Virus record (IMG/VR): IMGVR_UViG_2854418831_000003
Coordinates: 15,958-79,957 of that record
Strand: one strand, 5' to 3'
Length of the DNA: 64,000 nt
From: a virus
Taxonomy: Duplodnaviria; Caudoviricetes
Numbering within the stretch: the stretch's first letter is position 1; each line of letters begins with the position of its first letter. Shown here in pieces: positions 1 through 64,000 of this stretch. A program made the translations under genes and the position numbers. The notes under the pieces were generated by a model. That model saw only the letters and a list, made by a program, of their open reading frames with translations, was not told where the DNA came from and searched no databases.

Positions 1-45
1 AGATCCAGCTCCAATCATACCGCTGATGGTTCTTTTCATCGTCAT
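1..45 (-). CDS. N-terminus of a probable MobV/Pre-family relaxase (partial)
   Basis: Minus strand reads GAGGTGAGG SD then MTMKRTISGMIGAGS, which resembles the start of Clostridiales plasmid-recombination (MobV) enzymes; only 15 codons are visible. Confidence 0.55.
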   Translation of the reverse strand, partial: MTMKRTISGMIGAGS

Positions 46-150
46 ATTGCCTCACCTCACTTTCTGAAACCAGTGCCAGATATGGCACATAATTTTTATT
101 TACGCCAGTCATGGCAGTTATAAGAAATCTGCGCCGGATACGGCGGTTTT

Positions 151-171
151 GTTACTTTTGTCAAAAGTAAC
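151..171. promoter_or_regulatory. Perfect inverted repeat, candidate oriT element upstream of the relaxase
   Basis: GTTACTTTTG-T-CAAAAGTAAC (10-bp arms). Confidence 0.4.
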
Positions 172-266
172 GCAAAAGCACTTTCGACAGCCGTACCGTC
201 CATCAAAAGTACCCTTGCGCCCTGCCGGGGGCTATGCCTCCCTTCGGTCGGTGTGGCTGTGCCCGG

Positions 267-494
267 TTATATCCTTGCCTGAATATATTCCAAATCACCA
301 CGGTAAGGTGTCCCTACCAGATACCAGTTCCGGGCAGCATCCATTTCCATCCGAGTCTGTACCCATTTGCCATCCATCAAAATCTGCAGGCATTCCCCAC
401 AGTGCAATCCGGTATCGATCCATAAATCCGATGACAAGATACCGTATCTTCCGTTGCTGCTGTTGTAACCAAGTCTTCCTTCTCTCATTTTCAC
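267..494 (-). CDS. Small IME protein (DUF5348-like)
   Basis: 75 aa with GLHCGECLQILMDGKWVQTRME motif; SD upstream. Confidence 0.6.
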   Translation of the reverse strand: MKMREGRLGYNSSNGRYGILSSDLWIDTGLHCGECLQILMDGKWVQTRMEMDAARNWYLVGTPYRGDLEYIQARI

Positions 495-666
495 GTTCTC
501 CCTTCATTCATCTTTATCGCAAGGATGCCCTGAAACAGGGCTCCCTTCGCAGCCATTCACCTATCGTTAGTGCAAGAACATTCCGTCTGCACCTTACAGT
601 CTGTTCCTTGTTTGCTATCTACAGGTGCGTGACACGCTCCTGTCGTAAGGTAGTCAACAAGAACTG

Positions 667-906
667 TTACCATCGGAAACTGTCCGGTATGCCTCGTCTA
701 TCCAGATATTCCTGCCGGGATTTTTCCCGTTCTTCCTTTGTAGAGGCAGTTTTCGACTGTGTATATAATTGCCTGTTCGCCATACGATCCACCTTTTCCA
801 TAAGCCCTTTGCAGATTTCCTCCGAACAGCTTTGATCTTCCATCAAATGATAGGAAACCAACTGTCTGAATAGAGTAAATGGTATCTGTACATTTTTTAT
901 TTCCAT
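667..906 (-). CDS. Conserved IME hypothetical protein
   Basis: 79 aa from MEIKNVQIPF with AAAGGA SD. Confidence 0.6.
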   Translation of the reverse strand: MEIKNVQIPFTLFRQLVSYHLMEDQSCSEEICKGLMEKVDRMANRQLYTQSKTASTKEEREKSRQEYLDRRGIPDSFRW

Positions 907-971
907 GTTGTATCCTTTCAAGGTGGCAAGATGCCCTGTTCTTAAGAAATGGTCATCTTGCCATCTTCTTT

Positions 972-2042
972 TTATTCTGACAGCATCCAGAACCATTGAT
1001 TTCCACGTTTTACAGAATCGATCTCCAGTTCCAGTTTTGCATTTCGCAGTGTTTTCTTCTTAATCCCACGCTTTTCAGCTTCTTCTTCAATCTTTTTCTG
1101 AGCCATACCACCGTTAGCCAGTATCTCCAGCAAGAACTCTTTCGCTTTCCGACTTTTTTGCCCTCTGCTGTCACCACTAAGCAGGTCATCTGCGCTGATG
1201 TCATATTCCCCTATCCATTCAAAACCCGTCTCCTTATCCAGACGGAATGCTATGGATTTTCCTTCCGGTGCAAGGGAACTTTTCACATGGCATACCACAC
1301 GGATTTCCGGTTCATCCTTAATTCGCCCCACGATTAGCACGCTTCTGGCTGCCGCCTGAAAATCAATCGAACCCAATCCACGGTAAGAAGACTTGCCATT
1401 ACTGTTTTTGTTCATATGCCCGATCAGAATTATTGCACAGTGATATTTCTCTGCAAGCACTGCCACGCGTTTCATCAGTGGGCGGATTTCATTTGCCCGG
1501 TGCATATCCACCTCTGCACCAAGAAAGCCTTGTATCGGGTCTAATACCACCAGACGGGCTTTTGTCTGGACAATAGCTTCCTCCAACCGAATATCCAGCA
1601 TAGTAAGTGGCTGTTCCCGGTCATCAATGACCAGTACTCTGGAACAGTCTGCACCAGCTGCCAGAAGTCTCGGCTTAATCGTATCGCCCAGTCCATCCTC
1701 TGCAGTCTGGTAAATAACATTCACAGGCTCTATTGGACTTTCCGATAATTTCACATCAGAATCAGCAGCCGTTTCTGCTCTGTCCTTTACTTCTGCTGTA
1801 TTTTCCTTCCTCGGAAGAATCTCCTCACCCTTTGTCAGCTTTGCAATGACCTGAAGCACCATCGTAGTCTTGCCTTCACCGGGATCTCCCTGAATAATCG
1901 TTACCTTCCCAAAAGGGATAAACGGGTAAAACAGCCATTTAATCTGCTCTACCTCCACCGTTTCCATATTGATCAGCTTCAGATCTGGCTCCATCCTTTT
2001 TGTTTCTGTTTTCTTTGTCTCTACTTTGTTCGTTTCCATCAT
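972..2042 (-). CDS. AAA_25/RepA-like helicase ATPase
   Basis: Walker A GDPGEGKTT, Walker B LVVLDP, IGHMNK motif; GGAGG SD. Confidence 0.85.
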   Translation of the reverse strand: MMETNKVETKKTETKRMEPDLKLINMETVEVEQIKWLFYPFIPFGKVTIIQGDPGEGKTTMVLQVIAKLTKGEEILPRKENTAEVKDRAETAADSDVKLSESPIEPVNVIYQTAEDGLGDTIKPRLLAAGADCSRVLVIDDREQPLTMLDIRLEEAIVQTKARLVVLDPIQGFLGAEVDMHRANEIRPLMKRVAVLAEKYHCAIILIGHMNKNSNGKSSYRGLGSIDFQAAARSVLIVGRIKDEPEIRVVCHVKSSLAPEGKSIAFRLDKETGFEWIGEYDISADDLLSGDSRGQKSRKAKEFLLEILANGGMAQKKIEEEAEKRGIKKKTLRNAKLELEIDSVKRGNQWFWMLSE

Positions 2043-2164
2043 TCCTCCTTATTTTCCCGTTGAAAGGAAGCGGGGATTTTGATAGAATACCCATAGAAAG
2101 ATTTTGGATGAATATTCTACCAAATCCCTGCCTTTAGGTGTTTGCCGACACTTAAAGGCTTTTT

Positions 2165-2485
2165 CTATTCCTCCTTCATGCCATCCATCGTGATTGTGAT
2201 CAGCCGGATCACTTCCAGTAAATCCTCCGACACATTATCACCCTTTTTCAAACGTTTCAGCTCATTCAGAACCTTTGTAAGCTCATTCTTCAACGCTTTA
2301 TACACTCTCGGATTTCCTGTCACTACAACCTCTTTTTTCTGCAATCTTCGGATAATATAATCCTGTTTGGTCAGACCGGACAATTTAACCGCTGTTTCCA
2401 GAAGTTCATCCTCCTCCGGTGATACCCGAAAAGCTACCGTTTTATTTCTCCAACGCCCCTGTCTATCCAAACATTTAGCTGACAT
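2165..2485 (-). CDS. MobC-like ribbon-helix-helix mobilization protein
   Basis: RNKTVAFRVSPEE...SGLTKQDYI pattern; GGAGG SD before MSAKCLD. Confidence 0.65.
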   Translation of the reverse strand: MSAKCLDRQGRWRNKTVAFRVSPEEDELLETAVKLSGLTKQDYIIRRLQKKEVVVTGNPRVYKALKNELTKVLNELKRLKKGDNVSEDLLEVIRLITITMDGMKEE

Positions 2486-3590
2486 ACGCAAGTCCTCCTT
2501 CCCTATCATTTGGTTCTTCATTCATGTTTTCTGCATCCAACTGGTCTGCCATATCCTGCTGTACGGACGGGAACAGATGCGCATATCGGTAAGTGATCTT
2601 TTCTGCTGAATGACCAACCCTTTTTCCGATTGCCAGTGCTGTATAGCCCATGTTAATCAGCAAAGAGACATGGCTGTGTCTGAGATCATGCACCCGGATT
2701 TTTTTCACACCGCTTGCTTTGCATCCTCTTTCCATTTCATGGTTCAGATAATACTTAGTTACAGGGAAAATACGGTCATCCGGCTGCAGGCTGTAATATA
2801 ACTTCAAACAATCCTGCATTTCGTCACATAAGAACTTTGGCATAGTTACAGTACGGACACTGTTCTTTGTTTTCGGAGTGCTGATCACATCTTCTCCCTT
2901 TAAACGCTGATAGGATTTGTTGATCCGCAACGTTCTCTTCTGGAAATCGAAATCCGCAGGAGTTAAAGCCAAAAGCTCCCCGGATCTGATTCCGCACCAG
3001 TACAATAACTGGAACGCATAGTAGGAAAGTGGTTTATCCATCATTTCTTCTGAAAACTGTTTATACTCTGCCTTTGTCCAGAAGAGCATTTCCTTGCTTT
3101 CTTCTGAGCCGATTGTGCCAGCTTTCCTTGCCGGATTCATGCTAAGATCATAAAACTTGATCGCATGGTTGAAAATCGTACTCAACTGTCCATGGATTGT
3201 TTTCAGATAAGTAGGGGATAAAGGTTTTCCTTTCCTGCTTGTCAATTTGCGAAGCTCATTATGCCAGTCCAAAACATCCTTTGCGGTGATTTCTGACACC
3301 TTTCTTTTTCCCAGATAGGGTAAAATCTTGGACTTGATAATATTTTCCTTTGTAAGCCAGGTACTCTTTTTCAGCCTTGGTCTCACATCTTCCTCATATA
3401 ATTTGCAGAAGCTCTCCAGTTCCATATCCATACTGGCTTTCTTCTGGAGTATGAACTGCTGCTCCCACTGTGCAGCTTCTCTTTTTGTTGCAAATCCTCT
3501 TTTGCATTTCTGCTTACGTTCGCCGGTCCAGTCCTGATACCGTACCATAACGTACCATGTGTTATTGCTTTCAGTCTTGTAAATTGCCAT
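2475..3590 (-). CDS. int: Tyrosine site-specific integrase of the IME
   Basis: N-terminal arm-binding domain, CGIRSGE (R), KTK (K), HDLRHSH (HxxR), VGH...TYRY (H, Y). Confidence 0.93.
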   Translation of the reverse strand: MAIYKTESNNTWYVMVRYQDWTGERKQKCKRGFATKREAAQWEQQFILQKKASMDMELESFCKLYEEDVRPRLKKSTWLTKENIIKSKILPYLGKRKVSEITAKDVLDWHNELRKLTSRKGKPLSPTYLKTIHGQLSTIFNHAIKFYDLSMNPARKAGTIGSEESKEMLFWTKAEYKQFSEEMMDKPLSYYAFQLLYWCGIRSGELLALTPADFDFQKRTLRINKSYQRLKGEDVISTPKTKNSVRTVTMPKFLCDEMQDCLKLYYSLQPDDRIFPVTKYYLNHEMERGCKASGVKKIRVHDLRHSHVSLLINMGYTALAIGKRVGHSAEKITYRYAHLFPSVQQDMADQLDAENMNEEPNDREGGLAYVS

Positions 3591-3592
3591 TC

Positions 3593-3787
3593 TTAATTCC
3601 TCCCATCGTTTGATCTCGTTCCGTAGAACTGTTCGTAAAAATACTTCCGGTCAACTTTTCCTGCAATTGTCTGGCATCCCATCGCCTGTAATTCCCTGTT
3701 CAGCCTTTTCATCAGCTTATAAGCGTAGGATTCCGATACTTCCAGAACTTCCATGACCTCTTTTACATTCATAAACATTTTACTCAT
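3593..3787 (-). CDS. xis: Excisionase-like HTH protein of the IME
   Basis: 64 aa, directly upstream of int; FMNVKEVMEVLEVSESYAYKLMKRLN winged-helix pattern. Confidence 0.75.
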   Translation of the reverse strand: MSKMFMNVKEVMEVLEVSESYAYKLMKRLNRELQAMGCQTIAGKVDRKYFYEQFYGTRSNDGRN

Positions 3788-3812
3788 TGTAAAATCCCTC
3801 CTTCGTTTCTCA

Positions 3813-3901
3813 CTATACATTTCTGTATAGTCCGTATGATACTATACTTTTTTGTATTGGTCAAGTGTTTCAAAACAAAAATTCTATACTTTTTTGTATG
3901 G
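3813..3901. promoter_or_regulatory. Three operator-like palindromes in the IME divergent switch
   Basis: CTATAC-N6-GTAT(A/T/G)G at 3813-3830, 3842-3859 and 3884-3901. Confidence 0.65.
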
Positions 3902-3964
3902 TTTCTCCTTGTCTGTACTATACATATATGCTATACTCAATTTATCAAGTAAAAGACAGGAGAT

Positions 3965-4420
3965 ATGAGCATGGCAATAGGAGAAAGAATTCATCATTTT
4001 CGACTTCTGCGTGGATTCACGCAGAAATATTTAGGTCAACAGCTGGGATTCAGCGAATCACAGGCTGATGTCCGCATTGCACAGTACGAAAAAGGCTCTC
4101 GCAGTCCAAAGGAAAACTATCTGAATGCACTGGCTGACATTTTTGAGGTCTCCCCTCATGCACTCGCTGTACCGGACATTGACAGTTATGTTGGGCTGAT
4201 GCACACCTTATTTACATTAGAAGACCTTTACGGACTTCATATTGGAGAAATTGACGGAGAACTCTGTCTCCGGCTGGATAAGTCCAAAGGAACCACCTAC
4301 CTTTCTATGTTTGATATGTTCTACGCATGGCAGGAACAGGCAGAAAAACTAAAATCCGGGGAGATCACCAAAGAAGAATATGACCAGTGGCGGTACAATT
4401 ACCCGAAAAAAACAACATAA
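3965..4420 (+). CDS. XRE-family repressor (ImmR-like) of the IME
   Basis: IGERIHHFRLLRGFTQKYLG...IAQYEKGSRSP HTH, divergent from xis-int. Confidence 0.88.
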   Translation: MSMAIGERIHHFRLLRGFTQKYLGQQLGFSESQADVRIAQYEKGSRSPKENYLNALADIFEVSPHALAVPDIDSYVGLMHTLFTLEDLYGLHIGEIDGELCLRLDKSKGTTYLSMFDMFYAWQEQAEKLKSGEITKEEYDQWRYNYPKKTT

Positions 4421-4487
4421 AAACCAACGAAAAAAGGCCTTACCAAATTGATTTCACTCAATTCAGTAAGACCTTTTTTGTTGGTTT
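4421..4487. terminator. Long imperfect inverted repeat, probably a bidirectional terminator
   Basis: aaaccaacgaaaaaaggccttaccaaattga / tcaattcagtaagaccttttttgttggttt. Confidence 0.65.
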
Positions 4488-4543
4488 CACACATATTACC
4501 TGACAACCACCGGATTGCTGATAAATACTACCTAAATATCCGG

Positions 4544-4752
4544 TGTTATCATTTTGTTATCAAATAGAACTTCTTGTGCCCGGAAATGCCCTGTTTATAA
4601 GGGTTTCCAGAATTTTTTCATTATTCAAACTCAATAACAACGTTTTAACGGCTGCTGTTTTTGTATGTTTCATACACGTTTTTATTATTTATATTATTTA
4701 TATTATTTATGGTTTTTCTGGCTCTCAAAATTTCCGGTACAATTTTGGTACA
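4544..4752. other. att junction between IME and prophage
   Basis: Core ATTGAGTTTGAATAATGA on minus (4618-4635; I-E-F-E-stop-stop); direct repeats TGTTATCA x2 (4544, 4555) to the left and GGTACA x2 (4736, 4747) to the right, both with 11-bp period. Confidence 0.55.
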
Positions 4753-4754
4753 CA

Positions 4755-4955
4755 TCATTCTGTTTGCCCTCTTCCCAGCTTTTCAAGATACAAGGCGGCT
4801 GCCTCCTCGTAAAAATCAGAGCGGCTGTATGCTTTTCCCTCTTGCTGGCGCCTTTCTTCCACGTACTCGTCAATAGCGTCAAGCCGATCAAGTGGTGTGT
4901 GGACTGTAATGGGTACCCGGCGCGAGGTTCCCTTTAATTTCCTACCGTATGCCAT
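4755..4955 (-). CDS. Ribbon-helix-helix DNA-binding protein
   Basis: 66 aa, RRVPITVHTP-LDRLDAIDEYV...SRSDFYEEA; GGGAGG SD. Confidence 0.6.
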   Translation of the reverse strand: MAYGRKLKGTSRRVPITVHTPLDRLDAIDEYVEERRQQEGKAYSRSDFYEEAAALYLEKLGRGQTE

Positions 4956-4957
4956 CT

Positions 4958-5128
4958 TTATGCCTCCCTTTTTAGAGGGCAATCTTTTCTGCACCCCTCT
5001 TCCGGGCATACAGGTCTTGTGCCCAATGCCGCGCAATGGTAATGCTCTCCCTTTGAAAAACTCAACATACAAGCGGTGCAATTTATTCCCTTTTCATCAG
5101 AAAAACTTAAATTCAAGATAGCTTTCAT
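4958..5128 (-). CDS. Small Cys-rich (6 Cys) putative metal-binding protein
   Basis: 56 aa with CTAC...C...C...C...C; ATGA overlap with the stop of the upstream gene. Confidence 0.55.
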   Translation of the reverse strand: MKAILNLSFSDEKGINCTACMLSFSKGEHYHCAALGTRPVCPEEGCRKDCPLKREA

Positions 5129-6084
5129 CTCTTTTTCTCCTCGTGGTTTTTCGCTGCGTCGCCTGTCAGGCTGATCAGCGTGCTCTTTGTGCCGCTGTCC
5201 AGTACCATACGCCACCGGAGCGGAATCTTTTCATATCCATACAGGGCACCGGCCAGTCCGCCGGTAATAGCTGCGATTGTGTCTGCGTCTCCTCCCAGGT
5301 TGGCAGCTTTAACAACGGCCGCCTCAAAGTTCTTTGTACTTCTCAGGCAGTGCAGGGCGCAATGCAAAGAGTCAACCACAAAACCGCTAGGATTCAGGTT
5401 TGCCGGCTCTGCTTTTCGGCTGTATCGTGTGCCCCTTGTAATGCCGTTCAGGCCGTTGCATAGTTTTTGCACCGTATCTGCATGGTGCATGATTAAATAG
5501 TATAGCATTTTTGTATAAAGCTGGCAAGCCTCTGCGCTCAGGTCGTCCCAGTGCGTCAGGCGTCCGATTCTGTCCGCAACCTCTATGGCTCTGCTCTCGT
5601 CTGTATAGTACAAGCCTGGGTATACGGTACGCATCAGAGCGCCATTGCCTGCGCTTCTGTTCCCGTTCTGCTGCGCTGTCAGCTGTGCTGCCTGCTCCCA
5701 TAGTTCATATGGTGCCAGGCCCTTGCAATTTTTCAGTTCCGGCCGTCTCAGCATCATCTGCAGTGCGTTTGTGATCGCGCTGCGGCAGGTGCCGCCTATA
5801 TCTTTCGGGCCACCCATGGCCCACTCTGCAAAGTGCTTGCCCGCCCACGGCTCCGGATTATCCGGGTGCATTGCTACGCCCAGGGCTGCTGCGATTGTCA
5901 TTTGCGTGTCGTCGGTAACTTCTCCCGGCTTTACGTTCAGCCATCCGCCGCCGATCATTTCTTTCACGGTTCCGTACTTGTGCTGGATTTCCTTTGCGTT
6001 CATAAATTCCAGCGGGGCGCCCAGTGCGTCCCCTACTGCTACACCAAATAATGCGCCGCCGATTTTGTTTGCTAAATTCGTCAT
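5125..6084 (-). CDS. ADP-ribosylglycohydrolase (DraG/ARH family)
   Basis: GVAVGDALGAPLE, TDDTQM, AGNGALMR and GGDADTIAAITGGLAGA motifs. Confidence 0.93.
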   Translation of the reverse strand: MTNLANKIGGALFGVAVGDALGAPLEFMNAKEIQHKYGTVKEMIGGGWLNVKPGEVTDDTQMTIAAALGVAMHPDNPEPWAGKHFAEWAMGGPKDIGGTCRSAITNALQMMLRRPELKNCKGLAPYELWEQAAQLTAQQNGNRSAGNGALMRTVYPGLYYTDESRAIEVADRIGRLTHWDDLSAEACQLYTKMLYYLIMHHADTVQKLCNGLNGITRGTRYSRKAEPANLNPSGFVVDSLHCALHCLRSTKNFEAAVVKAANLGGDADTIAAITGGLAGALYGYEKIPLRWRMVLDSGTKSTLISLTGDAAKNHEEKKR

Positions 6085-6096
6085 AACTTTGCCCTC

Positions 6097-6279
6097 CTAT
6101 GCGATTCTTTCAAATTCAAAAATACCAATGCTTGCAATAAAAGCCTTTGTTGTCCGGAGTCCGGTATTTACCTGCTGCCCGTCAACATACTGGCGTAAAT
6201 AGTAGCCGCCTACCATCTTTACGACCTCCCATGTTTTCTTGCTGTTGTACCGGTCCCGGTACCATTCTCTTTTTACCAT
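6097..6279 (-). CDS. Hypothetical protein
   Basis: 60 aa, GAGGAGG SD. Confidence 0.55.
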   Translation of the reverse strand: MVKREWYRDRYNSKKTWEVVKMVGGYYLRQYVDGQQVNTGLRTTKAFIASIGIFEFERIA

Positions 6280-6289
6280 GCCGCCCTCC

Positions 6290-6514
6290 TCATAAGTGAG
6301 CCGTTGCGCTATATCCGCGTCGGTCATAATAAATATAACAGCCCAGTTCCTCACAAGCCTTTTCAACGATCCACGAGTCATTGTCAAGCCCCAGGCGCAC
6401 CCTGCCATTTCTCAGCAGTCTCAGCAGGAGCTTTGCAGCTCCCAGCTGTCCCTTTCGCACCATTTCCCGGTGCAGCTCCATTGCCTTATACCTGCGGATT
6501 TTCTTCTCTAACAT
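6290..6514 (-). CDS. Hypothetical protein
   Basis: 74 aa, GGAGG SD, co-directional within the operon. Confidence 0.6.
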   Translation of the reverse strand: MLEKKIRRYKAMELHREMVRKGQLGAAKLLLRLLRNGRVRLGLDNDSWIVEKACEELGCYIYYDRRGYSATAHL

Positions 6515-6525
6515 GTCGCTGCCTC

Positions 6526-6789
6526 CTATCTACCTGCGAATCTCGGTACAAAAAAGCCAAAATCATCCGCCGGGAATTTATCTCTTACAATGTGATCCAT
6601 AATTCCATAAAGATCATGGATAAAGTTAAAATCATCCGCGGCCAGCCACTCCTCTAATCTTAAATTAAACTTTTCGTCTGCGCTTTCGATATCCATTAAC
6701 AAGCTCAATCTTTCGCCTGTATACAATCCACTTTCCTCAGCTCTTTTCGCAATCTCTACATACATTCCATATTTCTGTGCTTTACTCAT
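6526..6789 (-). CDS. Hypothetical phage protein (resembles DUF6874)
   Basis: LLMDIE...L.LEEWLAADDFNFIHDLYGI..H...F.PRFA pattern. Confidence 0.6.
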   Translation of the reverse strand: MSKAQKYGMYVEIAKRAEESGLYTGERLSLLMDIESADEKFNLRLEEWLAADDFNFIHDLYGIMDHIVRDKFPADDFGFFVPRFAGR

Positions 6790-6816
6790 AGCGTTCCCCT
6801 TTCCGGATCCGGCAGC

Positions 6817-7059
6817 TTACGCCGCCAGCTCCTGCACGTACTCCATACCCTCAAAGCTACAAAAGCCGCCAGCATCCAAAATGCTCTGCAGTGCTCTCTT
6901 ACCACCGCACGGGATGTATGGTACCAAAATACCAAACTCGTCACGGTCTGCACTAAAGGCAACCCAACCTTTTCCCGGCTCGTACAGCGCCCAACCTGTT
7001 ACTACGCGGCTGATTTTCTTGGTTCCAAAATGTGTATTTCTCAATCTTTTAATCTGCAT
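6817..7059 (-). CDS. Hypothetical protein, first gene of the accessory operon
   Basis: 80 aa, AGGAGG SD. Confidence 0.6.
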   Translation of the reverse strand: MQIKRLRNTHFGTKKISRVVTGWALYEPGKGWVAFSADRDEFGILVPYIPCGGKRALQSILDAGGFCSFEGMEYVQELAA

Positions 7060-7092
7060 ATATCATGCCCTCCTGTGCTTGCTTTCTTTAAC

Positions 7093-7144
7093 TGTCTATA
7101 TTATAAACCAATGGCGGTTTATATTCCATAGACCGAATAGACAA
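7093..7144 (-). promoter_or_regulatory. Sigma-A-like promoter with overlapping palindrome for the accessory operon
   Basis: Minus-strand TGGAAT-17-TATAAT; perfect inverted repeat TATAAACC-N6-GGTTTATA between and over the hexamers. Confidence 0.5.
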
Positions 7145-7202
7145 ACTTTAGTGTAGTGAAGTGCATGAAAAGGATACAAGATAGACAACTATTTTTAAGC
7201 AC

Positions 7203-7265
7203 AAAAAAAGAGGGTGGCTCCCAGGTTTCAGACGTTTGCCTGACCCCCTTGAGAACCCCCTCTTC
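7203..7265 (-). terminator. Intrinsic terminator after the endolysin
   Basis: AAGAGGG...CCCTCTT stem followed by a T7 run on the minus strand. Confidence 0.6.
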
Positions 7266-7357
7266 GGCGCATTTTACACTATATTTTCATTTCTGTAAAT
7301 CCCGGAATAACAGACAAAAAGTCTTGCTGAAAAGATACAGAATAGACAACGGGCTTA

Positions 7358-8824
7358 TTATACCCGTTTTACATAGTCCAGACTGATCCAGCCGGCTCCG
7401 GATTTCAGGCGGCCCCACTTGGTCGCTCCCTTTCCGTTCGCTTCCTCAACAATGGTATAGGTTCCTACTGGAATATGCTGTGTTTTGGCGTAGCCGGTTC
7501 CTGGGCCTGTCCGGATGTTCAGGTCCGTAATTTCAACGCGCACCTGGTACGGCCGGAATGCTGCCGCCGGATAAACCTGCTTGCCGTTCCAGTCGAACAC
7601 CTTATAACCTTTGTTCTGATCAGCGCACGCTTTGGCGTTGTCATAATTCTCAAAGGCTCCTTTCTGGCTTGCTGCATCCGTCCAGGTCTTGCGGACTCTG
7701 TAGTATTTCTTTGCAGTAGTTGGCTGCGTCGGCGTTGTCGGTGTAGCTGCTGCACCGCTTCCGATTTTTTTCTTGAAATCGCTCCATGCGCTCTCAGATC
7801 CGCTTGCGGAGTTCCATCCGTATACGCCAGGGCAATATTTGCCGTTTACATCAAAATGGCGGATAACCCTGGAAACGGGTACCCCGTACAGCTTCATGAG
7901 GTACTTAGTCAGCTCAATAGCGCTGTTGATCGTTGCCTGCTCAAAATACCAGTCTTTGCTGTTTGCGTTCTTGTTTCCTTTGTTTCTTACGCACATTTCA
8001 ATGGACACGCTGTTGGCATTTCTGGCCACGCCGTACAAGCTGCCGCCCTGGCTGGACTGTCTGCCGCCGCCTACAGCCCAACAGTAACGGGCTTTCGGGT
8101 TCGGGTTATACTGCCAGATTTCTCCCTCGAAACCGACGTAAAAATCAGCACTGGCCTGTGTCGTGCTGCGCTGATTATAATAGTCGATATTGTTCTTTGC
8201 GGTACCTGTTGCACCTACATAGTGGATAACAATGTACTCAATTCCTCCGCTGCGTGGGCTTGTGTTGTGTGTTCCGAAGTTCGGGTTCTGGTTAATTTTC
8301 AAGTTGCTCACTCCTCCCTTTGTTGCCTGGTCGTATTTCGTCAACTCATATTTGTTGATAATACTCAGGACTTTACTCACATACTTTGTATCTGTTGCAT
8401 ATCCGCCTGCCTTAATGATTCCGATAGCTTTCGCCGGATCCGTTTCTCCTTTCAGGCCCGCATAACGCTGTTTGCTGCCATTCATGGCGCCCAGTAAATA
8501 TGCGCTGTGGTCCGCCACACTGTCGGCAGCGCTCGCATATTTCCGGAAATCTGCTGTAATGGTGTATGCGTTTCCGTTCGCGTCCTCTTCTCCGGTCTGC
8601 TTCCGGTACTTGCTTACACCGTCCCAGGTGCTGCCTGGCCAGGTGTTCCCGGACAAACTGCATTTCATCCCGAAAAAGTTGTTGGCATTTCTGGCCAGCT
8701 CTGTGCTGCCGTAACCGGATTCCAGGACTGTCTGCGCCGTTGTTACTGAAGCCAGCACGCCACTTTTTGCCATGTCTGCCTGCGCCAGCGGTCCCATAAA
8801 GCTGATAAATTCCTGCTCTGTCAT
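7358..8824 (-). CDS. Endolysin: glucosaminidase + amidase_2 + SH3b-type binding domains
   Basis: AQTVLESGYG...NNFFGMK...GYATD (glucosaminidase), YIVIHYVG...SIEMC...RHFDVNGKYCP (Zn amidase), C-terminal LNIRTGPG...GWISL. Confidence 0.92.
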   Translation of the reverse strand: MTEQEFISFMGPLAQADMAKSGVLASVTTAQTVLESGYGSTELARNANNFFGMKCSLSGNTWPGSTWDGVSKYRKQTGEEDANGNAYTITADFRKYASAADSVADHSAYLLGAMNGSKQRYAGLKGETDPAKAIGIIKAGGYATDTKYVSKVLSIINKYELTKYDQATKGGVSNLKINQNPNFGTHNTSPRSGGIEYIVIHYVGATGTAKNNIDYYNQRSTTQASADFYVGFEGEIWQYNPNPKARYCWAVGGGRQSSQGGSLYGVARNANSVSIEMCVRNKGNKNANSKDWYFEQATINSAIELTKYLMKLYGVPVSRVIRHFDVNGKYCPGVYGWNSASGSESAWSDFKKKIGSGAAATPTTPTQPTTAKKYYRVRKTWTDAASQKGAFENYDNAKACADQNKGYKVFDWNGKQVYPAAAFRPYQVRVEITDLNIRTGPGTGYAKTQHIPVGTYTIVEEANGKGATKWGRLKSGAGWISLDYVKRV

Positions 8825-8853
8825 GTACGTCCCTCCCATAGGAAAAGGCGACC

Positions 8854-9180
8854 TTATCGGCCGCCCTGCGTGTTATTATCTGTTTTTTTCAACTGTGCAA
8901 TAGCCTGGATCACTTTATCGTACCCAACCATAGAAGCAAGCCAGGACAGCAGCACAAGTGCAATTAAATATACCGCCATCTTGTCGTTGATCTGCGTCTC
9001 CGTCAGAATCAGGTACCCGGCGCCTACTAGGGCGGACAGCACTACGGCCACGCCACCGGCCAGAAAATTAGAGTGGTACTTCACTCTCATTTCGTCCAGC
9101 AGCTTCTTAATGCCCTCGGTAAACAGTCCCGTGAAAATAGATACGATCATCAGTCCCAGTAAAAAAATTTCTAAAGTCAT
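8854..9180 (-). CDS. Holin-like membrane protein
   Basis: 108 aa with 3 hydrophobic segments, directly upstream of the endolysin. Confidence 0.7.
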   Translation of the reverse strand: MTLEIFLLGLMIVSIFTGLFTEGIKKLLDEMRVKYHSNFLAGGVAVVLSALVGAGYLILTETQINDKMAVYLIALVLLSWLASMVGYDKVIQAIAQLKKTDNNTQGGR

Positions 9181-9190
9181 GCTTTTCTCC

Positions 9191-9601
9191 TTATCCGATA
9201 CCCTCTCCGGTATCTGTGTTATTTTCCGGCTCAAAGTCGGCCGGATCGTCAGTTTCTGCCTGTCTTATGTTCATGTCGTACACAATGCCGCCCTTGGTGT
9301 TCTCTTTTGCGGATTTCTGCGCATACGCCCAAAACACCCCAAACATGGCCGCCGGTACGCCGATCAGTGCGTACAGTGCCGACAAGTCGAAGCGCATCCA
9401 CATAACAATTTCTGCATAGATCACTATCTCAATGCAAAGACCGTATATAACCGCCATCATAGCCTTGCCCCAGGCCGGTTTCTTCCTGGTGCGTCTCAGT
9501 CCCAGCTCGCGCTCTCGGTCGCGTACCTGCTGCCTCAGCTGCTGCTCCTCTGCTATCTGATCCAGCTCTTTCATGCGCTTCTCATATTTAATTTTGTTCA
9601 T
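9191..9601 (-). CDS. Lysis-cassette membrane protein
   Basis: Two hydrophobic segments after a basic N-terminus. Confidence 0.65.
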   Translation of the reverse strand: MNKIKYEKRMKELDQIAEEQQLRQQVRDRERELGLRRTRKKPAWGKAMMAVIYGLCIEIVIYAEIVMWMRFDLSALYALIGVPAAMFGVFWAYAQKSAKENTKGGIVYDMNIRQAETDDPADFEPENNTDTGEGIG

Positions 9602-9611
9602 TGGTACCGCC

Positions 9612-10166
9612 TCACTTTCTGCTACCCATCAGCTCTGCGATTTTCGCATCTTCGTGCATTGGAATTACTTCCAGTGCCCTCATTTCAGGTTGTACAGTCG
9701 TGTGCATGTGCCCGTCGCCGTTGGCGTTCTCATACTCTTTAAACATGGACCAAAATGCGTCTGCCTCCATTTCGCTCCATGCCTGCATGGGGTTCTTGTC
9801 CGGGTTCGTAAAATACCGGTGCGATTGTAATAGTCTGTCACGGAGCTTGCTGCGTTCTCGACTGGTGTTCTCTTTTTCGATTTTGTCCAGCTTTTCCTGC
9901 TGCTTTTCCATGCCCTCTTTCAACTCTGCAATACTGGTATTAAATTGCTGCTGGATTTCAAGGCTTTGCTGGTGCCATGTTGGATACATGTTTACCTGAT
10001 CCATTACTTTCTTAAACTGCTCATTTTTTTCCTTTTCATGGATCGCCTTATCAGAAAAATACTTTTCCACTTTCCGGTAACACAACCCCAGGAATACAAG
10101 CGCCGCAATTACGGTTATGGCCCAGCCTATGCTATAATCTCCTAGCAATTTGATTAAATAGTCCAT
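9612..10166 (-). CDS. Membrane-anchored coiled-coil protein
   Basis: N-terminal transmembrane segment and coiled coil; 184 aa. Confidence 0.65.
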   Translation of the reverse strand: MDYLIKLLGDYSIGWAITVIAALVFLGLCYRKVEKYFSDKAIHEKEKNEQFKKVMDQVNMYPTWHQQSLEIQQQFNTSIAELKEGMEKQQEKLDKIEKENTSRERSKLRDRLLQSHRYFTNPDKNPMQAWSEMEADAFWSMFKEYENANGDGHMHTTVQPEMRALEVIPMHEDAKIAELMGSRK

Positions 10167-10200
10167 TTTTTCGTATTCCTTTCTGCTCCATTTTCTGCAA

Positions 10201-10243
10201 AATAAAAGAACCGGCCAGGGCCAGCTCTGCGGTCAATTCTTTT
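10201..10243 (-). terminator. Intrinsic terminator downstream of the DGR RT
   Basis: AAAAGAA...TTCTTTT stem-loop with T-rich tail. Confidence 0.45.
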
Positions 10244-10251
10244 CACGGGTT

Positions 10252-10422
10252 TCATTCTTCTATGCCTCTCTGCAGGTCTGCCGCCTGCTGCATCATTGCC
10301 AGTTCTTCCTCTTCGATCATACCGTGCTGCAATAACGTGGCCGCCAGGCGGTCAATAACATTCCTTTGCAGCTGTATAATTTCCGACTGGGTTTCCAGTA
10401 CCTCAGCAATACACTGTTTCAT
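10252..10422 (-). CDS. Small helical protein overlapping the RT 3' end
   Basis: 56 aa MKQCIAEVLETQSEIIQLQ...; AGGAG SD; below the ORF-track cutoff. Confidence 0.5.
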   Translation of the reverse strand: MKQCIAEVLETQSEIIQLQRNVIDRLAATLLQHGMIEEEELAMMQQAADLQRGIEE

Positions 10423-11560
10423 AGTCAAGTGCTCCTGTTTCTCCTATTTCCATCACGTTTATGATCTGCTCCTCTCCGTTATCATCCGCATGGGTCAATA
10501 CAAATTCGTCCAGCAATTTTTCCTTAAATTTCTTACAATCCACATGGCTCAGCATGGCCAGGTAGCTCTGCATGGTTGCGTTTGCTTCTTTGAATGTGAT
10601 CAGGTTGTCATGGTAGTCCTGGCGCGTTTTCCGGAGCGTTCTCTTCATCCGAAGTGTTGTGCTCTTTCTCAGGATCACATGGTCGTTATAAATCACATAG
10701 CCCACAAACTCGCACCCAACCCGCACCGGCCGGAGTGCTGTCTTGTTGTTGAAATTTAAGTGCAGCCGCTCCTCTAAAAACTGTGTCATTCTTCTGCCGT
10801 ATTCTTTCAGGCGTTCCTTGTCATTGTCTAGGATTATAATGTCGTCCATGTACCGGATATACCGTTTTATTCCCAGTACCCTCTTACAAAACTGGTCAAG
10901 TGGATCCAGATACATGTTCCCCAGCATATGGGACAGGCCGCCGCCGATAGGTATTCCTAAATCATACAGCATTTGCTCCTCGGTAATTGTCAGCTGGTTT
11001 GCATCCAGTGGCATACCAAACGGAACCGCATCATTGTTTATGTAATACCCTAACAAGTCAACGGTTCGCGGATCATCTATCTTTTTCCTGCAAATATCCA
11101 TAAGTATTTCATGGTCAATGCGGTAAAAGAATTTTGCAACATCAAACTTGTAATAATACCATTCAGTTCCGGACGTCCTGGTTTCTCGCATCCAGGTATA
11201 AAGCTGTTCCATGGCTGCCAGCTGCCCGCGTCCCTTTACGCACGCATAGGTATGTTCTATGAACGTCCGGCATATTTTAGGATTCAGCACGTCATATATT
11301 GCCCGCTGCACCACTTTGGACCAGTAGTCAATAAATATAACTTTCCGCACCTTTGGCACGTATACATAAAAGCTGTGATATTCGACTTTTGGTACCTTTC
11401 CAGCCCTCAACAGAGTGCTTATTTCTTCCAGGTTTCCCTCTCTATTGTCGTAAAATCTCAGCCTCTCCGTGTTCTCCCTTTTGCCCTTTGATACGTGGGT
11501 ATCTGCGACCATTAGTGTGTGAAATGAGGTTATTTCATAATATACGTTTCTAATTGTCAT
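10403..11560 (-). CDS. DGR reverse transcriptase
   Basis: YYYKFDVAKFF, GIPIG, YIRYMDD, EFVGY motifs; adjacent to TR and avd. Confidence 0.95.
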   Translation of the reverse strand: MTIRNVYYEITSFHTLMVADTHVSKGKRENTERLRFYDNREGNLEEISTLLRAGKVPKVEYHSFYVYVPKVRKVIFIDYWSKVVQRAIYDVLNPKICRTFIEHTYACVKGRGQLAAMEQLYTWMRETRTSGTEWYYYKFDVAKFFYRIDHEILMDICRKKIDDPRTVDLLGYYINNDAVPFGMPLDANQLTITEEQMLYDLGIPIGGGLSHMLGNMYLDPLDQFCKRVLGIKRYIRYMDDIIILDNDKERLKEYGRRMTQFLEERLHLNFNNKTALRPVRVGCEFVGYVIYNDHVILRKSTTLRMKRTLRKTRQDYHDNLITFKEANATMQSYLAMLSHVDCKKFKEKLLDEFVLTHADDNGEEQIINVMEIGETGALDYETVYC

Positions 11561-11777
11561 ATTTTTTTACAGTGGTGCAGGTTTCGCTGTATTCTACTTC
11601 CGGATGGGCCAGCGGCTCCGCTTTCGCAAAACATAACCCACGCACAAGGGACTCCCCTTGGTGCCATCACTGCTGTTTTCCTTTTTCGCTCATTGTAAAG
11701 CGCGGGGACGAGATCCTTTATCCCCCTGCACTGCCAGGGCGTCCGTGGGCGCTCCTGTATCTGGCGTATGGGGGTAG

Positions 11778-11896
11778 AGCGGAGCGCCAGCCGATGTTCA
11801 CGTTCACGTTGCCGCGGTTCGTCCAGTTGCCGTTACTGTAACCGACACCCGCGTTCGTGCCGTTGCCATAGTTGCCACCGGAGTTGAACAAGCGCT
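11778..11896 (-). repeat. DGR template repeat (TR), 119 bp
   Basis: Matches 12373-12491 at 107/119 positions; contains 10 AAC codons in the target frame. Confidence 0.96.
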
Positions 11897-11917
11897 ATAT
11901 CCCATTCCCTACGTTAT

Positions 11918-12289
11918 TTATTTTTTAACGCTCGCCATCCATCCGCCGAGCATTCTTCCTATCTCATTTACCTTTTCGCTCCATTGCTTATATTTCTTGA
12001 AATCTATATATTTCAACCTGTATGAAAGACGAACGTATTTTCTCAGCTTGTCAATTTCCACATCCAGCTCCTGCAAAGTAGTTTTCTTGTAATACTTTTT
12101 ATTTGCTTCAATGGTTCTTTCCATTGCCTGGTCCATACATCGCTTTATGTCTGCCGCTAAAACAAATCTTTCATACTTTGGATACGCATTTAGTACCGGA
12201 TAGGCGTATAACATCATATCTTCAATTTTTCCTAAAATCAGGAGGGGATCTCTGTCCCCATCCTGATTTTCAATCTGTACCTCTTCCAT
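11918..12289 (-). CDS. avd: DGR accessory variability determinant
   Basis: 123 aa four-helix-bundle pattern YPK.ERF.L...I...LQELDVEI..LR...NEIGRMLGGW. Confidence 0.92.
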   Translation of the reverse strand: MEEVQIENQDGDRDPLLILGKIEDMMLYAYPVLNAYPKYERFVLAADIKRCMDQAMERTIEANKKYYKKTTLQELDVEIDKLRKYVRLSYRLKYIDFKKYKQWSEKVNEIGRMLGGWMASVKK

Positions 12290-12342
12290 GTTCCTCCTGC
12301 ATCTAGTTGGCCTTATCGGTCCGCTATCGCGTCCCTATCAGA

Positions 12343-13443
12343 TTACAGGCCAACAGATTCCAGATCCACATAAGCGGAGCGCCAGCCGATGACCACGCTC
12401 ACGCTGCCGCGGACCGACCAGATGCCGGTACTGTAACCGACACCCGCGTCCGCGCCGTTGCCATAGTTGCCACCGGAGTAGAACAAGCGCTCGTCTGCAA
12501 CGTTATTGAACCACAATCTGTCGTCGTCATAATCAGACGCTTTTGCTCCGTCTACCGGCAGTAAGCCGTATGCTCTCAGCACTGCCTTTGCAGCGTCGGA
12601 AATGTCTGCGGAACAAGTTAAAGCTCCCAGCGCGCAACTAAAGTTCTCAGAGGTCTTTGTAATGGTTTTACACCACTGGGCGCCGCCAGTTCCTGTTGCG
12701 TCAATCTTAATACTGTTCGCGGTTGTTCCGTTTCCATCCGGAGTAATAAATGCACCGGTGGTTGCGTCAATGGCTTTCCATGCGGTACTTGTCGCTGTCT
12801 GCGGGTTGTCGCTGTTGGCGCCGTTATTGTTTTCAAGTAACTGCAGCTCTCCTTTTACGGTGCGGAGCGCTCCGGTCCACTCAGAAACATTTCCGTTCAG
12901 GTCCCAAATTCCATCAGGCTGTTTATTGTGTGACCAGGTCAGCGGGCCGGTACCGGTTAAAACATGGTAAATTTTTCCTGCATCTGTTCCGCTTCCATAG
13001 GTCGCCGGAATAGCCTGCTGCAGCGTCTCTCTGCTGTCCTTGCCATAGTTATTGTTTCCCCATGGCTGGAAGCCGTTCTTTTTACACCAGAGCATAATTG
13101 CGGCCCACTCTGCCTTAGTCATCATGTGCCAGCCTTTTCCCTTAGATTCACAATATCCTCTGGCAGTGTCCCAGGTAATATTTACAGTCGGATCCTGGCC
13201 AGGCAGGGAGTACGCACGGCCATTATTTACAATGTTCTGGTATTTACTGATCCAGATTCCCGGTACCTCTTTACCATTCACGATAAAGGCTGGGTGTGTG
13301 CTGTCTCCGGCGCCGTCGATCACGTCGCTCATTTTGAACTTAGGCACGTAAACCATAACGGACGGGATTCCCTTGTCGTCATAAATCAGCTTGTTATTAG
13401 GTGCTACCATTTTCAGGGCAAATTCTGCTAAATCGTACTGCAT
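12343..13443 (-). CDS. DGR target: C-type-lectin/FGE-fold putative receptor-binding protein
   Basis: HMMTKAEWAAI, GIWDLNGNVSEW motifs; C-terminus is the VR ending GWRSA; sits at the distal end of the tail module. Confidence 0.9.
   Translation of the reverse strand: MQYDLAEFALKMVAPNNKLIYDDKGIPSVMVYVPKFKMSDVIDGAGDSTHPAFIVNGKEVPGIWISKYQNIVNNGRAYSLPGQDPTVNITWDTARGYCESKGKGWHMMTKAEWAAIMLWCKKNGFQPWGNNNYGKDSRETLQQAIPATYGSGTDAGKIYHVLTGTGPLTWSHNKQPDGIWDLNGNVSEWTGALRTVKGELQLLENNNGANSDNPQTATSTAWKAIDATTGAFITPDGNGTTANSIKIDATGTGGAQWCKTITKTSENFSCALGALTCSADISDAAKAVLRAYGLLPVDGAKASDYDDDRLWFNNVADERLFYSGGNYGNGADAGVGYSTGIWSVRGSVSVVIGWRSAYVDLESVGL
12373..12491 (-). repeat. DGR variable repeat (VR), 119 bp
   Basis: 12 differences from TR, all at TR adenines (6 A>G, 5 A>T, 1 A>C); diverges from TR after GGCTGGCGCTCCGCT (IMH/IMH*). 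Confidence 0.96.
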
Positions 13444-13446
13444 ACC

Positions 13447-13812
13447 TTATTCCTCCTCTTCATCATCAGCGGCAACCGGATTTTCCAGTCCCCACAATGT
13501 CACTGTAACCTGGCTCATGTCCAGCGGTTTTGCCACCGGGGCTGTGCCGCCCTCTTCCTGGCCCTCTGCTGCCGGTTGCTGTTCCTCGTATTCCTTTGCC
13601 GGGATATCAACCTCAGCGACATAAAAAAGGCCGTCGCCGGTTCCCATGGTCAGGTCTCTGTCTGCGTCCATACAGATATCTTTGTGCACTGGCCAGTCTT
13701 TCTGGTACTTGTTGCACTTAATTGTCAGCATGTCGTCAAAGCACAAATTGTAGCCTTTTTCTGTGTACGGGATTTTCTCCCCCGCGTTCTTTTCAATAAC
13801 CTTTACGCTCAT
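13447..13812 (-). CDS. Tail-region hypothetical protein
   Basis: 121 aa, coupled to its neighbours. Confidence 0.7.
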   Translation of the reverse strand: MSVKVIEKNAGEKIPYTEKGYNLCFDDMLTIKCNKYQKDWPVHKDICMDADRDLTMGTGDGLFYVAEVDIPAKEYEEQQPAAEGQEEGGTAPVAKPLDMSQVTVTLWGLENPVAADDEEEE

Positions 13813-14348
13813 GCGTACATACCTCCTCTAACTTTGTATTTAACCTTTACAGTCTTAGCACTTCCCTCAAATTTCAGTTTGAAACCGTTCAGCTGCTTGT
13901 CATATACGATCACATCCCCAACCTGGCCGCCTGCTACTTCCACGACCTCAATATCAAGGTCATAGTTCATAGTTTTGCGGACCGTCTTTAATGCAATCGT
14001 GCTGCCGCTGTTATTAAAGCCGAAAAATACCTTGTTGGTATTGTTCAGGGTAACGGTTCCGGTCTCTGCCGAAAACTCAGCGTCGTGGTGATCCAGCCGC
14101 TCGTCAACCTCCTTTTCTCGTGCCTCAACATAGTGCATTTGATACTGCATAAAAATTGCAGCGGCCACATGGGCGTCATGGATTCCGTTTTCCATGTGGT
14201 TGAAATTGGTTGCGCTCTGCGGGGTTCCCTGCTGCATCACGGTACCTGGGGACGGCTCATGTTCTACTGTGCCGTCAGAGTTCTGCGTCTCTTTGTACCG
14301 GTATGGGTACTGGACAACCTCGTCTTTCCATGGTGTCATACCATACAT
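13809..14348 (-). CDS. Tail/baseplate-associated protein
   Basis: 179 aa; QGTPQSATNFNHMENGI motif typical of tail-fibre attachment domains. Confidence 0.7.
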   Translation of the reverse strand: MYGMTPWKDEVVQYPYRYKETQNSDGTVEHEPSPGTVMQQGTPQSATNFNHMENGIHDAHVAAAIFMQYQMHYVEAREKEVDERLDHHDAEFSAETGTVTLNNTNKVFFGFNNSGSTIALKTVRKTMNYDLDIEVVEVAGGQVGDVIVYDKQLNGFKLKFEGSAKTVKVKYKVRGGMYA

Positions 14349-14366
14349 AGGTCTTTGCCTCCTCTC

Positions 14367-14672
14367 TTATACCTCTGTAATTTCAATAGTAAAGCGGTAA
14401 AACACACCCTCTTGCGTGCTCTTTCGGGTAATGTTCTCCGTTTTTGTCAGCCACAACTTGCCGCTGCGGTTGTACAGCTGCACCTCTGCGATTTTTACGG
14501 TGCCGCTCATGGTGGGATCTATTGTAAAATCAATAGCCACCTTGCCCGTGCTGTCCACGTAAATGTCTGTAATTTCCGCCCTGTAATAGCTGCTGTTAAT
14601 CTTATACATGGCGTGGGAAACTGTCTTTTTTACATGGTCCTTAAAGCCGTTCATGGCGTCTGCTGTCAGCAT
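14367..14672 (-). CDS. Baseplate-associated protein
   Basis: 101 aa from MLTADA, AGGAGG SD. Confidence 0.65.
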   Translation of the reverse strand: MLTADAMNGFKDHVKKTVSHAMYKINSSYYRAEITDIYVDSTGKVAIDFTIDPTMSGTVKIAEVQLYNRSGKLWLTKTENITRKSTQEGVFYRFTIEITEV

Positions 14673-14686
14673 GTGCTCCTCCTTTC

Positions 14687-15466
14687 TTAGAGCCGTGTAG
14701 CTCCGCAAATTTTATACACAATACCGGCGGATTCTCCGGTAATGCGAGCATTTACTCCTGGGGCGGTCATTTCTCCGATTGTGCTTACATCCGGATAAGT
14801 TCCTGCCCGTTTCTCTTCTCCTGGCGTCGGGTATGTGAACGCCTGGCCTGTTGCTTGTGGTGCAACGTCAACCTCTAAAGGCTGCAGTGCTCCTGGCCGG
14901 TTCACATCTGGCCGGGTTCCGGCTATAATATGCCGGAAAGAAAAATTCATACCCGCGGGCCGCACTTGCAGGCGAACAGGTGTTTCAAAGACAATCCTCA
15001 CGTGCTTCTGGGACTGCTTAACCTTGTAAATTTCTTCTGCAACAGCGGCCAGGTCAACGTTGCTGCTGCCCGGCCGGATAATGACTTCGTATGTGTGCGG
15101 TGCTACGTTTTCATAGATTTCAACCTCCCGCCCGGAAATTTCTGCAACCAGGCCTGCAATACGATACGGGTTCATAGGGCGTTTTGTGTTGCGTTTCTGC
15201 ACAATCGGACGCCGCCTTTCTTCCAGGCTCTTGCCCTCGTTTCCTGTGATTCCGTAACGTTCTTCCCACCAGGGGAGTGACCAGGTTGCTGTTTCCGGAA
15301 ATGCCTGGTTTTTCATATCTTCCACTGTCTCGCGTGCAAGTTCCATGGATGCCGCCATGACCTGGAAAATCCATTTACCAACATAGGAGCGGTCATAGAT
15401 CGGGCTTATCATGCTCAGCATGTCTTTTGCAGTTTCCCTTGTAGGGAAGTTTTCCAGATCCATCAC
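14687..15466 (-). CDS. Baseplate wedge protein (DUF2313/YmfQ-like)
   Basis: FPETATWSLPWWEERYGI motif, directly after the baseplate J gene. Confidence 0.78.
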   Translation of the reverse strand: MMDLENFPTRETAKDMLSMISPIYDRSYVGKWIFQVMAASMELARETVEDMKNQAFPETATWSLPWWEERYGITGNEGKSLEERRRPIVQKRNTKRPMNPYRIAGLVAEISGREVEIYENVAPHTYEVIIRPGSSNVDLAAVAEEIYKVKQSQKHVRIVFETPVRLQVRPAGMNFSFRHIIAGTRPDVNRPGALQPLEVDVAPQATGQAFTYPTPGEEKRAGTYPDVSTIGEMTAPGVNARITGESAGIVYKICGATRL

Positions 15467-16599
15467 TCAGCCCCCTTTGCTTCAACATTTTCTGTATACG
15501 GATATTCGTCGTTTTCAATGCGAATATTGTCCGTGCTGCCATTGATCAGCAGGTCTGTAAAGTCCTCGACGCCTGGCGTTCCGGTCAGCAGCGCGTGCAC
15601 TTTTATGTACTTCACTGCTCCCTCATCCGCCACGATTTTATAATAGCTTTCCAGCTGCTTTTTAAATCCGGATATAACGGTGCTCAGTTCAAACCCATCT
15701 GCCACCGTAACCGTAAAGGAATACGATATGTTTACCAGGTCCGGCGCTGCTACCGTCAGGATTGTGTTTGGCGGCGCCAGTCGGTCTGCGGGGTTGTCTG
15801 GAGCCATAATATAATTGTAAACTGCATCCAGCAGGGTCTTGTTCGCACCCTCGCCGTTCTGGTCGAGGCATACAATTTTTACTGTTTCCGGCCCGTTCCA
15901 TTCCGGGATAACAATCGCGTCCCCGATTCCGTCTACTGCCTTAGCCCACCGTTTATAATCGGCATTGTTGCCTATATAACTGGTTTCCTCCGAGGCGTCT
16001 GCTTCCAGGATTCTTTCTCTTAAATCGTCGTCACTTTCTTCCTCGGTTCCTCCGGTGGCTTTTTCTTTGTTCGTAACCGTCTGGATTCCCTCAACTGGTT
16101 CCGACATTAAAACAATAGCGCCGGCATTTACGTTTGATTGCTTTCCGTCAAGTAACGCACGCACCAGCACGGTACCTTTTCCCTCTTCGTTCAATATGCA
16201 GCTTTCAACTGCCGCAAATTCAATGGACGGCTGATCGTTCTTGGCTTCTGTCGCAAAAACAGTGCCGCCCGGTACTATGGTGCCCGGTTCGCCTGTCAGC
16301 GTCAGCACTGCTTCTGCATAAGTGGACGCTTTTCTCTTTGTCTGTGACCCAGCTGCCAGGTAGTCCAAAAAGCTGCCACTGCTCCACTGTGGGAACATCA
16401 GTTTTATTGCTTCCGGAATATAAAACTGCAATAGCTCTGCTGCGATCAGTGCTGTGGGCCTTGTAAAATCCCACGGGAAGCCGCCCTCAGTCTTGTCAAT
16501 GTCATTCGGAAGCTCGTCCATCATTCTTGCGTGGATCGTGTCCGCGTCACAATCCTCCAAAAATTCAGGTACAATAAAATCACTTGCCAACTCTCTCAC
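15463..16599 (-). CDS. Baseplate J/gp47 family protein
   Basis: GTEEESDDDLRERI, DYKRWAKAVDGIG, PEWNGPETVK motifs. Confidence 0.9.
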   Translation of the reverse strand: MRELASDFIVPEFLEDCDADTIHARMMDELPNDIDKTEGGFPWDFTRPTALIAAELLQFYIPEAIKLMFPQWSSGSFLDYLAAGSQTKRKASTYAEAVLTLTGEPGTIVPGGTVFATEAKNDQPSIEFAAVESCILNEEGKGTVLVRALLDGKQSNVNAGAIVLMSEPVEGIQTVTNKEKATGGTEEESDDDLRERILEADASEETSYIGNNADYKRWAKAVDGIGDAIVIPEWNGPETVKIVCLDQNGEGANKTLLDAVYNYIMAPDNPADRLAPPNTILTVAAPDLVNISYSFTVTVADGFELSTVISGFKKQLESYYKIVADEGAVKYIKVHALLTGTPGVEDFTDLLINGSTDNIRIENDEYPYTENVEAKGAE

Positions 16600-16603
16600 C
16601 TCC

Positions 16604-17047
16604 TTACAGCTGCATGCTCAGTGTTTCATCTTCCTCCCACGGGTACCCTTTTACTGTAAAACTGCAGTATGTTTCGTCTCCCTCATGGGTAAACTCAAAG
16701 TCTCGGACGTACTCGGTTGCTGGATGCACCAGCAGCGCCTCTGTGATCGTCCTTTCAATTTCGCTTTCACGGGATTCCCTGTCCGGTATCTCGGCCAGTT
16801 CATCAAACTCCGTGCCTATGTCGTCGCTATATGCCAGGCAGCTCAGCCGCTCCGTGCTGGCAACTTTCAGGCACCACTGCATATATGCCTCCCTGCCTGC
16901 GCTGGTGATCATCCTGCCTGCTCCATCCCGTAAAAAATCGCCCGTTTCAAAATCAAAATAAACGGACGGGTAATATCTTTCATCATATTCCGGGTTGTCT
17001 GGTATCTCAGGCAAGTCAAACACCGGAAAAAGCTGATTTTCTGCCAT
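16604..17047 (-). CDS. Baseplate protein (DUF2634/XkdS-like)
   Basis: FDFETGDF...AY.QW..K...TER...YS.D.G.E pattern. Confidence 0.8.
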   Translation of the reverse strand: MAENQLFPVFDLPEIPDNPEYDERYYPSVYFDFETGDFLRDGAGRMITSAGREAYMQWCLKVASTERLSCLAYSDDIGTEFDELAEIPDRESRESEIERTITEALLVHPATEYVRDFEFTHEGDETYCSFTVKGYPWEEDETLSMQL

Positions 17048-17056
17048 ATTTGCCTC

Positions 17057-17413
17057 CTAACTTACCACATCAATAACAACCGCCTCGTTTTGCACCCAGG
17101 CAACCAGAACGCGGTCCCCTGGCTTGATCTGTGGTGGCTTGGCCGTATGCGTATGGCTTCCGTTGCCTCCCTCATGTCCTCCATGGGAGCCTCCGGAAAT
17201 CGTGTACGCCAGGCCTCCCACAAGCCTGCACACATGATAATCACTGCGCGGTATCGGTATGGGGAAAGTATTTGTTAAAAGGCTCATGTCTCCTTTAATG
17301 CTGCCGAAATCCAGCACTAGATCACGCTCTGCCTTTCCGGCCACGTTCTCTGCCCGCTGGGATATCACGCGGGCCAGTTTGCTCAGACCTGGGCTGCCTT
17401 TGTTTTCTGCCAT
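17057..17413 (-). CDS. Baseplate spike-region protein (DUF2577-like)
   Basis: His-rich GGSHGGH...HTH and KPGDRVLV motif. Confidence 0.7.
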   Translation of the reverse strand: MAENKGSPGLSKLARVISQRAENVAGKAERDLVLDFGSIKGDMSLLTNTFPIPIPRSDYHVCRLVGGLAYTISGGSHGGHEGGNGSHTHTAKPPQIKPGDRVLVAWVQNEAVVIDVVS

Positions 17414-17425
17414 ATCTGCCTCCTA

Positions 17426-18667
17426 TCAATCAAAGCTGCCATCATCCACCCAGCCATAAACATGTGTTTCAGACCAGTTCTCATAAACCAGGTGCCACGG
17501 GTGCGCCTTGCCGCTGCCGTTTGCGATTGTAATCTTCGCACGGCCGGCTGATACGTTGTAGCCCTTTGCGCCTGGATAAGAGCTGATATAGTGCTTGCCG
17601 CCGTGGAAGTTCACAACGTCGCCCACTTTATAGGTCTTTTTCTTCGTTTCCGTTTTCTTCTTGGCTGTTGTATCTGCTTTTTCTACCTGCATAGTCATTT
17701 TCCCGCTGTCAGCGTCGTGCTGCACGCTCTTAACAATATAAAAGCCGTTCAGCGCACCGACAGCCAGGTGTACCATGTCGCCCTTGCGCACCGGTGGGGT
17801 ATCAGGCGCCTGCACGGTTGCCGTCTCTTTCGGTTTTCCGTTTTCGTCCAGCATTTCCTGTGCTGTCTCCTGCGCCTCTGATAGGTTGTCGCTGCTGGCG
17901 TGGTTCACAATCCTTTGGAAAATTCCATATTCTGTTTTTCCGTTCTTGACTGCCTCAACCTTTGGCAATCCGTCCGTTTTTTCAGAGGATACAATCTTCA
18001 CGCGGGTAACAAGGTTTGCAATGCTTACTTTGTGCTTACTGGACACGCTGTTGTTACCCTCAAAGTGATAAATATCTTTGTTGCCACCTACGGCCACAAT
18101 AGAAACTTTGTTCTGCGTACTCCGTACAATCGCCTTGCCTCCGCCTTTTTTCTTAGCTTCGTCCAGGATTCCGCGCACTACGTCGCCCAGGTATGAGTTT
18201 TTGTACAAAATCTTTGCGTGACTCACATCCGGACCGCTGTAGCTGCTCAGGGTAATGCCCCAGTTTTTGAAAACTTCCGTCAGGGCGCTCTTGGTGCCCT
18301 TTCCGGCAGCAAAATAAATATTGTCCTGGGAACGCTGCATACTGTACAGGTTGTCATAAGCAACCACATTAAAAACCTCGTCGGCTTTCGTTGTGCTGCG
18401 CTCACACTCTGTTACATTTCCCATGGCCACAATGCCCTTGCCGCTGCCCCAGTACGCTTTTATTGCCACCACGCACCCGATCTTTATCAAAGAGGACAGC
18501 CTGGAACCGTTATACTTGGCATTGTATAGCTCAAAGGTTATTTTCATGGCCAGCTCGTCCTCTTCTTCCTCCCATCCCAGGCCCTCGACCGCCTGGGTAA
18601 TGTTTAGCTGCACTTTCTTTTCTGTGATTGCAATCACGTCATAGTGCACTTTGCTTACTTCAATCAC
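17426..18667 (-). CDS. Baseplate hub (XkdQ-like) with a C-terminal SH3-like domain
   Basis: Position and size; C-terminal YKVGDVVNF...VYGWVD. Confidence 0.8.
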   Translation of the reverse strand: MIEVSKVHYDVIAITEKKVQLNITQAVEGLGWEEEEDELAMKITFELYNAKYNGSRLSSLIKIGCVVAIKAYWGSGKGIVAMGNVTECERSTTKADEVFNVVAYDNLYSMQRSQDNIYFAAGKGTKSALTEVFKNWGITLSSYSGPDVSHAKILYKNSYLGDVVRGILDEAKKKGGGKAIVRSTQNKVSIVAVGGNKDIYHFEGNNSVSSKHKVSIANLVTRVKIVSSEKTDGLPKVEAVKNGKTEYGIFQRIVNHASSDNLSEAQETAQEMLDENGKPKETATVQAPDTPPVRKGDMVHLAVGALNGFYIVKSVQHDADSGKMTMQVEKADTTAKKKTETKKKTYKVGDVVNFHGGKHYISSYPGAKGYNVSAGRAKITIANGSGKAHPWHLVYENWSETHVYGWVDDGSFD

Positions 18668-18682
18668 TCAGCTGCACCTCCC

Positions 18683-19330
18683 TTACTTGGCCGGTATGGT
18701 CAGCTTTTGGCCGGGGTATATCAAGTTCGGATTCTTTATCTTGTCCCTGTTCAGGTTGTAAATTTCCGTGTATCTGGAGCCTTTACCCAGCAGGCGCTGT
18801 GCAATCCTCCATAAACAATCCCCGGATTTTACCGTGTAGGTGGTCGTCTTTTTGCCTGTTTTGGGCTGCTTCTTTTTAGGCGACGGTCTGGTTGGCGTTT
18901 TTATTTTCAGCTCATTGGTGGTGTAAATCTTTATATCTCTGGCAATAATAAATTTTATGTCATAGAAATAATCTCCGGATCCACCTTTGTACTTGCCTTT
19001 AAAACTGGAAACATAAACAGAATAGTTTATGCAGGTGCCAGTGCATAGCAAAGTACATTTTGTGCCATTGTCCCGATACTTTTCCAGGCTTTTGATCAGT
19101 GTGTCGGGTTTGGTATACTTTCTTACCAGTCTGTTTTTCTTCCGCACTGCCCCTGGAAACATCCCGGACCACGAAATCTCTTTTGTTCCTCGTCCACGGG
19201 GGAGTTTTACGTCCCCCAGTGAAATAATGCTGTACGTCATAAATTTTGCGTCAGCACCCATTGTTATAGCTTCCGGCAGCATAGGGAACTGTATTCTGCT
19301 GCCGCCGGATGGTGTCAGGTAAATATCCAT
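18683..19330 (-). CDS. LysM-containing tail tube initiator (XkdP-like)
   Basis: C-terminal [18 protein letters not shown]...[14 protein letters not shown]. Confidence 0.87.
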
Positions 19331-19334
19331 GTCC

Positions 19335-22300
19335 CTATGCCTCCTGTATAAGCGGCATGTTTGCAAAAATTTTGCTCATGCGCTCTGCGATCTCGTCTCC
19401 CAGGTCGTCTGCCATTTCGCGGATCCGGTTTTTCATAACTTCAAAGACCTTTTCCTCGTCCATGTTTCCGCCCTCGATCTTAATAACTGGACTCATGTCC
19501 ACGTTAATCTCAAAGTTGTTGTTGCCCTGCTGTCCCTGCACTGCTGCATTGACAGAAACGGCTTTCTTGCCCTCGGATTCCTCTTCGCTACTATCCCCCG
19601 ACATTTCCTGGCCGGTTACACTCCACACGCTCTTGCTTTCGTCCTGTGGCTGTGCCTGCAATGGCAAAATGGTATTGCTGGCCAGTTCTTCGCCGCCAGG
19701 CCCTACGATTCCGCCGTTTGCGTGGGCTGCAATTTCTCCATTGCTGTCCAGCACGCCCAGGTCCTCGCCTGCCTGCTGCCACAACGCAATGCCGCGGCCA
19801 CGTCTGCCCGGTACCGTCGGGATAACATACTCTTTGCCCTCTTCTCCTAACCAGGATAATTCTGCGCCATGCAGGCCCACCTCTCCACCGTTTGCATGTC
19901 CGGCAATGGATACAGAAACTGTTGATCCACTGCTGTGCGTGCTCAGTGAAGCGCTTGGGTTCGTGATATGGTAGGAAACTGTTACATTTACAGAAGCCCT
20001 TGCAGAATAAGGGGAGTTAAAAGCTGCTTGCAGCTCACTACCTACTTGGCTGTAAACTGCTGCTATATTGTCGCTGGCTTTCTCGATTGTCACATCCGTG
20101 CTGCCATTGGTCTGCATAGTGTTGGAAAATGTATTATCAAGTTCCGCCTGTGCAGATGTGGCTGCCGGTGTTGCATCCGTGCTGCCTGCTTCTACGGTTA
20201 AATTGGTGGTCATTGTGGTGTCTGTGGTGTTTGTTTCACTGCTCAGAGCTGCCTGCGCTGCCTCTTCCACCGGTGTTGTGTCTGTGGATCCGGCTGTCGT
20301 TGTCACGTTTACCTGCTTCTCAACAGTCGTGTCCTCACTTCCGCTTGCTGTGCTCTGCTCCACTGCTGCCTCAATGCCGCTTGTGTCTACCTGTACCAGA
20401 TCGGACGGTATAGTTACCGTTGCCCCGGACTGTACCTGTATACCGGCACCGCTCAGGGTTCCGGTTTCCATTCCCAGGGCCGCCTCTATCTGTGCCATGG
20501 CTGTTTCAGAATCAACCTCAACGTTTGCCAGATCCACCTTTACACCGTCAGCAGTAACAGAAAACTCTGCACCCTCTGCGGTCAATGCGGACATAGCCTG
20601 GTCAATGGCTGTTTTGGCTGCGTCTCCGTCAACCTCTGCTGTCAAGTTATCCATGGAAATTTTCAGCTCGTCGCCTGCATGAATAATATACGGGCTTTCA
20701 ATGCCGTTTTCTTCGGCTATTGTCTGCCAGTCTATTCCCAGGGCGTTGCCGATCTCCCATAAGCAATCCCCAGCCTTTACCTTAATGGTTGCGCCCTCTG
20801 CGGTCACGTCCTCGGTTTCGGCCAGGTCGCCCAGTTTTTCGTTTAAACTGGAAACCCATGCGTCTTTGTCAATGTCCACGCCGTCAACTTCCGCTTTCAG
20901 ATCTCCCAGTTCCACCGGTTCGTCTGTAACAGAAGCCGTTGCACGCTTCCAGGCTGCTGAAAATTCCTCACCCAGCTGCCCGTTGGCATCCATCTTACTT
21001 ACCGCATCAATCAGGGCTTTGTCCCCGGAATCTGCAATGCTTTTTGCGTATACGTCCCAGGCTGCGCTTGTATCTCCGGAAGCAGCACCGATGGCCATAG
21101 TCTCGTTAAACTTGTCCATGATCTGCTTTGGCACATCCTGGCCAACTTTTACATATTCGTCCACCAGGCCGCGCATGGAGTCTGCATCTGGTTTCATGGC
21201 TTCCCACACCTTTTCAAGTGCGTTCTGGTCGCCACTCTGTAAGAATTTCCAACCGCCGCCCTGCTGTGCGTAATCCGCACCGAACATGTTCAAGTGATCA
21301 TACAAGCTCTGCATGTCTTGGTTGTTCAGGTAATTCTTTAAATAATCAACCTCATTTCCCATGCTTTTCTTTGTCTTTCCCTGGTTTGTTGCGATCAGGT
21401 CGCCATAAGTACCGCCCAGGGTGTTGTTTTCAAAGTCCAGGCTGGTCATGAGATCGTTTGCCTTTTGGTTTCTAATTGCCTGGCTGGCCAGGTCTTTGTA
21501 ATGCTCATTCTGCCGCTTTGTAATTCGTCCAGAAGCCTCCGCGGCATTTAAGTATGAATAAAATTCTGTTGCCAGCGCCTGGGTTTCATCTGCTGCGGTT
21601 TCTCGCTGATCCGCCAGGGCTTCCACTACCGAAGTAAAGGAGTCTGCAGTCAGGTCTTTGCCGCTCAGGCTGCCGTATTCCTGGTTGATCCAGTCAAGCT
21701 GTGCCTGCGCTTCCGCCTGATTCCATTTGCTGGTTATGCTGTTCATTTTATCCTGTAAAGCTGCCACTGCCTGCGCTTCGTCAACATCAATAATGCCGTC
21801 CTGCAGCGCTTCCTCCACGGCAGTTTTCAGGTCATTGGATAGATTGGTCAGTTCCAGGTGGTCTGCTCGCGCCCATTCCTCAATACTGCTCGCCAGGCTT
21901 TCACCCTCCTCAGTACCTCCCAGGAATGTCTGCACGCTTATATGAGCCGCAAATGTCCGGCTTTCAAGCTCGGAAATTTTGCTTTCCACAAAGGTTGTTA
22001 CATTGTCCTTATAGGACTGTTGCTCGTCAGCGGTCAGCTCAATGCCGACGCTGCTTTTCCATGTCAGTGCCTGGTTTGCTTGCAGTGCTTCCTCTGCTTT
22101 CTTTCTCAGTTCGTCGGCGTTCTTAAATTCATTGATCGCCATCTCAACATTTACCAGGTACTTTGCGTTTAAGATTCCGGAAGCTGCTTCCTCTGCCTGC
22201 TTCGCGCTCAGCTCAATACTGCCAAAATGGTTCGCCAGGCTGTTGCTGATCTGCTTCTCGTTATAGTTATCTATGGCCACACCGATAGCAACCACGGCCG

Positions 22301-24655
22301 CTGTAATTGCCGCCGCTGCAATGCCAACCTTTCCGGCCATAGGAATCATGGATCCCAGGTCGCTCACAAAAGCGCCAACTGTCGGAGCTGTCTGTGCTGC
22401 CATCCCTATGTTTTTAATCGCGCTGCCAATAGGGGACAAGGCTTTCACAATACTGCCCGCTCCGCCGATCAGGGACGTTGCTCCTTTAGCAATCAGTCCA
22501 GCACTCAGCCATGAAGTCAGACCGGCCTGTTCGCCGCCCGGCATAATCTTTGCAGCTTCTCCAAACAGGCCGCTCAGTCCTTTTGATAACAGGTGTTTGC
22601 CCTTACTGCCGGCCCATTTTGTAAATGGCTCTGCGATCAGTGTGTCCCATGCAATATCAACCTTTCCAAACAGGTCTGCGTTTTGCCATTCCTGGGAGTT
22701 GGTCATACCGCTCACGGTTCTCTTGATTCCCTCGGCTTTACCGTCAACAAAGTCCATCAAATTTGTAAGCGCTGCTGTTGCTGCCGGTGTTGCGTCTGTA
22801 ATCGCGTCCACAACTCCACGGATGTACGGTGTCAGCCTCTTGCCAAAACTGTTCTGTACGCCCTCAACAGCGGACTGCATAAGTGTCATGGAACAAAGCA
22901 GATTATTATGATCATTTCATGATTACACTCAACAGCGGACTGCATAAGTGTCATGGAACCCTCTAGGTTATCCAGCATAGTGTCTGACATGTCCTGCGCT
23001 GCTCCGTCCGCATTATAAATTGCGTCGCTCAGCTTGTTATAATCTTCCTTAGAAGCATTGATAATAGCCAACATTCCAGCCATTGCTTCCTTGCCGAAAA
23101 TGGTGCTGGCCGCTGCTGTCTGTTCAGTCTCAGAAAGTCCTCCCAGGCTGCCGCGCAAGTTATCCATGACACCTTTCAGTGTTTTCATGTTTCCGGAGCT
23201 GTCGGTCAAGCTGATTCCGTACTTCTCCATAGCTGTTGCCATGCTGTCAGTAGGTGCTGCCATATTCGCCAGGGAAGTCTTTAAGGCTGTACCGGCCATG
23301 CTTCCCTTGATGGAACTATTGGCCATAAGCCCCAGTGCCATGGATGTATCTTCAACGCTGTACTTCATTGCTCCCGCCACTGGCGCAACGTATTTGAATG
23401 ATTCTCCCAACATACCAACGTTTGTGTTTGCGCTGGCGCTGGCTTTTGCCAGTACATCCGCAAAATGTCCGGAATCGCTTGCCTTTAGGCCGAATGCCGT
23501 GAGCGCGTCGGTTACAATATCGGAAGTGGATCCCAGGCTCTCGCCGCTGGCTGCTGCCAGGTTCATAATACCGGAAATACCGGAGATCATCTGTTTCGGC
23601 TGCCAGCCCGCCATTGCCATGTAATTAAATGCCTCAGCTGCCTCTGTCGCTGTAAACTTGGTCGTTGCTCCCATTTCCTGGGCTTTTGCTGTCAGGTCCT
23701 CAAACGCCTGCCCTGTTGCTCCGGAAATAGCCCCGACCTGGCTCATCATGCTTTCAAAGTTTTTGTAAGTGTTTACCGTATCGCCCAGACCTACACTGAT
23801 ACCTAGTGCCGCGCCTGCCTGTGTCAGCGGGTTCTTTGCAGCGTTTATTATTGCCGTCAGAGGTGCTGTGGCTGCATCCACGACGCTCACTGTTGCCGTC
23901 CAGACGCTGCCGTCCCAGGCTGCTGCCTTATCCCGCACACTATCAATAACCGGGCTTGCGTTGTCGTCTGCTCCCAGCTGCGCGGATCCGGAACTTCCGG
24001 AAAAATTCTCAACAGCGTCCTCTGCTGCTCTTACGATCGGGGTGGCGTTATCATCCGCCCCCAGCTCCGCTGTGGCGCTCATGCCGTCCAGCATTTCCGT
24101 GGCGTCCTCCGTCGCTCGTATTGCCTGGGTGGCGTTGTCGTCTGCTGTTAGCTCTACGGTTGCCACATCCCCATCCAGGGACGCCAGCGCGTCGCCCGCG
24201 TCCCTTATCTCCATGGTGGCGCTATCATCCGCGCTTAACCCCACAACCGCCTCATTGCCATTCAAGGCGGTCAGTGAGTCGCCCACGTCGTCAATAATTC
24301 CGGTTGCGTTATTGTCTGCTCCCACTTCAACATCCGAGGAGGTGCCGTCCAGGGTTGCTGCCTGGTCCGCTACGTCGCTCAGGGTTCCTGTGGCTGCGTT
24401 GTTCACGTCTACGTCAACGCTTGGGCTTACGCCGTCCAGGGATTCCGCCTGATCAGATACCCGGCTCAGTCCCTGGCTTGCGTTGTCGTCCAGCTCAATA
24501 TCAATATTGTGCGCTCTTTCCAACCGATCAAGGCGGCGCTGTGTGCGGTCCCACGCACGTTCAAACGCCGTCAGGTTTCTTGTGGCCGACTGCACACCAG
24601 CACCGGTGCGGTCAACCGCTTCTATCGGAATTTCAATAGTTAATGTTTCGGCCAC
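19335..24655 (-). pseudogene. Tape measure protein gene split by a 65-bp insertion into ORFs 22886-24655 and 19335-22889
   Basis: TP901-type TMP core (FESMMSQVGAISGA...GATTKFTATEAAEAFNYMAMAGW); removing one 32-bp repeat copy plus the 33-bp insert restores a 5256-bp frame (1751 aa) reading LDNLEGSMTLMQSAVEGVQ. Confidence 0.92.
22863..22959. repeat. 32-bp direct repeat - 33-bp unique insert - 32-bp direct repeat
   Basis: CTCAACAGCGGACTGCATAAGTGTCATGGAAC at 22863-22894 and 22928-22959, flanking AAAGCAGATTATTATGATCATTTCATGATTACA. Confidence 0.97.
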
Positions 24656-24657
24656 TT

Positions 24658-24843
24658 TTACTCACCGCCCTCCTCAGTGCCGTCTCTTGCTTTCTGCTCA
24701 GCTATCAGCTGTATTTTCATACTTTCCAGCATGAGCACCTGCGCCCAGTCTGGTTTGCTCAAAAACTCGTCAAATGGGATATGATGCCGTTGGAAAATAA
24801 TGTGCATAAGCGTTGTTTTGCCGCCGGCTTCGATTAGTTTTTT
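24658..24843 (-). other. -1 programmed frameshift extension of the tail assembly chaperone (G/GT-type)
   Basis: Slippery A AAA AAC (24837-24843) just before the TAA; the -1 frame is open to 24658, 2 nt before the TMP start. Confidence 0.8.
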
Positions 24844-25349
24844 GCTACATCCTCCATAGTCGGCTGATATCCGGAAATCTCGTCAAGTTTGGCCAGGATC
24901 TCGTCTTTCTCGCCGGATTTCAGAACCACCTCAACCAGGTCAGTACCGTTCAGCACGTTCAGGTTCTTCCATGCGTCACGGTTATCCCAAATCTTGTCAC
25001 GATCTTCCTCAACGGTTGCCTCATAGATCAGCTGTGCGCGGTATCTGGCAGCGTCAACACTCTCTGCCACTCTTGTACCCAGCTGCTTGTTGCGCTTGTA
25101 GTTTGTGTTATCTTTCTTGCACTTCAAATATTCATCTTCACCCATAGGGCGGATGCGGAAAGACAGCACAACAGCGCCGTTTCTCTTAATTTCAATCGGT
25201 ACTGCTTCCTCTGCGTCTGTCTTGTATGCGGCGGCTGCCATAAGTCCGCCCAGGATGTCATTTTCGTACTTTCTCACTGTTGCTTTCTTCTCGTCCTCAG
25301 TCATTTCAACAGCTGCCTCATTTTCTAAATTCACATTTTTAGTTGCCAT
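24834..25349 (-). CDS. Tail assembly chaperone (XkdN-like)
   Basis: Between the tube and TMP genes; 171 aa. Confidence 0.8.
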   Translation of the reverse strand: MATKNVNLENEAAVEMTEDEKKATVRKYENDILGGLMAAAAYKTDAEEAVPIEIKRNGAVVLSFRIRPMGEDEYLKCKKDNTNYKRNKQLGTRVAESVDAARYRAQLIYEATVEEDRDKIWDNRDAWKNLNVLNGTDLVEVVLKSGEKDEILAKLDEISGYQPTMEDVAKN

Positions 25350-25375
25350 GTTCTCAAATCCTCCTGGTTTATTTT

Positions 25376-25405
25376 AAAAATGCCGCGAGGCTATTCCCCG
25401 CGGCT
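25376..25405 (-). terminator. Intrinsic terminator after the tail tube gene
   Basis: GCCGCGGGG-AATAG-CCCTCGCGGC-ATTTTT. Confidence 0.6.
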
Positions 25406-25427
25406 CTGTTTGTGCATTTATATGGTT

Positions 25428-25889
25428 TTAGGCTCTCAGCTTGCCCTGCTGGTTTACTGCGCCGTTTACGAACAGGCTCCACTGTCTCTTAATCAGGTCG
25501 CCCACTGTTACGTTCTGCAGGTCAATGTTTCCGGACGGTACACAATCGTTGTATACCAGTCTTTCCTCAGAACCGTTGCGGCCCTTAATAACACCCTGGA
25601 AGTTCCAGGACGGCATTTCTCCGGACTTCATTCCGGCCAACAGATCAGTAATAAACTCGCCATCCTCTACCACGATTTCGGTAAAAGTAAGCGTCTGGCC
25701 ATAGCTGGTAAAAATCTCATGTTCCTGCGGGTCGCCCAGCGGCTGGAACTTGGTATTTGTTACATTTACCTGTGCCTGGTATGTTTCCATAGTGGCCAGC
25801 AGTTTGCCCTTGGCATTGTACAGTGCGCCGTTTTTTCCGGTCAGCACTTTCTTGGCGTTAGCAACCGCCTGTGTGTTAATAATACTCAT
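25428..25889 (-). CDS. Tail tube protein (XkdM-like)
   Basis: VLTGKNGALY...FQGVI...EERLVYNDCVPSGNIDL, directly after the sheath gene. Confidence 0.85.
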   Translation of the reverse strand: MSIINTQAVANAKKVLTGKNGALYNAKGKLLATMETYQAQVNVTNTKFQPLGDPQEHEIFTSYGQTLTFTEIVVEDGEFITDLLAGMKSGEMPSWNFQGVIKGRNGSEERLVYNDCVPSGNIDLQNVTVGDLIKRQWSLFVNGAVNQQGKLRA

Positions 25890-25908
25890 TGTCCTTTATC
25901 TCCTTTCT

Positions 25909-27330
25909 TTACTCAGAATCTTCCTCAGCTGCAAAACGGAAGCGGAATGTCAGGTAAATAGTTTCAATGCTGTCAAGGTCGTCAACAGCAATAATGAACC
26001 ATGCAGAGTCTCCCTGCGCCGGATTTCCCTCGTCCTCAATTACAGTACCGGACAGAAGCTTCTTTTCTCCTACCATTGCGTCAACAACTCGCTGGGCGGC
26101 TGCGATAACAGCTGCGCGGCCGTCAGTGTCGTTGTCCACCTGGCCGATCAGGACCTCAGTAGTCTGTTCAACACGGTCCATAAGCTCAAAACGCTCTTTC
26201 ACGCGGCGGATTTTCTTCCAACCTGCATCCTGGTCTTTACTCAGGGTTACAAGAGTGTTGATCGCCTTTTCAATCCATACCTGCTTGCTCTTGCTGGTGG
26301 ACAGCACAAGGCAACCGGATTTCAGGGCTTTCTTAATGGTTCCGCTGTTCAGGGTCTCTTTCAGGCCTGCTGCTCCGCTGATCACGGTATGAGTCAGGGA
26401 AGCATTTGCAGCACCGGCGCAAATCAGACCGCCGATTCTTGCCGCCAGCATATAACCCTCATACTCAACGCCGTCTGTGCCAATGTACGGATTCAGTACA
26501 TAGTGGATTTTTTCGTCATTGAATGCTGCTGCGTGCTGCATACGGGTTTCAATCTCCACGGAGCTAGGCTCTGCCACGGTCGCCATGGTATATGCTCCCT
26601 CCTGGAACACTCTGGCAACGTGAGTTGCAATCAGTGTGTGGACTGCTGCGTCGTTGGTGTCAACGATGATCATGTCTCTCACTTCTGCCTCACTTGCGTT
26701 TGCAGCTTCTCCGTATGCTGCGGTGTTTACTGTCGGGTTTGTACCAGCAGTAAAGGCTTTCTGTGTAACATCTGCCAGAGTGCCGTTTCCTGGAGCTTTC
26801 TTTGTAGCTTTCACGTACTTGCTGTTTGCAAATGCGGCCACAATTCCGTCAACCTCTGTTTTTCCGGCTGCAAAGGTTACTTTTTCAAGGGCTTTTGTTC
26901 CCTCATAGATGGTTGCCTCTTTTGCTGTTTCATCATCCAGGGAAGCCTTTACAGTAATGGTAAATGCTCTGTTTCCAGGATAAAGTGCTGTAAGCACAAC
27001 AGCATCAACAGCAGCGCTGGCTGTGGTATCTTTCAGGGTAATTGTTGCCGGTGTTCCGCCTGTTCCAACACGTACCACAACGCACTCCTCCATGCCTCCG
27101 GCCATAAATGCTGTGATAGCATCATGTCCGGAACCTGCGCCGATAACGCTGGTAATATCAGTGCTCTGGTCAATCGTAACCGGTGTGTTTAATGCTCCCC
27201 AGTTACCTGTTACAAGTGCGCAACCGACGCCGGATCTGGCTCCGGCTGCTTCTACTCCGCCCGCGTTCTCATAGCGTTTGTATACGCCAGGGCGTTCTTT
27301 CTTTTCTCCTACAACAAAAAATCCGCTCAT
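25909..27330 (-). CDS. Tail sheath protein (XkdK-like)
   Basis: GEKKERPGVY...AINTL...WKKIRRV...DSIETIYL. Confidence 0.9.
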   Translation of the reverse strand: MSGFFVVGEKKERPGVYKRYENAGGVEAAGARSGVGCALVTGNWGALNTPVTIDQSTDITSVIGAGSGHDAITAFMAGGMEECVVVRVGTGGTPATITLKDTTASAAVDAVVLTALYPGNRAFTITVKASLDDETAKEATIYEGTKALEKVTFAAGKTEVDGIVAAFANSKYVKATKKAPGNGTLADVTQKAFTAGTNPTVNTAAYGEAANASEAEVRDMIIVDTNDAAVHTLIATHVARVFQEGAYTMATVAEPSSVEIETRMQHAAAFNDEKIHYVLNPYIGTDGVEYEGYMLAARIGGLICAGAANASLTHTVISGAAGLKETLNSGTIKKALKSGCLVLSTSKSKQVWIEKAINTLVTLSKDQDAGWKKIRRVKERFELMDRVEQTTEVLIGQVDNDTDGRAAVIAAAQRVVDAMVGEKKLLSGTVIEDEGNPAQGDSAWFIIAVDDLDSIETIYLTFRFRFAAEEDSE

Positions 27331-27617
27331 TAGTTTTTAACCTCCTTATTGGCAAATTTCTTTACAAGCTCCTCAGCTTCCGCTTTGGTCGCTTCTTTCT
27401 TTCCGGCTACTGTAAAAGCAGCGCGCACAATGTCCGGGCTGTATTTGCCATCAAACACTTTTGCAGCTGCTCTGGCGTATTCCTCGGCAGTGTAGACCGG
27501 TGCTGTGAGCTTCTCAGCCGCCTCATTTTCGGCTTTTACGGCCTCAGCCCTGGAATTGTCCGCCTGCACCTGTTCAGCCGTTTCTGTGGCTTCTGTGGGC
27601 TTCTTGGTTGTTGCCAT
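27330..27617 (-). CDS. Hypothetical tail-region protein
   Basis: 95 aa, coupled to the sheath gene. Confidence 0.65.
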   Translation of the reverse strand: MATTKKPTEATETAEQVQADNSRAEAVKAENEAAEKLTAPVYTAEEYARAAAKVFDGKYSPDIVRAAFTVAGKKEATKAEAEELVKKFANKEVKN

Positions 27618-27630
27618 TTCTTCGTCCTCC

Positions 27631-28500
27631 TTATTTGTTGAAATAGGTTTCTTTCAGTGGGTGGGAATACTCACTGAAATTCTCAGTTGCATACTGCCCT
27701 TTGATGGTTATCTGCCCCCTGCTCAGGTAGTCGGCGGCATTATCAACCGCCAATTCATCAAAAAGCAGCGGTGCACCGTCCAGGAGGATAATTTCTCCCA
27801 GTCTGGCCAGGGTGTCGTATAGATACCGTGTCCAGCTGTTCCTTGCCTCCGGCGTTGGTGCGATCACATGTATGGCCATGCTGCACTCCATCCACGTGAG
27901 TGCGCATGTCTGGCGTTTCTTTTTCGTCCCGGAAATGCGCACATAAATAGCCGGGTGGAAGTCACTCGGCTCATAAAAACTTTCAATATGATCTTTGTTG
28001 ATCACAAGGGCGTCTGTTTCCCAGCGTTTCAAAAATTCCTGCATTGCAAGTGCCGGATCCGGTGCCTGTGTGATCTGCTGTGGGAATGCAATCAGCAAAA
28101 ATGTAAGCGAACACCCGTTTACTAGGGTGTTAGGGTTCTGGCTGTCATTCATTTCAAACAGCTCCGTTCTGGCCCAGGTAATACAATAGGCTCCATCATC
28201 CGCCTGCATTACCACGTCGCAAAGTGCTATGCGCACCAGCGGCGCCAACTCCTCCGGTGGCTTGCCTGTGTCGTCGCTGTATACGTTCACGCTTACCATG
28301 CCGCTGCTGTGCCGTTCCGGGTCTGCTGTCATGTCTACCAGATAATCAGCGCGGGGGTACTGGCTCACTCCCCACCCCTGGGCTTTGTCGTCCGGTGCTT
28401 TCTGTAAAAACACCGCCGGAACGCCCTCATACTTTGCCAGGCTCTCTGCCAGTTCTTTCTCCTGAACAAGCCTGGTATAGATCAGTTCTTCCAGAGTCAT
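27631..28500 (-). CDS. Probable tail terminator/completion protein
   Basis: 289 aa at the neck-tail junction position. Confidence 0.65.
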   Translation of the reverse strand: MTLEELIYTRLVQEKELAESLAKYEGVPAVFLQKAPDDKAQGWGVSQYPRADYLVDMTADPERHSSGMVSVNVYSDDTGKPPEELAPLVRIALCDVVMQADDGAYCITWARTELFEMNDSQNPNTLVNGCSLTFLLIAFPQQITQAPDPALAMQEFLKRWETDALVINKDHIESFYEPSDFHPAIYVRISGTKKKRQTCALTWMECSMAIHVIAPTPEARNSWTRYLYDTLARLGEIILLDGAPLLFDELAVDNAADYLSRGQITIKGQYATENFSEYSHPLKETYFNK

Positions 28501-28796
28501 GCTGTCACGCCGTCGCTTTCATTTGCTGCGGGTACAATGTCCTGTACGGCCTGCATGTCCTCCGTCCAGGTTCCCTGCCATTCCCCGCCAGCCACTTCAC
28601 TTGCCAGCATTACAAAGTGGTTTGAAACATTCCCTATGCCAGTGTGGTAAAGCACAACGAGCTCATTGCTGGTTATCCCAACAACAAGCCCGTTTCTGTA
28701 CTCGTCCCATGTTTTATGCTTTGCCCTTATCAGGTCGCCTTTGTGCACCTGCTCACTGTCAAAAACAGGTGCCGCTCTGTCTTTTATCAATGCCAT
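28497..28796 (-). CDS. Hypothetical protein
   Basis: 99 aa, GGAGG SD. Confidence 0.6.
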   Translation of the reverse strand: MALIKDRAAPVFDSEQVHKGDLIRAKHKTWDEYRNGLVVGITSNELVVLYHTGIGNVSNHFVMLASEVAGGEWQGTWTEDMQAVQDIVPAANESDGVTA

Positions 28797-28808
28797 GCTG
28801 GCACCTCC

Positions 28809-29228
28809 TTACACGTTGTACGGTGCTCCGAAAATGCTTTTGATTTCGGGTTCCGCTTTCTGCTTAATCTTTTCCACGTATGGCCTTGCCGCCATTTTGC
28901 TTGTGCCATGTTCCAGGTACCCTGCATAATGAGTGTCTGTCTCAATGGCCACTTTTACGGATAAAGCCCCGCCGGAGGATCCTGCCACCGGTCTGAAGCT
29001 GCTCCGCAATTTTCCACTGCGCACTGCTGGCGGTTCGCCCGGTGCAGACGCCGTGTAACTGCTCTTTTTAAATGATTTCTTGTAGCTCCTGCCGCCTCGT
29101 TGCCCTCTCAGCACTTGCAGCTCCGCATTTTTCAGCGCCCTGCTGCCTCTTGTGGCTCTGGATTTCATTTCCTGGCCGATAGCGGTCACTTTCTTTGCTA
29201 CTTCAACGCTTATATCAGGCACGCTCAT
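28809..29228 (-). CDS. HK97 gp10-like neck protein
   Basis: ASAPGEPPAVRSGKLRSS...YAGYLEHGTSKMAARPY. Confidence 0.85.
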   Translation of the reverse strand: MSVPDISVEVAKKVTAIGQEMKSRATRGSRALKNAELQVLRGQRGGRSYKKSFKKSSYTASAPGEPPAVRSGKLRSSFRPVAGSSGGALSVKVAIETDTHYAGYLEHGTSKMAARPYVEKIKQKAEPEIKSIFGAPYNV

Positions 29229-29596
29229 ACGTCTGCCCTCTCTTCCACGTAATAGATGGTATACAGTCCCAGCTGCCCCGGTTCGTCAACGCCCTGCACA
29301 TAAAACTTGCGGTTTCCGCATGTGAGCTGGTCAGTCTCTGCTGCTTTCGGGTGCCCCCGGTCAACAATCGTGTGAGTGATCGGGTGCTGTATCTGCTCCC
29401 ACCTGGCTTTTTCCTGCGGTGTTGCCTGGGCCAGGACGGCATGTATCACGACGCTGTGATCGCTGTCATATTTTTTTACAGGGCGGCCTTTCCCATCTAC
29501 GCCGCTGGTGCATTTTGCTACAAAAAAATCTTTGTACAAATTACCTGGTCTTAAATAAAAGATCGCGCTCGCCCCCTCCGTCTTTTGCGTACACAT
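29225..29596 (-). CDS. Head-closure protein (start uncertain)
   Basis: YLRPGNL...WEQIQHPITHTIV...FYVQGVDEPG; position in the neck module. Confidence 0.7.
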   Translation of the reverse strand: MCTQKTEGASAIFYLRPGNLYKDFFVAKCTSGVDGKGRPVKKYDSDHSVVIHAVLAQATPQEKARWEQIQHPITHTIVDRGHPKAAETDQLTCGNRKFYVQGVDEPGQLGLYTIYYVEERADV

Positions 29597-29987
29597 TATC
29601 GTGCATACCACCATAAAAATAATGGCCTCCGTCTGCGCCCGATTCCGGAGAAGCTTTTCCGGCCGTTGGTACCGTGTCGGCTCCACACTCTTTTTTCAGC
29701 TGCTCGTACTGCTTCCGCCAAAACTCTGCGCGTGCCTGCATTTCCAACTTTAACGGCCCCACTGTCGTGTTTACTTCCATGCCAAACCGTCGCATAATGC
29801 TTTCCAGTGCTGCCAGTTTGGCACGCTTCCACGTTTTCTTTGCCGCAATGATGGCCGTGTATTCTTCATTGCTCAGCGCGCTGGTTTCCTCTGCTCCCTC
29901 GACCATGGTGTCGCCCAGTTCGAAGCGCATACGGTCAACGCCCTGCTCTCCTATCTTCTCCGGATTGTAGGTATACGTTTTTTTCAT
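29541..29987 (-). CDS. Head-tail adaptor protein
   Basis: YTYNP...DRMRFELGDT...LSNEE pattern. Confidence 0.72.
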   Translation of the reverse strand: MKKTYTYNPEKIGEQGVDRMRFELGDTMVEGAEETSALSNEEYTAIIAAKKTWKRAKLAALESIMRRFGMEVNTTVGPLKLEMQARAEFWRKQYEQLKKECGADTVPTAGKASPESGADGGHYFYGGMHDNVYAKDGGGERDLLFKTR

Positions 29988-29998
29988 GCGGCATTACC

Positions 29999-30556
29999 TT
30001 ACCCCTCTGCCGGTGTTTCGGCCGCTTCCTGGTGTTCTGCTGGCTCCGGCGTTTCTGATACTTCCTGGCTTTCTGCTGGCAAGTTCTCTGTTTTTGCCTG
30101 GTCATTCGTCAAGATTGCCTTATCATCCAGCAAAAGCTCCTCTGCCTGGCTTTTTGCAGCTCTCTTTACTGTGACACGAGAATCTGTTGCATGAAGTACA
30201 ACTAAAATATTCTCACTTTTCACATCTTTAATGGCTTTTGCAGCCTCGTCTGCGTTCATCTGCATAATGGCAAAAACCTGCTGCATATCTCCCTCAGTCA
30301 GCGGCACGCTCATAACCTGGGCTGTGTCTCCGTCGATCTCCTGTATTACCGGAACGGAAAAAGTAACTTCCTCCCCTGTTTCCACCTGCACAAGCTCAGC
30401 AACGGGAAGCTCTGCGGCTCCCGTTACCTCAGCAATGCAGCCAGTGCGTAACAATGCACGCTCTCTGGTAGGGAGGATGTGTCCGTCCCGGATCATGTCG
30501 CCAGGCATGTAAGCGGTTCCGAGTAATGTAATCGGTTTTACGCACACATAACTCAT
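29999..30556 (-). CDS. Hypothetical head-region protein
   Basis: 185 aa directly after the capsid gene. Confidence 0.65.
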   Translation of the reverse strand: MSYVCVKPITLLGTAYMPGDMIRDGHILPTRERALLRTGCIAEVTGAAELPVAELVQVETGEEVTFSVPVIQEIDGDTAQVMSVPLTEGDMQQVFAIMQMNADEAAKAIKDVKSENILVVLHATDSRVTVKRAAKSQAEELLLDDKAILTNDQAKTENLPAESQEVSETPEPAEHQEAAETPAEG

Positions 30557-30575
30557 AGCATCCTCCTTTCAGGCA

Positions 30576-31607
30576 TTACACACAATCCGTAAAGAATGTT
30601 GCCAGGTCGTCGGCTGTTTTTTTCATGTCGGTACTGATCAGGCCCTCAATGAACTCAGAATGTGTGCCGTTTTCTCCTTCGTACTGGTCCATAGCTGTAT
30701 AGGATCCATTACCTAACATGTCCCAGGTAAAAATATAACCTGCGGATGGTTCATCCACCTGCGGGGTATTGGTTGCATAGCACATCAGGGCTGCGTTGCT
30801 GTCGCAAATAAACTGCATGTCAGCCTCTTCTCCCGGTTTTGCTACGTTGTAGGTGGATTCAAGCACTTTTACCTGCTCAAATCCCAGCACCTGTGCCAGA
30901 ACCTGCTGTGTTACGATTGCCGGGTTTGCTGTGGATCCGGTATACTTCACGCGCTCAACAATGTCCGGGTGCTCTTTCAGTGCCAGGTATGCGTCATAAC
31001 CCAGGGCGAGGCGGTTCGGCTGTCTGCGGCCTCTGCGCTTAATATCGCGGCGGCGTTCATCAAAGAAGTGCACCGGATCAAAGTTCGCGTCGTTAAATTT
31101 CAGGAATTTCTTGCCAGACGGCGCGCTGTCAGTTCCCTGCCATTCGTCTCTCCAAACGCCGCTGTGGAAAAATCCCTGTGCGAAAAGAATGTCAAGGTGC
31201 AGGCTCATCTGCTCGTTTGCAAAACGTACCTTTGCGCGGCGCGGATCCTGTACGCCCGGCGCGTGGCTGCGCTGGTAGTTCAAGGCTGCGATCTGGTCAA
31301 TGCCAACAATAACCTGGTCAACTTTGCAGCCATACTGGTTTTCTCCGGTTCCCATGATGGCTGGATTAACTTTTCCGAATGCCGGTTTGCGGGCTACGTT
31401 GTCCCTTGCAAGATCTCCCTTGTCGAATGTGTAGTAAAATCCGGAGCTAGTAGCTACCGGGCAAATTGGGAAAATGGACGGTGCCACCCAGTCGCCAGGC
31501 TGTGCGAAATACGCCTGGGACATGTTAGTCAGGTACTGGTTCGGCTTCCATCCTTTTGCGATCTCTGCTGCAATGCCTGCGTTTGTGCTCATTACATTTC
31601 TGCTCAT
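30576..31607 (-). CDS. Major capsid protein
   Basis: 343 aa; LTNMSQAY...IFPICPV...PNRLALGYDAYLALKEHP, HK97-like/Mu-type MCP pattern and position. Confidence 0.85.
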   Translation of the reverse strand: MSRNVMSTNAGIAAEIAKGWKPNQYLTNMSQAYFAQPGDWVAPSIFPICPVATSSGFYYTFDKGDLARDNVARKPAFGKVNPAIMGTGENQYGCKVDQVIVGIDQIAALNYQRSHAPGVQDPRRAKVRFANEQMSLHLDILFAQGFFHSGVWRDEWQGTDSAPSGKKFLKFNDANFDPVHFFDERRRDIKRRGRRQPNRLALGYDAYLALKEHPDIVERVKYTGSTANPAIVTQQVLAQVLGFEQVKVLESTYNVAKPGEEADMQFICDSNAALMCYATNTPQVDEPSAGYIFTWDMLGNGSYTAMDQYEGENGTHSEFIEGLISTDMKKTADDLATFFTDCV

Positions 31608-31629
31608 AGTCTTTTATTCCTCCTGTTTA

Positions 31630-32016
31630 TTAGTCTGCTGGCTTATAGCCTGCTTTTACGATCTGTACAGCAATGCGCTGGCCTGCCTGGGTTGCAGCTT
31701 CCAGTGCAATGCCTACGATAAAGGCTCCGCTTGTTGCCTTTACTGCCTTGCCGCCGGTTCCGACTGCCAGCTCGTCGCCGTATGCTACGGCTGCGCCCGC
31801 TGTCCATGCACCAATATCCTTGATCTGCACGTCCAGGTCGTCCCCTGCTGTTACTTTGTCGTCGCATCCAGGCAATACAATACCGATGGCGTTCTTACCT
31901 GCTGTTGCCACTTTTCCGTCAGCGCCAACTGCTAAAAAAGCCGGTGCCGGAATCTCTTCCCCGGCCTTTACCACAATTACTGCACTGTCATTGATAACTG
32001 TTCCGTAATAGCTCAT
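31630..32016 (-). CDS. Capsid cement/decoration protein (DUF2190-like)
   Basis: 128 aa Gly/Ala-rich, AAVAYGDELAVGTGGKAV...VGIALEAA. Confidence 0.8.
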   Translation of the reverse strand: MSYYGTVINDSAVIVVKAGEEIPAPAFLAVGADGKVATAGKNAIGIVLPGCDDKVTAGDDLDVQIKDIGAWTAGAAVAYGDELAVGTGGKAVKATSGAFIVGIALEAATQAGQRIAVQIVKAGYKPAD

Positions 32017-32029
32017 GATCTCTGCCTCC

Positions 32030-33328
32030 TTATCGTCTTGTTGCCTCGTACTCATGTACAAGGTCAGGGTTCTGTACACATGCAGCGTCAATGGATTCTG
32101 CATAGCTCAGGGCGGCGTTGCTCTTGCGGATTTCTTCCGCTTTCTTTTCGATCTGGCTCCATGCGTCAGTGCCTCCTGTGGCTCCTACGCCTCTTTTGCC
32201 AACTTCTCCGAAAAGTCCAGATTTTTCTACCGCTGCCACTGCTCCGTCAAGTACGCCGATCATGTCGTCGTATGCAGTGCCGCCTGCTGCCTGCAGTGCC
32301 TTTAATGTCGGGACCAGTTCTTCCGGTTTCTTGCCGATGATCTCGTACTTCTTCGCAACGTTGTAAAGTTTTTCCTCCTGCGCTGCGTCTGCCTGCTTTC
32401 TCAGTGCGATCAGTTCAGCTGCCACTAACGGGTGCAGGCCCTTGTAAATATCTTCGCCTGCTGCCTGCTGTCCTGTTGCTCCCTGTGCGCCCTCAGCGGC
32501 CGCTCCTGGGGTTTCTACTACTCCGGTGCCCGCTGCCTTGCCTACGCCCTCCGGCGCTGCTCCTGCGCCTGCTCCTGCGCCCTCAGCTCCATCCTCAACA
32601 CCATAGCGCTTTTTAAGTTCTTCAAACGCCATGCGGTCTGTTGCTGTCATGTTTGCCTCGTTGAATTTCATGTCAGTTTCTCCTCCTATAAATTTCTTTG
32701 TTTTGGTTTTTCCGTTATCTTCCGGCGGTGTCTCCCCGCCCTCCTGTTCAGGATCCTCTGTTTCCGGCGGCTGCGGTTTGCCTGTCGCCTTTTCAATCAT
32801 CCCTCCCAGGCGGTCAACGGTTTCCTGCATGTGCTCTACGCTCACGGCACCAGCTGTTTTTACAATCTGTGCCGTTTTACCTGCGCCCCAGGAAGTAACC
32901 AGGCCCTTGATGGCCACGTCAAACTCGTCAATGCTCTGGTTCATCAGTGCGGCCTTGTCCGTTACTTCTTCGTCCCGGATAATGCTGCACAAGCTGTTTT
33001 CCAGTGCAAAACACACATCCCAAATTTCATCAGTAATGCGGCGGAGCTTGCGTTCTTCCATCTTGTCATTGAATGTATCTGCTTTTTCAATGTCGGCCAC
33101 TGCGCTGTCAATGTCTGCCTGGTCCAGCTTCAACGCCTTGCCAATGGCAGAAAAGAACTTGTGCAGGCCGCTTTTTGCTGGTGCCTGTTCCGGATTCTGG
33201 CCCGTCGGCTGTTCTTCCGGTTTCCCGCCGTTTCTCTTATACAGGGCAACGTGCGCGTGCTGGTTTGCGCCAGCATCCACCAGGCTAACCTCTGTTACTT
33301 CCAGGTCTTTCAGCTTTGTCTTTGCCAC
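32030..33328 (-). CDS. Scaffold protein with an N-terminal protease-like motif
   Basis: LEVTEVSLVDAGANQHAH N-terminus, long low-complexity coiled region. Confidence 0.7.
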   Translation of the reverse strand: MAKTKLKDLEVTEVSLVDAGANQHAHVALYKRNGGKPEEQPTGQNPEQAPAKSGLHKFFSAIGKALKLDQADIDSAVADIEKADTFNDKMEERKLRRITDEIWDVCFALENSLCSIIRDEEVTDKAALMNQSIDEFDVAIKGLVTSWGAGKTAQIVKTAGAVSVEHMQETVDRLGGMIEKATGKPQPPETEDPEQEGGETPPEDNGKTKTKKFIGGETDMKFNEANMTATDRMAFEELKKRYGVEDGAEGAGAGAGAAPEGVGKAAGTGVVETPGAAAEGAQGATGQQAAGEDIYKGLHPLVAAELIALRKQADAAQEEKLYNVAKKYEIIGKKPEELVPTLKALQAAGGTAYDDMIGVLDGAVAAVEKSGLFGEVGKRGVGATGGTDAWSQIEKKAEEIRKSNAALSYAESIDAACVQNPDLVHEYEATRR

Positions 33329-33362
33329 TTGACCGTGTCCTCCTCTCTAAATTTTTATAAAC

Positions 33363-33386
33363 AAAAAACACCAGTTTCCCGGTGTT
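33363..33386 (-). terminator. Intrinsic terminator
   Basis: AACACCGG-GAAA-CTGGTGTT-TTTT. Confidence 0.55.
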
Positions 33387-33394
33387 CCTGCTTA

Positions 33395-33862
33395 TCACTC
33401 TGCTACGGCTCCGTCGTCGTCCTCAACTTCTTCCCGGATCGCGGTTCCGCCAATGGAGAACATGCTGTATTCTCCACTTTTTACTTTCTCCCATACGTCA
33501 TCATCAGTGACGCGGAAGCCAATCCACCAACCAACCGGCAAGGTGCCGGCGGCCAGTCCCATTGCTGCCTGCTTTTCCTCAGTCAGCACAACGCTTTCCA
33601 CCATGACTGCGGTTCCTGTTCTTTCGTGCATTTCCCCGCCGTCTCGGTACAGCTCTGCGAATTTATAGGCTGCGGCTTCCAGGGTTTCCGGGTCGATCAT
33701 GTCCTCCTGCAGGTCAACAACCTCATTGCCGCCCACATCTACGGACACATTGGCCCACCCAAATACAAGCCGCTTGTCCTCGTCTACTTTTTGAACCTTA
33801 AAGCGCCCCTTTTTCTCAACTGGCTGCGCCCGGCTCTTAATAATGTCACTGAAAGTCTGCAT
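33395..33862 (-). CDS. XkdF-like putative prohead serine protease
   Basis: KVDEDKRLVFGWA...GEMH...VES...WEKVKSGEYSMFSIGG. Confidence 0.85.
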   Translation of the reverse strand: MQTFSDIIKSRAQPVEKKGRFKVQKVDEDKRLVFGWANVSVDVGGNEVVDLQEDMIDPETLEAAAYKFAELYRDGGEMHERTGTAVMVESVVLTEEKQAAMGLAAGTLPVGWWIGFRVTDDDVWEKVKSGEYSMFSIGGTAIREEVEDDDGAVAE

Positions 33863-33883
33863 TTTCTCCTCCTTTTAGGCATG

Positions 33884-33912
33884 AAAAAAGCGCCTGGGTT
33901 CTTCCAGACGCT
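33884..33912 (-). terminator. Intrinsic terminator after the candidate immunity gene
   Basis: AGCGTCTGG...CCAGGCGCT-TTTTT. Confidence 0.6.
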
Positions 33913-34008
33913 CTGCGTTAAATGGCATTTCTGCACATTATTGTTGATTTTCTGCACGTTTTCCGCGTTTTTGTCACGCTTTACGCTCGAAAATGTACGT
34001 TTTTGATT

Positions 34009-34431
34009 TTAAGTGTCCGTGCGGTGTCCTTTTCGCCTGTTCTCTTCCATCTCCCAGGCTCCAATTTCTGCCACGCGGCTGTTTGGCCAGTTCTTCCGGT
34101 ACCAGAAATGCAGATCTGCTGTATTCTGGCAGCACTCAGCAATGTCCTTGCCCTGCGCGATCCACTTCCAGGTTTCTTTCCGGAATGTCTTAATATCCAG
34201 TGCAGAAAATTTATAGGTGCCGCCTCTGGCACCCATTACACTGTCATTACATTCAAACTCAAAATAGTCCCCGGTGTCCTTGATCACTTTTCCGGTCAAG
34301 GCCCATATACCGGAATCAGGTACCGCAAAATGCAGGCGCCCGTCCCGTGGATCCACAATAGGCTGTACGGCCACATTAAACATGCCAGGCATGTGCGGCT
34401 GTTCAAACCAGTATGCTTTTCTATAATCCAT
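34009..34431 (-). CDS. Hypothetical protein, candidate MuF-toxin immunity protein
   Basis: 140 aa; TAATG overlap with the MuF stop. Confidence 0.65.
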   Translation of the reverse strand: MDYRKAYWFEQPHMPGMFNVAVQPIVDPRDGRLHFAVPDSGIWALTGKVIKDTGDYFEFECNDSVMGARGGTYKFSALDIKTFRKETWKWIAQGKDIAECCQNTADLHFWYRKNWPNSRVAEIGAWEMEENRRKGHRTDT

Positions 34432-37400
34432 TACAGTTCACTCCCTACGGTTATAAATTTTTCAATATCAATGCCGTTAATATCCATTATACCCCGTGCT
34501 CGAAGTTCACTCAACAGGTGCTGCCTTTCATATCTGCTATTGCACATGATTTCTGTAAAATATCGGCTGTCTATTCCGTTTCGGAACATAATTTCATTAC
34601 TTCCAGCAAAACTGCTTTCCATGTTCTTGACAAACTGTTCAGGGCTTGCCCCGTATTTACTTATATCTGCAACTTTTCCAAACTTATCCCCACCAAAAGA
34701 GTAATAGTCTGTACGTTCCAGGACTGCGGTACTCATTTTTATCTGGTAGTCTCCCGCTACACTGGCGTTGGAAAACTTTCGCTTTGCTTTCTGTGCGCTT
34801 CCGGTCACAAGTCTGGTAAACGCGTTATCAGCTCCGCCGGTTCCCATATCAGAGTACATGCTGGCACCAGCTGGCTGCTGTATGCCCTGCTTGATTCTGC
34901 TCATGGTGGACGAAATTCCGCCGCTTTGCAAAATTTTTATAACGTCGCCCTCTCTGGAAACGCTATGGTAAACATACTTTGCACCGGCCTTTTCCAGGTC
35001 CTTTGCAAGTCCAGGCACCACATAGGTTATATAGCCGTTGTATTCGCTCTGGAGCTTCATACTGGCCAGCTGCACCACATTGATATTTTCCTGGGCGATT
35101 ATCTCGTCCAGTTTACTTACCAGTCTGCTGCCTGCCAGGTCTTTCAGTTCGTCCACACGGCCAGGGGCTTGTGACCACACAAGCCTTGCCTTTTTCAGGG
35201 TTTCCTCTGCTGCTGCCGTTGGCGTCCTGGCTACTTCGTCCAGGCCTACCTTTTTCAGCAGCTCCGTGGCTTTTTTGGCGTCCGCTATGCCGTCTCCGCT
35301 GCTTCGAACACGGATTCTAAAATACCCGTCCCAGGAATGCAGGCTTTGGCCGCTGTACAATTCAAAGGACGCATACTTTGGATCATAGGAATCCAGGTAG
35401 GTAACAACCCCGTGTATGTTTGCTTGAGTTTCAACCAGTGTGTTGCTGGTCCATGCTCTTGCCGTCGGGGCCGTGGTTTCAAAGCTCATGTTGATACGCT
35501 GCGCTGGGACCGTCGGGTTTGCCCCGTCCATCCTCTGCAGCACATCATCCCAGGCGCTAGACCTCAGCTTTCCGGTAATCTCATAGTGCACGTCTCCGTC
35601 TATGATCATACGGCGGGCGCTCAGGTTCATGCCCTCAACCTTGTCCGCGTCGCTCCATACCGCCTGCCCCTGCTTCGGTCCTGGGTGTATCTTGTCAAAA
35701 TCTGTAAATACATCCTCGGCCGTTTTGGTCCCTGGAGGCAGGTGCCCGGTGTTGGTCGCTGCCGGTGCTTTCGGTGTCGCCTTGGCGTTTCTGGCCGCCT
35801 GGTTGGCCGCCAGTCTGTCCCGTACATCCTTGCTGCACTGTTTGGCCTTTACCGGGTCGGACAAGCTGTCAATGAGCTGTTGCTTGTTCATGTTGTTGCA
35901 ATAGGCAATGTTTTGGGCCTTGGCCATCTGCAGCAGATCTGCCTTTCCCATCTTTTTCAGCGCTGCCGCATCATGCGTGGCTGCCTGGATGGTCTTGGCC
36001 GTGTTCTGCGCTTCGTCCGCCCACACAAAAGCTGCCTGTTTTTTACCGGTTCGCTGGGTCAACAGGTCCGTGTAAAATGTCCGGTATGTTTCCCGGAGGT
36101 TCTGCTTTCGCTCCACAATGGCATCCAGCAGCTGCTCTGCATCCTTTCCCTTGCCTTTCAGGCTTTCAGCATAGCCCCGGAATATTTCTCTGTATTCCTT
36201 GTCAGGTATTGCCTCGACCCGTTTTATATATGCCAGGGTGTCCTGCGGGTTTAGATCCAGCTCATTGTTGGCATACTTCCGGAAAACAGTGTTGTACAGC
36301 GGTTCTGTTTCGCCATACTTGCTGTTGGGATGGTATGCGTATGTCATTTTTCCGCTGGCCTTGTCGGTAATGTACCGGAAAGACTGTTCTTTGTCTACAC
36401 CGATCAGCTGCCCGCTGGTATCTGTTACAAAATTGCCGCCGTGGCTGTCATAGTTCCCCAGCAGCCAGTCTGTAACATGTTCCCGCTGTATCTGCTGTAC
36501 CTGGTCAGCTGTCAGGCCTTTGGTGCCATACTGCTGCCACGCCTTGAAGTCGAACCCGTTCGGGTCCACGTCAATTTTCTGCTGGTATGCACCAAACTGG
36601 CCGCCTATGTGTCCGGTGCCAACCTTGACGGCCGTGTCCGGATCCACAATGCCCTGCACCTTGTAACCAGCTTCCTGCACATAGGCCCGGAACTCTTCCG
36701 GTGTGCCGCTTTTGGACTGTGCCGGTTTGAAAAGCCATTCCGTGCCGCTGTCATCCTCGCACAAGTGCATTTCTCCGGTACCGCCCAGGTGTGCCAGGCC
36801 TTTGTCTTTCATTCCCTGCGGCATTTGCAAGCTGTCAGGGATGGACGGTGTCGCCGGATCCGGAATGTTTGGCCCCGGTACCTGGCTCTGTGCCGGCTGT
36901 ATTACCGGCGGGGAAATCTCCCTATACTCAACTGCACACCTGCACTGCGGATGTGCCGGTGGCGTCAGCCTTTGCCCTCCAAAAAGTAATTTATTCAGCT
37001 TAAAATTAAAATCGTCGTCTATGCCTATCGTCTGCCCCTCTAACCCGTTACAGATATCACAAACGCCGTCGTCATAAGCTGTTGACCATACCTTTTCCAC
37101 AACGCCCATAAGGCCCTGCGCCTGGGCCATCTTTACTGCTTCATACTCGCCGTGCTGATATGCGAATGCCATTTCTGTCTCCGCTATCATGTTAGCACGG
37201 TACCGGTGCTGTTGCGCTGCGTACTTGGCCGCTGCTTCCTGGGCTTTCTTGGCCGCTGTGGCCTCTTTCATGCCTGGATTATTCTTTAGCAAGGAATCTT
37301 TCACATGATCGTAATAGTTCGCGTTTGCAATAGCCTGGCGCTGTGTCAGGCCTATGCACGGACGTATTGCCCTGGATAATTCCTCCGCGCTCTCCCCTTT

Positions 37401-37850
37401 GCTGTACGCTCTGGCGATCAGGGCGCTCACTGCGTTCTTTTGCTCGGTGCTTATATTCGTTACAAACTCCGCGCCGTGCTCTTGAACCCACTTCGTTACC
37501 CCTGGCCATGTGTGATCAAAGAAAAAACTGTCATGCTGTTCCTGCACGCCCAGGCTTGCTGTTTCCATAGCTTTAACCCATACAGGGGACAGCTTGTCGC
37601 TTACCATCTTGCTATAATCCTGCTGCCACTGTTGGAAAGTGCTTTCGCTCATGTGGCCGTTCATTATAGCCTCGCGGATTTCCTTGTAGGTAATTGCATT
37701 TTGCTGGTTGGTCCATGTGCTATGCAAAATATATGCCGGTTCAGCGGACGCCGCGTTCAGGAAGCTGTTCAGCTTGTTCAGCGCATTTTGTCCGCCCTGG
37801 CTTTTCTTCTTGCCAGTCGCTTTGCGGATCCGTATTTTCTTAAATTGCAT
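34431..37850 (-). CDS. MuF (gpF-like) minor head protein with kinase-like, Rho-N-like and ADP-ribosyltransferase-like C-terminal domains
   Basis: MuF motifs RANMIAETE, VCDIC, PPAHPQCRC in aa 1-310; extra domains described in findings. Confidence 0.88.
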   Translation of the reverse strand: MQFKKIRIRKATGKKKSQGGQNALNKLNSFLNAASAEPAYILHSTWTNQQNAITYKEIREAIMNGHMSESTFQQWQQDYSKMVSDKLSPVWVKAMETASLGVQEQHDSFFFDHTWPGVTKWVQEHGAEFVTNISTEQKNAVSALIARAYSKGESAEELSRAIRPCIGLTQRQAIANANYYDHVKDSLLKNNPGMKEATAAKKAQEAAAKYAAQQHRYRANMIAETEMAFAYQHGEYEAVKMAQAQGLMGVVEKVWSTAYDDGVCDICNGLEGQTIGIDDDFNFKLNKLLFGGQRLTPPAHPQCRCAVEYREISPPVIQPAQSQVPGPNIPDPATPSIPDSLQMPQGMKDKGLAHLGGTGEMHLCEDDSGTEWLFKPAQSKSGTPEEFRAYVQEAGYKVQGIVDPDTAVKVGTGHIGGQFGAYQQKIDVDPNGFDFKAWQQYGTKGLTADQVQQIQREHVTDWLLGNYDSHGGNFVTDTSGQLIGVDKEQSFRYITDKASGKMTYAYHPNSKYGETEPLYNTVFRKYANNELDLNPQDTLAYIKRVEAIPDKEYREIFRGYAESLKGKGKDAEQLLDAIVERKQNLRETYRTFYTDLLTQRTGKKQAAFVWADEAQNTAKTIQAATHDAAALKKMGKADLLQMAKAQNIAYCNNMNKQQLIDSLSDPVKAKQCSKDVRDRLAANQAARNAKATPKAPAATNTGHLPPGTKTAEDVFTDFDKIHPGPKQGQAVWSDADKVEGMNLSARRMIIDGDVHYEITGKLRSSAWDDVLQRMDGANPTVPAQRINMSFETTAPTARAWTSNTLVETQANIHGVVTYLDSYDPKYASFELYSGQSLHSWDGYFRIRVRSSGDGIADAKKATELLKKVGLDEVARTPTAAAEETLKKARLVWSQAPGRVDELKDLAGSRLVSKLDEIIAQENINVVQLASMKLQSEYNGYITYVVPGLAKDLEKAGAKYVYHSVSREGDVIKILQSGGISSTMSRIKQGIQQPAGASMYSDMGTGGADNAFTRLVTGSAQKAKRKFSNASVAGDYQIKMSTAVLERTDYYSFGGDKFGKVADISKYGASPEQFVKNMESSFAGSNEIMFRNGIDSRYFTEIMCNSRYERQHLLSELRARGIMDINGIDIEKFITVGSEL

Positions 37851-39286
37851 TATGGGTCCCTCCCCAGTCTCTTCCTTGCCTCCTCAACGGCCTGCATATC
37901 TTCCTCGGTCACTCCGTCAGGATCTTCCTCTCCTCCGGGGTCAACCGTGCTGCTACGCTGCTGTTGTGGTTTTGCCTGCTGCCTCTGCCGCGCATTTACT
38001 GGCTTTTCTCCTCCCTGTGCCGGTACCGCCGGGGTATCATCTTCCAGGCGCTCAGGCAGGTGTGCTGCTTCTCTCACATAGTCCTCTAACTGGCTGTCTG
38101 GCGTTAATATGCCGACGCCGGTCATTTCCTTTATGTAGTTGGCCAGCTTCTCGATGTCCTCGTCCTCAATGTCTCCGTGCTCCATTCGCGGGTAATCTGT
38201 AATGCCGTTGAAGTGGTCGCCGTTCAGGTTGATCAGACGGGGGATTGCCTGGTTATTAAAAACCTCACAAATAATATCAAGGTACGCGCCTATTGCCATG
38301 GAAAACAGCTCTGTCTTGTCGCTGCTTAGTGCAAAGCTGCCGACGCTCTGGTGCCCCAGGAAAATAAAATCTGCCAGCACGGTCATTGCCATGCGGGTGT
38401 CATATCTCTCAATGATCGCGTTGGTATCAAACTGGCGGCGGCCTCCGGTGCTCAACAGCTGGAACTGCCAGCCGTTCGGAAGTGCCAGCCCCTCGGTACT
38501 GTCTCGGCGCACATTTTTAACAATGGCCTCCATGCCTGCGCGGATGGCTACCATGTCCGGATCATCCGTGTCCCATATGTTCATACCCTCTGGCGCTGTC
38601 AACACCGGGAAGCCAGCCAGATCTCTCTCTATACCGATTCCCTCAATCTCCTGTATGCGGCGCTTGAAGTACCAGGACCGGTATGCGTTCCTCAGTACGC
38701 TGCGCCCCTCCGGGTTGTTCTTCCGGCTCTTTGTCCGGAACAACAGGGCTTTTTCTATCGGTATCGTGTACAGGCCGAAGTTTGGCGGCGGCATCTGTGT
38801 CATGCCGGTCAGGTTGTCATTGTCGTCATACTCCCACTGATAAAGGGTTTCTTGTGCTCTGATAGGCAGCTTGGCCCATCCGATCAGCCCGTCGTCATAC
38901 TTGCTATTTAGGCGGCTGTCCCTATTTTTGCCGCAACGCCGCTTGTACACGATTTCGTGGTAGCTCCACCCGTATGTTAAAAAGGACAAGATTTCCGAAA
39001 TGGTATCTGTCCAGGTGTCCTGCATGTCGTCCATGCAGCTCTCAACAAACTCTGCTGCCTCTTCGTCTGCGTTCTCCGGTCCTCCTGGCTGTATGGTCCA
39101 GTTCGTCTGCCGAATCAGCATTTCAATGGCAAACAGTATGGCGCCGATCACGTCGTCATTGTCCGCCATTTCTCTGTATGTCTCCACGCCTTTACGGCCC
39201 TGGAGCTCTTTCAAAAATTCCTCGTAAAAAAAGCCGCCATAGCGCTTTTGCCCTATGCGGCCGATTTCTCCTGCTGTGGTTGCCAC
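37850..39286 (-). CDS. Portal protein (DUF935/Mu gp29-like)
   Basis: GTG start with AGGAGG SD; NPEGRSVLR..Y..WYFK...IGIERDLAGFP, GSFALS motifs. Confidence 0.88.
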   Translation of the reverse strand: MATTAGEIGRIGQKRYGGFFYEEFLKELQGRKGVETYREMADNDDVIGAILFAIEMLIRQTNWTIQPGGPENADEEAAEFVESCMDDMQDTWTDTISEILSFLTYGWSYHEIVYKRRCGKNRDSRLNSKYDDGLIGWAKLPIRAQETLYQWEYDDNDNLTGMTQMPPPNFGLYTIPIEKALLFRTKSRKNNPEGRSVLRNAYRSWYFKRRIQEIEGIGIERDLAGFPVLTAPEGMNIWDTDDPDMVAIRAGMEAIVKNVRRDSTEGLALPNGWQFQLLSTGGRRQFDTNAIIERYDTRMAMTVLADFIFLGHQSVGSFALSSDKTELFSMAIGAYLDIICEVFNNQAIPRLINLNGDHFNGITDYPRMEHGDIEDEDIEKLANYIKEMTGVGILTPDSQLEDYVREAAHLPERLEDDTPAVPAQGGEKPVNARQRQQAKPQQQRSSTVDPGGEEDPDGVTEEDMQAVEEARKRLGRDP

Positions 39287-39444
39287 TATGACAGCCCTCC
39301 TTTCCGTCCACAAATCTTATACAGCAGCTTCTGTGCTGTCTGTTGTACCTTAACCTGCACGGAGGCGTTTCTGTCCATGTTCTTGCCGTCTCCCTTGCTG
39401 GTCTTATTGTTCCGGTTGATCCGGTTCATCAGCGACAGGCTCAT
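39286..39444 (-). CDS. Small basic hypothetical protein
   Basis: 52 aa, overlaps both neighbours by 1 nt. Confidence 0.45.
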   Translation of the reverse strand: MSLSLMNRINRNNKTSKGDGKNMDRNASVQVKVQQTAQKLLYKICGRKGGLS

Positions 39445-39767
39445 TATTCCCCACCTGCCTCTGCTACCTGGCCATATCCATAGTACATAATACCTGTACC
39501 GCTTGAAATCGTCACGCTGGCCGCTTTCAGGTACAAACAGTTGCCTGCTGTCAAAACCAGGCCGTCAACCGCTGCTGGCGCATCCCAGGCGGCTCCCACT
39601 GTTCTGATTGTCGTATCTGTCAGCGCCTGCACCGCAACAATGTGGCGGTTCTCTGCCTCCGGTTCGTACTTAGTGGCCGCTCCGGTTGCATTGTAAAGCA
39701 TACAACCAAAACCGCCCATGCCGGCGATCATGCTTCCGTTTGCAGCGTTTCTGTTTCCCATTCCCAT
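39444..39767 (-). CDS. Hypothetical beta-rich protein
   Basis: 107 aa from MGMGNRNA, GAGGTG SD. Confidence 0.6.
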   Translation of the reverse strand: MGMGNRNAANGSMIAGMGGFGCMLYNATGAATKYEPEAENRHIVAVQALTDTTIRTVGAAWDAPAAVDGLVLTAGNCLYLKAASVTISSGTGIMYYGYGQVAEAGGE

Positions 39768-39778
39768 AGCCTTGCACC

Positions 39779-41278
39779 TCACTTTCCTCTCCAATAACTG
39801 CTCATGCCGCCCGCTACTGCCTCGGCCGGCGGTCCTGTCTGCGATGGCTTGTCCATCAAATACAACACGGCCTGCACAAGGGCGTCAACCGTGTCTTTGT
39901 ATACCCCTTTCGGGAACATCAATAAATCTTTTTGCAGGTCTGCGACCCATGACGCCGTGTTTGGATCCGGGAAAAATACGTTCCCAGCCTCGAAGTACGG
40001 CGTAACCGATATTGCTCTCTCTTCCTTACTGCCGCGCGGGTTATATGGCACCATTCCAGGGATTTCCTTGTCCAGCACGTCCATGACCGCCGGTCCGTTC
40101 GCCTTATCCTCCACAACCTTTGCCCTGGCCTTTGGCCATTTCGCTGTCATGTCCCGGATAGCTTTTACCGACTGGGTAAAGCTCATTTTGTCATTTACCA
40201 GGTCAAAAACGTATATGTTCGGGCCACTTCTGCCGACCACATAACCGGCAACCTTGGCGCTACCGTCGCTGTTCTTAAATGCAAGGTCCCAGCTCTGTAT
40301 GATCATGTTACAGTGCGGGGCTGTTGTGTAATAGTGCTGCAACCAGGCCTTTTTGAAGACGTTACCGTCTGCCGGTGCCGGCCGCTGCTGCATCTGTCCG
40401 GAATACTGTAAAGAGCCCATGCTCTTTTTCAGTCCGGCCAGAGATTCCTTGTCGTATCGCTGGGGGTTCAGGATGTCCCCCTCTTCCCTTATGAGCTGCT
40501 TGCCGCTTTTCGGGAATGTTATTATTGTCTTTTTCTCTGCCTCAGCCGGTAAACACAAATGTTCATAGCCCAGGTTTTCTGCCAGCACATAGCCGGTCAG
40601 GTCCATTTCATGTAATCGCTGCATAACGATAATGATCGCGCCGTTCTTTGGGTCGTTCAGTCGTGTCTGCAGTGTATTCTTAAAAAAATCTATAGTGTTT
40701 TGCCGCTCAGTCTCACTGTTGGCCTGCGCTGGGTTCTGCGGGTCGTCAACTATAATTATGTCGCCGCCCTCGCCAGTCAGTGCACCACCGACAGATGTCG
40801 AAAACATCATACCTTGGTGGGTGTTCTTAAATTCGTTCTGCCGGTTTACGTCGTCTTTCAATTTTACAATGTCGCCCCAGTTCTCAGTGTACCAGGGAGA
40901 CTGTATAATATCACGGCTCAGTACGTTGTGCTTACGGCTCAGGGAATCACTGTACGAAACCTTAATAAATCTTTTCTCAGGTGCCTGGGTCCAGGCCCAG
41001 CAGGGGAAGCACACCGTTACATTTATGCTTTTCATGTGTCGGGGCGGGATATTTATCACAAGCCGCTTTATTTCCCCGTCCCTAACAGCGTGCAGGTACT
41101 CACATATCAGATCAATGTGCCAGTTCGGTATATACGTGGTACCCGGCTCAATAATCGGCCAGGACTGCTGTATAAACTCCGATAGGGACCGCTCTGCCCG
41201 TTCCCTGCGAATCCCTTTTAACAGGGTTCCTGGGTCAAACTGGCTGCTATTTATGTAGCTTTCCCAGTATTTGCTCAA
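39779..41278 (-). CDS. terL: Terminase large subunit
   Basis: INIPPRHMKS Walker A, IIVDDPQ Walker B, SWDLAFK and DTVDA nuclease acidic residues. Confidence 0.93.
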   Translation of the reverse strand: MSKYWESYINSSQFDPGTLLKGIRRERAERSLSEFIQQSWPIIEPGTTYIPNWHIDLICEYLHAVRDGEIKRLVINIPPRHMKSINVTVCFPCWAWTQAPEKRFIKVSYSDSLSRKHNVLSRDIIQSPWYTENWGDIVKLKDDVNRQNEFKNTHQGMMFSTSVGGALTGEGGDIIIVDDPQNPAQANSETERQNTIDFFKNTLQTRLNDPKNGAIIIVMQRLHEMDLTGYVLAENLGYEHLCLPAEAEKKTIITFPKSGKQLIREEGDILNPQRYDKESLAGLKKSMGSLQYSGQMQQRPAPADGNVFKKAWLQHYYTTAPHCNMIIQSWDLAFKNSDGSAKVAGYVVGRSGPNIYVFDLVNDKMSFTQSVKAIRDMTAKWPKARAKVVEDKANGPAVMDVLDKEIPGMVPYNPRGSKEERAISVTPYFEAGNVFFPDPNTASWVADLQKDLLMFPKGVYKDTVDALVQAVLYLMDKPSQTGPPAEAVAGGMSSYWRGK

Positions 41279-41825
41279 GGTTTTCCAGCTCCTCGTCTGA
41301 TAGGTCGGACATGTCCGGAATGCTGCCGCTCAGTTCCAGGCCGCCGCTGTGCTCAACGGTTGCCTTTGCGCTCACGGCTATGCTCTCCGCACTGTCGCCG
41401 CGGCTCATTCTTTCTATCTTCACGCCGACGTCTGCCAGTCGGGCAATGTCCTGTGCAGACAATTCATTATCCGGGAGGGCTATCAGGCCACGGGTGGCTT
41501 TATTCAAAAGCTGTACGCCCAGTTTTGCGTGTAGATCGTGCATTTTCTTGATTTCCTGCTCATTCTTGAAGCGTTCCAGCTCGGTCATGTAAACATCATA
41601 GGCCGCTGCACGTTCTACCCAGTTCCACTGCGTACTCAGCTTTTCAATGCTGCTTTTGCTTTTCATTCCCATAGCATCTGCCAGGCGTCGAATGCTTCTT
41701 TTCTCCGGTTCCCGTCCCTGGGTTCCGTATGGCATATCTCTGTACTGGCAAAACTTTTGGTAATGCTGCGACTTCTCGCCCTCCTGCTGCTCCCATAGTT
41801 CAGGCGCGTCTCTCTTTGCTGCCAT
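41247..41825 (-). CDS. terS: Terminase small subunit
   Basis: WEQQEGE...F..YRDM...RS...WNWVERAAAYD HTH, directly upstream of terL. Confidence 0.75.
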   Translation of the reverse strand: MAAKRDAPELWEQQEGEKSQHYQKFCQYRDMPYGTQGREPEKRSIRRLADAMGMKSKSSIEKLSTQWNWVERAAAYDVYMTELERFKNEQEIKKMHDLHAKLGVQLLNKATRGLIALPDNELSAQDIARLADVGVKIERMSRGDSAESIAVSAKATVEHSGGLELSGSIPDMSDLSDEELENLEQILGKLHK

Positions 41826-41853
41826 GTGCTGCTCCCTCCTTTCTCCAAAACAT

Positions 41854-41878
41854 AAAAAGAACGGCCATGGTGGCCGCC
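41854..41878 (-). terminator. Intrinsic terminator after the MTase
   Basis: CGGCCA-CCA-TGGCCG-TTCTTTTT. Confidence 0.5.
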
Positions 41879-41888
41879 CTCTCAGGTG

Positions 41889-43535
41889 TTACTCTTTGCC
41901 AGGGACATTGATGTCCTCAGCAGCTTCCGGCGTTTCTTCCGGATCCGGCATATTTGCCTTTATATTTTCATCATTCAGCTGCACGTATGCGTATTCTTTG
42001 CCGTCCCTGGTGCATGTAACACCAGCATTGCCGGTATAGCTTACATACCGCCGAATAATTCCATCACAATAGGTTGGGCTTAACTCTACCAGCCTGGCCT
42101 GTCTCTCGGTCATTTCTGCGCCGATCAGCGTGAAGCCAGAACCGCCGAACAGGTCCAGGATAATGTCTCCCGGATCCGAGCTGTTCAGTATCGCCCTTGT
42201 GGCCAGCTCCACCGGTTTCTGTGTCGGGTGGAACGTCGCCGTATCTCTTGCCACTTCCCAAACGGCTCCCTGCTTATCTTCCGGGTATAAGAAAACGCTT
42301 TTATCTTCCTGCAGTCTCAGGTACCGGATTTTCTTTCCCTTTGGTACCTTGTCAGAAATAAAAGCCTTGCCTCCTGCTCCGTCAGTTACAACAATGCCAC
42401 CGCTCAGGGTGGTTGCCATGCCTGCATCATCCCGGAGGGTTATCTTCCAGCAAGTGTTGTTGCTGCGATCTCCGCACCACTTGGCCGTATGCCCTGCTTT
42501 CTCTGCATAAAACATAGGCTCAAAGTCTCTCAGGTAATCGGTACCGCTTAGGTTGTGGTTGTTCTTCAACCAAATAAGATATTGCTTTTCTAACAGCCCG
42601 GCCGCCGTCATGGCGTCCTCAAAGTCCCTGCGGGTGTCTGTTGCATGGTAAATGTAAAATGCAGCGTCTGGCTTGCTGTACTTCACGGCGTTCTTAAATG
42701 CCGGAATCAGTAACTTGCCGAGGAGGTCGTCGTCGGTCAGCTCGTCGTTGGCGATCATGCCGTTGTTTTCGATCTGCTGTTTCTGTCTCTTCCCGTTTCC
42801 TCCACCGCCATCCAGGCTTATGCCATACGGTGGATCAGTGTTCACACACTGCGCCAGTTCATCCCCCAGCAGCTTCTGCAGGGTTTCTGGCTTAGTGCTG
42901 TCTCCACAAATCAGGCGGTGCTGTCCCAGGTGCCAAATATCTCCGGCGTGGGTCATAGGAATGTTTTTCGGTGGCGGTACGGTGTCCTCTCCGTTGTTCT
43001 CCGTATCGTCCACGCCTCCCAGGGCGTTGAGCAGATCTTCCAGGTCCTCCTCTGTGTAACCGCTCATTTCCAGCGGTATCTCTCCGGTGTCCATCTGCTG
43101 CAGCATGTCTGCCAGTGCCGAGGTGTTCATTTCGCTCAGCTCTGCCAGGCGGTTGTCTGCCATCAGATCAGCGTACTCCTCTGCCTCCGAGGCATATTCC
43201 TGGTATTCAACAGGCACAACACTGGCCTGCATGGACTGTGCAGCTTCCAGGCGTCCGTGACCGGTCACAACAAAGCCGCTGCGTTTGCTCACTGTAATAG
43301 GTTTCCTCCATCCCTGCCCCTTGATAATGGCAGCCAGCAGTGCGACCTGCTTAGGTGGATGGGTGTTTGGGTTTCCAGGGTTCGGAACCACTTTGCCAAT
43401 AGGTACCAGCTCGTCAAAAGCACAAAAGACCTTTACACCCTCCGGCGTAACGGCCCTTGCTTCCGCTTCGGTCTGGTAGTTGGCCACGTTGTTGAAATAG
43501 TTCTCAACCTCGTCTTTTTTCTTCTTTCTTGCCAT
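41889..43535 (-). CDS. ParB-domain / N6A-N4C DNA methyltransferase fusion
   Basis: PNPGNPNTH...GWRKPI...VVTGHGRLEAA (ParB); DPPY, HPTQKP, LDLFGGSG (beta-class MTase). Confidence 0.9.
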   Translation of the reverse strand: MARKKKKDEVENYFNNVANYQTEAEARAVTPEGVKVFCAFDELVPIGKVVPNPGNPNTHPPKQVALLAAIIKGQGWRKPITVSKRSGFVVTGHGRLEAAQSMQASVVPVEYQEYASEAEEYADLMADNRLAELSEMNTSALADMLQQMDTGEIPLEMSGYTEEDLEDLLNALGGVDDTENNGEDTVPPPKNIPMTHAGDIWHLGQHRLICGDSTKPETLQKLLGDELAQCVNTDPPYGISLDGGGGNGKRQKQQIENNGMIANDELTDDDLLGKLLIPAFKNAVKYSKPDAAFYIYHATDTRRDFEDAMTAAGLLEKQYLIWLKNNHNLSGTDYLRDFEPMFYAEKAGHTAKWCGDRSNNTCWKITLRDDAGMATTLSGGIVVTDGAGGKAFISDKVPKGKKIRYLRLQEDKSVFLYPEDKQGAVWEVARDTATFHPTQKPVELATRAILNSSDPGDIILDLFGGSGFTLIGAEMTERQARLVELSPTYCDGIIRRYVSYTGNAGVTCTRDGKEYAYVQLNDENIKANMPDPEETPEAAEDINVPGKE

Positions 43536-43558
43536 TTCTCCAATTCCTCCACTCTATC

Positions 43559-43587
43559 ATTTTAACATCTATGTAGTGCATTGAAAA
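43559..43587 (-). promoter_or_regulatory. Candidate late promoter
   Basis: TTTTCA-17-TAAAAT with extended TG, upstream of the MTase-terS-terL genes. Confidence 0.4.
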
Positions 43588-43613
43588 TGTCTACTTTTTG
43601 CACCGTGCAGGCA

Positions 43614-44258
43614 CTATGCAAGTCTTATGCCATCAATGCCGAAAATCAGGGCAGACAGCGGCTTTACGGCCTTTCCCAGGTCGCTGTAATAGGTGCGCTT
43701 TTCTACACAATTTTCGCGTGCAATTTCTTCTGCACTCTTCTTTTCCGGTGCGATATATGCAGCGTGCAAAATCCGGTACCGGCGCATTTCCTCTGCCTTG
43801 CCGCTCTGTTCGCATGATATCCGGTACAGATTCAGCATTTCGTCAATGTGCGTCAGTATGATCAATGTGCGCTGCTGGCTCTGCTTAATGCTGCCAATAT
43901 AATAATTATCCTCGTATTCAAAGCTGTCCAGGCCGTCCAGAATGTCCAGGGCGCTCTCTTTTGCCTTGCGGCCATTAAATACTGCACCGCTCACATGCTC
44001 TTTCAGGTTCCGGTAATTTGCCAGCAACAGGCGTGTGTTGTGCAGTCTCCGACTATATCTTCCCTTTGTCTGCTCCTTTTTGCCCTCTTCCAGGCGTCTC
44101 TCCGCCGCTGCCGTTCCTGCTTCTACGCCTATGCGGATAGCTTCATCAATAGCCCGCTGGCTCAGCACCTCGTACACCCCTGCCAGTGCGCCAGGCTCTC
44201 TGCTGGTTCCTCTTACCTCTTCTTTCTCTTCCACGCTCTGCTCCATTACTCTCTCCAT
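43614..44258 (-). CDS. Late transcription regulator (ArpU/RinA-like position)
   Basis: C-terminal sigma4-like HTH SAEEIARENCVEKRTYYSDL. Confidence 0.65.
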   Translation of the reverse strand: MERVMEQSVEEKEEVRGTSREPGALAGVYEVLSQRAIDEAIRIGVEAGTAAAERRLEEGKKEQTKGRYSRRLHNTRLLLANYRNLKEHVSGAVFNGRKAKESALDILDGLDSFEYEDNYYIGSIKQSQQRTLIILTHIDEMLNLYRISCEQSGKAEEMRRYRILHAAYIAPEKKSAEEIARENCVEKRTYYSDLGKAVKPLSALIFGIDGIRLA

Positions 44259-44527
44259 TCTGGATCAGCCTCCTCTCCTAACCATTCATCAATACGTTTT
44301 TCCTGCGCCTCCCTCAATAAAGGGCTTAAATACATTGTCGTTTTCCAACACATCCGTTTCAGTGCTTTTCTCAGCTGCTCGCGGTCTGCCAGTTTCAACA
44401 TATCCTCATTTGTCTTGACCTTTTTCAGTTTTTCCTCATACATGGTATTGGCTGCGCACAACGCCCATGTGATCAGGCTCCCGGCTCCCAGCAATGCGCC
44501 GGCCACAAATGCCGCTATAATTTCCAT
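44246..44527 (-). CDS. Hypothetical membrane-anchored protein
   Basis: N-terminal hydrophobic segment. Confidence 0.55.
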   Translation of the reverse strand: MEIIAAFVAGALLGAGSLITWALCAANTMYEEKLKKVKTNEDMLKLADREQLRKALKRMCWKTTMYLSPLLREAQEKRIDEWLGEEADPEWRE

Positions 44528-44569
44528 GTCGGCCTCCTCTCCGATATGTTCCCGACATAAATGTCGGGA

Positions 44570-44872
44570 TCAATCTATGTCCCAGTTTCTGTTGTCCCAT
44601 ATCTTTATGCCGTGTACCATTCTCCGGACGGTATAGCACACGCCCCAGCATTTCAATTTCTTAAAATACGCCTTTTCTCTCCATGTCAGCGGCCAGATTC
44701 TTCCTTTCAGCAGCGTAACCTCAACGGTACCACGATTGTTATCAACCATAACCCGCGCCCGTTTAAATCCCAGTGCCTCAAAGAAATCCGTCATATACAT
44801 GGCTTCCATAGCGCAATCCATTTTTCCCATAATTCTCATGCTCTCCTGCCTGTCCGGGCGGCGTGTTTCCAC
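44570..44872 (-). CDS. Hypothetical protein
   Basis: ORF in the early-middle operon. Confidence 0.5.
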   Translation of the reverse strand: METRRPDRQESMRIMGKMDCAMEAMYMTDFFEALGFKRARVMVDNNRGTVEVTLLKGRIWPLTWREKAYFKKLKCWGVCYTVRRMVHGIKIWDNRNWDID

Positions 44873-44904
44873 GCTCGCCCATAATATTTATTGACTTATC
44901 CACA

Positions 44905-45732
44905 CTATCCCAAATTCTTAGGGGGATAACTAAATGGGAAATCCTGCACCAGTTCCCCGGTAAAATAAGGGGCCAGGTTATTTTTCAAAAATACCTTGCT
45001 ACCGTGTGCCTGGGAAAATTCAAGGATATGCTGCACCCATTCTGCCTGTGGTATCGTTTTATTTTTCTGCTGGCCAGTCTCAGCTCCGACAATGATCCAG
45101 GGCGGCGCATAAGTTCCTTTTGTTTCACTGCGTATAACCCACGATGCGTCAAAAGTAAAATCCTCCTGTATAGGCTCAATGCTTAAAAACCAGTTATACG
45201 TGCCAGGCTCAAACCAGGCATACTGCTGATCTGGTCTTGTTACTGTCGTGCCATACCAGAAATTTCCCTGCTGTGGCAGCTTTCCTGCTTCTGCCAGCTG
45301 TATGTATCTCTGTGGGTTCTTTGTCAGAAACAAATACGTGTGCCACGGCGCGGCTTGCGCCGCCCCGAAAACTCTCCGGATCCATTCATCCGGTACCCAC
45401 TCCCCGAATAGGTCGCCCATGCTTACCACAAATATAACCGCCGGTTTCTTTTTCTGTGCCGGCATAGGCAGGCAATACTCCCGAAACATAGGTTCGAACT
45501 TTACCGGGAACGGCGTCACTTTCCCGATCTCGTTTTTAAAAGGCTTTTCCAGCACCCAGCGGGTTCCTCTTTCGTCCCACTCTTTTCTCAGCTGCTCAGA
45601 TGTTTTGTTGATCAGCACATTACCAGAAAATCTGTTCGCCTGCTTAGCTGCGTAACAATACAGGCAGCCATGCTGACATCCTGTCACGGGATTCCATGTG
45701 AAATCACACCATTCAATCAGGCTTTTGTTCAT
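44905..45732 (-). CDS. DUF5131 (phage Gp37/Gp68) radical-SAM-like protein
   Basis: IEWCDFTWNPVTGCQHGCLYCYA (CxxxCxxC), FVVSMGDLF, LTKNP, VGAETG. Confidence 0.85.
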   Translation of the reverse strand: MNKSLIEWCDFTWNPVTGCQHGCLYCYAAKQANRFSGNVLINKTSEQLRKEWDERGTRWVLEKPFKNEIGKVTPFPVKFEPMFREYCLPMPAQKKKPAVIFVVSMGDLFGEWVPDEWIRRVFGAAQAAPWHTYLFLTKNPQRYIQLAEAGKLPQQGNFWYGTTVTRPDQQYAWFEPGTYNWFLSIEPIQEDFTFDASWVIRSETKGTYAPPWIIVGAETGQQKNKTIPQAEWVQHILEFSQAHGSKVFLKNNLAPYFTGELVQDFPFSYPPKNLG

Positions 45733-46144
45733 CACGCGTGTTTCCCTCCTCTCTATCTGCAAACATAAATGTTATTTCCGCTCTTTTGCTTTCATAAAGT
45801 GGACGGATTGTAATGTTGTACGCGCACCGCGAATTGTCTCTTGTAAACTCAAATGTTTCCGCCAGCGTATTCCCGAAATAAATGCCATACTCCGTGCACT
45901 CGTCCAATTTTAAAATAAAAGGCAGATACTGGACCACTTCTTCTGCATGTTTAAATACGTTTTTATTTATGCGAATGTTTCCACGGTAATCTTTATAGAT
46001 GTACCGGTACAGCTGTGGGAATCCATTTTGCAAACCCTCTTGCACAAAATTCTCAAAGTTTTCCATTGTATTGCAAATTGTTCCCCTTGCTATATATTCA
46101 ATAGTCTTTTTCAGGTCAATCCAGCCGCTTTCATAAATTTTCAT
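45713..46144 (-). CDS. Hypothetical protein
   Basis: 143 aa, AT-rich. Confidence 0.6.
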   Translation of the reverse strand: MKIYESGWIDLKKTIEYIARGTICNTMENFENFVQEGLQNGFPQLYRYIYKDYRGNIRINKNVFKHAEEVVQYLPFILKLDECTEYGIYFGNTLAETFEFTRDNSRCAYNITIRPLYESKRAEITFMFADREEGNTRDEQKPD

Positions 46145-46157
46145 TATCTTGCCCTCC

Positions 46158-46343
46158 TCACTTGCATTTTACCTTTTCCAGGATCCGCTGCCTCAGTGAT
46201 TCATTGCTTTCAAACAGTCGTGGCTTTACCCCAAAAATGTACGCATGTTTTTTTAAGATTCTTCTCTGCAGGCGCCAGGCTGTCCACTTGCTGGGTTTCT
46301 TAAAGATTATTATCTCTTTTTCATCCATTGTCTTGCCCTCCAT
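46158..46343 (-). CDS. Hypothetical protein
   Basis: 61 aa. Confidence 0.45.
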   Translation of the reverse strand: MEGKTMDEKEIIIFKKPSKWTAWRLQRRILKKHAYIFGVKPRLFESNESLRQRILEKVKCK

Positions 46344-46644
46344 ATCCCAGGTTTCCGGCTATCTTGTCCACGTCGTCGCGGGCTTTCTGGCTTTTCTCAT
46401 AGTCCTCAAATCTTTCCAGGTCCATTTCCTGCCGCTCCGGATTGAAAGTTATATGTAAAAATGTTTTGCAACCCAGGCAGGCACCGTGGCCGGTATTGAT
46501 TCCCATCTCCATTGCCAGGCTTTTGCAGATCCAGTTTTCTTTCCCACACACCGGGCAAATTCCTTTATATCTCTGTCTTGTGTCCTTTGGTTCATGGCTT
46601 TCTGTGTCTTGTGCCATGCGATCAATAATTTCTCCCATACTCAA
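46321..46644 (-). CDS. Zinc-ribbon protein
   Basis: CPVC...CLGC. Confidence 0.6.
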   Translation of the reverse strand: MSMGEIIDRMAQDTESHEPKDTRQRYKGICPVCGKENWICKSLAMEMGINTGHGACLGCKTFLHITFNPERQEMDLERFEDYEKSQKARDDVDKIAGNLGYGGQDNG

Positions 46645-46720
46645 CTGCTGCTCCTTTCCCAGGCAGCTTGCGCTGCCTGTGTCTTATTGTGTGATATATT
46701 TTGGATTTTAGAATAGCACC

Positions 46721-46945
46721 CTACTTGTATTCTTTGCCGGTTCCTTTGTCTCTCAATGTAATCCGGCCCACAACCTCAAAACCAGCAAGCTCAGCTGTCT
46801 GTTTCATTACCGGGATGAGATTGCTTATCATTGCCAGGCGTTCCGCTTCTTTCTGTTTTTCCTCCCGGCGTATATTTCCCCAGGCCCCTCCGAATGTTGG
46901 ATCTGGATAACCTTCCCCGTTTTTATTTACTCTATCTGTACCCAC
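46721..46945 (-). CDS. Conserved small phage protein
   Basis: KNGEGYPDPT...AGFEVVGRITLRDKGTGKEYK motif. Confidence 0.7.
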   Translation of the reverse strand: MGTDRVNKNGEGYPDPTFGGAWGNIRREEKQKEAERLAMISNLIPVMKQTAELAGFEVVGRITLRDKGTGKEYK

Positions 46946-47171
46946 GTTTCTCCGCCTCCTCTGCTATCGGACAACCTGTGCAGGTTCCCCTTTCCGCTAC
47001 AAAAATACAATTTTCATCTGTCAGCGCACAAATTGGCTGCTTTTCCTCGGTTTCTTCCTTCTCTTTCTTTTTCTCCCGGTGTGCGTCCATGGTAATGATC
47101 ACAATTACCCATGCAATGCTCAACACGGTCAACGCTCCGATTCCGGCCAAAATATTGATAATTATCTGCAT
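46932..47171 (-). CDS. Membrane-anchored Cys-containing protein
   Basis: Transmembrane segment then C..C..C..C. Confidence 0.55.
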   Translation of the reverse strand: MQIIINILAGIGALTVLSIAWVIVIITMDAHREKKKEKEETEEKQPICALTDENCIFVAERGTCTGCPIAEEAEKRGYR

Positions 47172-47530
47172 TACTCTTTTACCTCCGCCAGGTTTATCTT
47201 TGTTTCTTCCACCAGCTTGTCCCGGAGGCTCTTAATCGTGTGCTTGCCGTCCTCAAATTCTTTCAACAGGTCCATGCAGCCATCATAATAATTTTCCAGC
47301 CGCTGCTTTCCCCAGCCTTTCTGCTCATGCAGGTATGTCATGCCGAACAGGAGAAGCATGTCCAGAGCAGTCTCCGCTCGCTGCTTTTCCTTGCCTTTCT
47401 CAATCTCCTGCACTCTCCGGACGGCTTCGTTGGCCGCTTTCTGTTTCAGTTCATAAATACGATCCGGCGTCATGCGGATACTTTCTTTTCTCTCTTGTCG
47501 TTCCTTGGCTCTGCGTTCTTTTCTTCCCAT
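47171..47530 (-). CDS. Hypothetical protein
   Basis: 119 aa, LHEQKGWGKQRL motif. Confidence 0.65.
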   Translation of the reverse strand: MGRKERRAKERQERKESIRMTPDRIYELKQKAANEAVRRVQEIEKGKEKQRAETALDMLLLFGMTYLHEQKGWGKQRLENYYDGCMDLLKEFEDGKHTIKSLRDKLVEETKINLAEVKE

Positions 47531-47539
47531 AGCTGCCTC

Positions 47540-47803
47540 CTACTCTACCAGGTGGCTTACATCCTCAATATTCAGGATGTTTGCGTCGTGCAATACCAGG
47601 CTGTTGCCAATTTTCTCCGGAGTGCCGTAATACTCAACAATTTCTTTGCGGCTCCGATCATAGACCAGCACGTTTTTTGGTAATCTGCTCAGCTCCTCTA
47701 CCTGCTTTTGCAGGCTCAGGCACATCAGGCCTGCGCTGACCAGTGCAACGCTGATCACAATCGTCCAGACTGCTTTTAATATTCCCGCTGCCTTTTTTCT
47801 CAT
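47540..47803 (-). CDS. Hypothetical membrane protein
   Basis: 87 aa. Confidence 0.55.
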   Translation of the reverse strand: MRKKAAGILKAVWTIVISVALVSAGLMCLSLQKQVEELSRLPKNVLVYDRSRKEIVEYYGTPEKIGNSLVLHDANILNIEDVSHLVE

Positions 47804-47821
47804 GCTTGCTGCTCCTTTCTG

Positions 47822-48091
47822 TTAGAGCCAGGCTTCCACAATTTGCAGGCTGTCCTGTTCTATCCGATTTACGATCCGCATCCGCTCCGGCTTTGCTTCT
47901 CTTATGTCCTCTAATGTGTCCGCCAGGGCTATCAGGTGAGTACTTTTTCGGCCATCAAACAGGCGTGCCACAAAAAGACCCGGATAGTCTTTCGGATCTT
48001 CATACACGACTATCATAGGCGCCCCCTGTGGCATCACTGCCCGGATTAATCTCATGTTAAATTGTGTTATTACCTGGTCCTCTGTTCTCAT
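47822..48091 (-). CDS. Hypothetical protein
   Basis: VYEDPKDYPGLFVAR motif. Confidence 0.65.
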   Translation of the reverse strand: MRTEDQVITQFNMRLIRAVMPQGAPMIVVYEDPKDYPGLFVARLFDGRKSTHLIALADTLEDIREAKPERMRIVNRIEQDSLQIVEAWL

Positions 48092-48707
48092 TTTTCGTTT
48101 CTCCTCCTGCTATTTTGTCAATTATTTGCAGGTACTGGAGGCCATAAAAACCGCCTGTATCAACTTCCCAGTCTGGAAGCAAATCTTCTACCTTTGCGCT
48201 GGCTGTTCCCGGTGTCTCCCAGGTCCACCCATACTGCTGCACAATGGCAATTTCTTTTTGCTTTGTTTTCTTGTGTCTCTCCCAACAATCGCGAGCTGCT
48301 TTCCAGAAGCTCCACGGTACCATAAAAAACCGATTCATGCCAAAACTTACGGCCACAAAAGCAAGTTGCCTGCCCTCTCCCTCCATCCATGCGTCTAAAT
48401 ACTCCGCCTGGTGGTCCTGGACGGCCGAGAAATCAATTCTAGCTCCCTGGGTGTGCTTTGCCTCGACCGCCACTGGGATGTCCCGGAAACGGCCCAAATA
48501 ATCCACACAACTCTTGCGTTCTACCTTGCAGTTTGCAACTTGGCCATGCGCCCCGCGGAGCGGTATAAACTCCGTGGGGACCTTGTGCATGACTGCTATG
48601 CCTTTGGCCTGGTATTTCTCGTTTGCAAAATTGATAAAATCCTCAAATGGTTTGCCGCGGTTCGCCTTGCTGGCGTCCCTCCTGTATGTACCAGAATCCC
48701 ATGCCAT
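48057..48707 (-). CDS. recU: RecU Holliday junction resolvase
   Basis: ANRGKPFE..IN..N..Y...HKVPT...VDYLG...VEAKHT. Confidence 0.88.
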   Translation of the reverse strand: MAWDSGTYRRDASKANRGKPFEDFINFANEKYQAKGIAVMHKVPTEFIPLRGAHGQVANCKVERKSCVDYLGRFRDIPVAVEAKHTQGARIDFSAVQDHQAEYLDAWMEGEGRQLAFVAVSFGMNRFFMVPWSFWKAARDCWERHKKTKQKEIAIVQQYGWTWETPGTASAKVEDLLPDWEVDTGGFYGLQYLQIIDKIAGGETKNENRGPGNNTI

Positions 48708-48710
48708 GGA

Positions 48711-49169
48711 TCACGCCTCCTTTTCTGCGAAATCGTCTGGCATTGTGTCCAGGATTCTCTTTAATTTAAAAATTGTACCGTTGCCGATTCCATTGCCGGA
48801 TCCGGTCTTTTTTTTCAGCTCCTGGAGGAATCGCTCAACCGCTGCTTTTCCTCCGGTGCTTTTGCCCTTAATGGCCTTTACTGCATTTTCTGCATTTTTT
48901 CTGGCCTCTGCTTCCGCTTTGTTGGCTTTTGCTTTGTACTTAGCGACCTCCGCCTCCAACTCTTCGATTTCTGCCTTATGTACGGCCTCCTGGTCTTTAG
49001 CTGGCCCCGCCTGTTCTTTCTGGCTATTCACATAATCAACCAGCTGCTGGTCTGTCATTTTACGGAGCTTAGTGGCTTCCCTGTGCGTTTCTCGCTCCTG
49101 CTGTGTCATTCTACAACTCTGTTTTTTCATGTTCTTTCTCCCTCTGGCTTTTTTCATAACATTTATCAC
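48711..49169 (-). CDS. Hypothetical coiled-coil protein
   Basis: 152 aa. Confidence 0.65.
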   Translation of the reverse strand: MINVMKKARGRKNMKKQSCRMTQQERETHREATKLRKMTDQQLVDYVNSQKEQAGPAKDQEAVHKAEIEELEAEVAKYKAKANKAEAEARKNAENAVKAIKGKSTGGKAAVERFLQELKKKTGSGNGIGNGTIFKLKRILDTMPDDFAEKEA

Positions 49170-49386
49170 ACGCGAACCGGTTTCCTTTTCCGGATACGCT
49201 AATCACAATCGGTATTCTGTTCATGGCCAAATGCCGGCCACAAATAAAACAGGTCTTAAATCCCTGTGTTGGGACTCCCAGGCGTTCCCGCTGCTGTATA
49301 AATTCGCCCACCGTGCAGTCAAATACGCCTGGGTAAAATTCTACGTTGTACGTTCTTTTGGCCGTTACTGTCTTTGTATACTCCAT
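49111..49386 (-). CDS. Zinc-finger protein
   Basis: CFIC...CDKC. Confidence 0.55.
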   Translation of the reverse strand: MEYTKTVTAKRTYNVEFYPGVFDCTVGEFIQQRERLGVPTQGFKTCFICGRHLAMNRIPIVISVSGKGNRFACDKCYEKSQREKEHEKTEL

Positions 49387-49389
49387 AGC

Positions 49390-49608
49390 TCAGTCCTCCC
49401 TCTTTCCTTTCGGGTGCTTCCGGCCAGTCTGCCCTTTTGGTCGCCTCTTGCATCTGCCTGGGCGCTTTGCTATCCGTCGCGGTTGCTGCGGCTCTGGTTT
49501 ATGTTCCGGCCGCTTTTTCTTGCTTCCTGCATCCAGGAGTAGCAACGCCCCGCATATGATCAGGGTAGCCAGGGCGACCAGCTCTAAAATAAAAATTATT
49601 GTTGTCAA
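49390..49608 (-). CDS. Hypothetical membrane protein
   Basis: Hydrophobic N-terminus, basic C-terminus. Confidence 0.5.
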   Translation of the reverse strand: MTTIIFILELVALATLIICGALLLLDAGSKKKRPEHKPEPQQPRRIAKRPGRCKRRPKGQTGRKHPKGKRED

Positions 49609-49621
49609 TAGTTCTTCCTCC

Positions 49622-50176
49622 TCAATGTCCGCTCCGCAACATGCAAAATAATAATTCTGTCATGGAGCGCTTTCTCGGTCCATAGCGGCACGGTAATATG
49701 ACCGCCAGTTTCCACTGTCTTACCTCTGTATCTAACGGCGTGGGCTTCTCAAATTCGTCTGTCGCCTCCGCCCAGTCCGGTATTGCAACCATTACGCCGA
49801 AGTAGTTGGAGGATTCCGGAAACTGTTCGCGCATATGTCTGGCAAATTTCCCGCTGCTCAAATCCGGTAAAATGTCCTTGTAGCACTCCATTGTTGTTAC
49901 AATATAGTTTTTCTCCCCCAGGAAGTTCAGGCCGTTCCCGCTGTAAACATCTTCTTTGCAGCTCTTTATCTCATAACAGGTAAATATGCCTTTTTCTATC
50001 CCGGATATAGAGCACTGATCAGCCGGGGAAAATTGCATGTAATCAACTCTTTTTGCCTCTCGCCTCCACGGGTCAATGCTTACCTCACTGGCCCAGTGTT
50101 TCCCAGCTCCTCCAAAACGTGTGTTTATAAGTAACTGTCCGAGGAACTTTGTTGTTTCTTTTCTGTCCATGCTCAC
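49622..50176 (-). CDS. PD-(D/E)XK nuclease-fold protein (MmcB-like)
   Basis: SEV...RVDYM...CYEIKS..ED..SG motif. Confidence 0.6.
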   Translation of the reverse strand: MSMDRKETTKFLGQLLINTRFGGAGKHWASEVSIDPWRREAKRVDYMQFSPADQCSISGIEKGIFTCYEIKSCKEDVYSGNGLNFLGEKNYIVTTMECYKDILPDLSSGKFARHMREQFPESSNYFGVMVAIPDWAEATDEFEKPTPLDTEVRQWKLAVILPCRYGPRKRSMTELLFCMLRSGH

Positions 50177-50442
50177 ACCACCCTCATAAATCTCTCACGG
50201 ATCCGGTCAGCCCATGCACTATTGCGGATTGCTGTTCCTTTCACTCTGTACCGGTCACATGTCTCCGTGGCCACTCCTCCATATTCGCAATTTGGAAGCG
50301 CATACGGGCCAACTGGTATGTAATATTCGCAAGTGCAACACCACTTTTCTGCCAGTGCCTTTTCCTTTATCTTCCTGGCCTCTTCTTCCATCTTTTTGTT
50401 ATATTCCGGATCCAGACCAAAAATCTGTTGTATCTTGTTCAA
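50173..50442 (-). CDS. Cys-rich hypothetical protein
   Basis: CCTCEYY...C...C. Confidence 0.55.
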   Translation of the reverse strand: MNKIQQIFGLDPEYNKKMEEEARKIKEKALAEKWCCTCEYYIPVGPYALPNCEYGGVATETCDRYRVKGTAIRNSAWADRIRERFMRVV

Positions 50443-50741
50443 AACAATCTCCTTTTCTTTTTCTTGCCGCCGTTCCTGGACATGATCCCGCCGTGCATTT
50501 TCAGCCAGTTGTTTGTAATTCTCATGCCGTACAAGAGACTTAACGCATCCAGACGGTCGATATGCAGCTTGCTCTCAAAGGTACCGGTTGCGTTCCTGGC
50601 GACCATCGCCACCAATTTTGCTTGATTTTCCGCTGTTATCGGTACGCACCACTCAGTAACGCCTCCGTCAATGTCGGCAAGTTTGCGGCCGTCCTTGGTA
50701 TATAAGGCTCCGCTTTTAAAGTTCACGCTCGCTTTTCTCAC
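50439..50741 (-). CDS. Hypothetical protein
   Basis: 100 aa, coupled to its neighbours. Confidence 0.55.
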   Translation of the reverse strand: MRKASVNFKSGALYTKDGRKLADIDGGVTEWCVPITAENQAKLVAMVARNATGTFESKLHIDRLDALSLLYGMRITNNWLKMHGGIMSRNGGKKKKRRLF

Positions 50742-50947
50742 GCTTCCGCCTCCCGTCTCACGCCTCGGATTCCCAGGCTTCCGTTGTACCCTGCTGCTTT
50801 CAGGTCTTTTTTCATGGCCTTATATTCTCTATCCAGTGCCGCGCCGGTTGCTCTGCTTCTCAACATTACGACGCCATCTTCCAGCGTCGCGTCTTTACCC
50901 AGCTCTTTCAGGTATCTCACGGCCTCAATTTTGTCCATCTGCCACAC
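50738..50947 (-). CDS. Hypothetical protein
   Basis: 69 aa, GGAGG SD. Confidence 0.55.
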   Translation of the reverse strand: MWQMDKIEAVRYLKELGKDATLEDGVVMLRSRATGAALDREYKAMKKDLKAAGYNGSLGIRGVRREAEA

Positions 50948-50950
50948 CTC

Positions 50951-51223
50951 CTACCATTCAAGTGAATCAAAGTTTTTGCTCAACTTTTCCTGCTGTCTGT
51001 CTAATTTTTCAAATTTTTCCTGCTGCTGCATAAATTCTCGTAAACTTTTCGGTTTTTGCCTGGATGTACTTTGTTCCATTTCATTGAGCAGCCTGTCACT
51101 TTTCTCCTCAAACAGTGCCACACATAAGTTTCTTGCCGCTCTTTCACTCAGGCGGCTCTTATGAAAAAGTGCGTCCAGAATTTCCTCTTTGGTAAATGTC
51201 TTTACAAATTCCTCTGCTTTCAT
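50951..51223 (-). CDS. Hypothetical protein
   Basis: 90 aa. Confidence 0.55.
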   Translation of the reverse strand: MKAEEFVKTFTKEEILDALFHKSRLSERAARNLCVALFEEKSDRLLNEMEQSTSRQKPKSLREFMQQQEKFEKLDRQQEKLSKNFDSLEW

Positions 51224-51666
51224 CAGCCTTGCTGCGCCTCCAATGCTTTCCGGGATTCTGCCACTGCTTGGCGATCCACATCATTGTTGTGCTGGTTCTT
51301 ATCGTGCCCCTTTACCCATATAAACCGGATACTGGTAAATTTCTGCCGTTCCCTCATAAGTTTCCGCCAGAGGTCCCGGTTCTTTTTCATAGCAAAATGG
51401 CCGTTCATGGTTTCCACCACATAGTTGCTGTCTGAATACACTTCAACCGGTATCGTTTTATCAGTTATGCTTTTCATAGCTTCCAAAACCGCCTGCATTT
51501 CCATACGGTTGTTAGTTTCTCCTATCGCTCCGCCGGACTTCATGCGAGCCTGGCCTTTATATATCAACTTACAGGCCCAGCCGCATCCGGAACCAGGGCG
51601 ACCGTTGCTCAGGGCGGAACCGTCGGTGTAAACGGTTATTTTATCCATTGTCCTGTCCCTCTCCAA
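51223..51666 (-). CDS. Ribonuclease HI
   Basis: YTDGS, TNNRME, YSDSNY, WVKGH..N..VD; all four acidic residues present. Confidence 0.92.
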   Translation of the reverse strand: MERDRTMDKITVYTDGSALSNGRPGSGCGWACKLIYKGQARMKSGGAIGETNNRMEMQAVLEAMKSITDKTIPVEVYSDSNYVVETMNGHFAMKKNRDLWRKLMRERQKFTSIRFIWVKGHDKNQHNNDVDRQAVAESRKALEAQQG

Positions 51667-51907
51667 CTCCGTTTGCGTACTGTTCGAGCTTGTCTCTCAT
51701 TCCCAGGCGCTGCACTGCGGCCACCAGGCCGTATGCCAGGCGTACCAGGTCAAACGGTTTCACGTTCAGCATTTCAACCGATAAATCGTCGCTTCCCTTT
51801 TCCAGGTCCACACAACACCCGCTTTGAATTTCCTTTGTGCTGCCGTCACTGTATCTCACTGTAATGCCGGCAATATCACGGCTCTTTTCTTCTCCCATGA
51901 CTCTCAT
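51641..51907 (-). CDS. Hypothetical protein
   Basis: 88 aa. Confidence 0.55.
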   Translation of the reverse strand: MRVMGEEKSRDIAGITVRYSDGSTKEIQSGCCVDLEKGSDDLSVEMLNVKPFDLVRLAYGLVAAVQRLGMRDKLEQYANGVGEGQDNG

Positions 51908-52113
51908 TCCTCCGTTTCTTTTAACTGTCTAATTTTCGCTTCCAGCGGTATTGCAGCATATTTATTTTTGGGGTATCTCTGATACTCAGCTCTAACCGCT
52001 TCGCGATTGTAAAGGTTGTCGTATTTCATTGCTAATCGAAGCGAAATGTCAGAACCTTTTCCCGTTAATGTAATTTTGGACTTGTCCATATATTCAAAAA
52101 ATATTTTCCACAT
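51904..52113 (-). CDS. Hypothetical protein
   Basis: 69 aa from MWKIFFEY. Confidence 0.5.
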   Translation of the reverse strand: MWKIFFEYMDKSKITLTGKGSDISLRLAMKYDNLYNREAVRAEYQRYPKNKYAAIPLEAKIRQLKETEE

Positions 52114-52840
52114 GCTGCTCAATCCTTTCTTTTGCAATCTGGTAATATTCCGGATCCAGCTCTATCCCTACAAATTCCCGTCCGGTATTCAGGCAGGCAA
52201 CGCCGGTGCTCCCAGCTCCCATGCAGTTGTCCAGGACTGTCTCTCCTGGGTTCGTGTAGGTCTTGACCAGGTATTCCAGCAGGTCCACGGGCTTCTGCGT
52301 CGGGTGTAGGCGCTTGGACTTGTCCCCGGTGCTGTATTGCAGCACATCCACCGGATACCGGTCCGTGGAGTCATATGTATAGTTTCTTTCCTCCCGGCCA
52401 TAGCAGCTGCTGCCGTCCGATTCCCTGGTTCCGTATGCCGTCGCTGTCTTTCTCTGGTGCCCGTGCGTCATTTGCGGGTTATAGGTCGGCGGCTTCCGGT
52501 AAAATATTTCTATGTTTTCGTGGGTCCTCAGTGGCATTTTCTTGGCGTTCATAAATCCGCTGGGCTGTGTTTTTCTCCATATCCATTCATAGCGGTACAT
52601 GGCTTTGTTGCTGCTGATCAGCTCTGTGGTAAAAGGTTGTGCGCTAAAAAGTGCAATGGCGCCGTTTTCCTTTACCACTCGCCGGTACTGTTCCCACAAC
52701 TCCTGCAAGTTGATCGGAGCGTCCCACCGGCAGCGTGTTGTGCCATATGGCAGGTCACTCAGCACCATGTCAATGCTGCTGTCCGGGATCCGGTTCATAA
52801 GTTCCAGGCAGTCACCTTGTAATAGTGTTGCTTTGCTCAT
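52094..52840 (-). CDS. N6A/N4C DNA methyltransferase
   Basis: GDCLE, SDLPYG, HPTQKPV, VLDNCMGAGSTG. Confidence 0.92.
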   Translation of the reverse strand: MSKATLLQGDCLELMNRIPDSSIDMVLSDLPYGTTRCRWDAPINLQELWEQYRRVVKENGAIALFSAQPFTTELISSNKAMYRYEWIWRKTQPSGFMNAKKMPLRTHENIEIFYRKPPTYNPQMTHGHQRKTATAYGTRESDGSSCYGREERNYTYDSTDRYPVDVLQYSTGDKSKRLHPTQKPVDLLEYLVKTYTNPGETVLDNCMGAGSTGVACLNTGREFVGIELDPEYYQIAKERIEQHVENIF

Positions 52841-54174
52841 TAACAAGGCCCTCCCTCTGCTCCATGGAATGCTCCGGCTGGATACATCCACGGGCCATCA
52901 ACAAAAATGTCTGCTGTTTCAAATTCTCCGCTTACCAGGCTATGCAGTGCCTTGGCGTCTCCGTGGTATACGCAAGACTCCGCGTCTCCCACAAAGCTAT
53001 CCAGGTCCTTTTTATTGTCCAGGGTAAAGCCGAGGATTTCTTCATCTTTCTTTAAAAGCTCGTATTCCTCCGGCATTATTTCCCGGATTCCTGCAAACAA
53101 TGGCGGCGTTGAGAATATGCACATTGCACAACTGCACCGGTTCCAACCGGCTCTATAACACGGGTGTGGGTTTACCTTGTGGCGTTTCAATACTTCCCAC
53201 ACGTCTTTTTCCGAGTAATCAATAGCCGGGCGCCACTGGTGTACCAACCTGTGGGCTTTGGTTGTGGCATTGGTTCTGTGTATTTCCATTTCATTGTACT
53301 TGGAGCGCCCTGCTGATTCTCCGCGGCGTTCTCCGGAAACAACCAATATTTTTACATTCTTGCTGGTCTTATCCAGGTTTGCTGTAACACTGTCCTGCAC
53401 GGCGGCTTTCAAGTTTCCACTGCACCAGCGGCCTTGATGGGTTCCTCCCTTGGCCGGGAACTTCTGGCGTTTCCCGCCTATTTCTTCAAGCTCTCCCAAC
53501 TGGCTCAGGTTGCTCATAACAGAATCTGCAACCATAATTTTCAGATATGCACTGCACCAGCGGCGGCTTAAATCTCCCGTTTTCGCTGGGAACTTCATTC
53601 TGTAACCGTATTCTTTGAGCTTCTCCTCCATTTCCTCGGTGGCGCTCTCTTTCAGTTCCCGGCACTGTATGTATTTCCTGGATAACTTGCACCGGCATAT
53701 CTCCCCGGTGTCCGGGTCCATCCACTCGACCGGTTCGCTTGCGCCGATCCTGTAAAGCTCTCCAAAAAATCCATTTACCCGCCACGATAACCTCAGCGGT
53801 ACCTGCTCAGCTTCTGCAAATGCTTTTACATAATTTTGTGTACAGCGCCAGTCCATTCTCCGGGATGGGTGCCCGCCGTCTATGTCGTGGTGCCATAGCT
53901 CAATTTTTTCTTTCGGCACGCCCAACTCAATGAGTTTGTAATAGCAGGCTATACTGTCTTTTCCTCCGGACAGTAACACCGCGATCATGTCGTACTCTTC
54001 CAGGGGGAGAAGTTCTTCCAGGTATATTTTTTTCATGTGTTCGGAGTCCTGTCGGCCTGGCACTCTCGGCTTTATCCGTATGCCCTGCCCGTATATCGGC
54101 GCATCTTCATGGCCGTATATAACAGGAGTGTCCTTTGTACAATCCAGGTCTTTTATATATCCTGTGTTCTCCAT
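52840..54174 (-). CDS. PAPS-reductase-family protein
   Basis: PP-loop LSGGKDS, RWCS..LK (twice), GERRGESAGR, HPCY..GWNRCSC..C. Confidence 0.85.
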   Translation of the reverse strand: MENTGYIKDLDCTKDTPVIYGHEDAPIYGQGIRIKPRVPGRQDSEHMKKIYLEELLPLEEYDMIAVLLSGGKDSIACYYKLIELGVPKEKIELWHHDIDGGHPSRRMDWRCTQNYVKAFAEAEQVPLRLSWRVNGFFGELYRIGASEPVEWMDPDTGEICRCKLSRKYIQCRELKESATEEMEEKLKEYGYRMKFPAKTGDLSRRWCSAYLKIMVADSVMSNLSQLGELEEIGGKRQKFPAKGGTHQGRWCSGNLKAAVQDSVTANLDKTSKNVKILVVSGERRGESAGRSKYNEMEIHRTNATTKAHRLVHQWRPAIDYSEKDVWEVLKRHKVNPHPCYRAGWNRCSCAMCIFSTPPLFAGIREIMPEEYELLKKDEEILGFTLDNKKDLDSFVGDAESCVYHGDAKALHSLVSGEFETADIFVDGPWMYPAGAFHGAEGGPC

Positions 54175-55172
54175 CAACGTGCCCTCCAACTCTCCCACGT
54201 CATATCAATCCCGACGCATGTCTCTTTCAGGCGATCCAGGGTTTTCTCTGCGTTCCTGCTGTCTCCGCTCTCCGGTGTCATACGCTGCACCAGCTCCGGG
54301 CCACTGTAATTTGTTGTGATGATCGTCGGCATATATCCCTCGTATCTGGCATTTATAATGGCAAATATCTTGCTCACGCCCCACTCGGTCGGCTGTTCGC
54401 TGCCTATATCGTCAATAATCAGGAGTGGTACTTCCTCGTACTGGCTCAGGATGTATGCTTCGTCTACGTCGCTGCCAGCTGCCTTGTAGGTTTCCCGGAT
54501 CCTGTCCAACAGGTCGATCATGGTCATGCAGATGCAGGCCGTTCCCTCACTGATCAGCTGGTTTGCAATGGCCGCTGCCAGGTGGGTTTTTCCGGTACCG
54601 TACCCGCCAGCCATAAACAGGCCGTTGCGCTCGATCTCTGGCGGTGTTACGTGGTTGCGGTCGTTTTTAACCGGGCGCATACGCTGGAAGTTGTCGGCAT
54701 ACTTCTTTGCCTGGGTGTATGCCTGGCGGCGTCCCTGGGTGTCCTGGACAAAATTCTCAAAACGTCTGTTCTGGAATCTTGCTTTCATGCCGCTGCGCTC
54801 CATCATGCTGCGGAACCGCTGCATTTCTTCCTCCCTGGCTTTCTGTTCTGCCTCAGCTGCCTTGCGGGCCTCTTCCTTTGTGTCCCAGTCTTTCCAGAAG
54901 TCCTGTGCCTTGCCGCATGTACAACGCTCCGGGCGACTCTTCCACACGATCACATGCCGCGGCGCTACCGGGCTAACCAGGCCGTAATATTCCAGCTTTC
55001 TGCCACAATACTTGCAGCTTACTGTTTCCGGTACCGGCTCCGGCACGCTGTACCCCTCTCTCAGGGCTTCCGCGGTGCTTATGCTGTACTTGTCCGGCTT
55101 AGTAGTCTCCGGCTGTGTGGAACCCTGCTGTATGGCTTCCTGCGGCATTGCTGCCATTGTTGCTGTGCTCAT
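54174..55172 (-). CDS. DnaC/IstB-like helicase loader
   Basis: GGYGTGKTHLA, LLIIDDIG, PTIITTN. Confidence 0.9.
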   Translation of the reverse strand: MSTATMAAMPQEAIQQGSTQPETTKPDKYSISTAEALREGYSVPEPVPETVSCKYCGRKLEYYGLVSPVAPRHVIVWKSRPERCTCGKAQDFWKDWDTKEEARKAAEAEQKAREEEMQRFRSMMERSGMKARFQNRRFENFVQDTQGRRQAYTQAKKYADNFQRMRPVKNDRNHVTPPEIERNGLFMAGGYGTGKTHLAAAIANQLISEGTACICMTMIDLLDRIRETYKAAGSDVDEAYILSQYEEVPLLIIDDIGSEQPTEWGVSKIFAIINARYEGYMPTIITTNYSGPELVQRMTPESGDSRNAEKTLDRLKETCVGIDMTWESWRAR

Positions 55173-56082
55173 TTACGTTTACCTCCTCGCTTACGTCCTC
55201 CCAGCGTCCTTGATTCAACCAGGTCAGCGGCATAGGCACATACCCGCGTTTCCAGTCGCTGCTCTGCTTGCTTACCTCAATGGCGCGGAGTATATGCTCA
55301 GTCATTTCCTCGTCTGGCTTGATCAGCTTCCACTTCTTCCAGCACGCCGGTTTTGCTCTCTTCCGCACTGCCGGAAAGGCGTCCCAAAACCTGCAAAAGC
55401 TCTTTTCCAGCGGTGTCTTGGCTGTTTTCCAGTCAGGACTCTGCTGTCTTTTACCTGGCTTTGCCTCTTCCTCGTTGTCAAGTTCCTCCGGTTCCGGGGC
55501 GGTCTGTTGCTCGGCAACGACCGTATGTTTTTTAGTATCAGGTATCAGAGAATCCGGTATCAGAGAATCAGCAGGGCTTTTCTTGTGCTGTTCTTGTGTT
55601 TGCACTGTGCTTGCACCGTGCATGTATTGTGTTTTTGCGTTTTCCTGCTCTTTTTCGGTCTGATAAGTCCGGAGGTCTTGGCTGTTTTCAGCTGTTCCCG
55701 TGCGCCCTTTTACGTGGATTCCTGCCACAACGCCTAGGCCCATATCCTCGCCGGGTGCAGGTATTACACTGGCCTGCTCTTTACAGTGCGGATTCTGGTG
55801 TTTCAAGAAGTTTATTACCTGTATGTATTTCTCTCCTGCGATCTCGTATCGCTGTATAAATTCATTGTCATGTAACTGCTGCAGCATGGCGTCAACGTCG
55901 TCCGCGGTCACATCATCATAGCCCAGCAGCTCCTTTTTTATCCGCTTGGGGCGGTCCTGTAAACGCCCCTCACGGTCAGCCAGGCACCACAACCCTATAA
56001 ATAACAACCGGGTTAATGCTGGCAGTTCTCCCAGGATTTCATTGTCGAAAAATCCGGGTTTTATGTTCCTTGCTCTTGCCAT
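55099..56082 (-). CDS. Replication initiator (replisome organizer)
   Basis: MARARNIKPGFF...RLLFIGLWCLADREGR N-terminus; F..FW..FP...W..Q.RWED C-terminus. Confidence 0.85.
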   Translation of the reverse strand: MARARNIKPGFFDNEILGELPALTRLLFIGLWCLADREGRLQDRPKRIKKELLGYDDVTADDVDAMLQQLHDNEFIQRYEIAGEKYIQVINFLKHQNPHCKEQASVIPAPGEDMGLGVVAGIHVKGRTGTAENSQDLRTYQTEKEQENAKTQYMHGASTVQTQEQHKKSPADSLIPDSLIPDTKKHTVVAEQQTAPEPEELDNEEEAKPGKRQQSPDWKTAKTPLEKSFCRFWDAFPAVRKRAKPACWKKWKLIKPDEEMTEHILRAIEVSKQSSDWKRGYVPMPLTWLNQGRWEDVSEEVNVNEHSNNGSNAAGSHTAGFHTAGDY

Positions 56083-56097
56083 TTGTTCAGACCTCCT

Positions 56098-56799
56098 TTA
56101 GCACAAGTACACTTCTTTGCCTGTCAGGGCCTGCACGCGCCGCTTGAAATCTGCGGCCTGGCTGTTGTCATTGCTCAGGTGTAACAGGTAAACCTGCTGC
56201 AGCCTGCTTAAATCAAACGATTCCAGCGTTTTTATAACTGTTTCAATGCTCATGTGCGAGCCTATGGTTCTTTTGGCTCTGGCAGCATGTATGCGGCCCT
56301 CTTTTACGTTCTGCTCCATTGTCTCAGGGTCGTAATTGGCTTCCATCATTATGTGAGTCAAGCCTATAAAGGTATATTTGATGTAAACCGTATCAGTAAA
56401 ATACAGCACCTTTTCCCCGGTCACTGTGCTGCGGATCAGGAAGCCCAGCGGCTCCGGTACGTCGTGCTCAACATCAAAGGGAAGTACCTCAAATGTGCCT
56501 GCATGGAAGCTTTCCAGTGCTCGCACCGTGCAAATTCGGTGCCCGGTTAGGTTTGCCATGTCTGCGGTTCCCTGGCTGGTGTAAATATTCACGCCCATGC
56601 GAGCCAGTGCCTTTGCAGCTTTTACATGATCCCCGTGGCCATGTGTCACAAGACAGCCACTTAACTGTGACACCTTATAACCACATCCGGCTTGTATCTG
56701 TGCCAGCGGGATCCCTGCATCCAACAACAAACTGCTTTGTCCGTCACTTATGTAATAGGCATTGCCACTGCTGCCGGATGCTATAGGGTTAATCAGCAT
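56098..56799 (-). CDS. Metallo-beta-lactamase-fold hydrolase (YycJ-like)
   Basis: THGHGDH, EHD, TD, HMS, HLS motifs. Confidence 0.88.
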   Translation of the reverse strand: MLINPIASGSSGNAYYISDGQSSLLLDAGIPLAQIQAGCGYKVSQLSGCLVTHGHGDHVKAAKALARMGVNIYTSQGTADMANLTGHRICTVRALESFHAGTFEVLPFDVEHDVPEPLGFLIRSTVTGEKVLYFTDTVYIKYTFIGLTHIMMEANYDPETMEQNVKEGRIHAARAKRTIGSHMSIETVIKTLESFDLSRLQQVYLLHLSNDNSQAADFKRRVQALTGKEVYLC

Positions 56800-57911
56800 T
56801 AAAACGTCGGTCCTGCTGTGCGGGTTGCTGCTGTGGTGCGCGCCGCTGTAGTGTTACGTGCAGGCTGTGGCTGCGCCTGCGGCTTTGTAGGGTTTCCCAG
56901 GTCAAGAGCCTGCTGCCCTCCGTCGTCTGTCAAAAATGCGGGCTGTGCTGGCTTCTGTGGCGTCTCCTGGGCTTCTGTGTCAATTACAACCTGGTTCGCT
57001 TCTGCGTCGATCACTTCCTGGGTTTCCATCTGTGCCAGTCTAATCTCCTGCATACGCATGTACTCATAGGCGTCGTCAATCTTTTTCGGATCCCTCGGCA
57101 TGTTCTTGGCACTGTAAACCTCACGCTTTACGGTCTTGAGACACATTTCTTCAAACCAGCCCTCTGTTTCAACTTCCACTTTCTGGCCTTTCTCCCAGGC
57201 TGTTTTCTTACCTCCCCAAAATTCTCCGGAAGCCTTGTCCGGCTTACGTTTTAAAATATCTTTCATGGTCATGATGATCAGCTTGTTCTTGGTTGGCTCC
57301 GTATACTCAATATAGCCAAATCCTCCAACGATCTCCCCGCGGTCAAATGCGTTGTTAATCTCAAAATCATAGCTTTCAACGCGGTTTTCTCTGTTCTTTT
57401 TCAGCGGCTTAAAGGTGTCTGTGCTGTAAACCAGCTCTACGGTAACGGATACCGGCTTTTCCAGCGCGTACTTTTCAGCAATATACTGGATTCCGTTATA
57501 TCCAGGCATCAGGTTGACCACGTACATCTTTGTGCCGGTTCTGGCTACGCGATTGTTATCTTTAAACGGTATAGCACTCAGGTGGTTGTCCTGCATCATG
57601 TCCAGGCCCATGCGAGCATAGTGCACAACATCCAGTGCCAGGGCGTTCAGGTCTACCGTGTTCCAGTTGATCGGATCCGGATTGTCCCACTTATGATCCT
57701 TGTTGTTTTCATTCTTGCTTACGCGCTTCTCCTCGGCCATCTTTAATGCTCTGTCAGTTGCGATAAAATATCCCTGGATCAGCTGTCTCTGGTAATCAGT
57801 TACCTGAATGTTTCCGGCCACATTGCTACCGAACTCCTTTAAAACCTTGTTTGTAAATGCCTCGCTGTTGCTCAGGCTCTCCGTTTTCTGTACTGTCATT
57901 TCGTTTGCCAT
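56799..57911 (-). CDS. recT: RecT-family single-strand annealing protein
   Basis: GL.....H...IPF...GY.GI..IA, ELVYSTD.F, EMCLKTV motifs. Confidence 0.8.
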   Translation of the reverse strand: MANEMTVQKTESLSNSEAFTNKVLKEFGSNVAGNIQVTDYQRQLIQGYFIATDRALKMAEEKRVSKNENNKDHKWDNPDPINWNTVDLNALALDVVHYARMGLDMMQDNHLSAIPFKDNNRVARTGTKMYVVNLMPGYNGIQYIAEKYALEKPVSVTVELVYSTDTFKPLKKNRENRVESYDFEINNAFDRGEIVGGFGYIEYTEPTKNKLIIMTMKDILKRKPDKASGEFWGGKKTAWEKGQKVEVETEGWFEEMCLKTVKREVYSAKNMPRDPKKIDDAYEYMRMQEIRLAQMETQEVIDAEANQVVIDTEAQETPQKPAQPAFLTDDGGQQALDLGNPTKPQAQPQPARNTTAARTTAATRTAGPTF

Positions 57912-57914
57912 GTT

Positions 57915-58106
57915 CTACTCCTCCATATTCTTAAATAAATCGTCAAATGTCATTTGTCCGGGTATCGGTTTCTTTTCATCTTCCTCAGCTTGTGCCTTTG
58001 CAGCGCACTGGCAACCATACCCTTTTTCTACTGCTTCCGCGCTGGTCAGGAGTCTGCCGCACCGCTTACACCTGCGGGCACGGATTGTAAAAATTTCGCC
58101 GTCCAT
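57915..58106 (-). CDS. Zinc-ribbon protein (DUF6011-like)
   Basis: CKRCGRLLTSAEAVEKGYGCQC. Confidence 0.75.
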   Translation of the reverse strand: MDGEIFTIRARRCKRCGRLLTSAEAVEKGYGCQCAAKAQAEEDEKKPIPGQMTFDDLFKNMEE

Positions 58107-58405
58107 TAGTTGCCTTTCGGCATTTTCATTACAAACACCTGGGCTTTTACATTCCCGTGGAAAGTGTCTGCAATTTTTCCGGAACCAGGTACCACTTTCT
58201 CGTAGGTGTCTGCCAACTCTCTCAGTGCGGTAATGATCAGCGGCACCTCGTTAGGATCCAACGGTCCGATTTCTGTGTTTAATGTGTTTGTCCAGTAATT
58301 CATGCCCTTGGCAAGTTCCTTGTTAAATTCATCAAAGTCCTGGGTTTCCATGGCCTTTTTCATGCCATTCATTAAAAACTGCGGGTGTACTCTTGTCATG
58401 CTCAC
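58106..58405 (-). CDS. Hypothetical protein
   Basis: 99 aa, coupled to its neighbours. Confidence 0.6.
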   Translation of the reverse strand: MSMTRVHPQFLMNGMKKAMETQDFDEFNKELAKGMNYWTNTLNTEIGPLDPNEVPLIITALRELADTYEKVVPGSGKIADTFHGNVKAQVFVMKMPKGN

Positions 58406-60357
58406 TTGTCTCCTCTCTCAAATCTCAGGGTCTTATCCGGTTCGGATACCACCAGGCGGATAACCTGTGTCTGTGTCTGTGTCAGCTTTGTAACAGACTC
58501 TGCATTGTCCACAAAGACCGGAAGCTCTACGCCGTAATACTCGGCCAACGTGTCAATCAGTTCCAGGCCTGCATTGATACGAGCTGCGTTGTTCGCGCTC
58601 TTAAATGGCACCAGGCCAGTTTTACAAGGTACCAGGGCCTCACAATCATCTGCAATGCCGCCGTTCTGCTGTTCGATAAACAACCGGAAACGCAAGGTTT
58701 TAAAGCGGCTGTTGATCTTCTCGTCCAGGAGCTTTGTTTTCGCTTTTACAAACTGCTCGCAAAGGTAAATACCTTTCTGAAGCTGCTCATATTTCGCTGC
58801 CAGTTCCTCCTCTTTCTTTTCCAGCTGGGCGATTCTCTCGTCCTGTTTTTTAACCATGGCCAGCTGTGCCTTTTTGCTCTGTTCAGCTTCCAGGCTCTCG
58901 TCCAGTTCTTTCAGCTGTCCGCTCAGCACATTGTCTGCCTCAGCAGCTGCCGCTCTGGCATCTTTCAGTTTTTCCTGCAGGCTCTCAATCTGCTCTGTAA
59001 ACTGTCTGTACTCTGCTGTGTCCTTATAGTCCGTTGTTGCAAGTACCGCTTTTTCAGCTGTTGCCAGGTTCTTCGTTGTTTCTGCTTTCTTCTCTTTCAG
59101 TTCCACCAGGCGAGCGTCCAGGGCTTCAATTTCGTCCTGCTCTTTCTTAATCATTCCGCTGCTGCACTCTGTCATGCCGCGCTTGTTGATTGTTTCCAGG
59201 TTCTGTGCCTTGGCTGTATTGAAGTTTTCCTTTGCTTCCTCAATTTGCTCTGCCGGAAGCTGCTGGCCGCATGTCGGGCAAATCTCCGATCCGGTCCATT
59301 CCTTTTCATTTTCCTCATTCCACTCCGCCAGGAGCTGCTCTCTTCTGCGGTTCAGGCGCTGGATTTCGTTTTCATGCTCGCGCTTGTCCTGCTCGGTGTG
59401 CATGATATCCGTTTCAATGGTACTTGCCATATAGCGGAGGTTGCTGATCCGCTCGTAGGCTCCTTTGTTTGCCTCGGCTTCTGCTCTCGCATGTTTGGCC
59501 TCTCCGGCAGCTCTCTGGCTTTCCAGTTCTGCGATCTGCTGTCGGATGGTTGTTGTCGCTCCGGATTCTCTGGCAGCTCTCTGGCTTTCCAGTTCCCGGC
59601 GCTTCTCTTTAATCTCTGCCATGGTGTTGTCAATGGTCTGTGCATCCAGGCCCGTAACGTCCGGCTTTGCTTTCTCAGCCTCGTCAATACGCTGCGGGAT
59701 GTCGTCCAGTTCTTTGTCTGTCAGGTTCTTTTCCTTTGCAGCAATGGCTCTGTATTCGTCCACGGTATAATAATTTTCTGCCTTTCCAGGCTTGCGGAGC
59801 ATTTCCGGAAGTTCTCTCAACAGGTCGCCCTGGCTCTCAATAACCTCATTAAAATCCGCATCCCCGCACACCTGTAACAGGATTTTGCGGCGGTCTGCTA
59901 CTTTCATGTTTTCCAAAAAGTAGTTGTAAGAGGTCAGCATCTTTGCCAGTTCTTCATCATGGTAAATTTCCAGCAGATTCTTTTTAAACTGGGTTTCGCT
60001 TACCGGTACCCCGTCCATGCTGTAATCTGTTGTGTGTCCGGATAACACTGGCTGCGGGTTTCCTTTAATAGTCTTGTAAACTTCGTGGTAATCTTTTTTC
60101 AGTACCATTTCTGAACCGTCTGCCAGTTCCACGGTCATTTCCACGCTATGGTGCAGGTTATGGCTGCCGGTGGTTTTTGGTGTGTAGTTCTTTTCTGTTG
60201 TGCTCGGCTTGCCGTACATCAGCCAGGTAAAGGCATTGTATACGGTGCTCTTACCGGTTCCGTTATCGCCATAGATCGCGCTGCTTTCGCCCTGCGGGTC
60301 AATTTCCAGTTCTTTCACGCCCTGGAAGTTTTCCAGTCTCATTTTCAATATCTTCAT
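58402..60357 (-). CDS. SMC/Rad50-like coiled-coil ATPase
   Basis: GDNGTGKST, long coiled coil with central CPTCGQ hook, FVDNAES. Confidence 0.9.
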   Translation of the reverse strand: MKILKMRLENFQGVKELEIDPQGESSAIYGDNGTGKSTVYNAFTWLMYGKPSTTEKNYTPKTTGSHNLHHSVEMTVELADGSEMVLKKDYHEVYKTIKGNPQPVLSGHTTDYSMDGVPVSETQFKKNLLEIYHDEELAKMLTSYNYFLENMKVADRRKILLQVCGDADFNEVIESQGDLLRELPEMLRKPGKAENYYTVDEYRAIAAKEKNLTDKELDDIPQRIDEAEKAKPDVTGLDAQTIDNTMAEIKEKRRELESQRAARESGATTTIRQQIAELESQRAAGEAKHARAEAEANKGAYERISNLRYMASTIETDIMHTEQDKREHENEIQRLNRRREQLLAEWNEENEKEWTGSEICPTCGQQLPAEQIEEAKENFNTAKAQNLETINKRGMTECSSGMIKKEQDEIEALDARLVELKEKKAETTKNLATAEKAVLATTDYKDTAEYRQFTEQIESLQEKLKDARAAAAEADNVLSGQLKELDESLEAEQSKKAQLAMVKKQDERIAQLEKKEEELAAKYEQLQKGIYLCEQFVKAKTKLLDEKINSRFKTLRFRLFIEQQNGGIADDCEALVPCKTGLVPFKSANNAARINAGLELIDTLAEYYGVELPVFVDNAESVTKLTQTQTQVIRLVVSEPDKTLRFERGDK

Positions 60358-60809
60358 GCCTTAGCTCCTTTCATGCTCTGCACGGTCGCTTTCATGGCCA
60401 CCGCCATATTTTTCAGTTGTTCATGCAGCTTTTCAAATGTCTCCGGCTCAATGCCTGTGAAGCTGATCCCGTCGCCCTCGTACACATCCGTAACAAAAAG
60501 CACGTTCCCAACAATCCGCTGGCCATGCTGGTCAGCTCCGTACAAATAGCTGCCGATCAGGTTTGCCTCATTGTCCTTGAGCAGTCCCTCCTCGTCGATC
60601 AACATGCTCACGCACTTGCTATTGCTTCTTTTTACGTGGTTGCTGTGTCCCAGCTCGTTGTACAGTCTTACCGGCATAACGTGCTCGATCATGTCGCACC
60701 CGTTCCCGATCAGCTCGTACAATGCTCGATTTTGTTCTCTCATGTTTCCCTGCGGAAAATCATGTACAGTAACTTCTAAATCTGTGCTAACCTTAATAAT
60801 TTTGCTCAT
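60354..60809 (-). CDS. DUF3846-like protein
   Basis: IGNGCDMIE...MLIDEEGL...N.IGS.LY...IVG.V. Confidence 0.75.
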   Translation of the reverse strand: MSKIIKVSTDLEVTVHDFPQGNMREQNRALYELIGNGCDMIEHVMPVRLYNELGHSNHVKRSNSKCVSMLIDEEGLLKDNEANLIGSYLYGADQHGQRIVGNVLFVTDVYEGDGISFTGIEPETFEKLHEQLKNMAVAMKATVQSMKGAKA

Positions 60810-60914
60810 TTACGATTCCTTTCTCTCATGCTATAATAAGCACAAGCGGTTATTTGATAACTGCGGGTTTCATGCCTCGGACGCTTTGGTCGGTGTCACC
60901 GGGGCATTTTCTTT
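60809..60914 (+). ncRNA. Putative ~70-nt antisense sRNA with its own promoter and terminator
   Basis: TTTACG-17-TATAAT with extended TG, followed by hairpin 60873-60906 and a TTTTCTTT tail. Confidence 0.4.
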
Positions 60915-61106
60915 GCACAATTCCATAAAAGCAAGGCTAAAAATTTCCCAGCTCAACGCTGCCTTTGCCTCCTGGATCAGCTGCTCTCTGTAATATGGTT
61001 TGCGGCGTTCTCCGTTCGCATCCCCGTATCTGCCTATTATGTACTGCAGCTTTCTGTCTGCGCGTTCCTGCGCTTTCTGCTCAATACTCTCCTCCATTGT
61101 CCTCAA
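60870..61106 (-). CDS. Hypothetical protein
   Basis: 78 aa. Confidence 0.55.
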   Translation of the reverse strand: MRTMEESIEQKAQERADRKLQYIIGRYGDANGERRKPYYREQLIQEAKAALSWEIFSLAFMELCKENAPVTPTKASEA

Positions 61107-61413
61107 TAGCTTCTGCCTCCTGTCTTGCTTCTCTCAGGCCAATTTCACGGCCCCATAAAAACATCATTGCCAGTGCTGGAAATACTAAAACCTCGCCGCC
61201 CAGGCCTCCGGTTCTGCTGTCCATCACTGCAAACACCATAAGCCCGATCTTTACCAGCGCGCCCCCGGTCAGGATCATTGCTCCCAGGTTAATGCCTGCC
61301 GCAATACATCTTTCCAGCTTTACGCGGCGCTTGATGGCTTCCTTTCTCGGTGTCAGCTTTTCCTCAACTACAACGACCTCTGTTTCTCTGCGCATTACTG
61401 TCTTTCTTGTCAT
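61081..61413 (-). CDS. Membrane protein
   Basis: Two hydrophobic segments. Confidence 0.6.
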   Translation of the reverse strand: MTRKTVMRRETEVVVVEEKLTPRKEAIKRRVKLERCIAAGINLGAMILTGGALVKIGLMVFAVMDSRTGGLGGEVLVFPALAMMFLWGREIGLREARQEAEAIEDNGGEY

Positions 61414-61424
61414 GTTGTTCCTCC

Positions 61425-61703
61425 TTATACATCCAGCAGCGTTTTCTGCTCCGGTTCCTCGGCTTCTGTCCTCTGTGCTGCCTTTCCGATGATCGTCTTG
61501 GCTCTGTCCTTAAATGCCTCAATCTCTTCCAGTGGTACGTTTACCGCTGTGACCATTCCCTGGCTTGTGTTGTCCGGGCTTACCACTGCAATATCCACAA
61601 TGTCGCCAACCTCAACCGGTGCCGGTGTGTAAAATGTGTACTCTCTTCCGGATGGCTGTCCGGCTCTTAAATATTTGAGCTTAATTACGTTTGTTTTCTC
61701 CAT
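61425..61703 (-). CDS. Hypothetical protein
   Basis: 92 aa, GREYTFY...VGDIV motif. Confidence 0.65.
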   Translation of the reverse strand: MEKTNVIKLKYLRAGQPSGREYTFYTPAPVEVGDIVDIAVVSPDNTSQGMVTAVNVPLEEIEAFKDRAKTIIGKAAQRTEAEEPEQKTLLDV

Positions 61704-61944
61704 CTTCCTTGCCTCCTGCTTTTCTGTATTTCATAAATGCCTGCCAGTCGTCGCTTAATACCAGCGCCGCGGCCTCGCATATAATGACATGTTTTACAAG
61801 TTCCAGGCTGTCCAGCTGTGCGTTTTCAGCTCCTGCAAGTCCCTTTTTCTTTGTGTACCCGATCAGGGTATCAACTGCCTGTTTCAATGCTTCCGGGTTG
61901 CTTTCCTGGTGCTCTAAAAACTTCCATGTGTTATCTGCCATCAA
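61681..61944 (-). CDS. Hypothetical protein
   Basis: 87 aa. Confidence 0.55.
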   Translation of the reverse strand: MMADNTWKFLEHQESNPEALKQAVDTLIGYTKKKGLAGAENAQLDSLELVKHVIICEAAALVLSDDWQAFMKYRKAGGKEDGENKRN

Positions 61945-62135
61945 TACATCCTTTCTTCCAGGTACCTCCTGGATACTCGGCCGGCTGTTACAATCTTGCC
62001 TTTTGCTTCCAGCTCTTTATTTAGCTGTCGCATAATCTTGTATGCGTGGCTTTCTGATATATCCAGCATGGCTGCCACGTCTGCCACTCTCAAAAACTTA
62101 GGTGGTTCTTTTGTAGCTGCTGCCGTTCTTCCCAT
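61941..62135 (-). CDS. xis: Excisionase-like HTH protein of the prophage
   Basis: FLRVADVAAMLDISESHAYKIMRQLNKEL; homologous to 3593-3787. Confidence 0.75.
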   Translation of the reverse strand: MGRTAAATKEPPKFLRVADVAAMLDISESHAYKIMRQLNKELEAKGKIVTAGRVSRRYLEERMY

Positions 62136-62153
62136 GCTCCTGCACCTCTTTTC

Positions 62154-62654
62154 TCAATCCGGATACCCTTTGCGGGCTTCAATCTTTTCTATGGCGGCCA
62201 GCATTTCATCAACCTTTTGCCGGGCCTCTGTAAACCGTCTTTTTATTTCCGGTACCATTTCAAGCTCCTCCGGTGTTATTACCCCGTCCTCAACAATCTC
62301 TGCAAATTCTGTGAGGGCGTCTTGCATGTCGTCCATGTGTCTCCTCATTCGGAGCACGCATCTTTCTGGCGGCATGTCACTGATCTCTGCGATTCTGTCT
62401 TTTCCTAACGGGCACTCATTAGCACAATACCAGGCTCTCAATTCCGGCTCCGCGTATGCGTCAGCCATAAGTGCCACAACCGTGTTTGGGGTTTTCGTTA
62501 TGTCCAGCTCGTACTTTTTCAGGCTGTCCTCTGTAACCCCTGGCAAGTAGTCAACGGCTCCGGCTCTCGTCAAGAGCTTTTCGTTGTACTTTGCTGCTTT
62601 CAGGCGTGCCTGGCAGTACCTGTTGCCCGCCGCTTTTGTTACTCGGCTTTGCAT
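62154..62654 (-). CDS. HTH regulator at the CII-equivalent position
   Basis: ARLKAA...TRAGA...SLKKYELD...P..VV.LMADAY..PEL..WYC..ECPLG. Confidence 0.65.
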   Translation of the reverse strand: MQSRVTKAAGNRYCQARLKAAKYNEKLLTRAGAVDYLPGVTEDSLKKYELDITKTPNTVVALMADAYAEPELRAWYCANECPLGKDRIAEISDMPPERCVLRMRRHMDDMQDALTEFAEIVEDGVITPEELEMVPEIKRRFTEARQKVDEMLAAIEKIEARKGYPD

Positions 62655-62699
62655 TTAATCCTCCTTTTTCCGGTGGTATCATATTTATAAAACATGAAC

Positions 62700-62915
62700 T
62701 TACTCCGGTAAAAAAACGGATATTTTCTGCTTCGTATTCATACCCAGGCGAGCCGCAATTTTGTTGGCAACGTCAGTGCTTACCTTTGTAACGCCCAGCT
62801 CAATATTGCAGTATGTGCTTTTACTCTTGTATCCCAGGCATTTTGCCATTTCCTCCTGCGTAACGCCTTTTTCTACCCTGATGTCTCTTAAAAGTTCATG
62901 GTTCATGTACTTCAC
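62700..62915 (-). CDS. Cro-like repressor
   Basis: LRDIRVEKGVTQEEMAKCLG..STYCNIELG, divergent from cI. Confidence 0.85.
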   Translation of the reverse strand: MKYMNHELLRDIRVEKGVTQEEMAKCLGYKSKSTYCNIELGVTKVSTDVANKIAARLGMNTKQKISVFLPE

Positions 62916-63077
62916 CGCCTTTCTGTTTCGTTTTCTTCAACTTACATTTTGGATTATAGTTCATGTTTACGAAACTGTCAATACGAAAGTTTCGTTTTTT
63001 AGAACTTTTTTATGTTGTGTTGGTAACACCTGCAATGCCGTGGTATAGTATGGGTAATAGTTCAAGTTTTCAGAACT
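62893..63077. promoter_or_regulatory. Five operator-like sites, consensus AGTT-N11-AACT
   Basis: 62893-62911 (1 mismatch), 62924-62942 (1 mismatch), 62958-62976, 62988-63006, 63059-63077. Confidence 0.7.
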
Positions 63078-63095
63078 TTGTAAGGAGGTTACACT

Positions 63096-63476
63096 ATGGC
63101 AACCATAGCGGAACGAATAAAAGGCCTACGCAAAAAAGCTGGGCTTACTCAACAAGAATTAGGGGATCGCTTTGGCGTCGCAAAAAGCACTATTTGCCAG
63201 TATGAAAATGGCAATAGCACCCCAAACGACGATATAAAAATAGCCATGGCAAACTATTTTAATGTTTCCATGGACTACTTAATGGGCAAAACAGATGTGC
63301 CGGGGTTCGATTCTCGCACGCCTCCGGTAATTGCAGCAAAAGTTACCGAATCAGGCATAAACATGTTTCATACGTACCTGGATCTGTCCGCAACCGATCA
63401 GGCAAAAGTAAACGACTACGTTCAAATACTCAGTGAATGGGAGTCTGCATACAACAACAAAAACGGTAAAAAATAA
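63096..63476 (+). CDS. CI-like XRE repressor (no S24 protease domain)
   Basis: IAERIKGLRKKAGLTQQELG..FGVAKSTICQYENGNSTP. Confidence 0.9.
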   Translation: MATIAERIKGLRKKAGLTQQELGDRFGVAKSTICQYENGNSTPNDDIKIAMANYFNVSMDYLMGKTDVPGFDSRTPPVIAAKVTESGINMFHTYLDLSATDQAKVNDYVQILSEWESAYNNKNGKK

Positions 63477-63493
63477 CGGGGGGTACAATAAAA

Positions 63494-64000
63494 ATGTTTG
63501 ACGACTACGATTTCACGCCATATTTTCAGTTAGCGGAGCAGGTGCAAAAACCAGCCCCTTTGCACGAACGTCTGGCGTTATGTGAACAGGCCCGGCCGGT
63601 TCTGGCTGGTTTTGTATCTGCCTGTTTGCAAGAAGACGGGGAGTTACCGCCGTCTATTCCGTTCCGCGATTATGCTCCAATCTGGTACATGCGTACCGGC
63701 CAGTGGGAAGCTGCCGCCAGTTATATAAATTTCTGCATTTCGTGCAAGGCATATTTTCCGGGAGATGGTCAAGCGGAATTGCAGTATCTTAATTGCTATC
63801 AGCGTACAGCTCAAATTGCCCTGGAATATATTTCACAAAATCCAGGTTGCCTGCAAAGTCAAATTCACAAGTTGCTCAGTGGATCCACGGACAAAGAATG
63901 CTTAAAACAGTTCACAAAGTTCTCTGAGCTTATAAAAAAGGTCCCTTATAACAAAACCAATAGGCTGTACGTTGCTCAGCAACGACCATATGGTTTTTAG
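63494..64000 (+). CDS. Hypothetical protein downstream of cI
   Basis: 168 aa, 17 nt after the cI stop, same strand. Confidence 0.7.
   Translation: MFDDYDFTPYFQLAEQVQKPAPLHERLALCEQARPVLAGFVSACLQEDGELPPSIPFRDYAPIWYMRTGQWEAAASYINFCISCKAYFPGDGQAELQYLNCYQRTAQIALEYISQNPGCLQSQIHKLLSGSTDKECLKQFTKFSELIKKVPYNKTNRLYVAQQRPYGF

Follow-up and report, generated by a model that had tools for sequence, protein, structure and literature searches.

A spacer-sized fragment of a neighbouring integrative element splits a prophage tape-measure gene, probably through ectopic Cas1-Cas2 integration

The tape-measure gene of a prophage was found to carry a 33-nt insert enclosed by an exact 32-bp duplication of the gene's own coding sequence, and the insert was traced to an antirepressor gene of an integrative conjugative element (ICE) neighbouring the prophage on the same contig. 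The scar was probably left by a host Cas1-Cas2 complex that integrated ectopically into the tape-measure gene, the likeliest enzyme being the type I-B Cas1b-Cas2-Cas4 of the host species. Ectopic integration of this kind was the core idea of an earlier note on this DNA, and it is supported by the spacer-sized insert, the repeat-sized duplication and the site that is empty in relatives. Positions are given for the window, the whole stretch of 64,000 nucleotides that was analysed (positions 15,958 to 79,957 of record IMGVR_UViG_2854418831_000003), unless the contig L001 is named.

Two identical copies of native tape-measure coding sequence, each of 32 nt (22863-22894 and 22928-22959, neither assigned to a strand), stand at a start-to-start spacing of 65. 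The insert between them (22895-22927, + strand) lies flush against the duplication, and a repeat-length duplication and a spacer-length insert are both present. The 33 nt comprise 11 sense-orientation codons of the ICE antirepressor gene, read as KADYYDHFMIT on the + strand, with a G+C content of 8/33. The coordinates and identity of the direct repeat, the low G+C and the open 11-codon reading, all given in the earlier note, were reproduced here. Neither the insert nor either repeat copy contains a mutation. An exact 32-nt repeat at a spacing of 65 cannot have arisen by chance within 64 kb. The allele is known from one assembly alone, GCA_003324155.1.

Several other explanations of this structure were tried and rejected. 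A bona fide CRISPR array was rejected since the repeat is coding sequence, Rfam shows no CRISPR family and the contig is without cas genes; neither CRISPR arrays nor cas genes were detected on the 80-kb contig by TRF, repeat scans, Rfam or Pfam. An insertion sequence or transposon was rejected because the insert, a piece of the antirepressor ORF, has no inverted repeats at its ends and because a duplication of 32 bp exceeds the 2-15 bp expected for such elements. Parsing the scar as 30+35 instead was rejected, since the 33-mer is followed by CT in the window but by GG in the donor. A search for scars of like geometry gave a sole other repeat, of period 66, at 59506-59595; this belongs to a 651-aa SbcC-like protein, the other listed members of whose cluster are also of 651 aa.

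The 65-bp addition shifts the reading frame and thereby splits the tape-measure protein into pieces of 589 and 1184 aa, both read directly from the ORFs. The N-terminal fragment (22886-24655, - strand; 589 aa; PF10145 PhageMin_Tail, E 1e-58) consists of 576 native residues followed by a 13-residue out-of-frame tail, CNHEMIIIICFVP, and its stop codon TGA overlaps the start codon ATG of the C-terminal fragment (19335-22889, - strand; 1184 aa; LysM domain), which begins at the duplicated Met568 (MTLMQSAVE...). Deletion of one repeat and the insert (65 nt) restores a single ORF of 1751 aa, in agreement with the earlier claim, and its product is 99.4% identical, from end to end, to the relative P0003, likewise of 1751 aa. 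The exact N-terminal and C-terminal split proteins are each recorded on one contig only. The 90% cluster of the C-terminal fragment includes 1964 members, of which the 14 others listed are all full-length, with 1722-1754 aa and in most cases 1751. With its tape-measure protein in two pieces, the prophage has probably lost tail assembly.

The donor copy of the 33-mer was located outside the window at L001:2341-2373 (contig positions 2341-2373, - strand), where it is preceded by 5'-CCA. It forms part of an ORF for an antirepressor with Bro-N and KilAC/ANT domains (L001:2089-2865, - strand), a gene belonging to the ICE next to the prophage. The insert matches the donor exactly as its reverse complement (33/33), and the match is unique on the contig; the donor lies 36 kb upstream of the scar and is inverted relative to the insert. 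The match ends sharply on both sides, the flanks differing from the first base (target AAC/../CTC versus donor CCA/../GGA), and there is no microhomology at either junction. The insert had been supposed to be foreign DNA from another genome, which is contradicted by a donor on the same contig, and its source had been reported as absent from the window, which is correct for the window but not for the contig. The 33-mer occupies a separate contig, in its native context, in four sequencing runs, and among the viral contigs it was likewise detected in the native ICE context only. It is absent from the genomes AF41-9 and G040, and two metagenome scans gave 0 matches outside its native flanks. As a spacer within an array it was found neither in the viral contigs, AF41-9 and G040 nor in the two metagenome scans.

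The sister tape-measure alleles, which the earlier note had singled out for comparison, are unoccupied. All relatives have the duplicated 32-mer as part of their tape-measure coding sequence, and it is single-copy in the viral contigs L002 and L003, in the genome of the isolate AF41-9 (L005), where it carries one mismatch, and in the contigs of four sequencing runs, all of which are without exactly the 65 bp. In the contigs of all four runs position 22862 is joined to 22928, with 65 positions skipped and 32 nt fitting either side. One source of the empty site is 99% identical in the flanks, and the best run, containing 0.77 of the sampled words, possesses the empty site together with a separate ICE contig. 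The exact 32-mer gave 0 matches in the species genomes, and a phage collection held no near match to the tape-measure region. The insertion allele was detected in none of the public runs searched, a result that is silent on the junction because the reads of the source isolate were not among them. In view of the empty sites in relatives, the mutation-free repeats and insert and the split proteins recorded on one contig, the insertion is, on this comparative evidence, derived and recent.

Based on a walk by exact proteins, 6 kb of host flank was reached, and this DNA is 97% identical to G040, the representative of the host species. G040 and the related isolate AF41-9 each encode one Cas1, located within a type I-B locus, and from G040 we infer that the host strain also carries a Cas1. 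The I-B operon of G040 is intact (NCBIfam: Cas1b at 447 bits, Cas8b1, Cas7/Cst2, Cas4 and Cas6), and its array contains 33 repeats. A Cas2 identical to that of G040 is listed in 447 blocks of the collection, the neighbourhood of the I-B locus being the same in 10 of the 10 places shown for it; the exact look-up turned up many samples but not the host, a result that says nothing of the host's own cas genes. The I-B arrays have repeats of 30 nt, spacers of 34-39 nt and a period of 64-69, within which the scar unit of 65 falls. Among the 196 unique spacers of 12 I-B arrays there is none of 33 nt, and the repeats are all of 30 nt. Nine distinct protospacers gave 5'-CCN as the I-B PAM (CCA in seven cases, CCT in one and CCG in one). 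The 5' junction of the donor reads GCAGCCA/AAAGCAG, with CCA directly 5' of the insert in the + orientation, while CCA stands beside a random 33-mer, on either side, at 3.4% of contig positions. Because its PAM lies directly 5' of the captured segment, the I-B module is the most likely enzyme. The spacers of 12 I-B and 4 I-C arrays gave no real match to the contig, and there is thus no sign of priming or targeting.

The target itself shows a marginal resemblance to the I-B repeat, as judged by alignment. On the minus strand the target reads gg/GT...TGTTGAG/, compared with the canonical I-B tgg/GT...TGTAAAG/, and agrees with it at 17/40, a score that 1.6% of positions reach in this post hoc test. 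The nucleotides of the I-B junctions agree at 6/9 (0.9% of positions are as good), and with one 2-nt gap the target agrees with the I-B repeat at 15/30 (p=0.025), both of these tests also being post hoc. All the I-B resemblance tests were designed after the site had been seen and two strands were tried, so that p is about 0.02-0.05 allowing for strands. In the orientation in which the target best resembles the I-B repeat, the spacer is flipped relative to the PAM.

We propose that the Cas1-Cas2 adaptation complex would have taken a prespacer of 33 nt out of the antirepressor gene of the ICE in the same cell and directed it into a non-CRISPR site in the tape-measure gene rather than into the leader-proximal repeat of an array. 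Two strand transfers would then have attacked opposite strands 32 bp apart, and gap repair would have copied those 32 bp to each side of the insert, the chemistry being that by which normal acquisition doubles a CRISPR repeat. If the enzyme was of type I-B, the event would have been aberrant, the observed 32 + 33 departing from the norm of 30 + 34-39 in both the duplication and the spacer; because 33-nt spacers are missing from the I-B arrays and all their repeats are of 30 nt, an I-B origin needs two simultaneous departures. We see about an even chance that the scar represents an I-B complex with an aberrant 32-bp stagger acting as a natural, datable insertional mutagen, by which a prespacer from the ICE disabled the phage. 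The earlier note had gone further and read the event as prophage grounding, as if this were its function, but nothing points beyond an accident; the event is a single one, seen in a single genome, and shows no sign of selection or function.

The same integration could have been performed by a strain-specific accessory type I-C Cas1-Cas2-Cas4, for which the lengths would be canonical. In four genomes of the genus, I-C arrays combine repeats of 32 nt with spacers of 33-37 nt at a period of 65-69, and 26 of their 111 spacers are of 33 nt, so that the 32+33 of the scar matches exactly. Cas8c (PF09709) was detected in 16/58 of the genus genomes searched, which makes strain-level carriage of I-C plausible, and of the last 12 nt of the target (+ strand), 7 agree with the end of the I-C repeat (p=0.015). 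Against this, G040 and AF41-9 have the I-B Cas1 as their single Cas1 and no Cas8c, and overall the target does not significantly resemble the I-C leader and repeat (p 0.08-0.23). The PAM expected for I-C is 5'-TTC; the donor is flanked by CCA and by TCC, the nearest TTC being 3 nt away, and no I-C protospacers from which a local PAM could be derived were found for two I-C arrays. One I-C Cas2 allele was detected on six contigs, none of them the host's, by an exact look-up that says nothing of the cas content of the host. The earlier assignment to type I-C is thus opposed by the single I-B Cas1 of both genomes and by CCA, in place of the proposed TTC, directly 5' of the insert; its argument from length holds for the genus I-C arrays but not for the species representative, which has no Cas8c. 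With genus arrays of exactly 32 nt + 33-37 nt and the cas content of the host strain unread, type I-C stays a live rival, though we regard it as unlikely.

A Cas-independent origin appears very unlikely, whether through a staggered break or stalled fork with captured filler or through template switching during replication, either of which might yield a duplication and a 33-nt insert. The 80-kb contig is without a cas gene, Cas1 in the host strain is presumed from the species representative, and the prophage encodes RecT and a reverse transcriptase, the latter part of a diversity-generating retroelement (DGR). However, the junctions are without microhomology, the donor lies 36 kb off and inverted, and its CCA flank, expected by chance at 3.4%, would be a coincidence. 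Insertion by the DGR was rejected, since adenine substitutions would be expected and the insert is identical to the donor at 33/33. The target duplications known to us from insertion sequences, Tn7, Mu and casposons are of 15 bp or less, and a 32-bp duplication around a 33-nt fragment without terminal repeats is not known to us as the product of any transposase, recombinase or repair pathway. That the 65 bp are absent from the organism, as an artefact of assembly or sequencing, is most improbable, even though the allele is recorded in a single assembly and in none of the public runs searched (those of the source isolate not included). The tape-measure gene and the ICE share no overlap, so that joining them needs junction-spanning reads; the scar, an exact duplication directly abutting an exact 33-nt copy, is unlike a collapsed or chimeric repeat; and the PAM flank of the donor would again be a coincidence. 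Ectopic integration by Cas1-Cas2, probably that of the I-B system, is therefore preferred.

Ectopic Cas1-Cas2 integration is well documented from laboratory work but, to our knowledge, has rarely been caught in nature with all parts visible. In the present case a single genome displays the donor, the PAM, the target and the functional damage, together with the site that is empty in relatives. It appears that CRISPR adaptation carries a mutagenic cost which resident mobile elements can bear, and that acquisition, besides interference, can cripple a prophage. The combination of an I-B PAM with an I-C-like geometry of 32+33 raises the question of how Cas1b measures its second cut when the DNA is not a repeat. 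Should I-C be present in the host as well, a prespacer may have been selected with the I-B PAM and integrated by the I-C integrase; such cross-talk between adaptation modules would account for the I-B PAM and for the exact I-C geometry at once.

Off-target Cas1-Cas2 integration has been documented in vivo and in vitro, according to later accounts of the work (Nivala 2018, via PMC7054753 and PMC6698737). As described in the sources that cite it, off-target integration by type I-E of E. coli resembles our case in its non-CRISPR chromosomal site and its repeat-spacer-repeat product (Nivala, Shipman & Church 2018, Nat Microbiol; cited in PMC7054753, PMC6698737 and bioRxiv 10.1101/148544). That study, in the same accounts, relied on over-expressed Cas1-Cas2 and supplied oligonucleotides, whereas the present event occurred naturally, in a Lachnospiraceae-type host of the gut, with its donor in the same genome, a prophage structural gene as target and probably I-B or I-C as the system. 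Haloarcula hispanica I-B shares the Cas1b family (TIGR03641), and positions 18-22 of its 30-bp repeat contain a GTGG motif; two mid-repeat motifs set the duplication size, and altered motif spacing gave duplications of 29, 31, 32 or 33 bp (Wang et al. 2016, PMC4872114). Those were engineered repeats within an array, in contrast to the unrelated coding sequence, weak motif resemblance and shorter spacer seen here. In vitro, the Cas1-Cas2 of Pyrococcus furiosus and Streptococcus thermophilus uses non-CRISPR sites sharing features of repeat borders, and the S. thermophilus enzyme prefers guanine at the attacked position, the present target starting and ending with G on the minus strand (PMC6698737, PMC6895254). 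Their products were mostly half-site and on plasmids, unlike the completed and repaired full-site genomic product described here. Orphan mini-arrays have been proposed as de novo products of off-target acquisition, as related in a later source (Shmakov et al. 2020, CRISPR J, via PMC13142298). On that description they are similar in being natural units of two repeats and one spacer away from cas genes, with relatives single-copy. The mini-array seeds in that survey reportedly resemble the true CRISPR repeat of the genome. The scar in the tape-measure gene differs from them in its marginal repeat resemblance, in the disruption of a gene and in the presence of the donor protospacer and PAM in the same genome, and it is a clean natural case of an already known process.

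In the tape-measure gene of the prophage, two identical copies of the 32-mer CTCAACAGCGGACTGCATAAGTGTCATGGAAC (22863-22894 and 22928-22959) enclose a 33-nt insert of 24% G+C, AAAGCAGATTATTATGATCATTTCATGATTACA, confirming the exact repeat described in the earlier note. The gene is split into two minus-strand fragments, a 589-aa N-terminal one (22886-24655) with a PF10145 minor-tail/tape-measure domain and a 1184-aa C-terminal one (19335-22889) with a LysM domain, each recorded on one contig only. The break point lies after residue 576; the 589-aa fragment closes with 13 residues read out of frame and a TGA that shares bases with the ATG of the duplicated Met568, the start of the C-terminal fragment. 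In silico removal of one repeat and the insert gave a single 1751-aa ORF, as the same note had claimed, with 99.4% identity to a 1751-aa relative over the full length and without gaps. The 90% cluster of this tape-measure protein has 1964 members, and the 14 others listed are full-length (1722-1754 aa, mostly 1751), the protein being a single chain in all relatives listed. Two fragments that meet in an ATGA overlap, even if translationally coupled through it, are unlikely to work as one ruler inside the tail tube, and the prophage would probably be tail-defective. Nothing in the data points to the duplicated sequence as a Cas6 substrate, so the scar cannot serve as a CRISPR unit.

The prophage is contractile-tailed with Mu-like head genes, and encodes sheath, baseplate J, Mu Gp48, Mu-type portal, MuF, terminase, RecT, a CI-like repressor, endolysin and a DGR. 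Its MuF-like head protein (34431-37850; 1139 aa) has a long C-terminal extension including a Rho_N-like segment. The DGR (10403-13443) includes a reverse transcriptase (10403-11560, minus), an Avd-like 123-aa gene and a target protein (12343-13443, minus) of FGE-sulfatase/C-type-lectin fold. A 24-nt exact direct repeat (59506-59529 and 59572-59595; 42 nt apart, period 66) inside the gene of an SbcC-like ATPase was rejected as a comparable scar, since it belongs to a 651-aa protein of which 14 other listed cluster members are also 651 aa. The phage family is found widely across gut metagenomes (contigs L019-L038), with its repressor listed for 443 collection blocks. It neighbours guaA in no fewer than five distinct host gene contexts, pointing to several host species.

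The viral record is one 79,957-nt contig (L001), with the window at its positions 15958-79957. A single further copy of the 33-mer was detected on it, outside the window, as an exact reverse complement at L001:2341-2373. This site lies within the gene of a 258-aa Bro-N + KilAC/ANT antirepressor, part of an integrative conjugative element (ICE) with a VirD4/TraG coupling protein, DUF3801, RepA_N, 23-nt iterons, ParA/ParB, NikA and a tyrosine integrase. Six tandem iterons (L001:6612-6746) adjoin the RepA_N/DUF6017 replication initiator gene. The ICE is the first of three integrase-bearing elements stacked (L001:1-15957 plus window 1-4700) beside guaA, the gene next to which the prophage is integrated; the ICE is followed by a small mobilisable element with TnpV, Mob_Pre, an AAA_25 ATPase, a ParE toxin, an integrase (window 2475-3590) and an ABC-F type double-ABC ATPase (L001:12304-13884), and then by the prophage. 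The 33-mer match stops abruptly at each end: the donor context, GCAGCCA/33-mer/GGAGAA, and the target context, ATGGAAC/33-mer/CTCAAC, share no base at either junction. The source of the 33-mer is thus a mobile element 36 kb from the interrupted gene, and the idea of foreign DNA was not borne out, because the exact inverted copy lies in the ICE on the same contig.

The empty site, with the 32-mer once and exactly 65 nt missing, was found between flanks 88-99% identical across carriers: the IMG/VR contigs L002 and L003, the isolate Ruminococcus sp. AF41-9 (one mismatch in the 32-mer), and Logan contigs of four public runs, in which 22862 is joined to 22928 with 65 nt skipped and 32 nt fitting either side. 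In each of these runs the 33-mer lies apart from the prophage gene, on another contig where it keeps its native antirepressor surroundings. NCBI assembly GCA_003324155.1 was the only source found to have the insertion allele, on contig PSQG01000006.1, positions 48-80004 of which make up the viral record. The event thus appears derived and private, and also recent, because neither copy of the 32-mer nor the insert carries any mutation. That the 65 bp are an assembly artefact is very improbable, since the assembler has no overlap from which to build such junctions.

A 32-bp duplication on either side of a 33-nt fragment that lacks terminal repeats and came, without homology, from an inverted site at a distance of 36 kb is not known to us as the product of any IS, transposon, casposon, tyrosine or serine recombinase or repair pathway. 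DGR copying leaves adenine substitutions; none is present, and a DGR origin of the insert was rejected. Ectopic integration by Cas1-Cas2, as the earlier note had proposed, is supported as the class of mechanism by the duplication and the inverted copy without junction homology, and a Cas1-Cas2 of some subtype probably made the scar. Neither a CRISPR array nor cas genes were found on the 79,957-nt contig.

Exact-protein look-up outward from the prophage reached 4.9 kb of host flank (L036; guaA, Na/Ala symporter). Among 301 family genomes this flank aligned to G040 with 97% identity over 3.8 kb and to AF41-9 with 88%, and because of the 97% match G040 probably represents the species of the host. 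A single Cas1 is present in each of G040 and AF41-9, in an operon cas6-cas8b-cas7-cas5-cas3-cas4-cas1-cas2 that is type I-B by NCBIfam (Cas1b TIGR03641, 447 bits against a cut-off of 304; Cas8b1/Cst1, Cas7/Cst2, Cas4, Cas6). An identical Cas2 appears in 447 collection blocks, and the 10 places shown all have the same chromosomal neighbourhood, an indication that the locus is core to the species. Two metagenome contigs of the host species have their I-B array interrupted by an IS whose transposase is of the rve family (L050:10923-12118, L051:11802-12997).

Whole I-B arrays were used as BLAST queries against phage genomes, and nine distinct protospacers were matched in human-gut phage records. 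The three bases 5' of the protospacers, in crRNA orientation, were CCA (seven), CCT (one) and CCG (one); since these precede all nine, the I-B PAM is CCN, mostly CCA, with the spacer beginning directly after it. The 33-mer donor reads GCAG-CCA/AAAGCAG, with CCA directly 5', a trinucleotide found next to a random 33-mer, on one side or the other, at 3.4% of contig positions. This test, independent of geometry, favours capture by the I-B module, which would have taken the 33-mer from the CCA-flanked ICE donor and then inserted it off-target in the tape-measure gene. One protospacer is preceded by CTA in L045 (MT835739.1) and by CCA in L047 (MT838775.1), both gut phage records; the CTA could be a PAM escape variant.

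The geometry of the scar, 32 + 33, differs from the canonical I-B expectation of 30 + about 36. The I-B repeat, GTATTAATAGAAACATAGTGGAATGTAAAG, is invariably 30 nt, and the 196 unique spacers of 12 arrays are 34-39 nt (one 46), none being 33 nt. A reading as 30 + 35 was rejected, because the 33-mer is followed by CT in the window but by GG in the donor. With Cas1b of Haloarcula hispanica, the duplication extends from some 10 bp upstream of one mid-repeat motif to some 10 bp past the centre of GTGGG at positions 18-22, and altered motif spacing leads to duplications of 29, 31, 32 or 33 bp (PMC4872114); the host-species repeat has GTGGA at the same positions. The target on the minus strand, gg/GTTCCATGACACTTATGCAGTCCGCTGTTGAG/, has the GG/GT junction and the TGTnnAG end in common with the canonical I-B unit. 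It matches I-B leader + repeat on that strand at 17/40, equalled by 1.6% of contig positions, and the repeat with one 2-nt gap at 15/30, with 2.5% as good; both tests lend weak support to I-B, because they were chosen after seeing the site and on two strands. The precedent and the likeness soften the mismatch for duplication length, not for spacer length. The orientation of best likeness puts the spacer the other way round from its PAM, as may plausibly happen at a leaderless site.

A type I-C module of the host strain, the subtype named in the earlier note, could have catalysed the same event. The numbers behind that proposal are sound, 32 + 33 being canonical I-C geometry: four I-C arrays of the genus have the 32-nt repeat GTCGCTCCCCTCGCGGGAGCGTGGATTGAAAT and spacers of 33-37 nt (33 nt in 26 of 111). 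The subtype itself is unsupported, however, as the predicted TTC is absent beside the donor (CCA and, on the other side, TCC; nearest TTC 3 nt off), the species representative G040 has no I-C system, its Cas8c (PF09709) being found in 16 of 58 genus genomes searched and not in G040, and the overall likeness of the target to I-C leader + repeat is not significant (p 0.08-0.23), only its last 12 nt matching, at 7/12 (p=0.015). On PAM, geometry and the prior chance of presence, I-B is tentatively judged several times likelier than I-C.

Off-target integration by Cas1-Cas2 has been described in E. coli cells (Nivala et al. 2018, as described in PMC7054753; bioRxiv 10.1101/148544) and in vitro for P. 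furiosus and S. thermophilus (PMC6698737, PMC6895254), and has been put forward as one origin of isolated genomic arrays (Shmakov et al. 2020, as cited in PMC13142298). The scar is a new natural example of this known process, and an unusually complete one.

Follow-up and report, generated by a model that had tools for sequence, protein, structure and literature searches.

A phage MuF protein fused to an atypical kinase domain and a DarT-like ADP-ribosyltransferase-fold domain, with a linked partner gene and a candidate eraser

Virion-delivered ADP-ribosyltransferase (ART) cargo has precedents in T4 Alt, in MuF-ART toxins and in polyvalent proteins (PMC5576092, PMC5512222, PMC9503650). Alt of phage T4 is packaged in the head, injected with the DNA and modifies host proteins, and in phage T7 Gp0.7 provides a functional precedent for a phage that turns a kinase on host proteins. 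The MuF polymorphic toxins and MuF-ART fusions of temperate Firmicutes phages consist of an N-terminal MuF domain, encoded in the packaging module, and a C-terminal effector (PMC5576092, PMC9503650); they have a small ORF directly downstream, are abundant in the human gut and frequently carry an ART as cargo. Polyvalent proteins, encoded by phages and by conjugative elements, combine several enzymes in one virion-delivered polypeptide, and ARTs and kinases are frequent among their modules (Iyer et al. 2017, PMC5512222). In mycobacteriophages, the proteins recorded as 'minor capsid protein and ADP-ribosyltransferase fusion' join a head protein to a C-terminal ART. Two further systems are relevant. 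First, DarT, the toxin of DarTG (PF14487), is a bacterial anti-phage ART; second, in Tre1-Tri1 (a T6SS ART toxin with a DraG-like ADP-ribosylglycohydrolase, ARH, as immunity protein) and in DraT-DraG, the Arg-ADP-ribosylation made by an ART is reversed by a hydrolase of the DraG family.

The window, a stretch of 64,000 nucleotides from a prophage of a gut bacterium, encodes a protein that can be compared with these systems. The preliminary description of this DNA had read from the letters a MuF head protein that carries a kinase, a Rho-N-like module and an ART. The reading frame is real and translates to 1139 aa; each of the motifs and residue numbers was found where it had been placed, and the nucleotide ranges of the modules were correct on re-reading. 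The features are as follows.

5125..6084, minus strand: DraG-like ADP-ribosylglycohydrolase (ARH) (Pfam PF03747, E 1.2e-63)
34009..34431, minus strand: small partner gene (ORF140 family, P0269), its start overlapping the fusion-gene stop as TAATG
34431..37850, minus strand: MuF-kinase-HeH/Rho_N-MID-ART fusion gene (P0001), 1139 aa (ORF and translation)
34434..35060, minus strand: DarT-like ADP-ribosyltransferase-fold domain, aa 931-1139 (Foldseek, VIA, hhalign, conservation)
35061..35726, minus strand: MID domain, aa 709-930 (confidently modelled; no confident fold match)
35859..35969, minus strand: Rho_N/HeH-like helix-extended-helix motif, aa 628-664 (sub-threshold Pfam PF07498, helices of the model)
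36015..36815, minus strand: atypical kinase domain (PI4KII/CtkA/HipA-like), aa 346-612 (AF2 model, Foldseek, VIA, conservation)
36816..36914, minus strand: Pro-rich linker, aa 313-345 (read from the translation)
36915..37850, minus strand: MuF/SPP1 gp7-type minor head domain, aa 1-312 (Pfam PF04233, PHROG)
37850..39313, minus strand: portal gene (PHROG portal family, E 4e-102)

The fusion gene lies in the head module, which runs TerS, TerL, portal, fusion gene, ORF140, protease, scaffold and major capsid protein, so that it adjoins the portal gene on one side and the protease, scaffold and capsid genes on the other. TAATG overlaps link portal, fusion gene and ORF140 in turn; as read from the sequence, the first of them is both the portal stop and the fusion-gene start. 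The N-terminal MuF assignment is confirmed by a Phage_Mu_F match (PF04233, aa 142-307) of 49.5 bits against a Pfam cut-off of 29.6, and by matches to PHROG head-morphogenesis families (E 1e-64 to 1e-32); a CxxC...HPxCRC motif closes the domain. In related phages the MuF domain is a stand-alone protein of 281-550 aa, and the Pro-rich linker sits between the end point of this short form and the first kinase strand of the predicted structure.

Comparison of predicted structures, which had been named in advance as the check, matched both the kinase and the ART fold. The AF2 model of aa 330-700 (pLDDT 88) gave more than 500 kinase matches in Foldseek and VIA Z scores of 14.6 with PI4KII-alpha, the nearest, 13.2 with CtkA, 12.0 with Fam20C, 10.1 with HipT and 9.7 with HipA. 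The key residues, described earlier as intact, are all present: LGGTG (355-359), WLFK with K375, E393, DWLLGNYDSHGGN at 461-473 (D468, H470, N473) and IGVD with D486. In the model K375 is on beta-3 and E393 on helix C, and DxHxxN and D486 occupy the positions required of a kinase. The catalytic residues are invariant among 30 full-length (close) homologues; K375, D468, H470, N473 and D486 are largely conserved over 46 diverse kinase copies, and some second copies in giant relatives are degenerate. Pfam PI3_PI4_kinase finds the catalytic loop weakly (aa 452-491, E 0.06), and the domain stays below the cut-offs of this model and of HipA_C. Judged by the model, this is an atypical kinase domain of the PI4KII/CtkA/HipA type, whose catalytic set is complete and whose activity is predicted. 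It has the fold, the beta-3 Lys, DxHxxN and the Mg-binding Asp in common with HipA/HipT, H. pylori CtkA and type II PI4-kinases, of which HipA and CtkA are protein Ser/Thr kinases from bacteria. The phage kinase differs in being built into a predicted virion protein.

The Rho-N-like module had been placed on the stretch LKKMGK...NMNKQQLI (aa 631-660). The motif is there, the model forms short helices at aa 628-632, 636-645 and 656-664, and many homologues have a precomputed PF07498 match, but in the 1139-aa protein itself the match (aa 631-662, 21.5 bits, E 2.3e-4) is under the Pfam cut-off of 24.9. The MID domain that follows, a confident region of the model composed of an alpha/beta part and a helical hairpin, accompanies the ART in most architectures; its best PDB matches reach only Z 4.2-4.9 (CYTH/TTM, YbjN, T3SS chaperone, START), with no confident fold.

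In the model of aa 690-1139 (pLDDT 88) the C-terminal domain has an ART fold. An exhaustive comparison with 48,161 PDB chains returned ARTs throughout the ten best matches, DarT first (Z 9.8 over 163-167 aa); the highest score of any unrelated fold was Z 5.4. The top four belong to the DarT family (Z 9.0-9.8), Tpt1 is next (8.3), and CteC (7.1) and OspC3, SopF and CopC (about 6) match as well. VIA scores with DarT were 9.8-10.3 over 157-167 aa (10.3 in a second-look alignment); no structure matched better, and the similarity, at Z about 10, extends over almost the entire chain. Foldseek returned DarT1 (E 2.3e-4); among Atlas clusters, that of DarT matches with TM 0.72 and an RHS-toxin cluster has a similar fold (TM 0.41 by query). 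When the profile of the domain was aligned by hhalign with 13 DarT sequences (P 4.4e-5, probability 69%), E1086 of the NEIMF motif fell on the DarT catalytic Glu. The N-terminal motif, comprising YVYHSVS with H962 and VIKILQSGGISS at 970-981, also aligns, and the beta-1/helix motif (YH..., ...I/L..SGG.SS) is common to both proteins. Across 41 diverse sequences of 22-37% identity E1086 is invariant, and R985, S997, D1001, G1005, D1008, F1011, R1013, R1046, D1048 and D1055 are invariant or nearly so. The domain had been likened to DarT/HYE-class ARTs: the ART fold, DarT as best match and the catalytic Glu stand, but the His of the H-Y-E triad is not conserved, since only ~40% of the family have His at position 962, with Ser or Ala taking its place elsewhere. 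Because none of the ART models of Pfam, NCBIfam and PADLOC matches, PF14487 (DarT) included, and a sequence-profile search did not find the solved ARTs, the ART call rests on the predicted structure and on this modest hhalign probability. On these grounds the previously unannotated domain is a divergent relative of DarT-like ARTs, with an invariant catalytic Glu and predicted activity. It differs from DarT in having neither an HMM match, nor the conserved His, nor a macrodomain or NADAR partner (neither was found in the provirus), and in being fused into the phage's predicted virion protein. The motifs of the protein exceed chance occurrence, and the kinase residues and E1086 are conserved across homologues.

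The tandem of two enzymes, of which the preliminary description knew no characterised example, is uncharacterised but not unique: numerous proteins of phages and prophages have it. Kinase-(HeH)-MID-ART forms a recurrent supermodule: the architecture seen most often is MID-ART (75 of 147 cluster representatives), and the kinase lies upstream of it in ~43 of the 147, including giant non-MuF proteins of 1300-3585 aa. These giant relatives resemble polyvalent proteins; however, the ARTs of the latter belong to the H-Y-D Tox-ART-HYD2 type, their kinases are truncated S/T/Y kinases without a C-lobe, and the phage unit differs in both (PMC5512222). From MuF toxins the fusion protein is distinguished by its DarT-like fold ART without a curated model and by the PI4KII/HipA-like kinase that precedes it, kinases not being mentioned by Jamet et al. 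2017 on MuF toxins (PMC5576092); moreover, its cargo is a conserved four-part unit, whereas the MuF-toxin tip is variable. T4 Alt, which serves as a functional model, carries an R-S-E (VIP2-like) ART with neither a MuF fusion partner nor a kinase. An equivalent fusion is found in mycobacteriophages (prophiFVLQ01-1 gp56, McProf gp54 and Aikoy gp15), where the same kinase (E 1e-41 to 1e-25) is joined to another ART clade, PF03496 (exoenzyme C3/VIP2-like), without MID, Rho_N or an ORF140 homologue; those records name the ART only, and the kinase is unannotated.

ORF140 has no match in Pfam, PHROG, PADLOC or the PDB. Genes of its family immediately follow MID-ART genes in divergent loci, whether or not MuF or the kinase is there (for instance at the non-MuF loci L104 and L106), and the family is present in 15/15 long-form loci versus 0/~55 short-MuF loci with portals 65-74% identical. 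Cargo and partner gene are kept as a unit to about 30% identity in many phages. A second association concerns the ARH gene, which lies in an accessory region of the prophage, about 29 kb from the fusion gene. ARH occurs in 14/29 MID-ART viral records versus 0/26 short-MuF relatives (Fisher p 2e-5) and, among near-complete records, in 9/10 versus 0/7 (p 4e-4), both p values being uncorrected for shared ancestry; two of the three mycobacteriophage genomes with the kinase-ART fusion have it too. Such domains are otherwise rare among phages (PMC9503650). The nearest solved relatives of the ARH are DraG (E 8e-40) and Tri1 (E 2e-28), both Arg-specific, which makes it a candidate eraser of the ART product, although, unlike in Tre1-Tri1 and DraT-DraG, the hydrolase is distant and the adjacent partner is a separate small protein. 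MuF-kinase-ART phages with ORF140 and ARH suggest an injected writer with its own eraser. The supermodule, its mycobacteriophage counterpart and these two associations are new.

Starting from these domain identities, conserved catalytic residues and gene linkages, we consider the fusion to be probably a head-internal, portal-associated MuF protein bearing a two-enzyme cargo, with ORF140 as partner and ARH as eraser. The phage would be a temperate siphophage of gut Oscillospiraceae/Ruminococcaceae. The SPP1 gp7-type MuF domain would tether the cargo through flexible linkers, with HeH/Rho_N as a putative DNA-binding motif between kinase and MID-ART, and we infer that the protein is packaged via MuF and exits the capsid together with the DNA. 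At an early stage of infection, host macromolecules could be phosphorylated by the kinase and ADP-ribosylated by the ART, which would use NAD+, the outcome being host takeover, counter-defence or the exclusion of non-immune cells. The translationally coupled ORF140-family protein may be the cognate partner of MID-ART, acting either as an immunity/inhibitor protein or, in the producing cell, as a chaperone, and the DraG/Tri1-like ARH may limit or reverse the modification, for example in lysogens. A protein of 1139 aa needs unfolding for tail passage, which was counted against the ejection proposal.

As for the ART target, protein arginine is somewhat favoured, and DNA or RNA is given a clearly smaller chance. 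One point against a protein target is that DarT and Tpt1, the structural neighbours, have nucleic acids as their substrates. A tentative alternative is that the ART marks host DNA or RNA to halt replication or translation, or incoming phage DNA for protection, with the HeH/Rho_N motif keeping it on DNA. On the one hand, the top-ranking DarT modifies ssDNA bases and Tpt1/KptA RNA or DNA phosphates, the N-terminal motif and catalytic Glu align with DarT, a Rho_N-like motif precedes the ART, DarT-related ORF28-type viral ARTs have been proposed to modify nucleic acids (PMC9503650), and the fold is also present in proteins of baculoviruses and iridoviruses. On the other hand, the DraG/Tri1-like eraser, protein-Arg specific in characterised members, leans towards a protein target and away from the nucleic acids raised as a possibility in the preliminary description, and the DarTG-style macrodomain or NADAR, a PF14487 match and DarT's conserved His are all absent; the protein-targeting CteC, OspC3, SopF and CopC match as well (Z 6-7), and mycobacteriophages pair the same kinase with a protein-type ART, PF03496.

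Rather unlikely is a role mainly as a MuF polymorphic toxin serving the lysogen, in which particles poison related non-immune bacteria, ORF140 confers immunity and the enzymes give no aid to the phage's own infection. The locus has the features by which Jamet et al. define MuF toxins (temperate Firmicutes phage, C-terminal extension, downstream ORF <150 aa; PMC5576092), the ORF140 family tracks the toxin-bearing form exactly, and the RHS-toxin cluster has a similar fold. However, polymorphic tips and immunity genes are hypervariable, whereas here cargo and partner are conserved as a unit; a second protective gene, ARH, is present in the accessory region, and the fixed order of the two enzymes suggests a programmed infection function. 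This reading and that of an infection effector are not mutually exclusive. That the extra domains are inert internal-head parts of enzyme descent (DNA condensation, pressure, scaffold-like filler) is very improbable: the unconserved His, the missing curated-model match, an activity that is predicted only and the degenerate second kinase copies would fit, but catalytic-position residues are kept at 22-37% identity (K375, D468, H470, N473, D486; E1086 and several Arg/Asp), and an inert ART is hard to reconcile with an ADP-ribose hydrolase that co-occurs specifically with the ART-bearing form.

Homologues of the fusion protein of about 1140 aa are plentiful in gut metagenomes, and Ruminococcus sp. 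AF41-9 carries a copy of the gene that is 95% identical.

The protein considered here is encoded directly downstream of the portal gene, and its gene is joined to both neighbours by a TAATG overlap, one consisting of the portal stop and the fusion start and the other linking the fusion stop to the start of a 140-aa ORF. The features on which the argument depends are the following.

34431-37850, minus strand: fusion gene, a 1139-aa ORF (translated)
aa 313-345 of the fusion protein: Pro-rich linker, which ties the cargo to the MuF domain
34009-34431, minus strand: ORF140, a 140-aa partner gene whose start overlaps the fusion gene stop
5125-6084, minus strand: ARH, a DraG-like ADP-ribosylglycohydrolase gene (PF03747, E 1.2e-63)

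The window covers bases 15958-79957 of an IMG/VR provirus record of 79,957 bp. The motifs and residue numbers listed in the preliminary description were all found to be correct when checked on the translation. The head module, entirely on the minus strand, runs in the order small terminase, large terminase, small ORF, portal, fusion gene, 140-aa ORF, protease, 432-aa protein of unknown function, scaffold and major capsid protein, and a near-copy of the fusion gene, 95% identical, is present in the genome of Ruminococcus sp. AF41-9. The N-terminal part is a MuF domain: Phage_Mu_F (PF04233) matches aa 142-307 with 49.5 bits, above the curated cut-off of 29.6, with PHROG head-morphogenesis families extending over aa 14-310 (E 1e-64 to 1e-32). 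In phages with related portals (65-74% identical) the MuF protein is either short (281-550 aa) or long (~1140 aa), and therefore the cargo that follows aa ~312 is regarded as an add-on.

Several smaller features of these loci are recorded here. Between the large terminase and the portal, a 116-aa ORF (39444-39794, minus strand) gave a weak bacterial-collagen-like Pfam match (E 0.002) and no match in the PHROG search. Directly upstream of the small terminase lies a 548-aa protein in which a ParB-like domain at the N-terminus is fused to a DNA methyltransferase (41889-43535, minus strand; phrog_498, E 1e-120; ParB-like families, E 1e-30). Two ORFs, at 32030-33328 and 33395-33862 (both minus strand), separate the small partner gene from the scaffold; the 155-aa ORF matches head-maturation-protease profiles in its middle part only, and the 432-aa protein belongs to the unknown PHROG family phrog_17741 (E 2e-109). 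In one related record (IMGVR_UViG_3300045988_040479, locus L182, 7046-10700) the long fusion is divided between two frames, a 637-aa MuF-kinase protein and a 650-aa kinase-RhoN-MID-ART protein, with the partner ORF still downstream; a frameshift or stop within the kinase could explain this, as could an error of assembly.

The kinase-like fold and catalytic pattern that had been proposed for the segment after the linker are borne out by the structural model. The AlphaFold2 model of aa 330-700, built from 30 sequences (pLDDT 88.4), has the bilobal kinase fold of the PI4KII/CtkA/HipA branch and gave more than 500 protein-kinase-like matches in Foldseek. In structural alignment the closest relative was PI4KII-alpha (Z 14.6, 231 aa aligned, rmsd 3.8), followed by CtkA (13.2) and Fam20C (12.0) and next by HipT (10.1), VPS34 (10.0) and HipA (9.7). 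The catalytic set is complete, consisting of the LGGTG Gly-rich loop, K375, E393, D468-H470-N473 and the Mg-binding D486. The model places K375 on the third strand and E393 in the next long helix, D468-x-H470-x-x-N473 after the helix of aa 448-463, and D486 after the following strand pair. K375, D468, H470, N473 and D486 are invariant in 30 full-length homologues and are kept in most of 46 diverse kinase copies (Lys in 41, D468 in 42, His in 40, Asn or Gln in 41, and D486 in 41); the position of E393 is variable across the family, being occupied by Glu, Gln or Ala. The fold and motifs match, but the Pfam score is weak, since PI3_PI4_kinase (PF00454) covered the catalytic loop only and remained below its cut-off (13.7 versus 27.1 bits), and HipA_C (PF07804) gave no match to the fusion protein in the Pfam search. 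The segment is therefore described as a predicted PI4KII/CtkA/HipA-like kinase, assigned by fold and motif, that lies outside any curated family.

The Rho_N/HeH module proposed to follow the kinase stands in part. Over aa 631-662 of the fusion protein PF07498 scores 21.5 bits, short of its cut-off (24.9); precomputed matches to the same family occur in many of its homologues, and the model has short helices in the appropriate places (aa 628-632, 636-645 and 656-664). At most, the region is regarded as a probable HeH motif.

For the C-terminal part, sequence comparison provided no named family. As the query of an exhaustive HMMER search, aa 690-1139 matched 973 cluster representatives at E <= 1e-3, none of the eight tested representatives has a Pfam domain over this region, the C-terminal 450 aa matched no named family in Pfam, NCBIfam, PHROGs or PADLOC, and the sole match of the family profile among PDB sequences was ABL1 (E 1.3, chance). 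Therefore, the assignment of an ADP-ribosyltransferase (ART) is based on structure and on profile-profile comparison. The model of aa 690-1139, from 41 sequences of 22-37% identity, reached pLDDT 88.0 and pTM 0.87, and its best PDB matches in Foldseek were DarT1 (E 2.3e-4), M. tuberculosis DarT, Thermus DarT, SopF and Tpt1. When it was aligned with all 48,161 PDB representatives, the best ten were all ADP-ribosyltransferases (Z 9.8 to 5.9): four DarT entries (Z 9.0-9.8, covering chain residues ~4-207), yeast Tpt1 (8.3), CteC (7.1), mouse Tpt1 (6.4), and OspC3, SopF and CopC (~6); unrelated folds in the same set reached Z 5.4 at most. Realignment of the Foldseek matches raised DarT to Z 10.3, and the ESM-Atlas returned a DarT cluster (TM 0.72 over 175 residues). 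The fold is shared by viral models of NCLDV, iridovirus and baculovirus proteins and of phage minor capsid proteins. Both segments of the fusion protein thus model well, and the kinase and ART folds were recovered by fold prediction and Foldseek.

The profile of the family was also compared by hhalign with 13 DarT domains gathered from Bacillota genomes (probability 69%, P 4.4e-5, 151 aligned columns). In this alignment VIKILQSGGISS falls on the DarT N-terminal helix motif and NEIMF on the motif of the catalytic Glu; no Arg is set at the position of R51, the catalytic Arg of DarT, and the alignment alone is too unreliable for mapping R51, Y71 and H119; H119 or N104 is the residue with which DarT reads the base in ssDNA. 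E1086, which the alignment pairs with the strand-5 catalytic Glu of DarT, is invariant in all 41 sequences, as are R985, G1005, R1046, D1048, D1055 and G1058; S997, D1001, D1008, F1011, R1013 and N1085 are nearly so. Of the DarT/HYE-class assignment in the preliminary description, the fold and the catalytic Glu were upheld, but H962 is His in only ~40% of the family (Ser or Ala in ~60%), and therefore the family is not a canonical H-Y-E ART. In place of the strand-1 His (H-Y-E) or Arg (R-S-E) with which ARTs contact NAD+, the conserved R985, R1013 and R1046 could serve. The Pfam model of DarT (PF14487), which identified 19 DarT genes across 401 Bacillota genomes, had no match in the provirus record, and ADPrib_exo_Tox (PF03496) had no match at E <= 1 in the fusion protein. 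The R-H-R-R tetrad of Tpt1 contains no Glu, and a Tpt1 reading was rejected in view of the invariance of E1086 across the family. Taken as a model, aa 931-1139 is predicted to adopt an ART fold with DarT as its nearest relative and with the catalytic Glu kept. The preceding domain, MID (aa ~709-930), gave no confident fold match; the best weak matches (Z 4.2-4.9) were CYTH/TTM, YbjN, the SycN-YscB chaperone, START and Mediator Med18/20.

ORF140 belongs to no known family in Pfam, PHROG, PADLOC, PDB and Atlas searches; all its Atlas scores were below 0.8, and the best PDB match, Sfi1p (E 0.0065), was judged to be chance. A word-based homologue search found only copies at least 97% identical, and the wider family was recognized by reading related loci, where its members have 103-152 aa and a start that either overlaps the MID-ART stop or lies directly against it. 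Among 80 loci gathered through the portal alignment, counting those long-form loci with enough downstream sequence, the family is present downstream in 15 of 15 long-form loci versus none of ~55 short-MuF loci (Fisher p 5e-15, computed as 15/0 versus 0/50). It also occurs at locus L090, where the large protein is MuF-MID-ART without kinase, and at L104 (E 1.2e-13) and L106 (E 1.2e-6), both of them non-MuF loci. The partner is therefore considered to track MID-ART and neither MuF nor the kinase; an immunity protein, an inhibitor or a chaperone are possible roles. The 138-aa gene that follows the mycobacteriophage fusion was considered as a relative and rejected, as the sequences are not similar.

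The nearest solved relatives of the ARH are DraG (E 8e-40) and Tri1 (E 2e-28), both of which are specific for Arg-ADP-ribose. PF03747 is found in 14 of 29 viral records with MID-ART, including 9 of 10 with a completeness of 90% or more, and in 0 of 26 portal-related records with short MuF (0 of 7 near-complete); the Fisher p values of 2e-5 (all) and 4e-4 (near-complete) are from counts that ignore shared ancestry. Macrodomain (PF01661) and NADAR (PF08719) had no match in the 79,957-bp provirus record. Elsewhere among phages, ARH domains are seldom found (PMC9503650). An ARH gene is also present in two of three mycobacteriophages with a kinase-ART fusion, adjoining the fusion gene in Phrappuccino. 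This co-occurrence, an association between genes, is the strongest indirect evidence of ART activity and tilts the probable ART target towards protein arginine.

The modules are combined in more than one way. When 147 MID-ART family representatives were scanned with an HMM for each of the five parts, MID-ART alone was found in 75 and an upstream kinase in ~43, of which 19 also have the Rho_N motif; a few combine MuF with MID-ART but lack the kinase. Some of the kinase-bearing proteins are 1300-3585 aa long and had no match to the MuF model. The same kinase family is found in head proteins of mycobacteriophages whose annotation names only an ADP-ribosyltransferase fusion, and their C-terminal ART (PF03496, E 1.5e-15 and 6.6e-8) is of a different clade from the DarT-like ART of the fusion protein. 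The joining of one kinase family to two unrelated ARTs argues, at the level of gene architecture, that kinase and ART may cooperate functionally. Separately, a 3027-aa metagenomic protein (P0199) has two ART copies close to the N-terminus, four stretches that match PI3_PI4_kinase (E 5.7e-33) and one that resembles Fam20C, and is an independent architecture combining the same two enzyme types. The record IMGVR_UViG_3300034524_000011 (75,937 bp; loci L070, L086 and L115) contains the MID-ART locus twice, near 151-13422 and 56597-69868, which suggests a concatemer or terminally redundant assembly and not two genes.

What kind of system do these genes form? MuF-ART fusions and polyvalent effectors are already known. 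MuF polymorphic toxins have a MuF N-terminus, a long C-terminal extension and an ORF of fewer than 150 aa immediately downstream, in temperate Firmicutes phages (Jamet 2017). The fusion protein corresponds to this description, with an 830-aa extension, a provirus and a Ruminococcus copy, and a 140-aa ORF overlapping its stop. It differs from DarTG in that no macrodomain or NADAR lies beside the fusion gene and the neighbour is an unrelated 140-aa protein. In the literature examined, which covered few subscription-journal papers, the DarT-like ART family, its MID companion and a PI4KII/HipA-like kinase in MuF proteins are not described, nor are the conserved kinase-ART order, the ORF140 partner and the specific co-occurrence with ARH; the preliminary description, too, knew of no characterised case of the tandem.

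The domain identities, the conserved catalytic residues and the gene linkages established here are best accommodated by a MuF-anchored, head-packaged two-enzyme effector that would be ejected with the DNA. Packaging, ejection, activity, targets and timing are what we infer: with T4 Alt, MuF toxins and polyvalent proteins as the analogues, the fusion protein would be packaged in the head via MuF and leave with the DNA, and the coupled ORF140 protein and the distal eraser ARH would accompany it. One rival is that the ART acts on nucleic acid, a target the preliminary description had considered; a segment upstream of the ART is probably an HeH motif, and the specificity of the ARH relatives points to protein. 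A toxin role serving the lysogen is another; it would suit the small overlapping partner gene and the prophage state, and the position in the head module suits the ejected effector. That the cargo domains are inert is the least convincing, given the catalytic residues kept in both enzymes.

Within the two-enzyme effector model, kinase and ART might act in sequence on one substrate as an injected writer-writer-eraser circuit, with ORF140 gating and ARH erasing. This reading, which we consider improbable, derives from the kinase-ART order fixed in hundreds of proteins and from the pairing with two unrelated ART clades. Two variants are conceivable. First, the ART may ADP-ribosylate the phosphate set by the kinase, a chemistry of the Tpt1/KptA type, and Tpt1/KptA is the second-best structural match of the ART; second, phosphorylation may prime a site for ADP-ribosylation. 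If true, the outcome would be a composite mark carried by a host protein or by the ends of nucleic acids.

The opening minutes of a phage infection are determined by effectors delivered with the virion, of which to our knowledge almost none has been studied besides T4 Alt. The fusion family is very abundant in human-gut phages, where single 90% clusters contain 4823 and 6891 sequences, and the ART family of ~970 cluster representatives is unannotated in Pfam. DarT is a bacterial anti-phage weapon, and a fold nearest to it appears here on the phage side. The kinase-ART pairing is recurrent and built with two ART clades; the small partner and the DraG-like eraser form a built-in control set, so that the hypothesis is directly testable, and a prophage 95% identical is available in cultured Ruminococcus sp. 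AF41-9.

The head proteins of mycobacteriophages labelled 'ADP-ribosyltransferase' need a corrected annotation, as the kinase there has gone unnoticed. In Mycobacterium phage Phrappuccino (NC_054727, 121553-132449; locus L003) an ARH gene immediately precedes the genes for gp194, a virion structural protein, and gp195, a large hypothetical protein in which the kinase domain resides; neither this kinase nor the link to ARH is noted in the annotation of the record.
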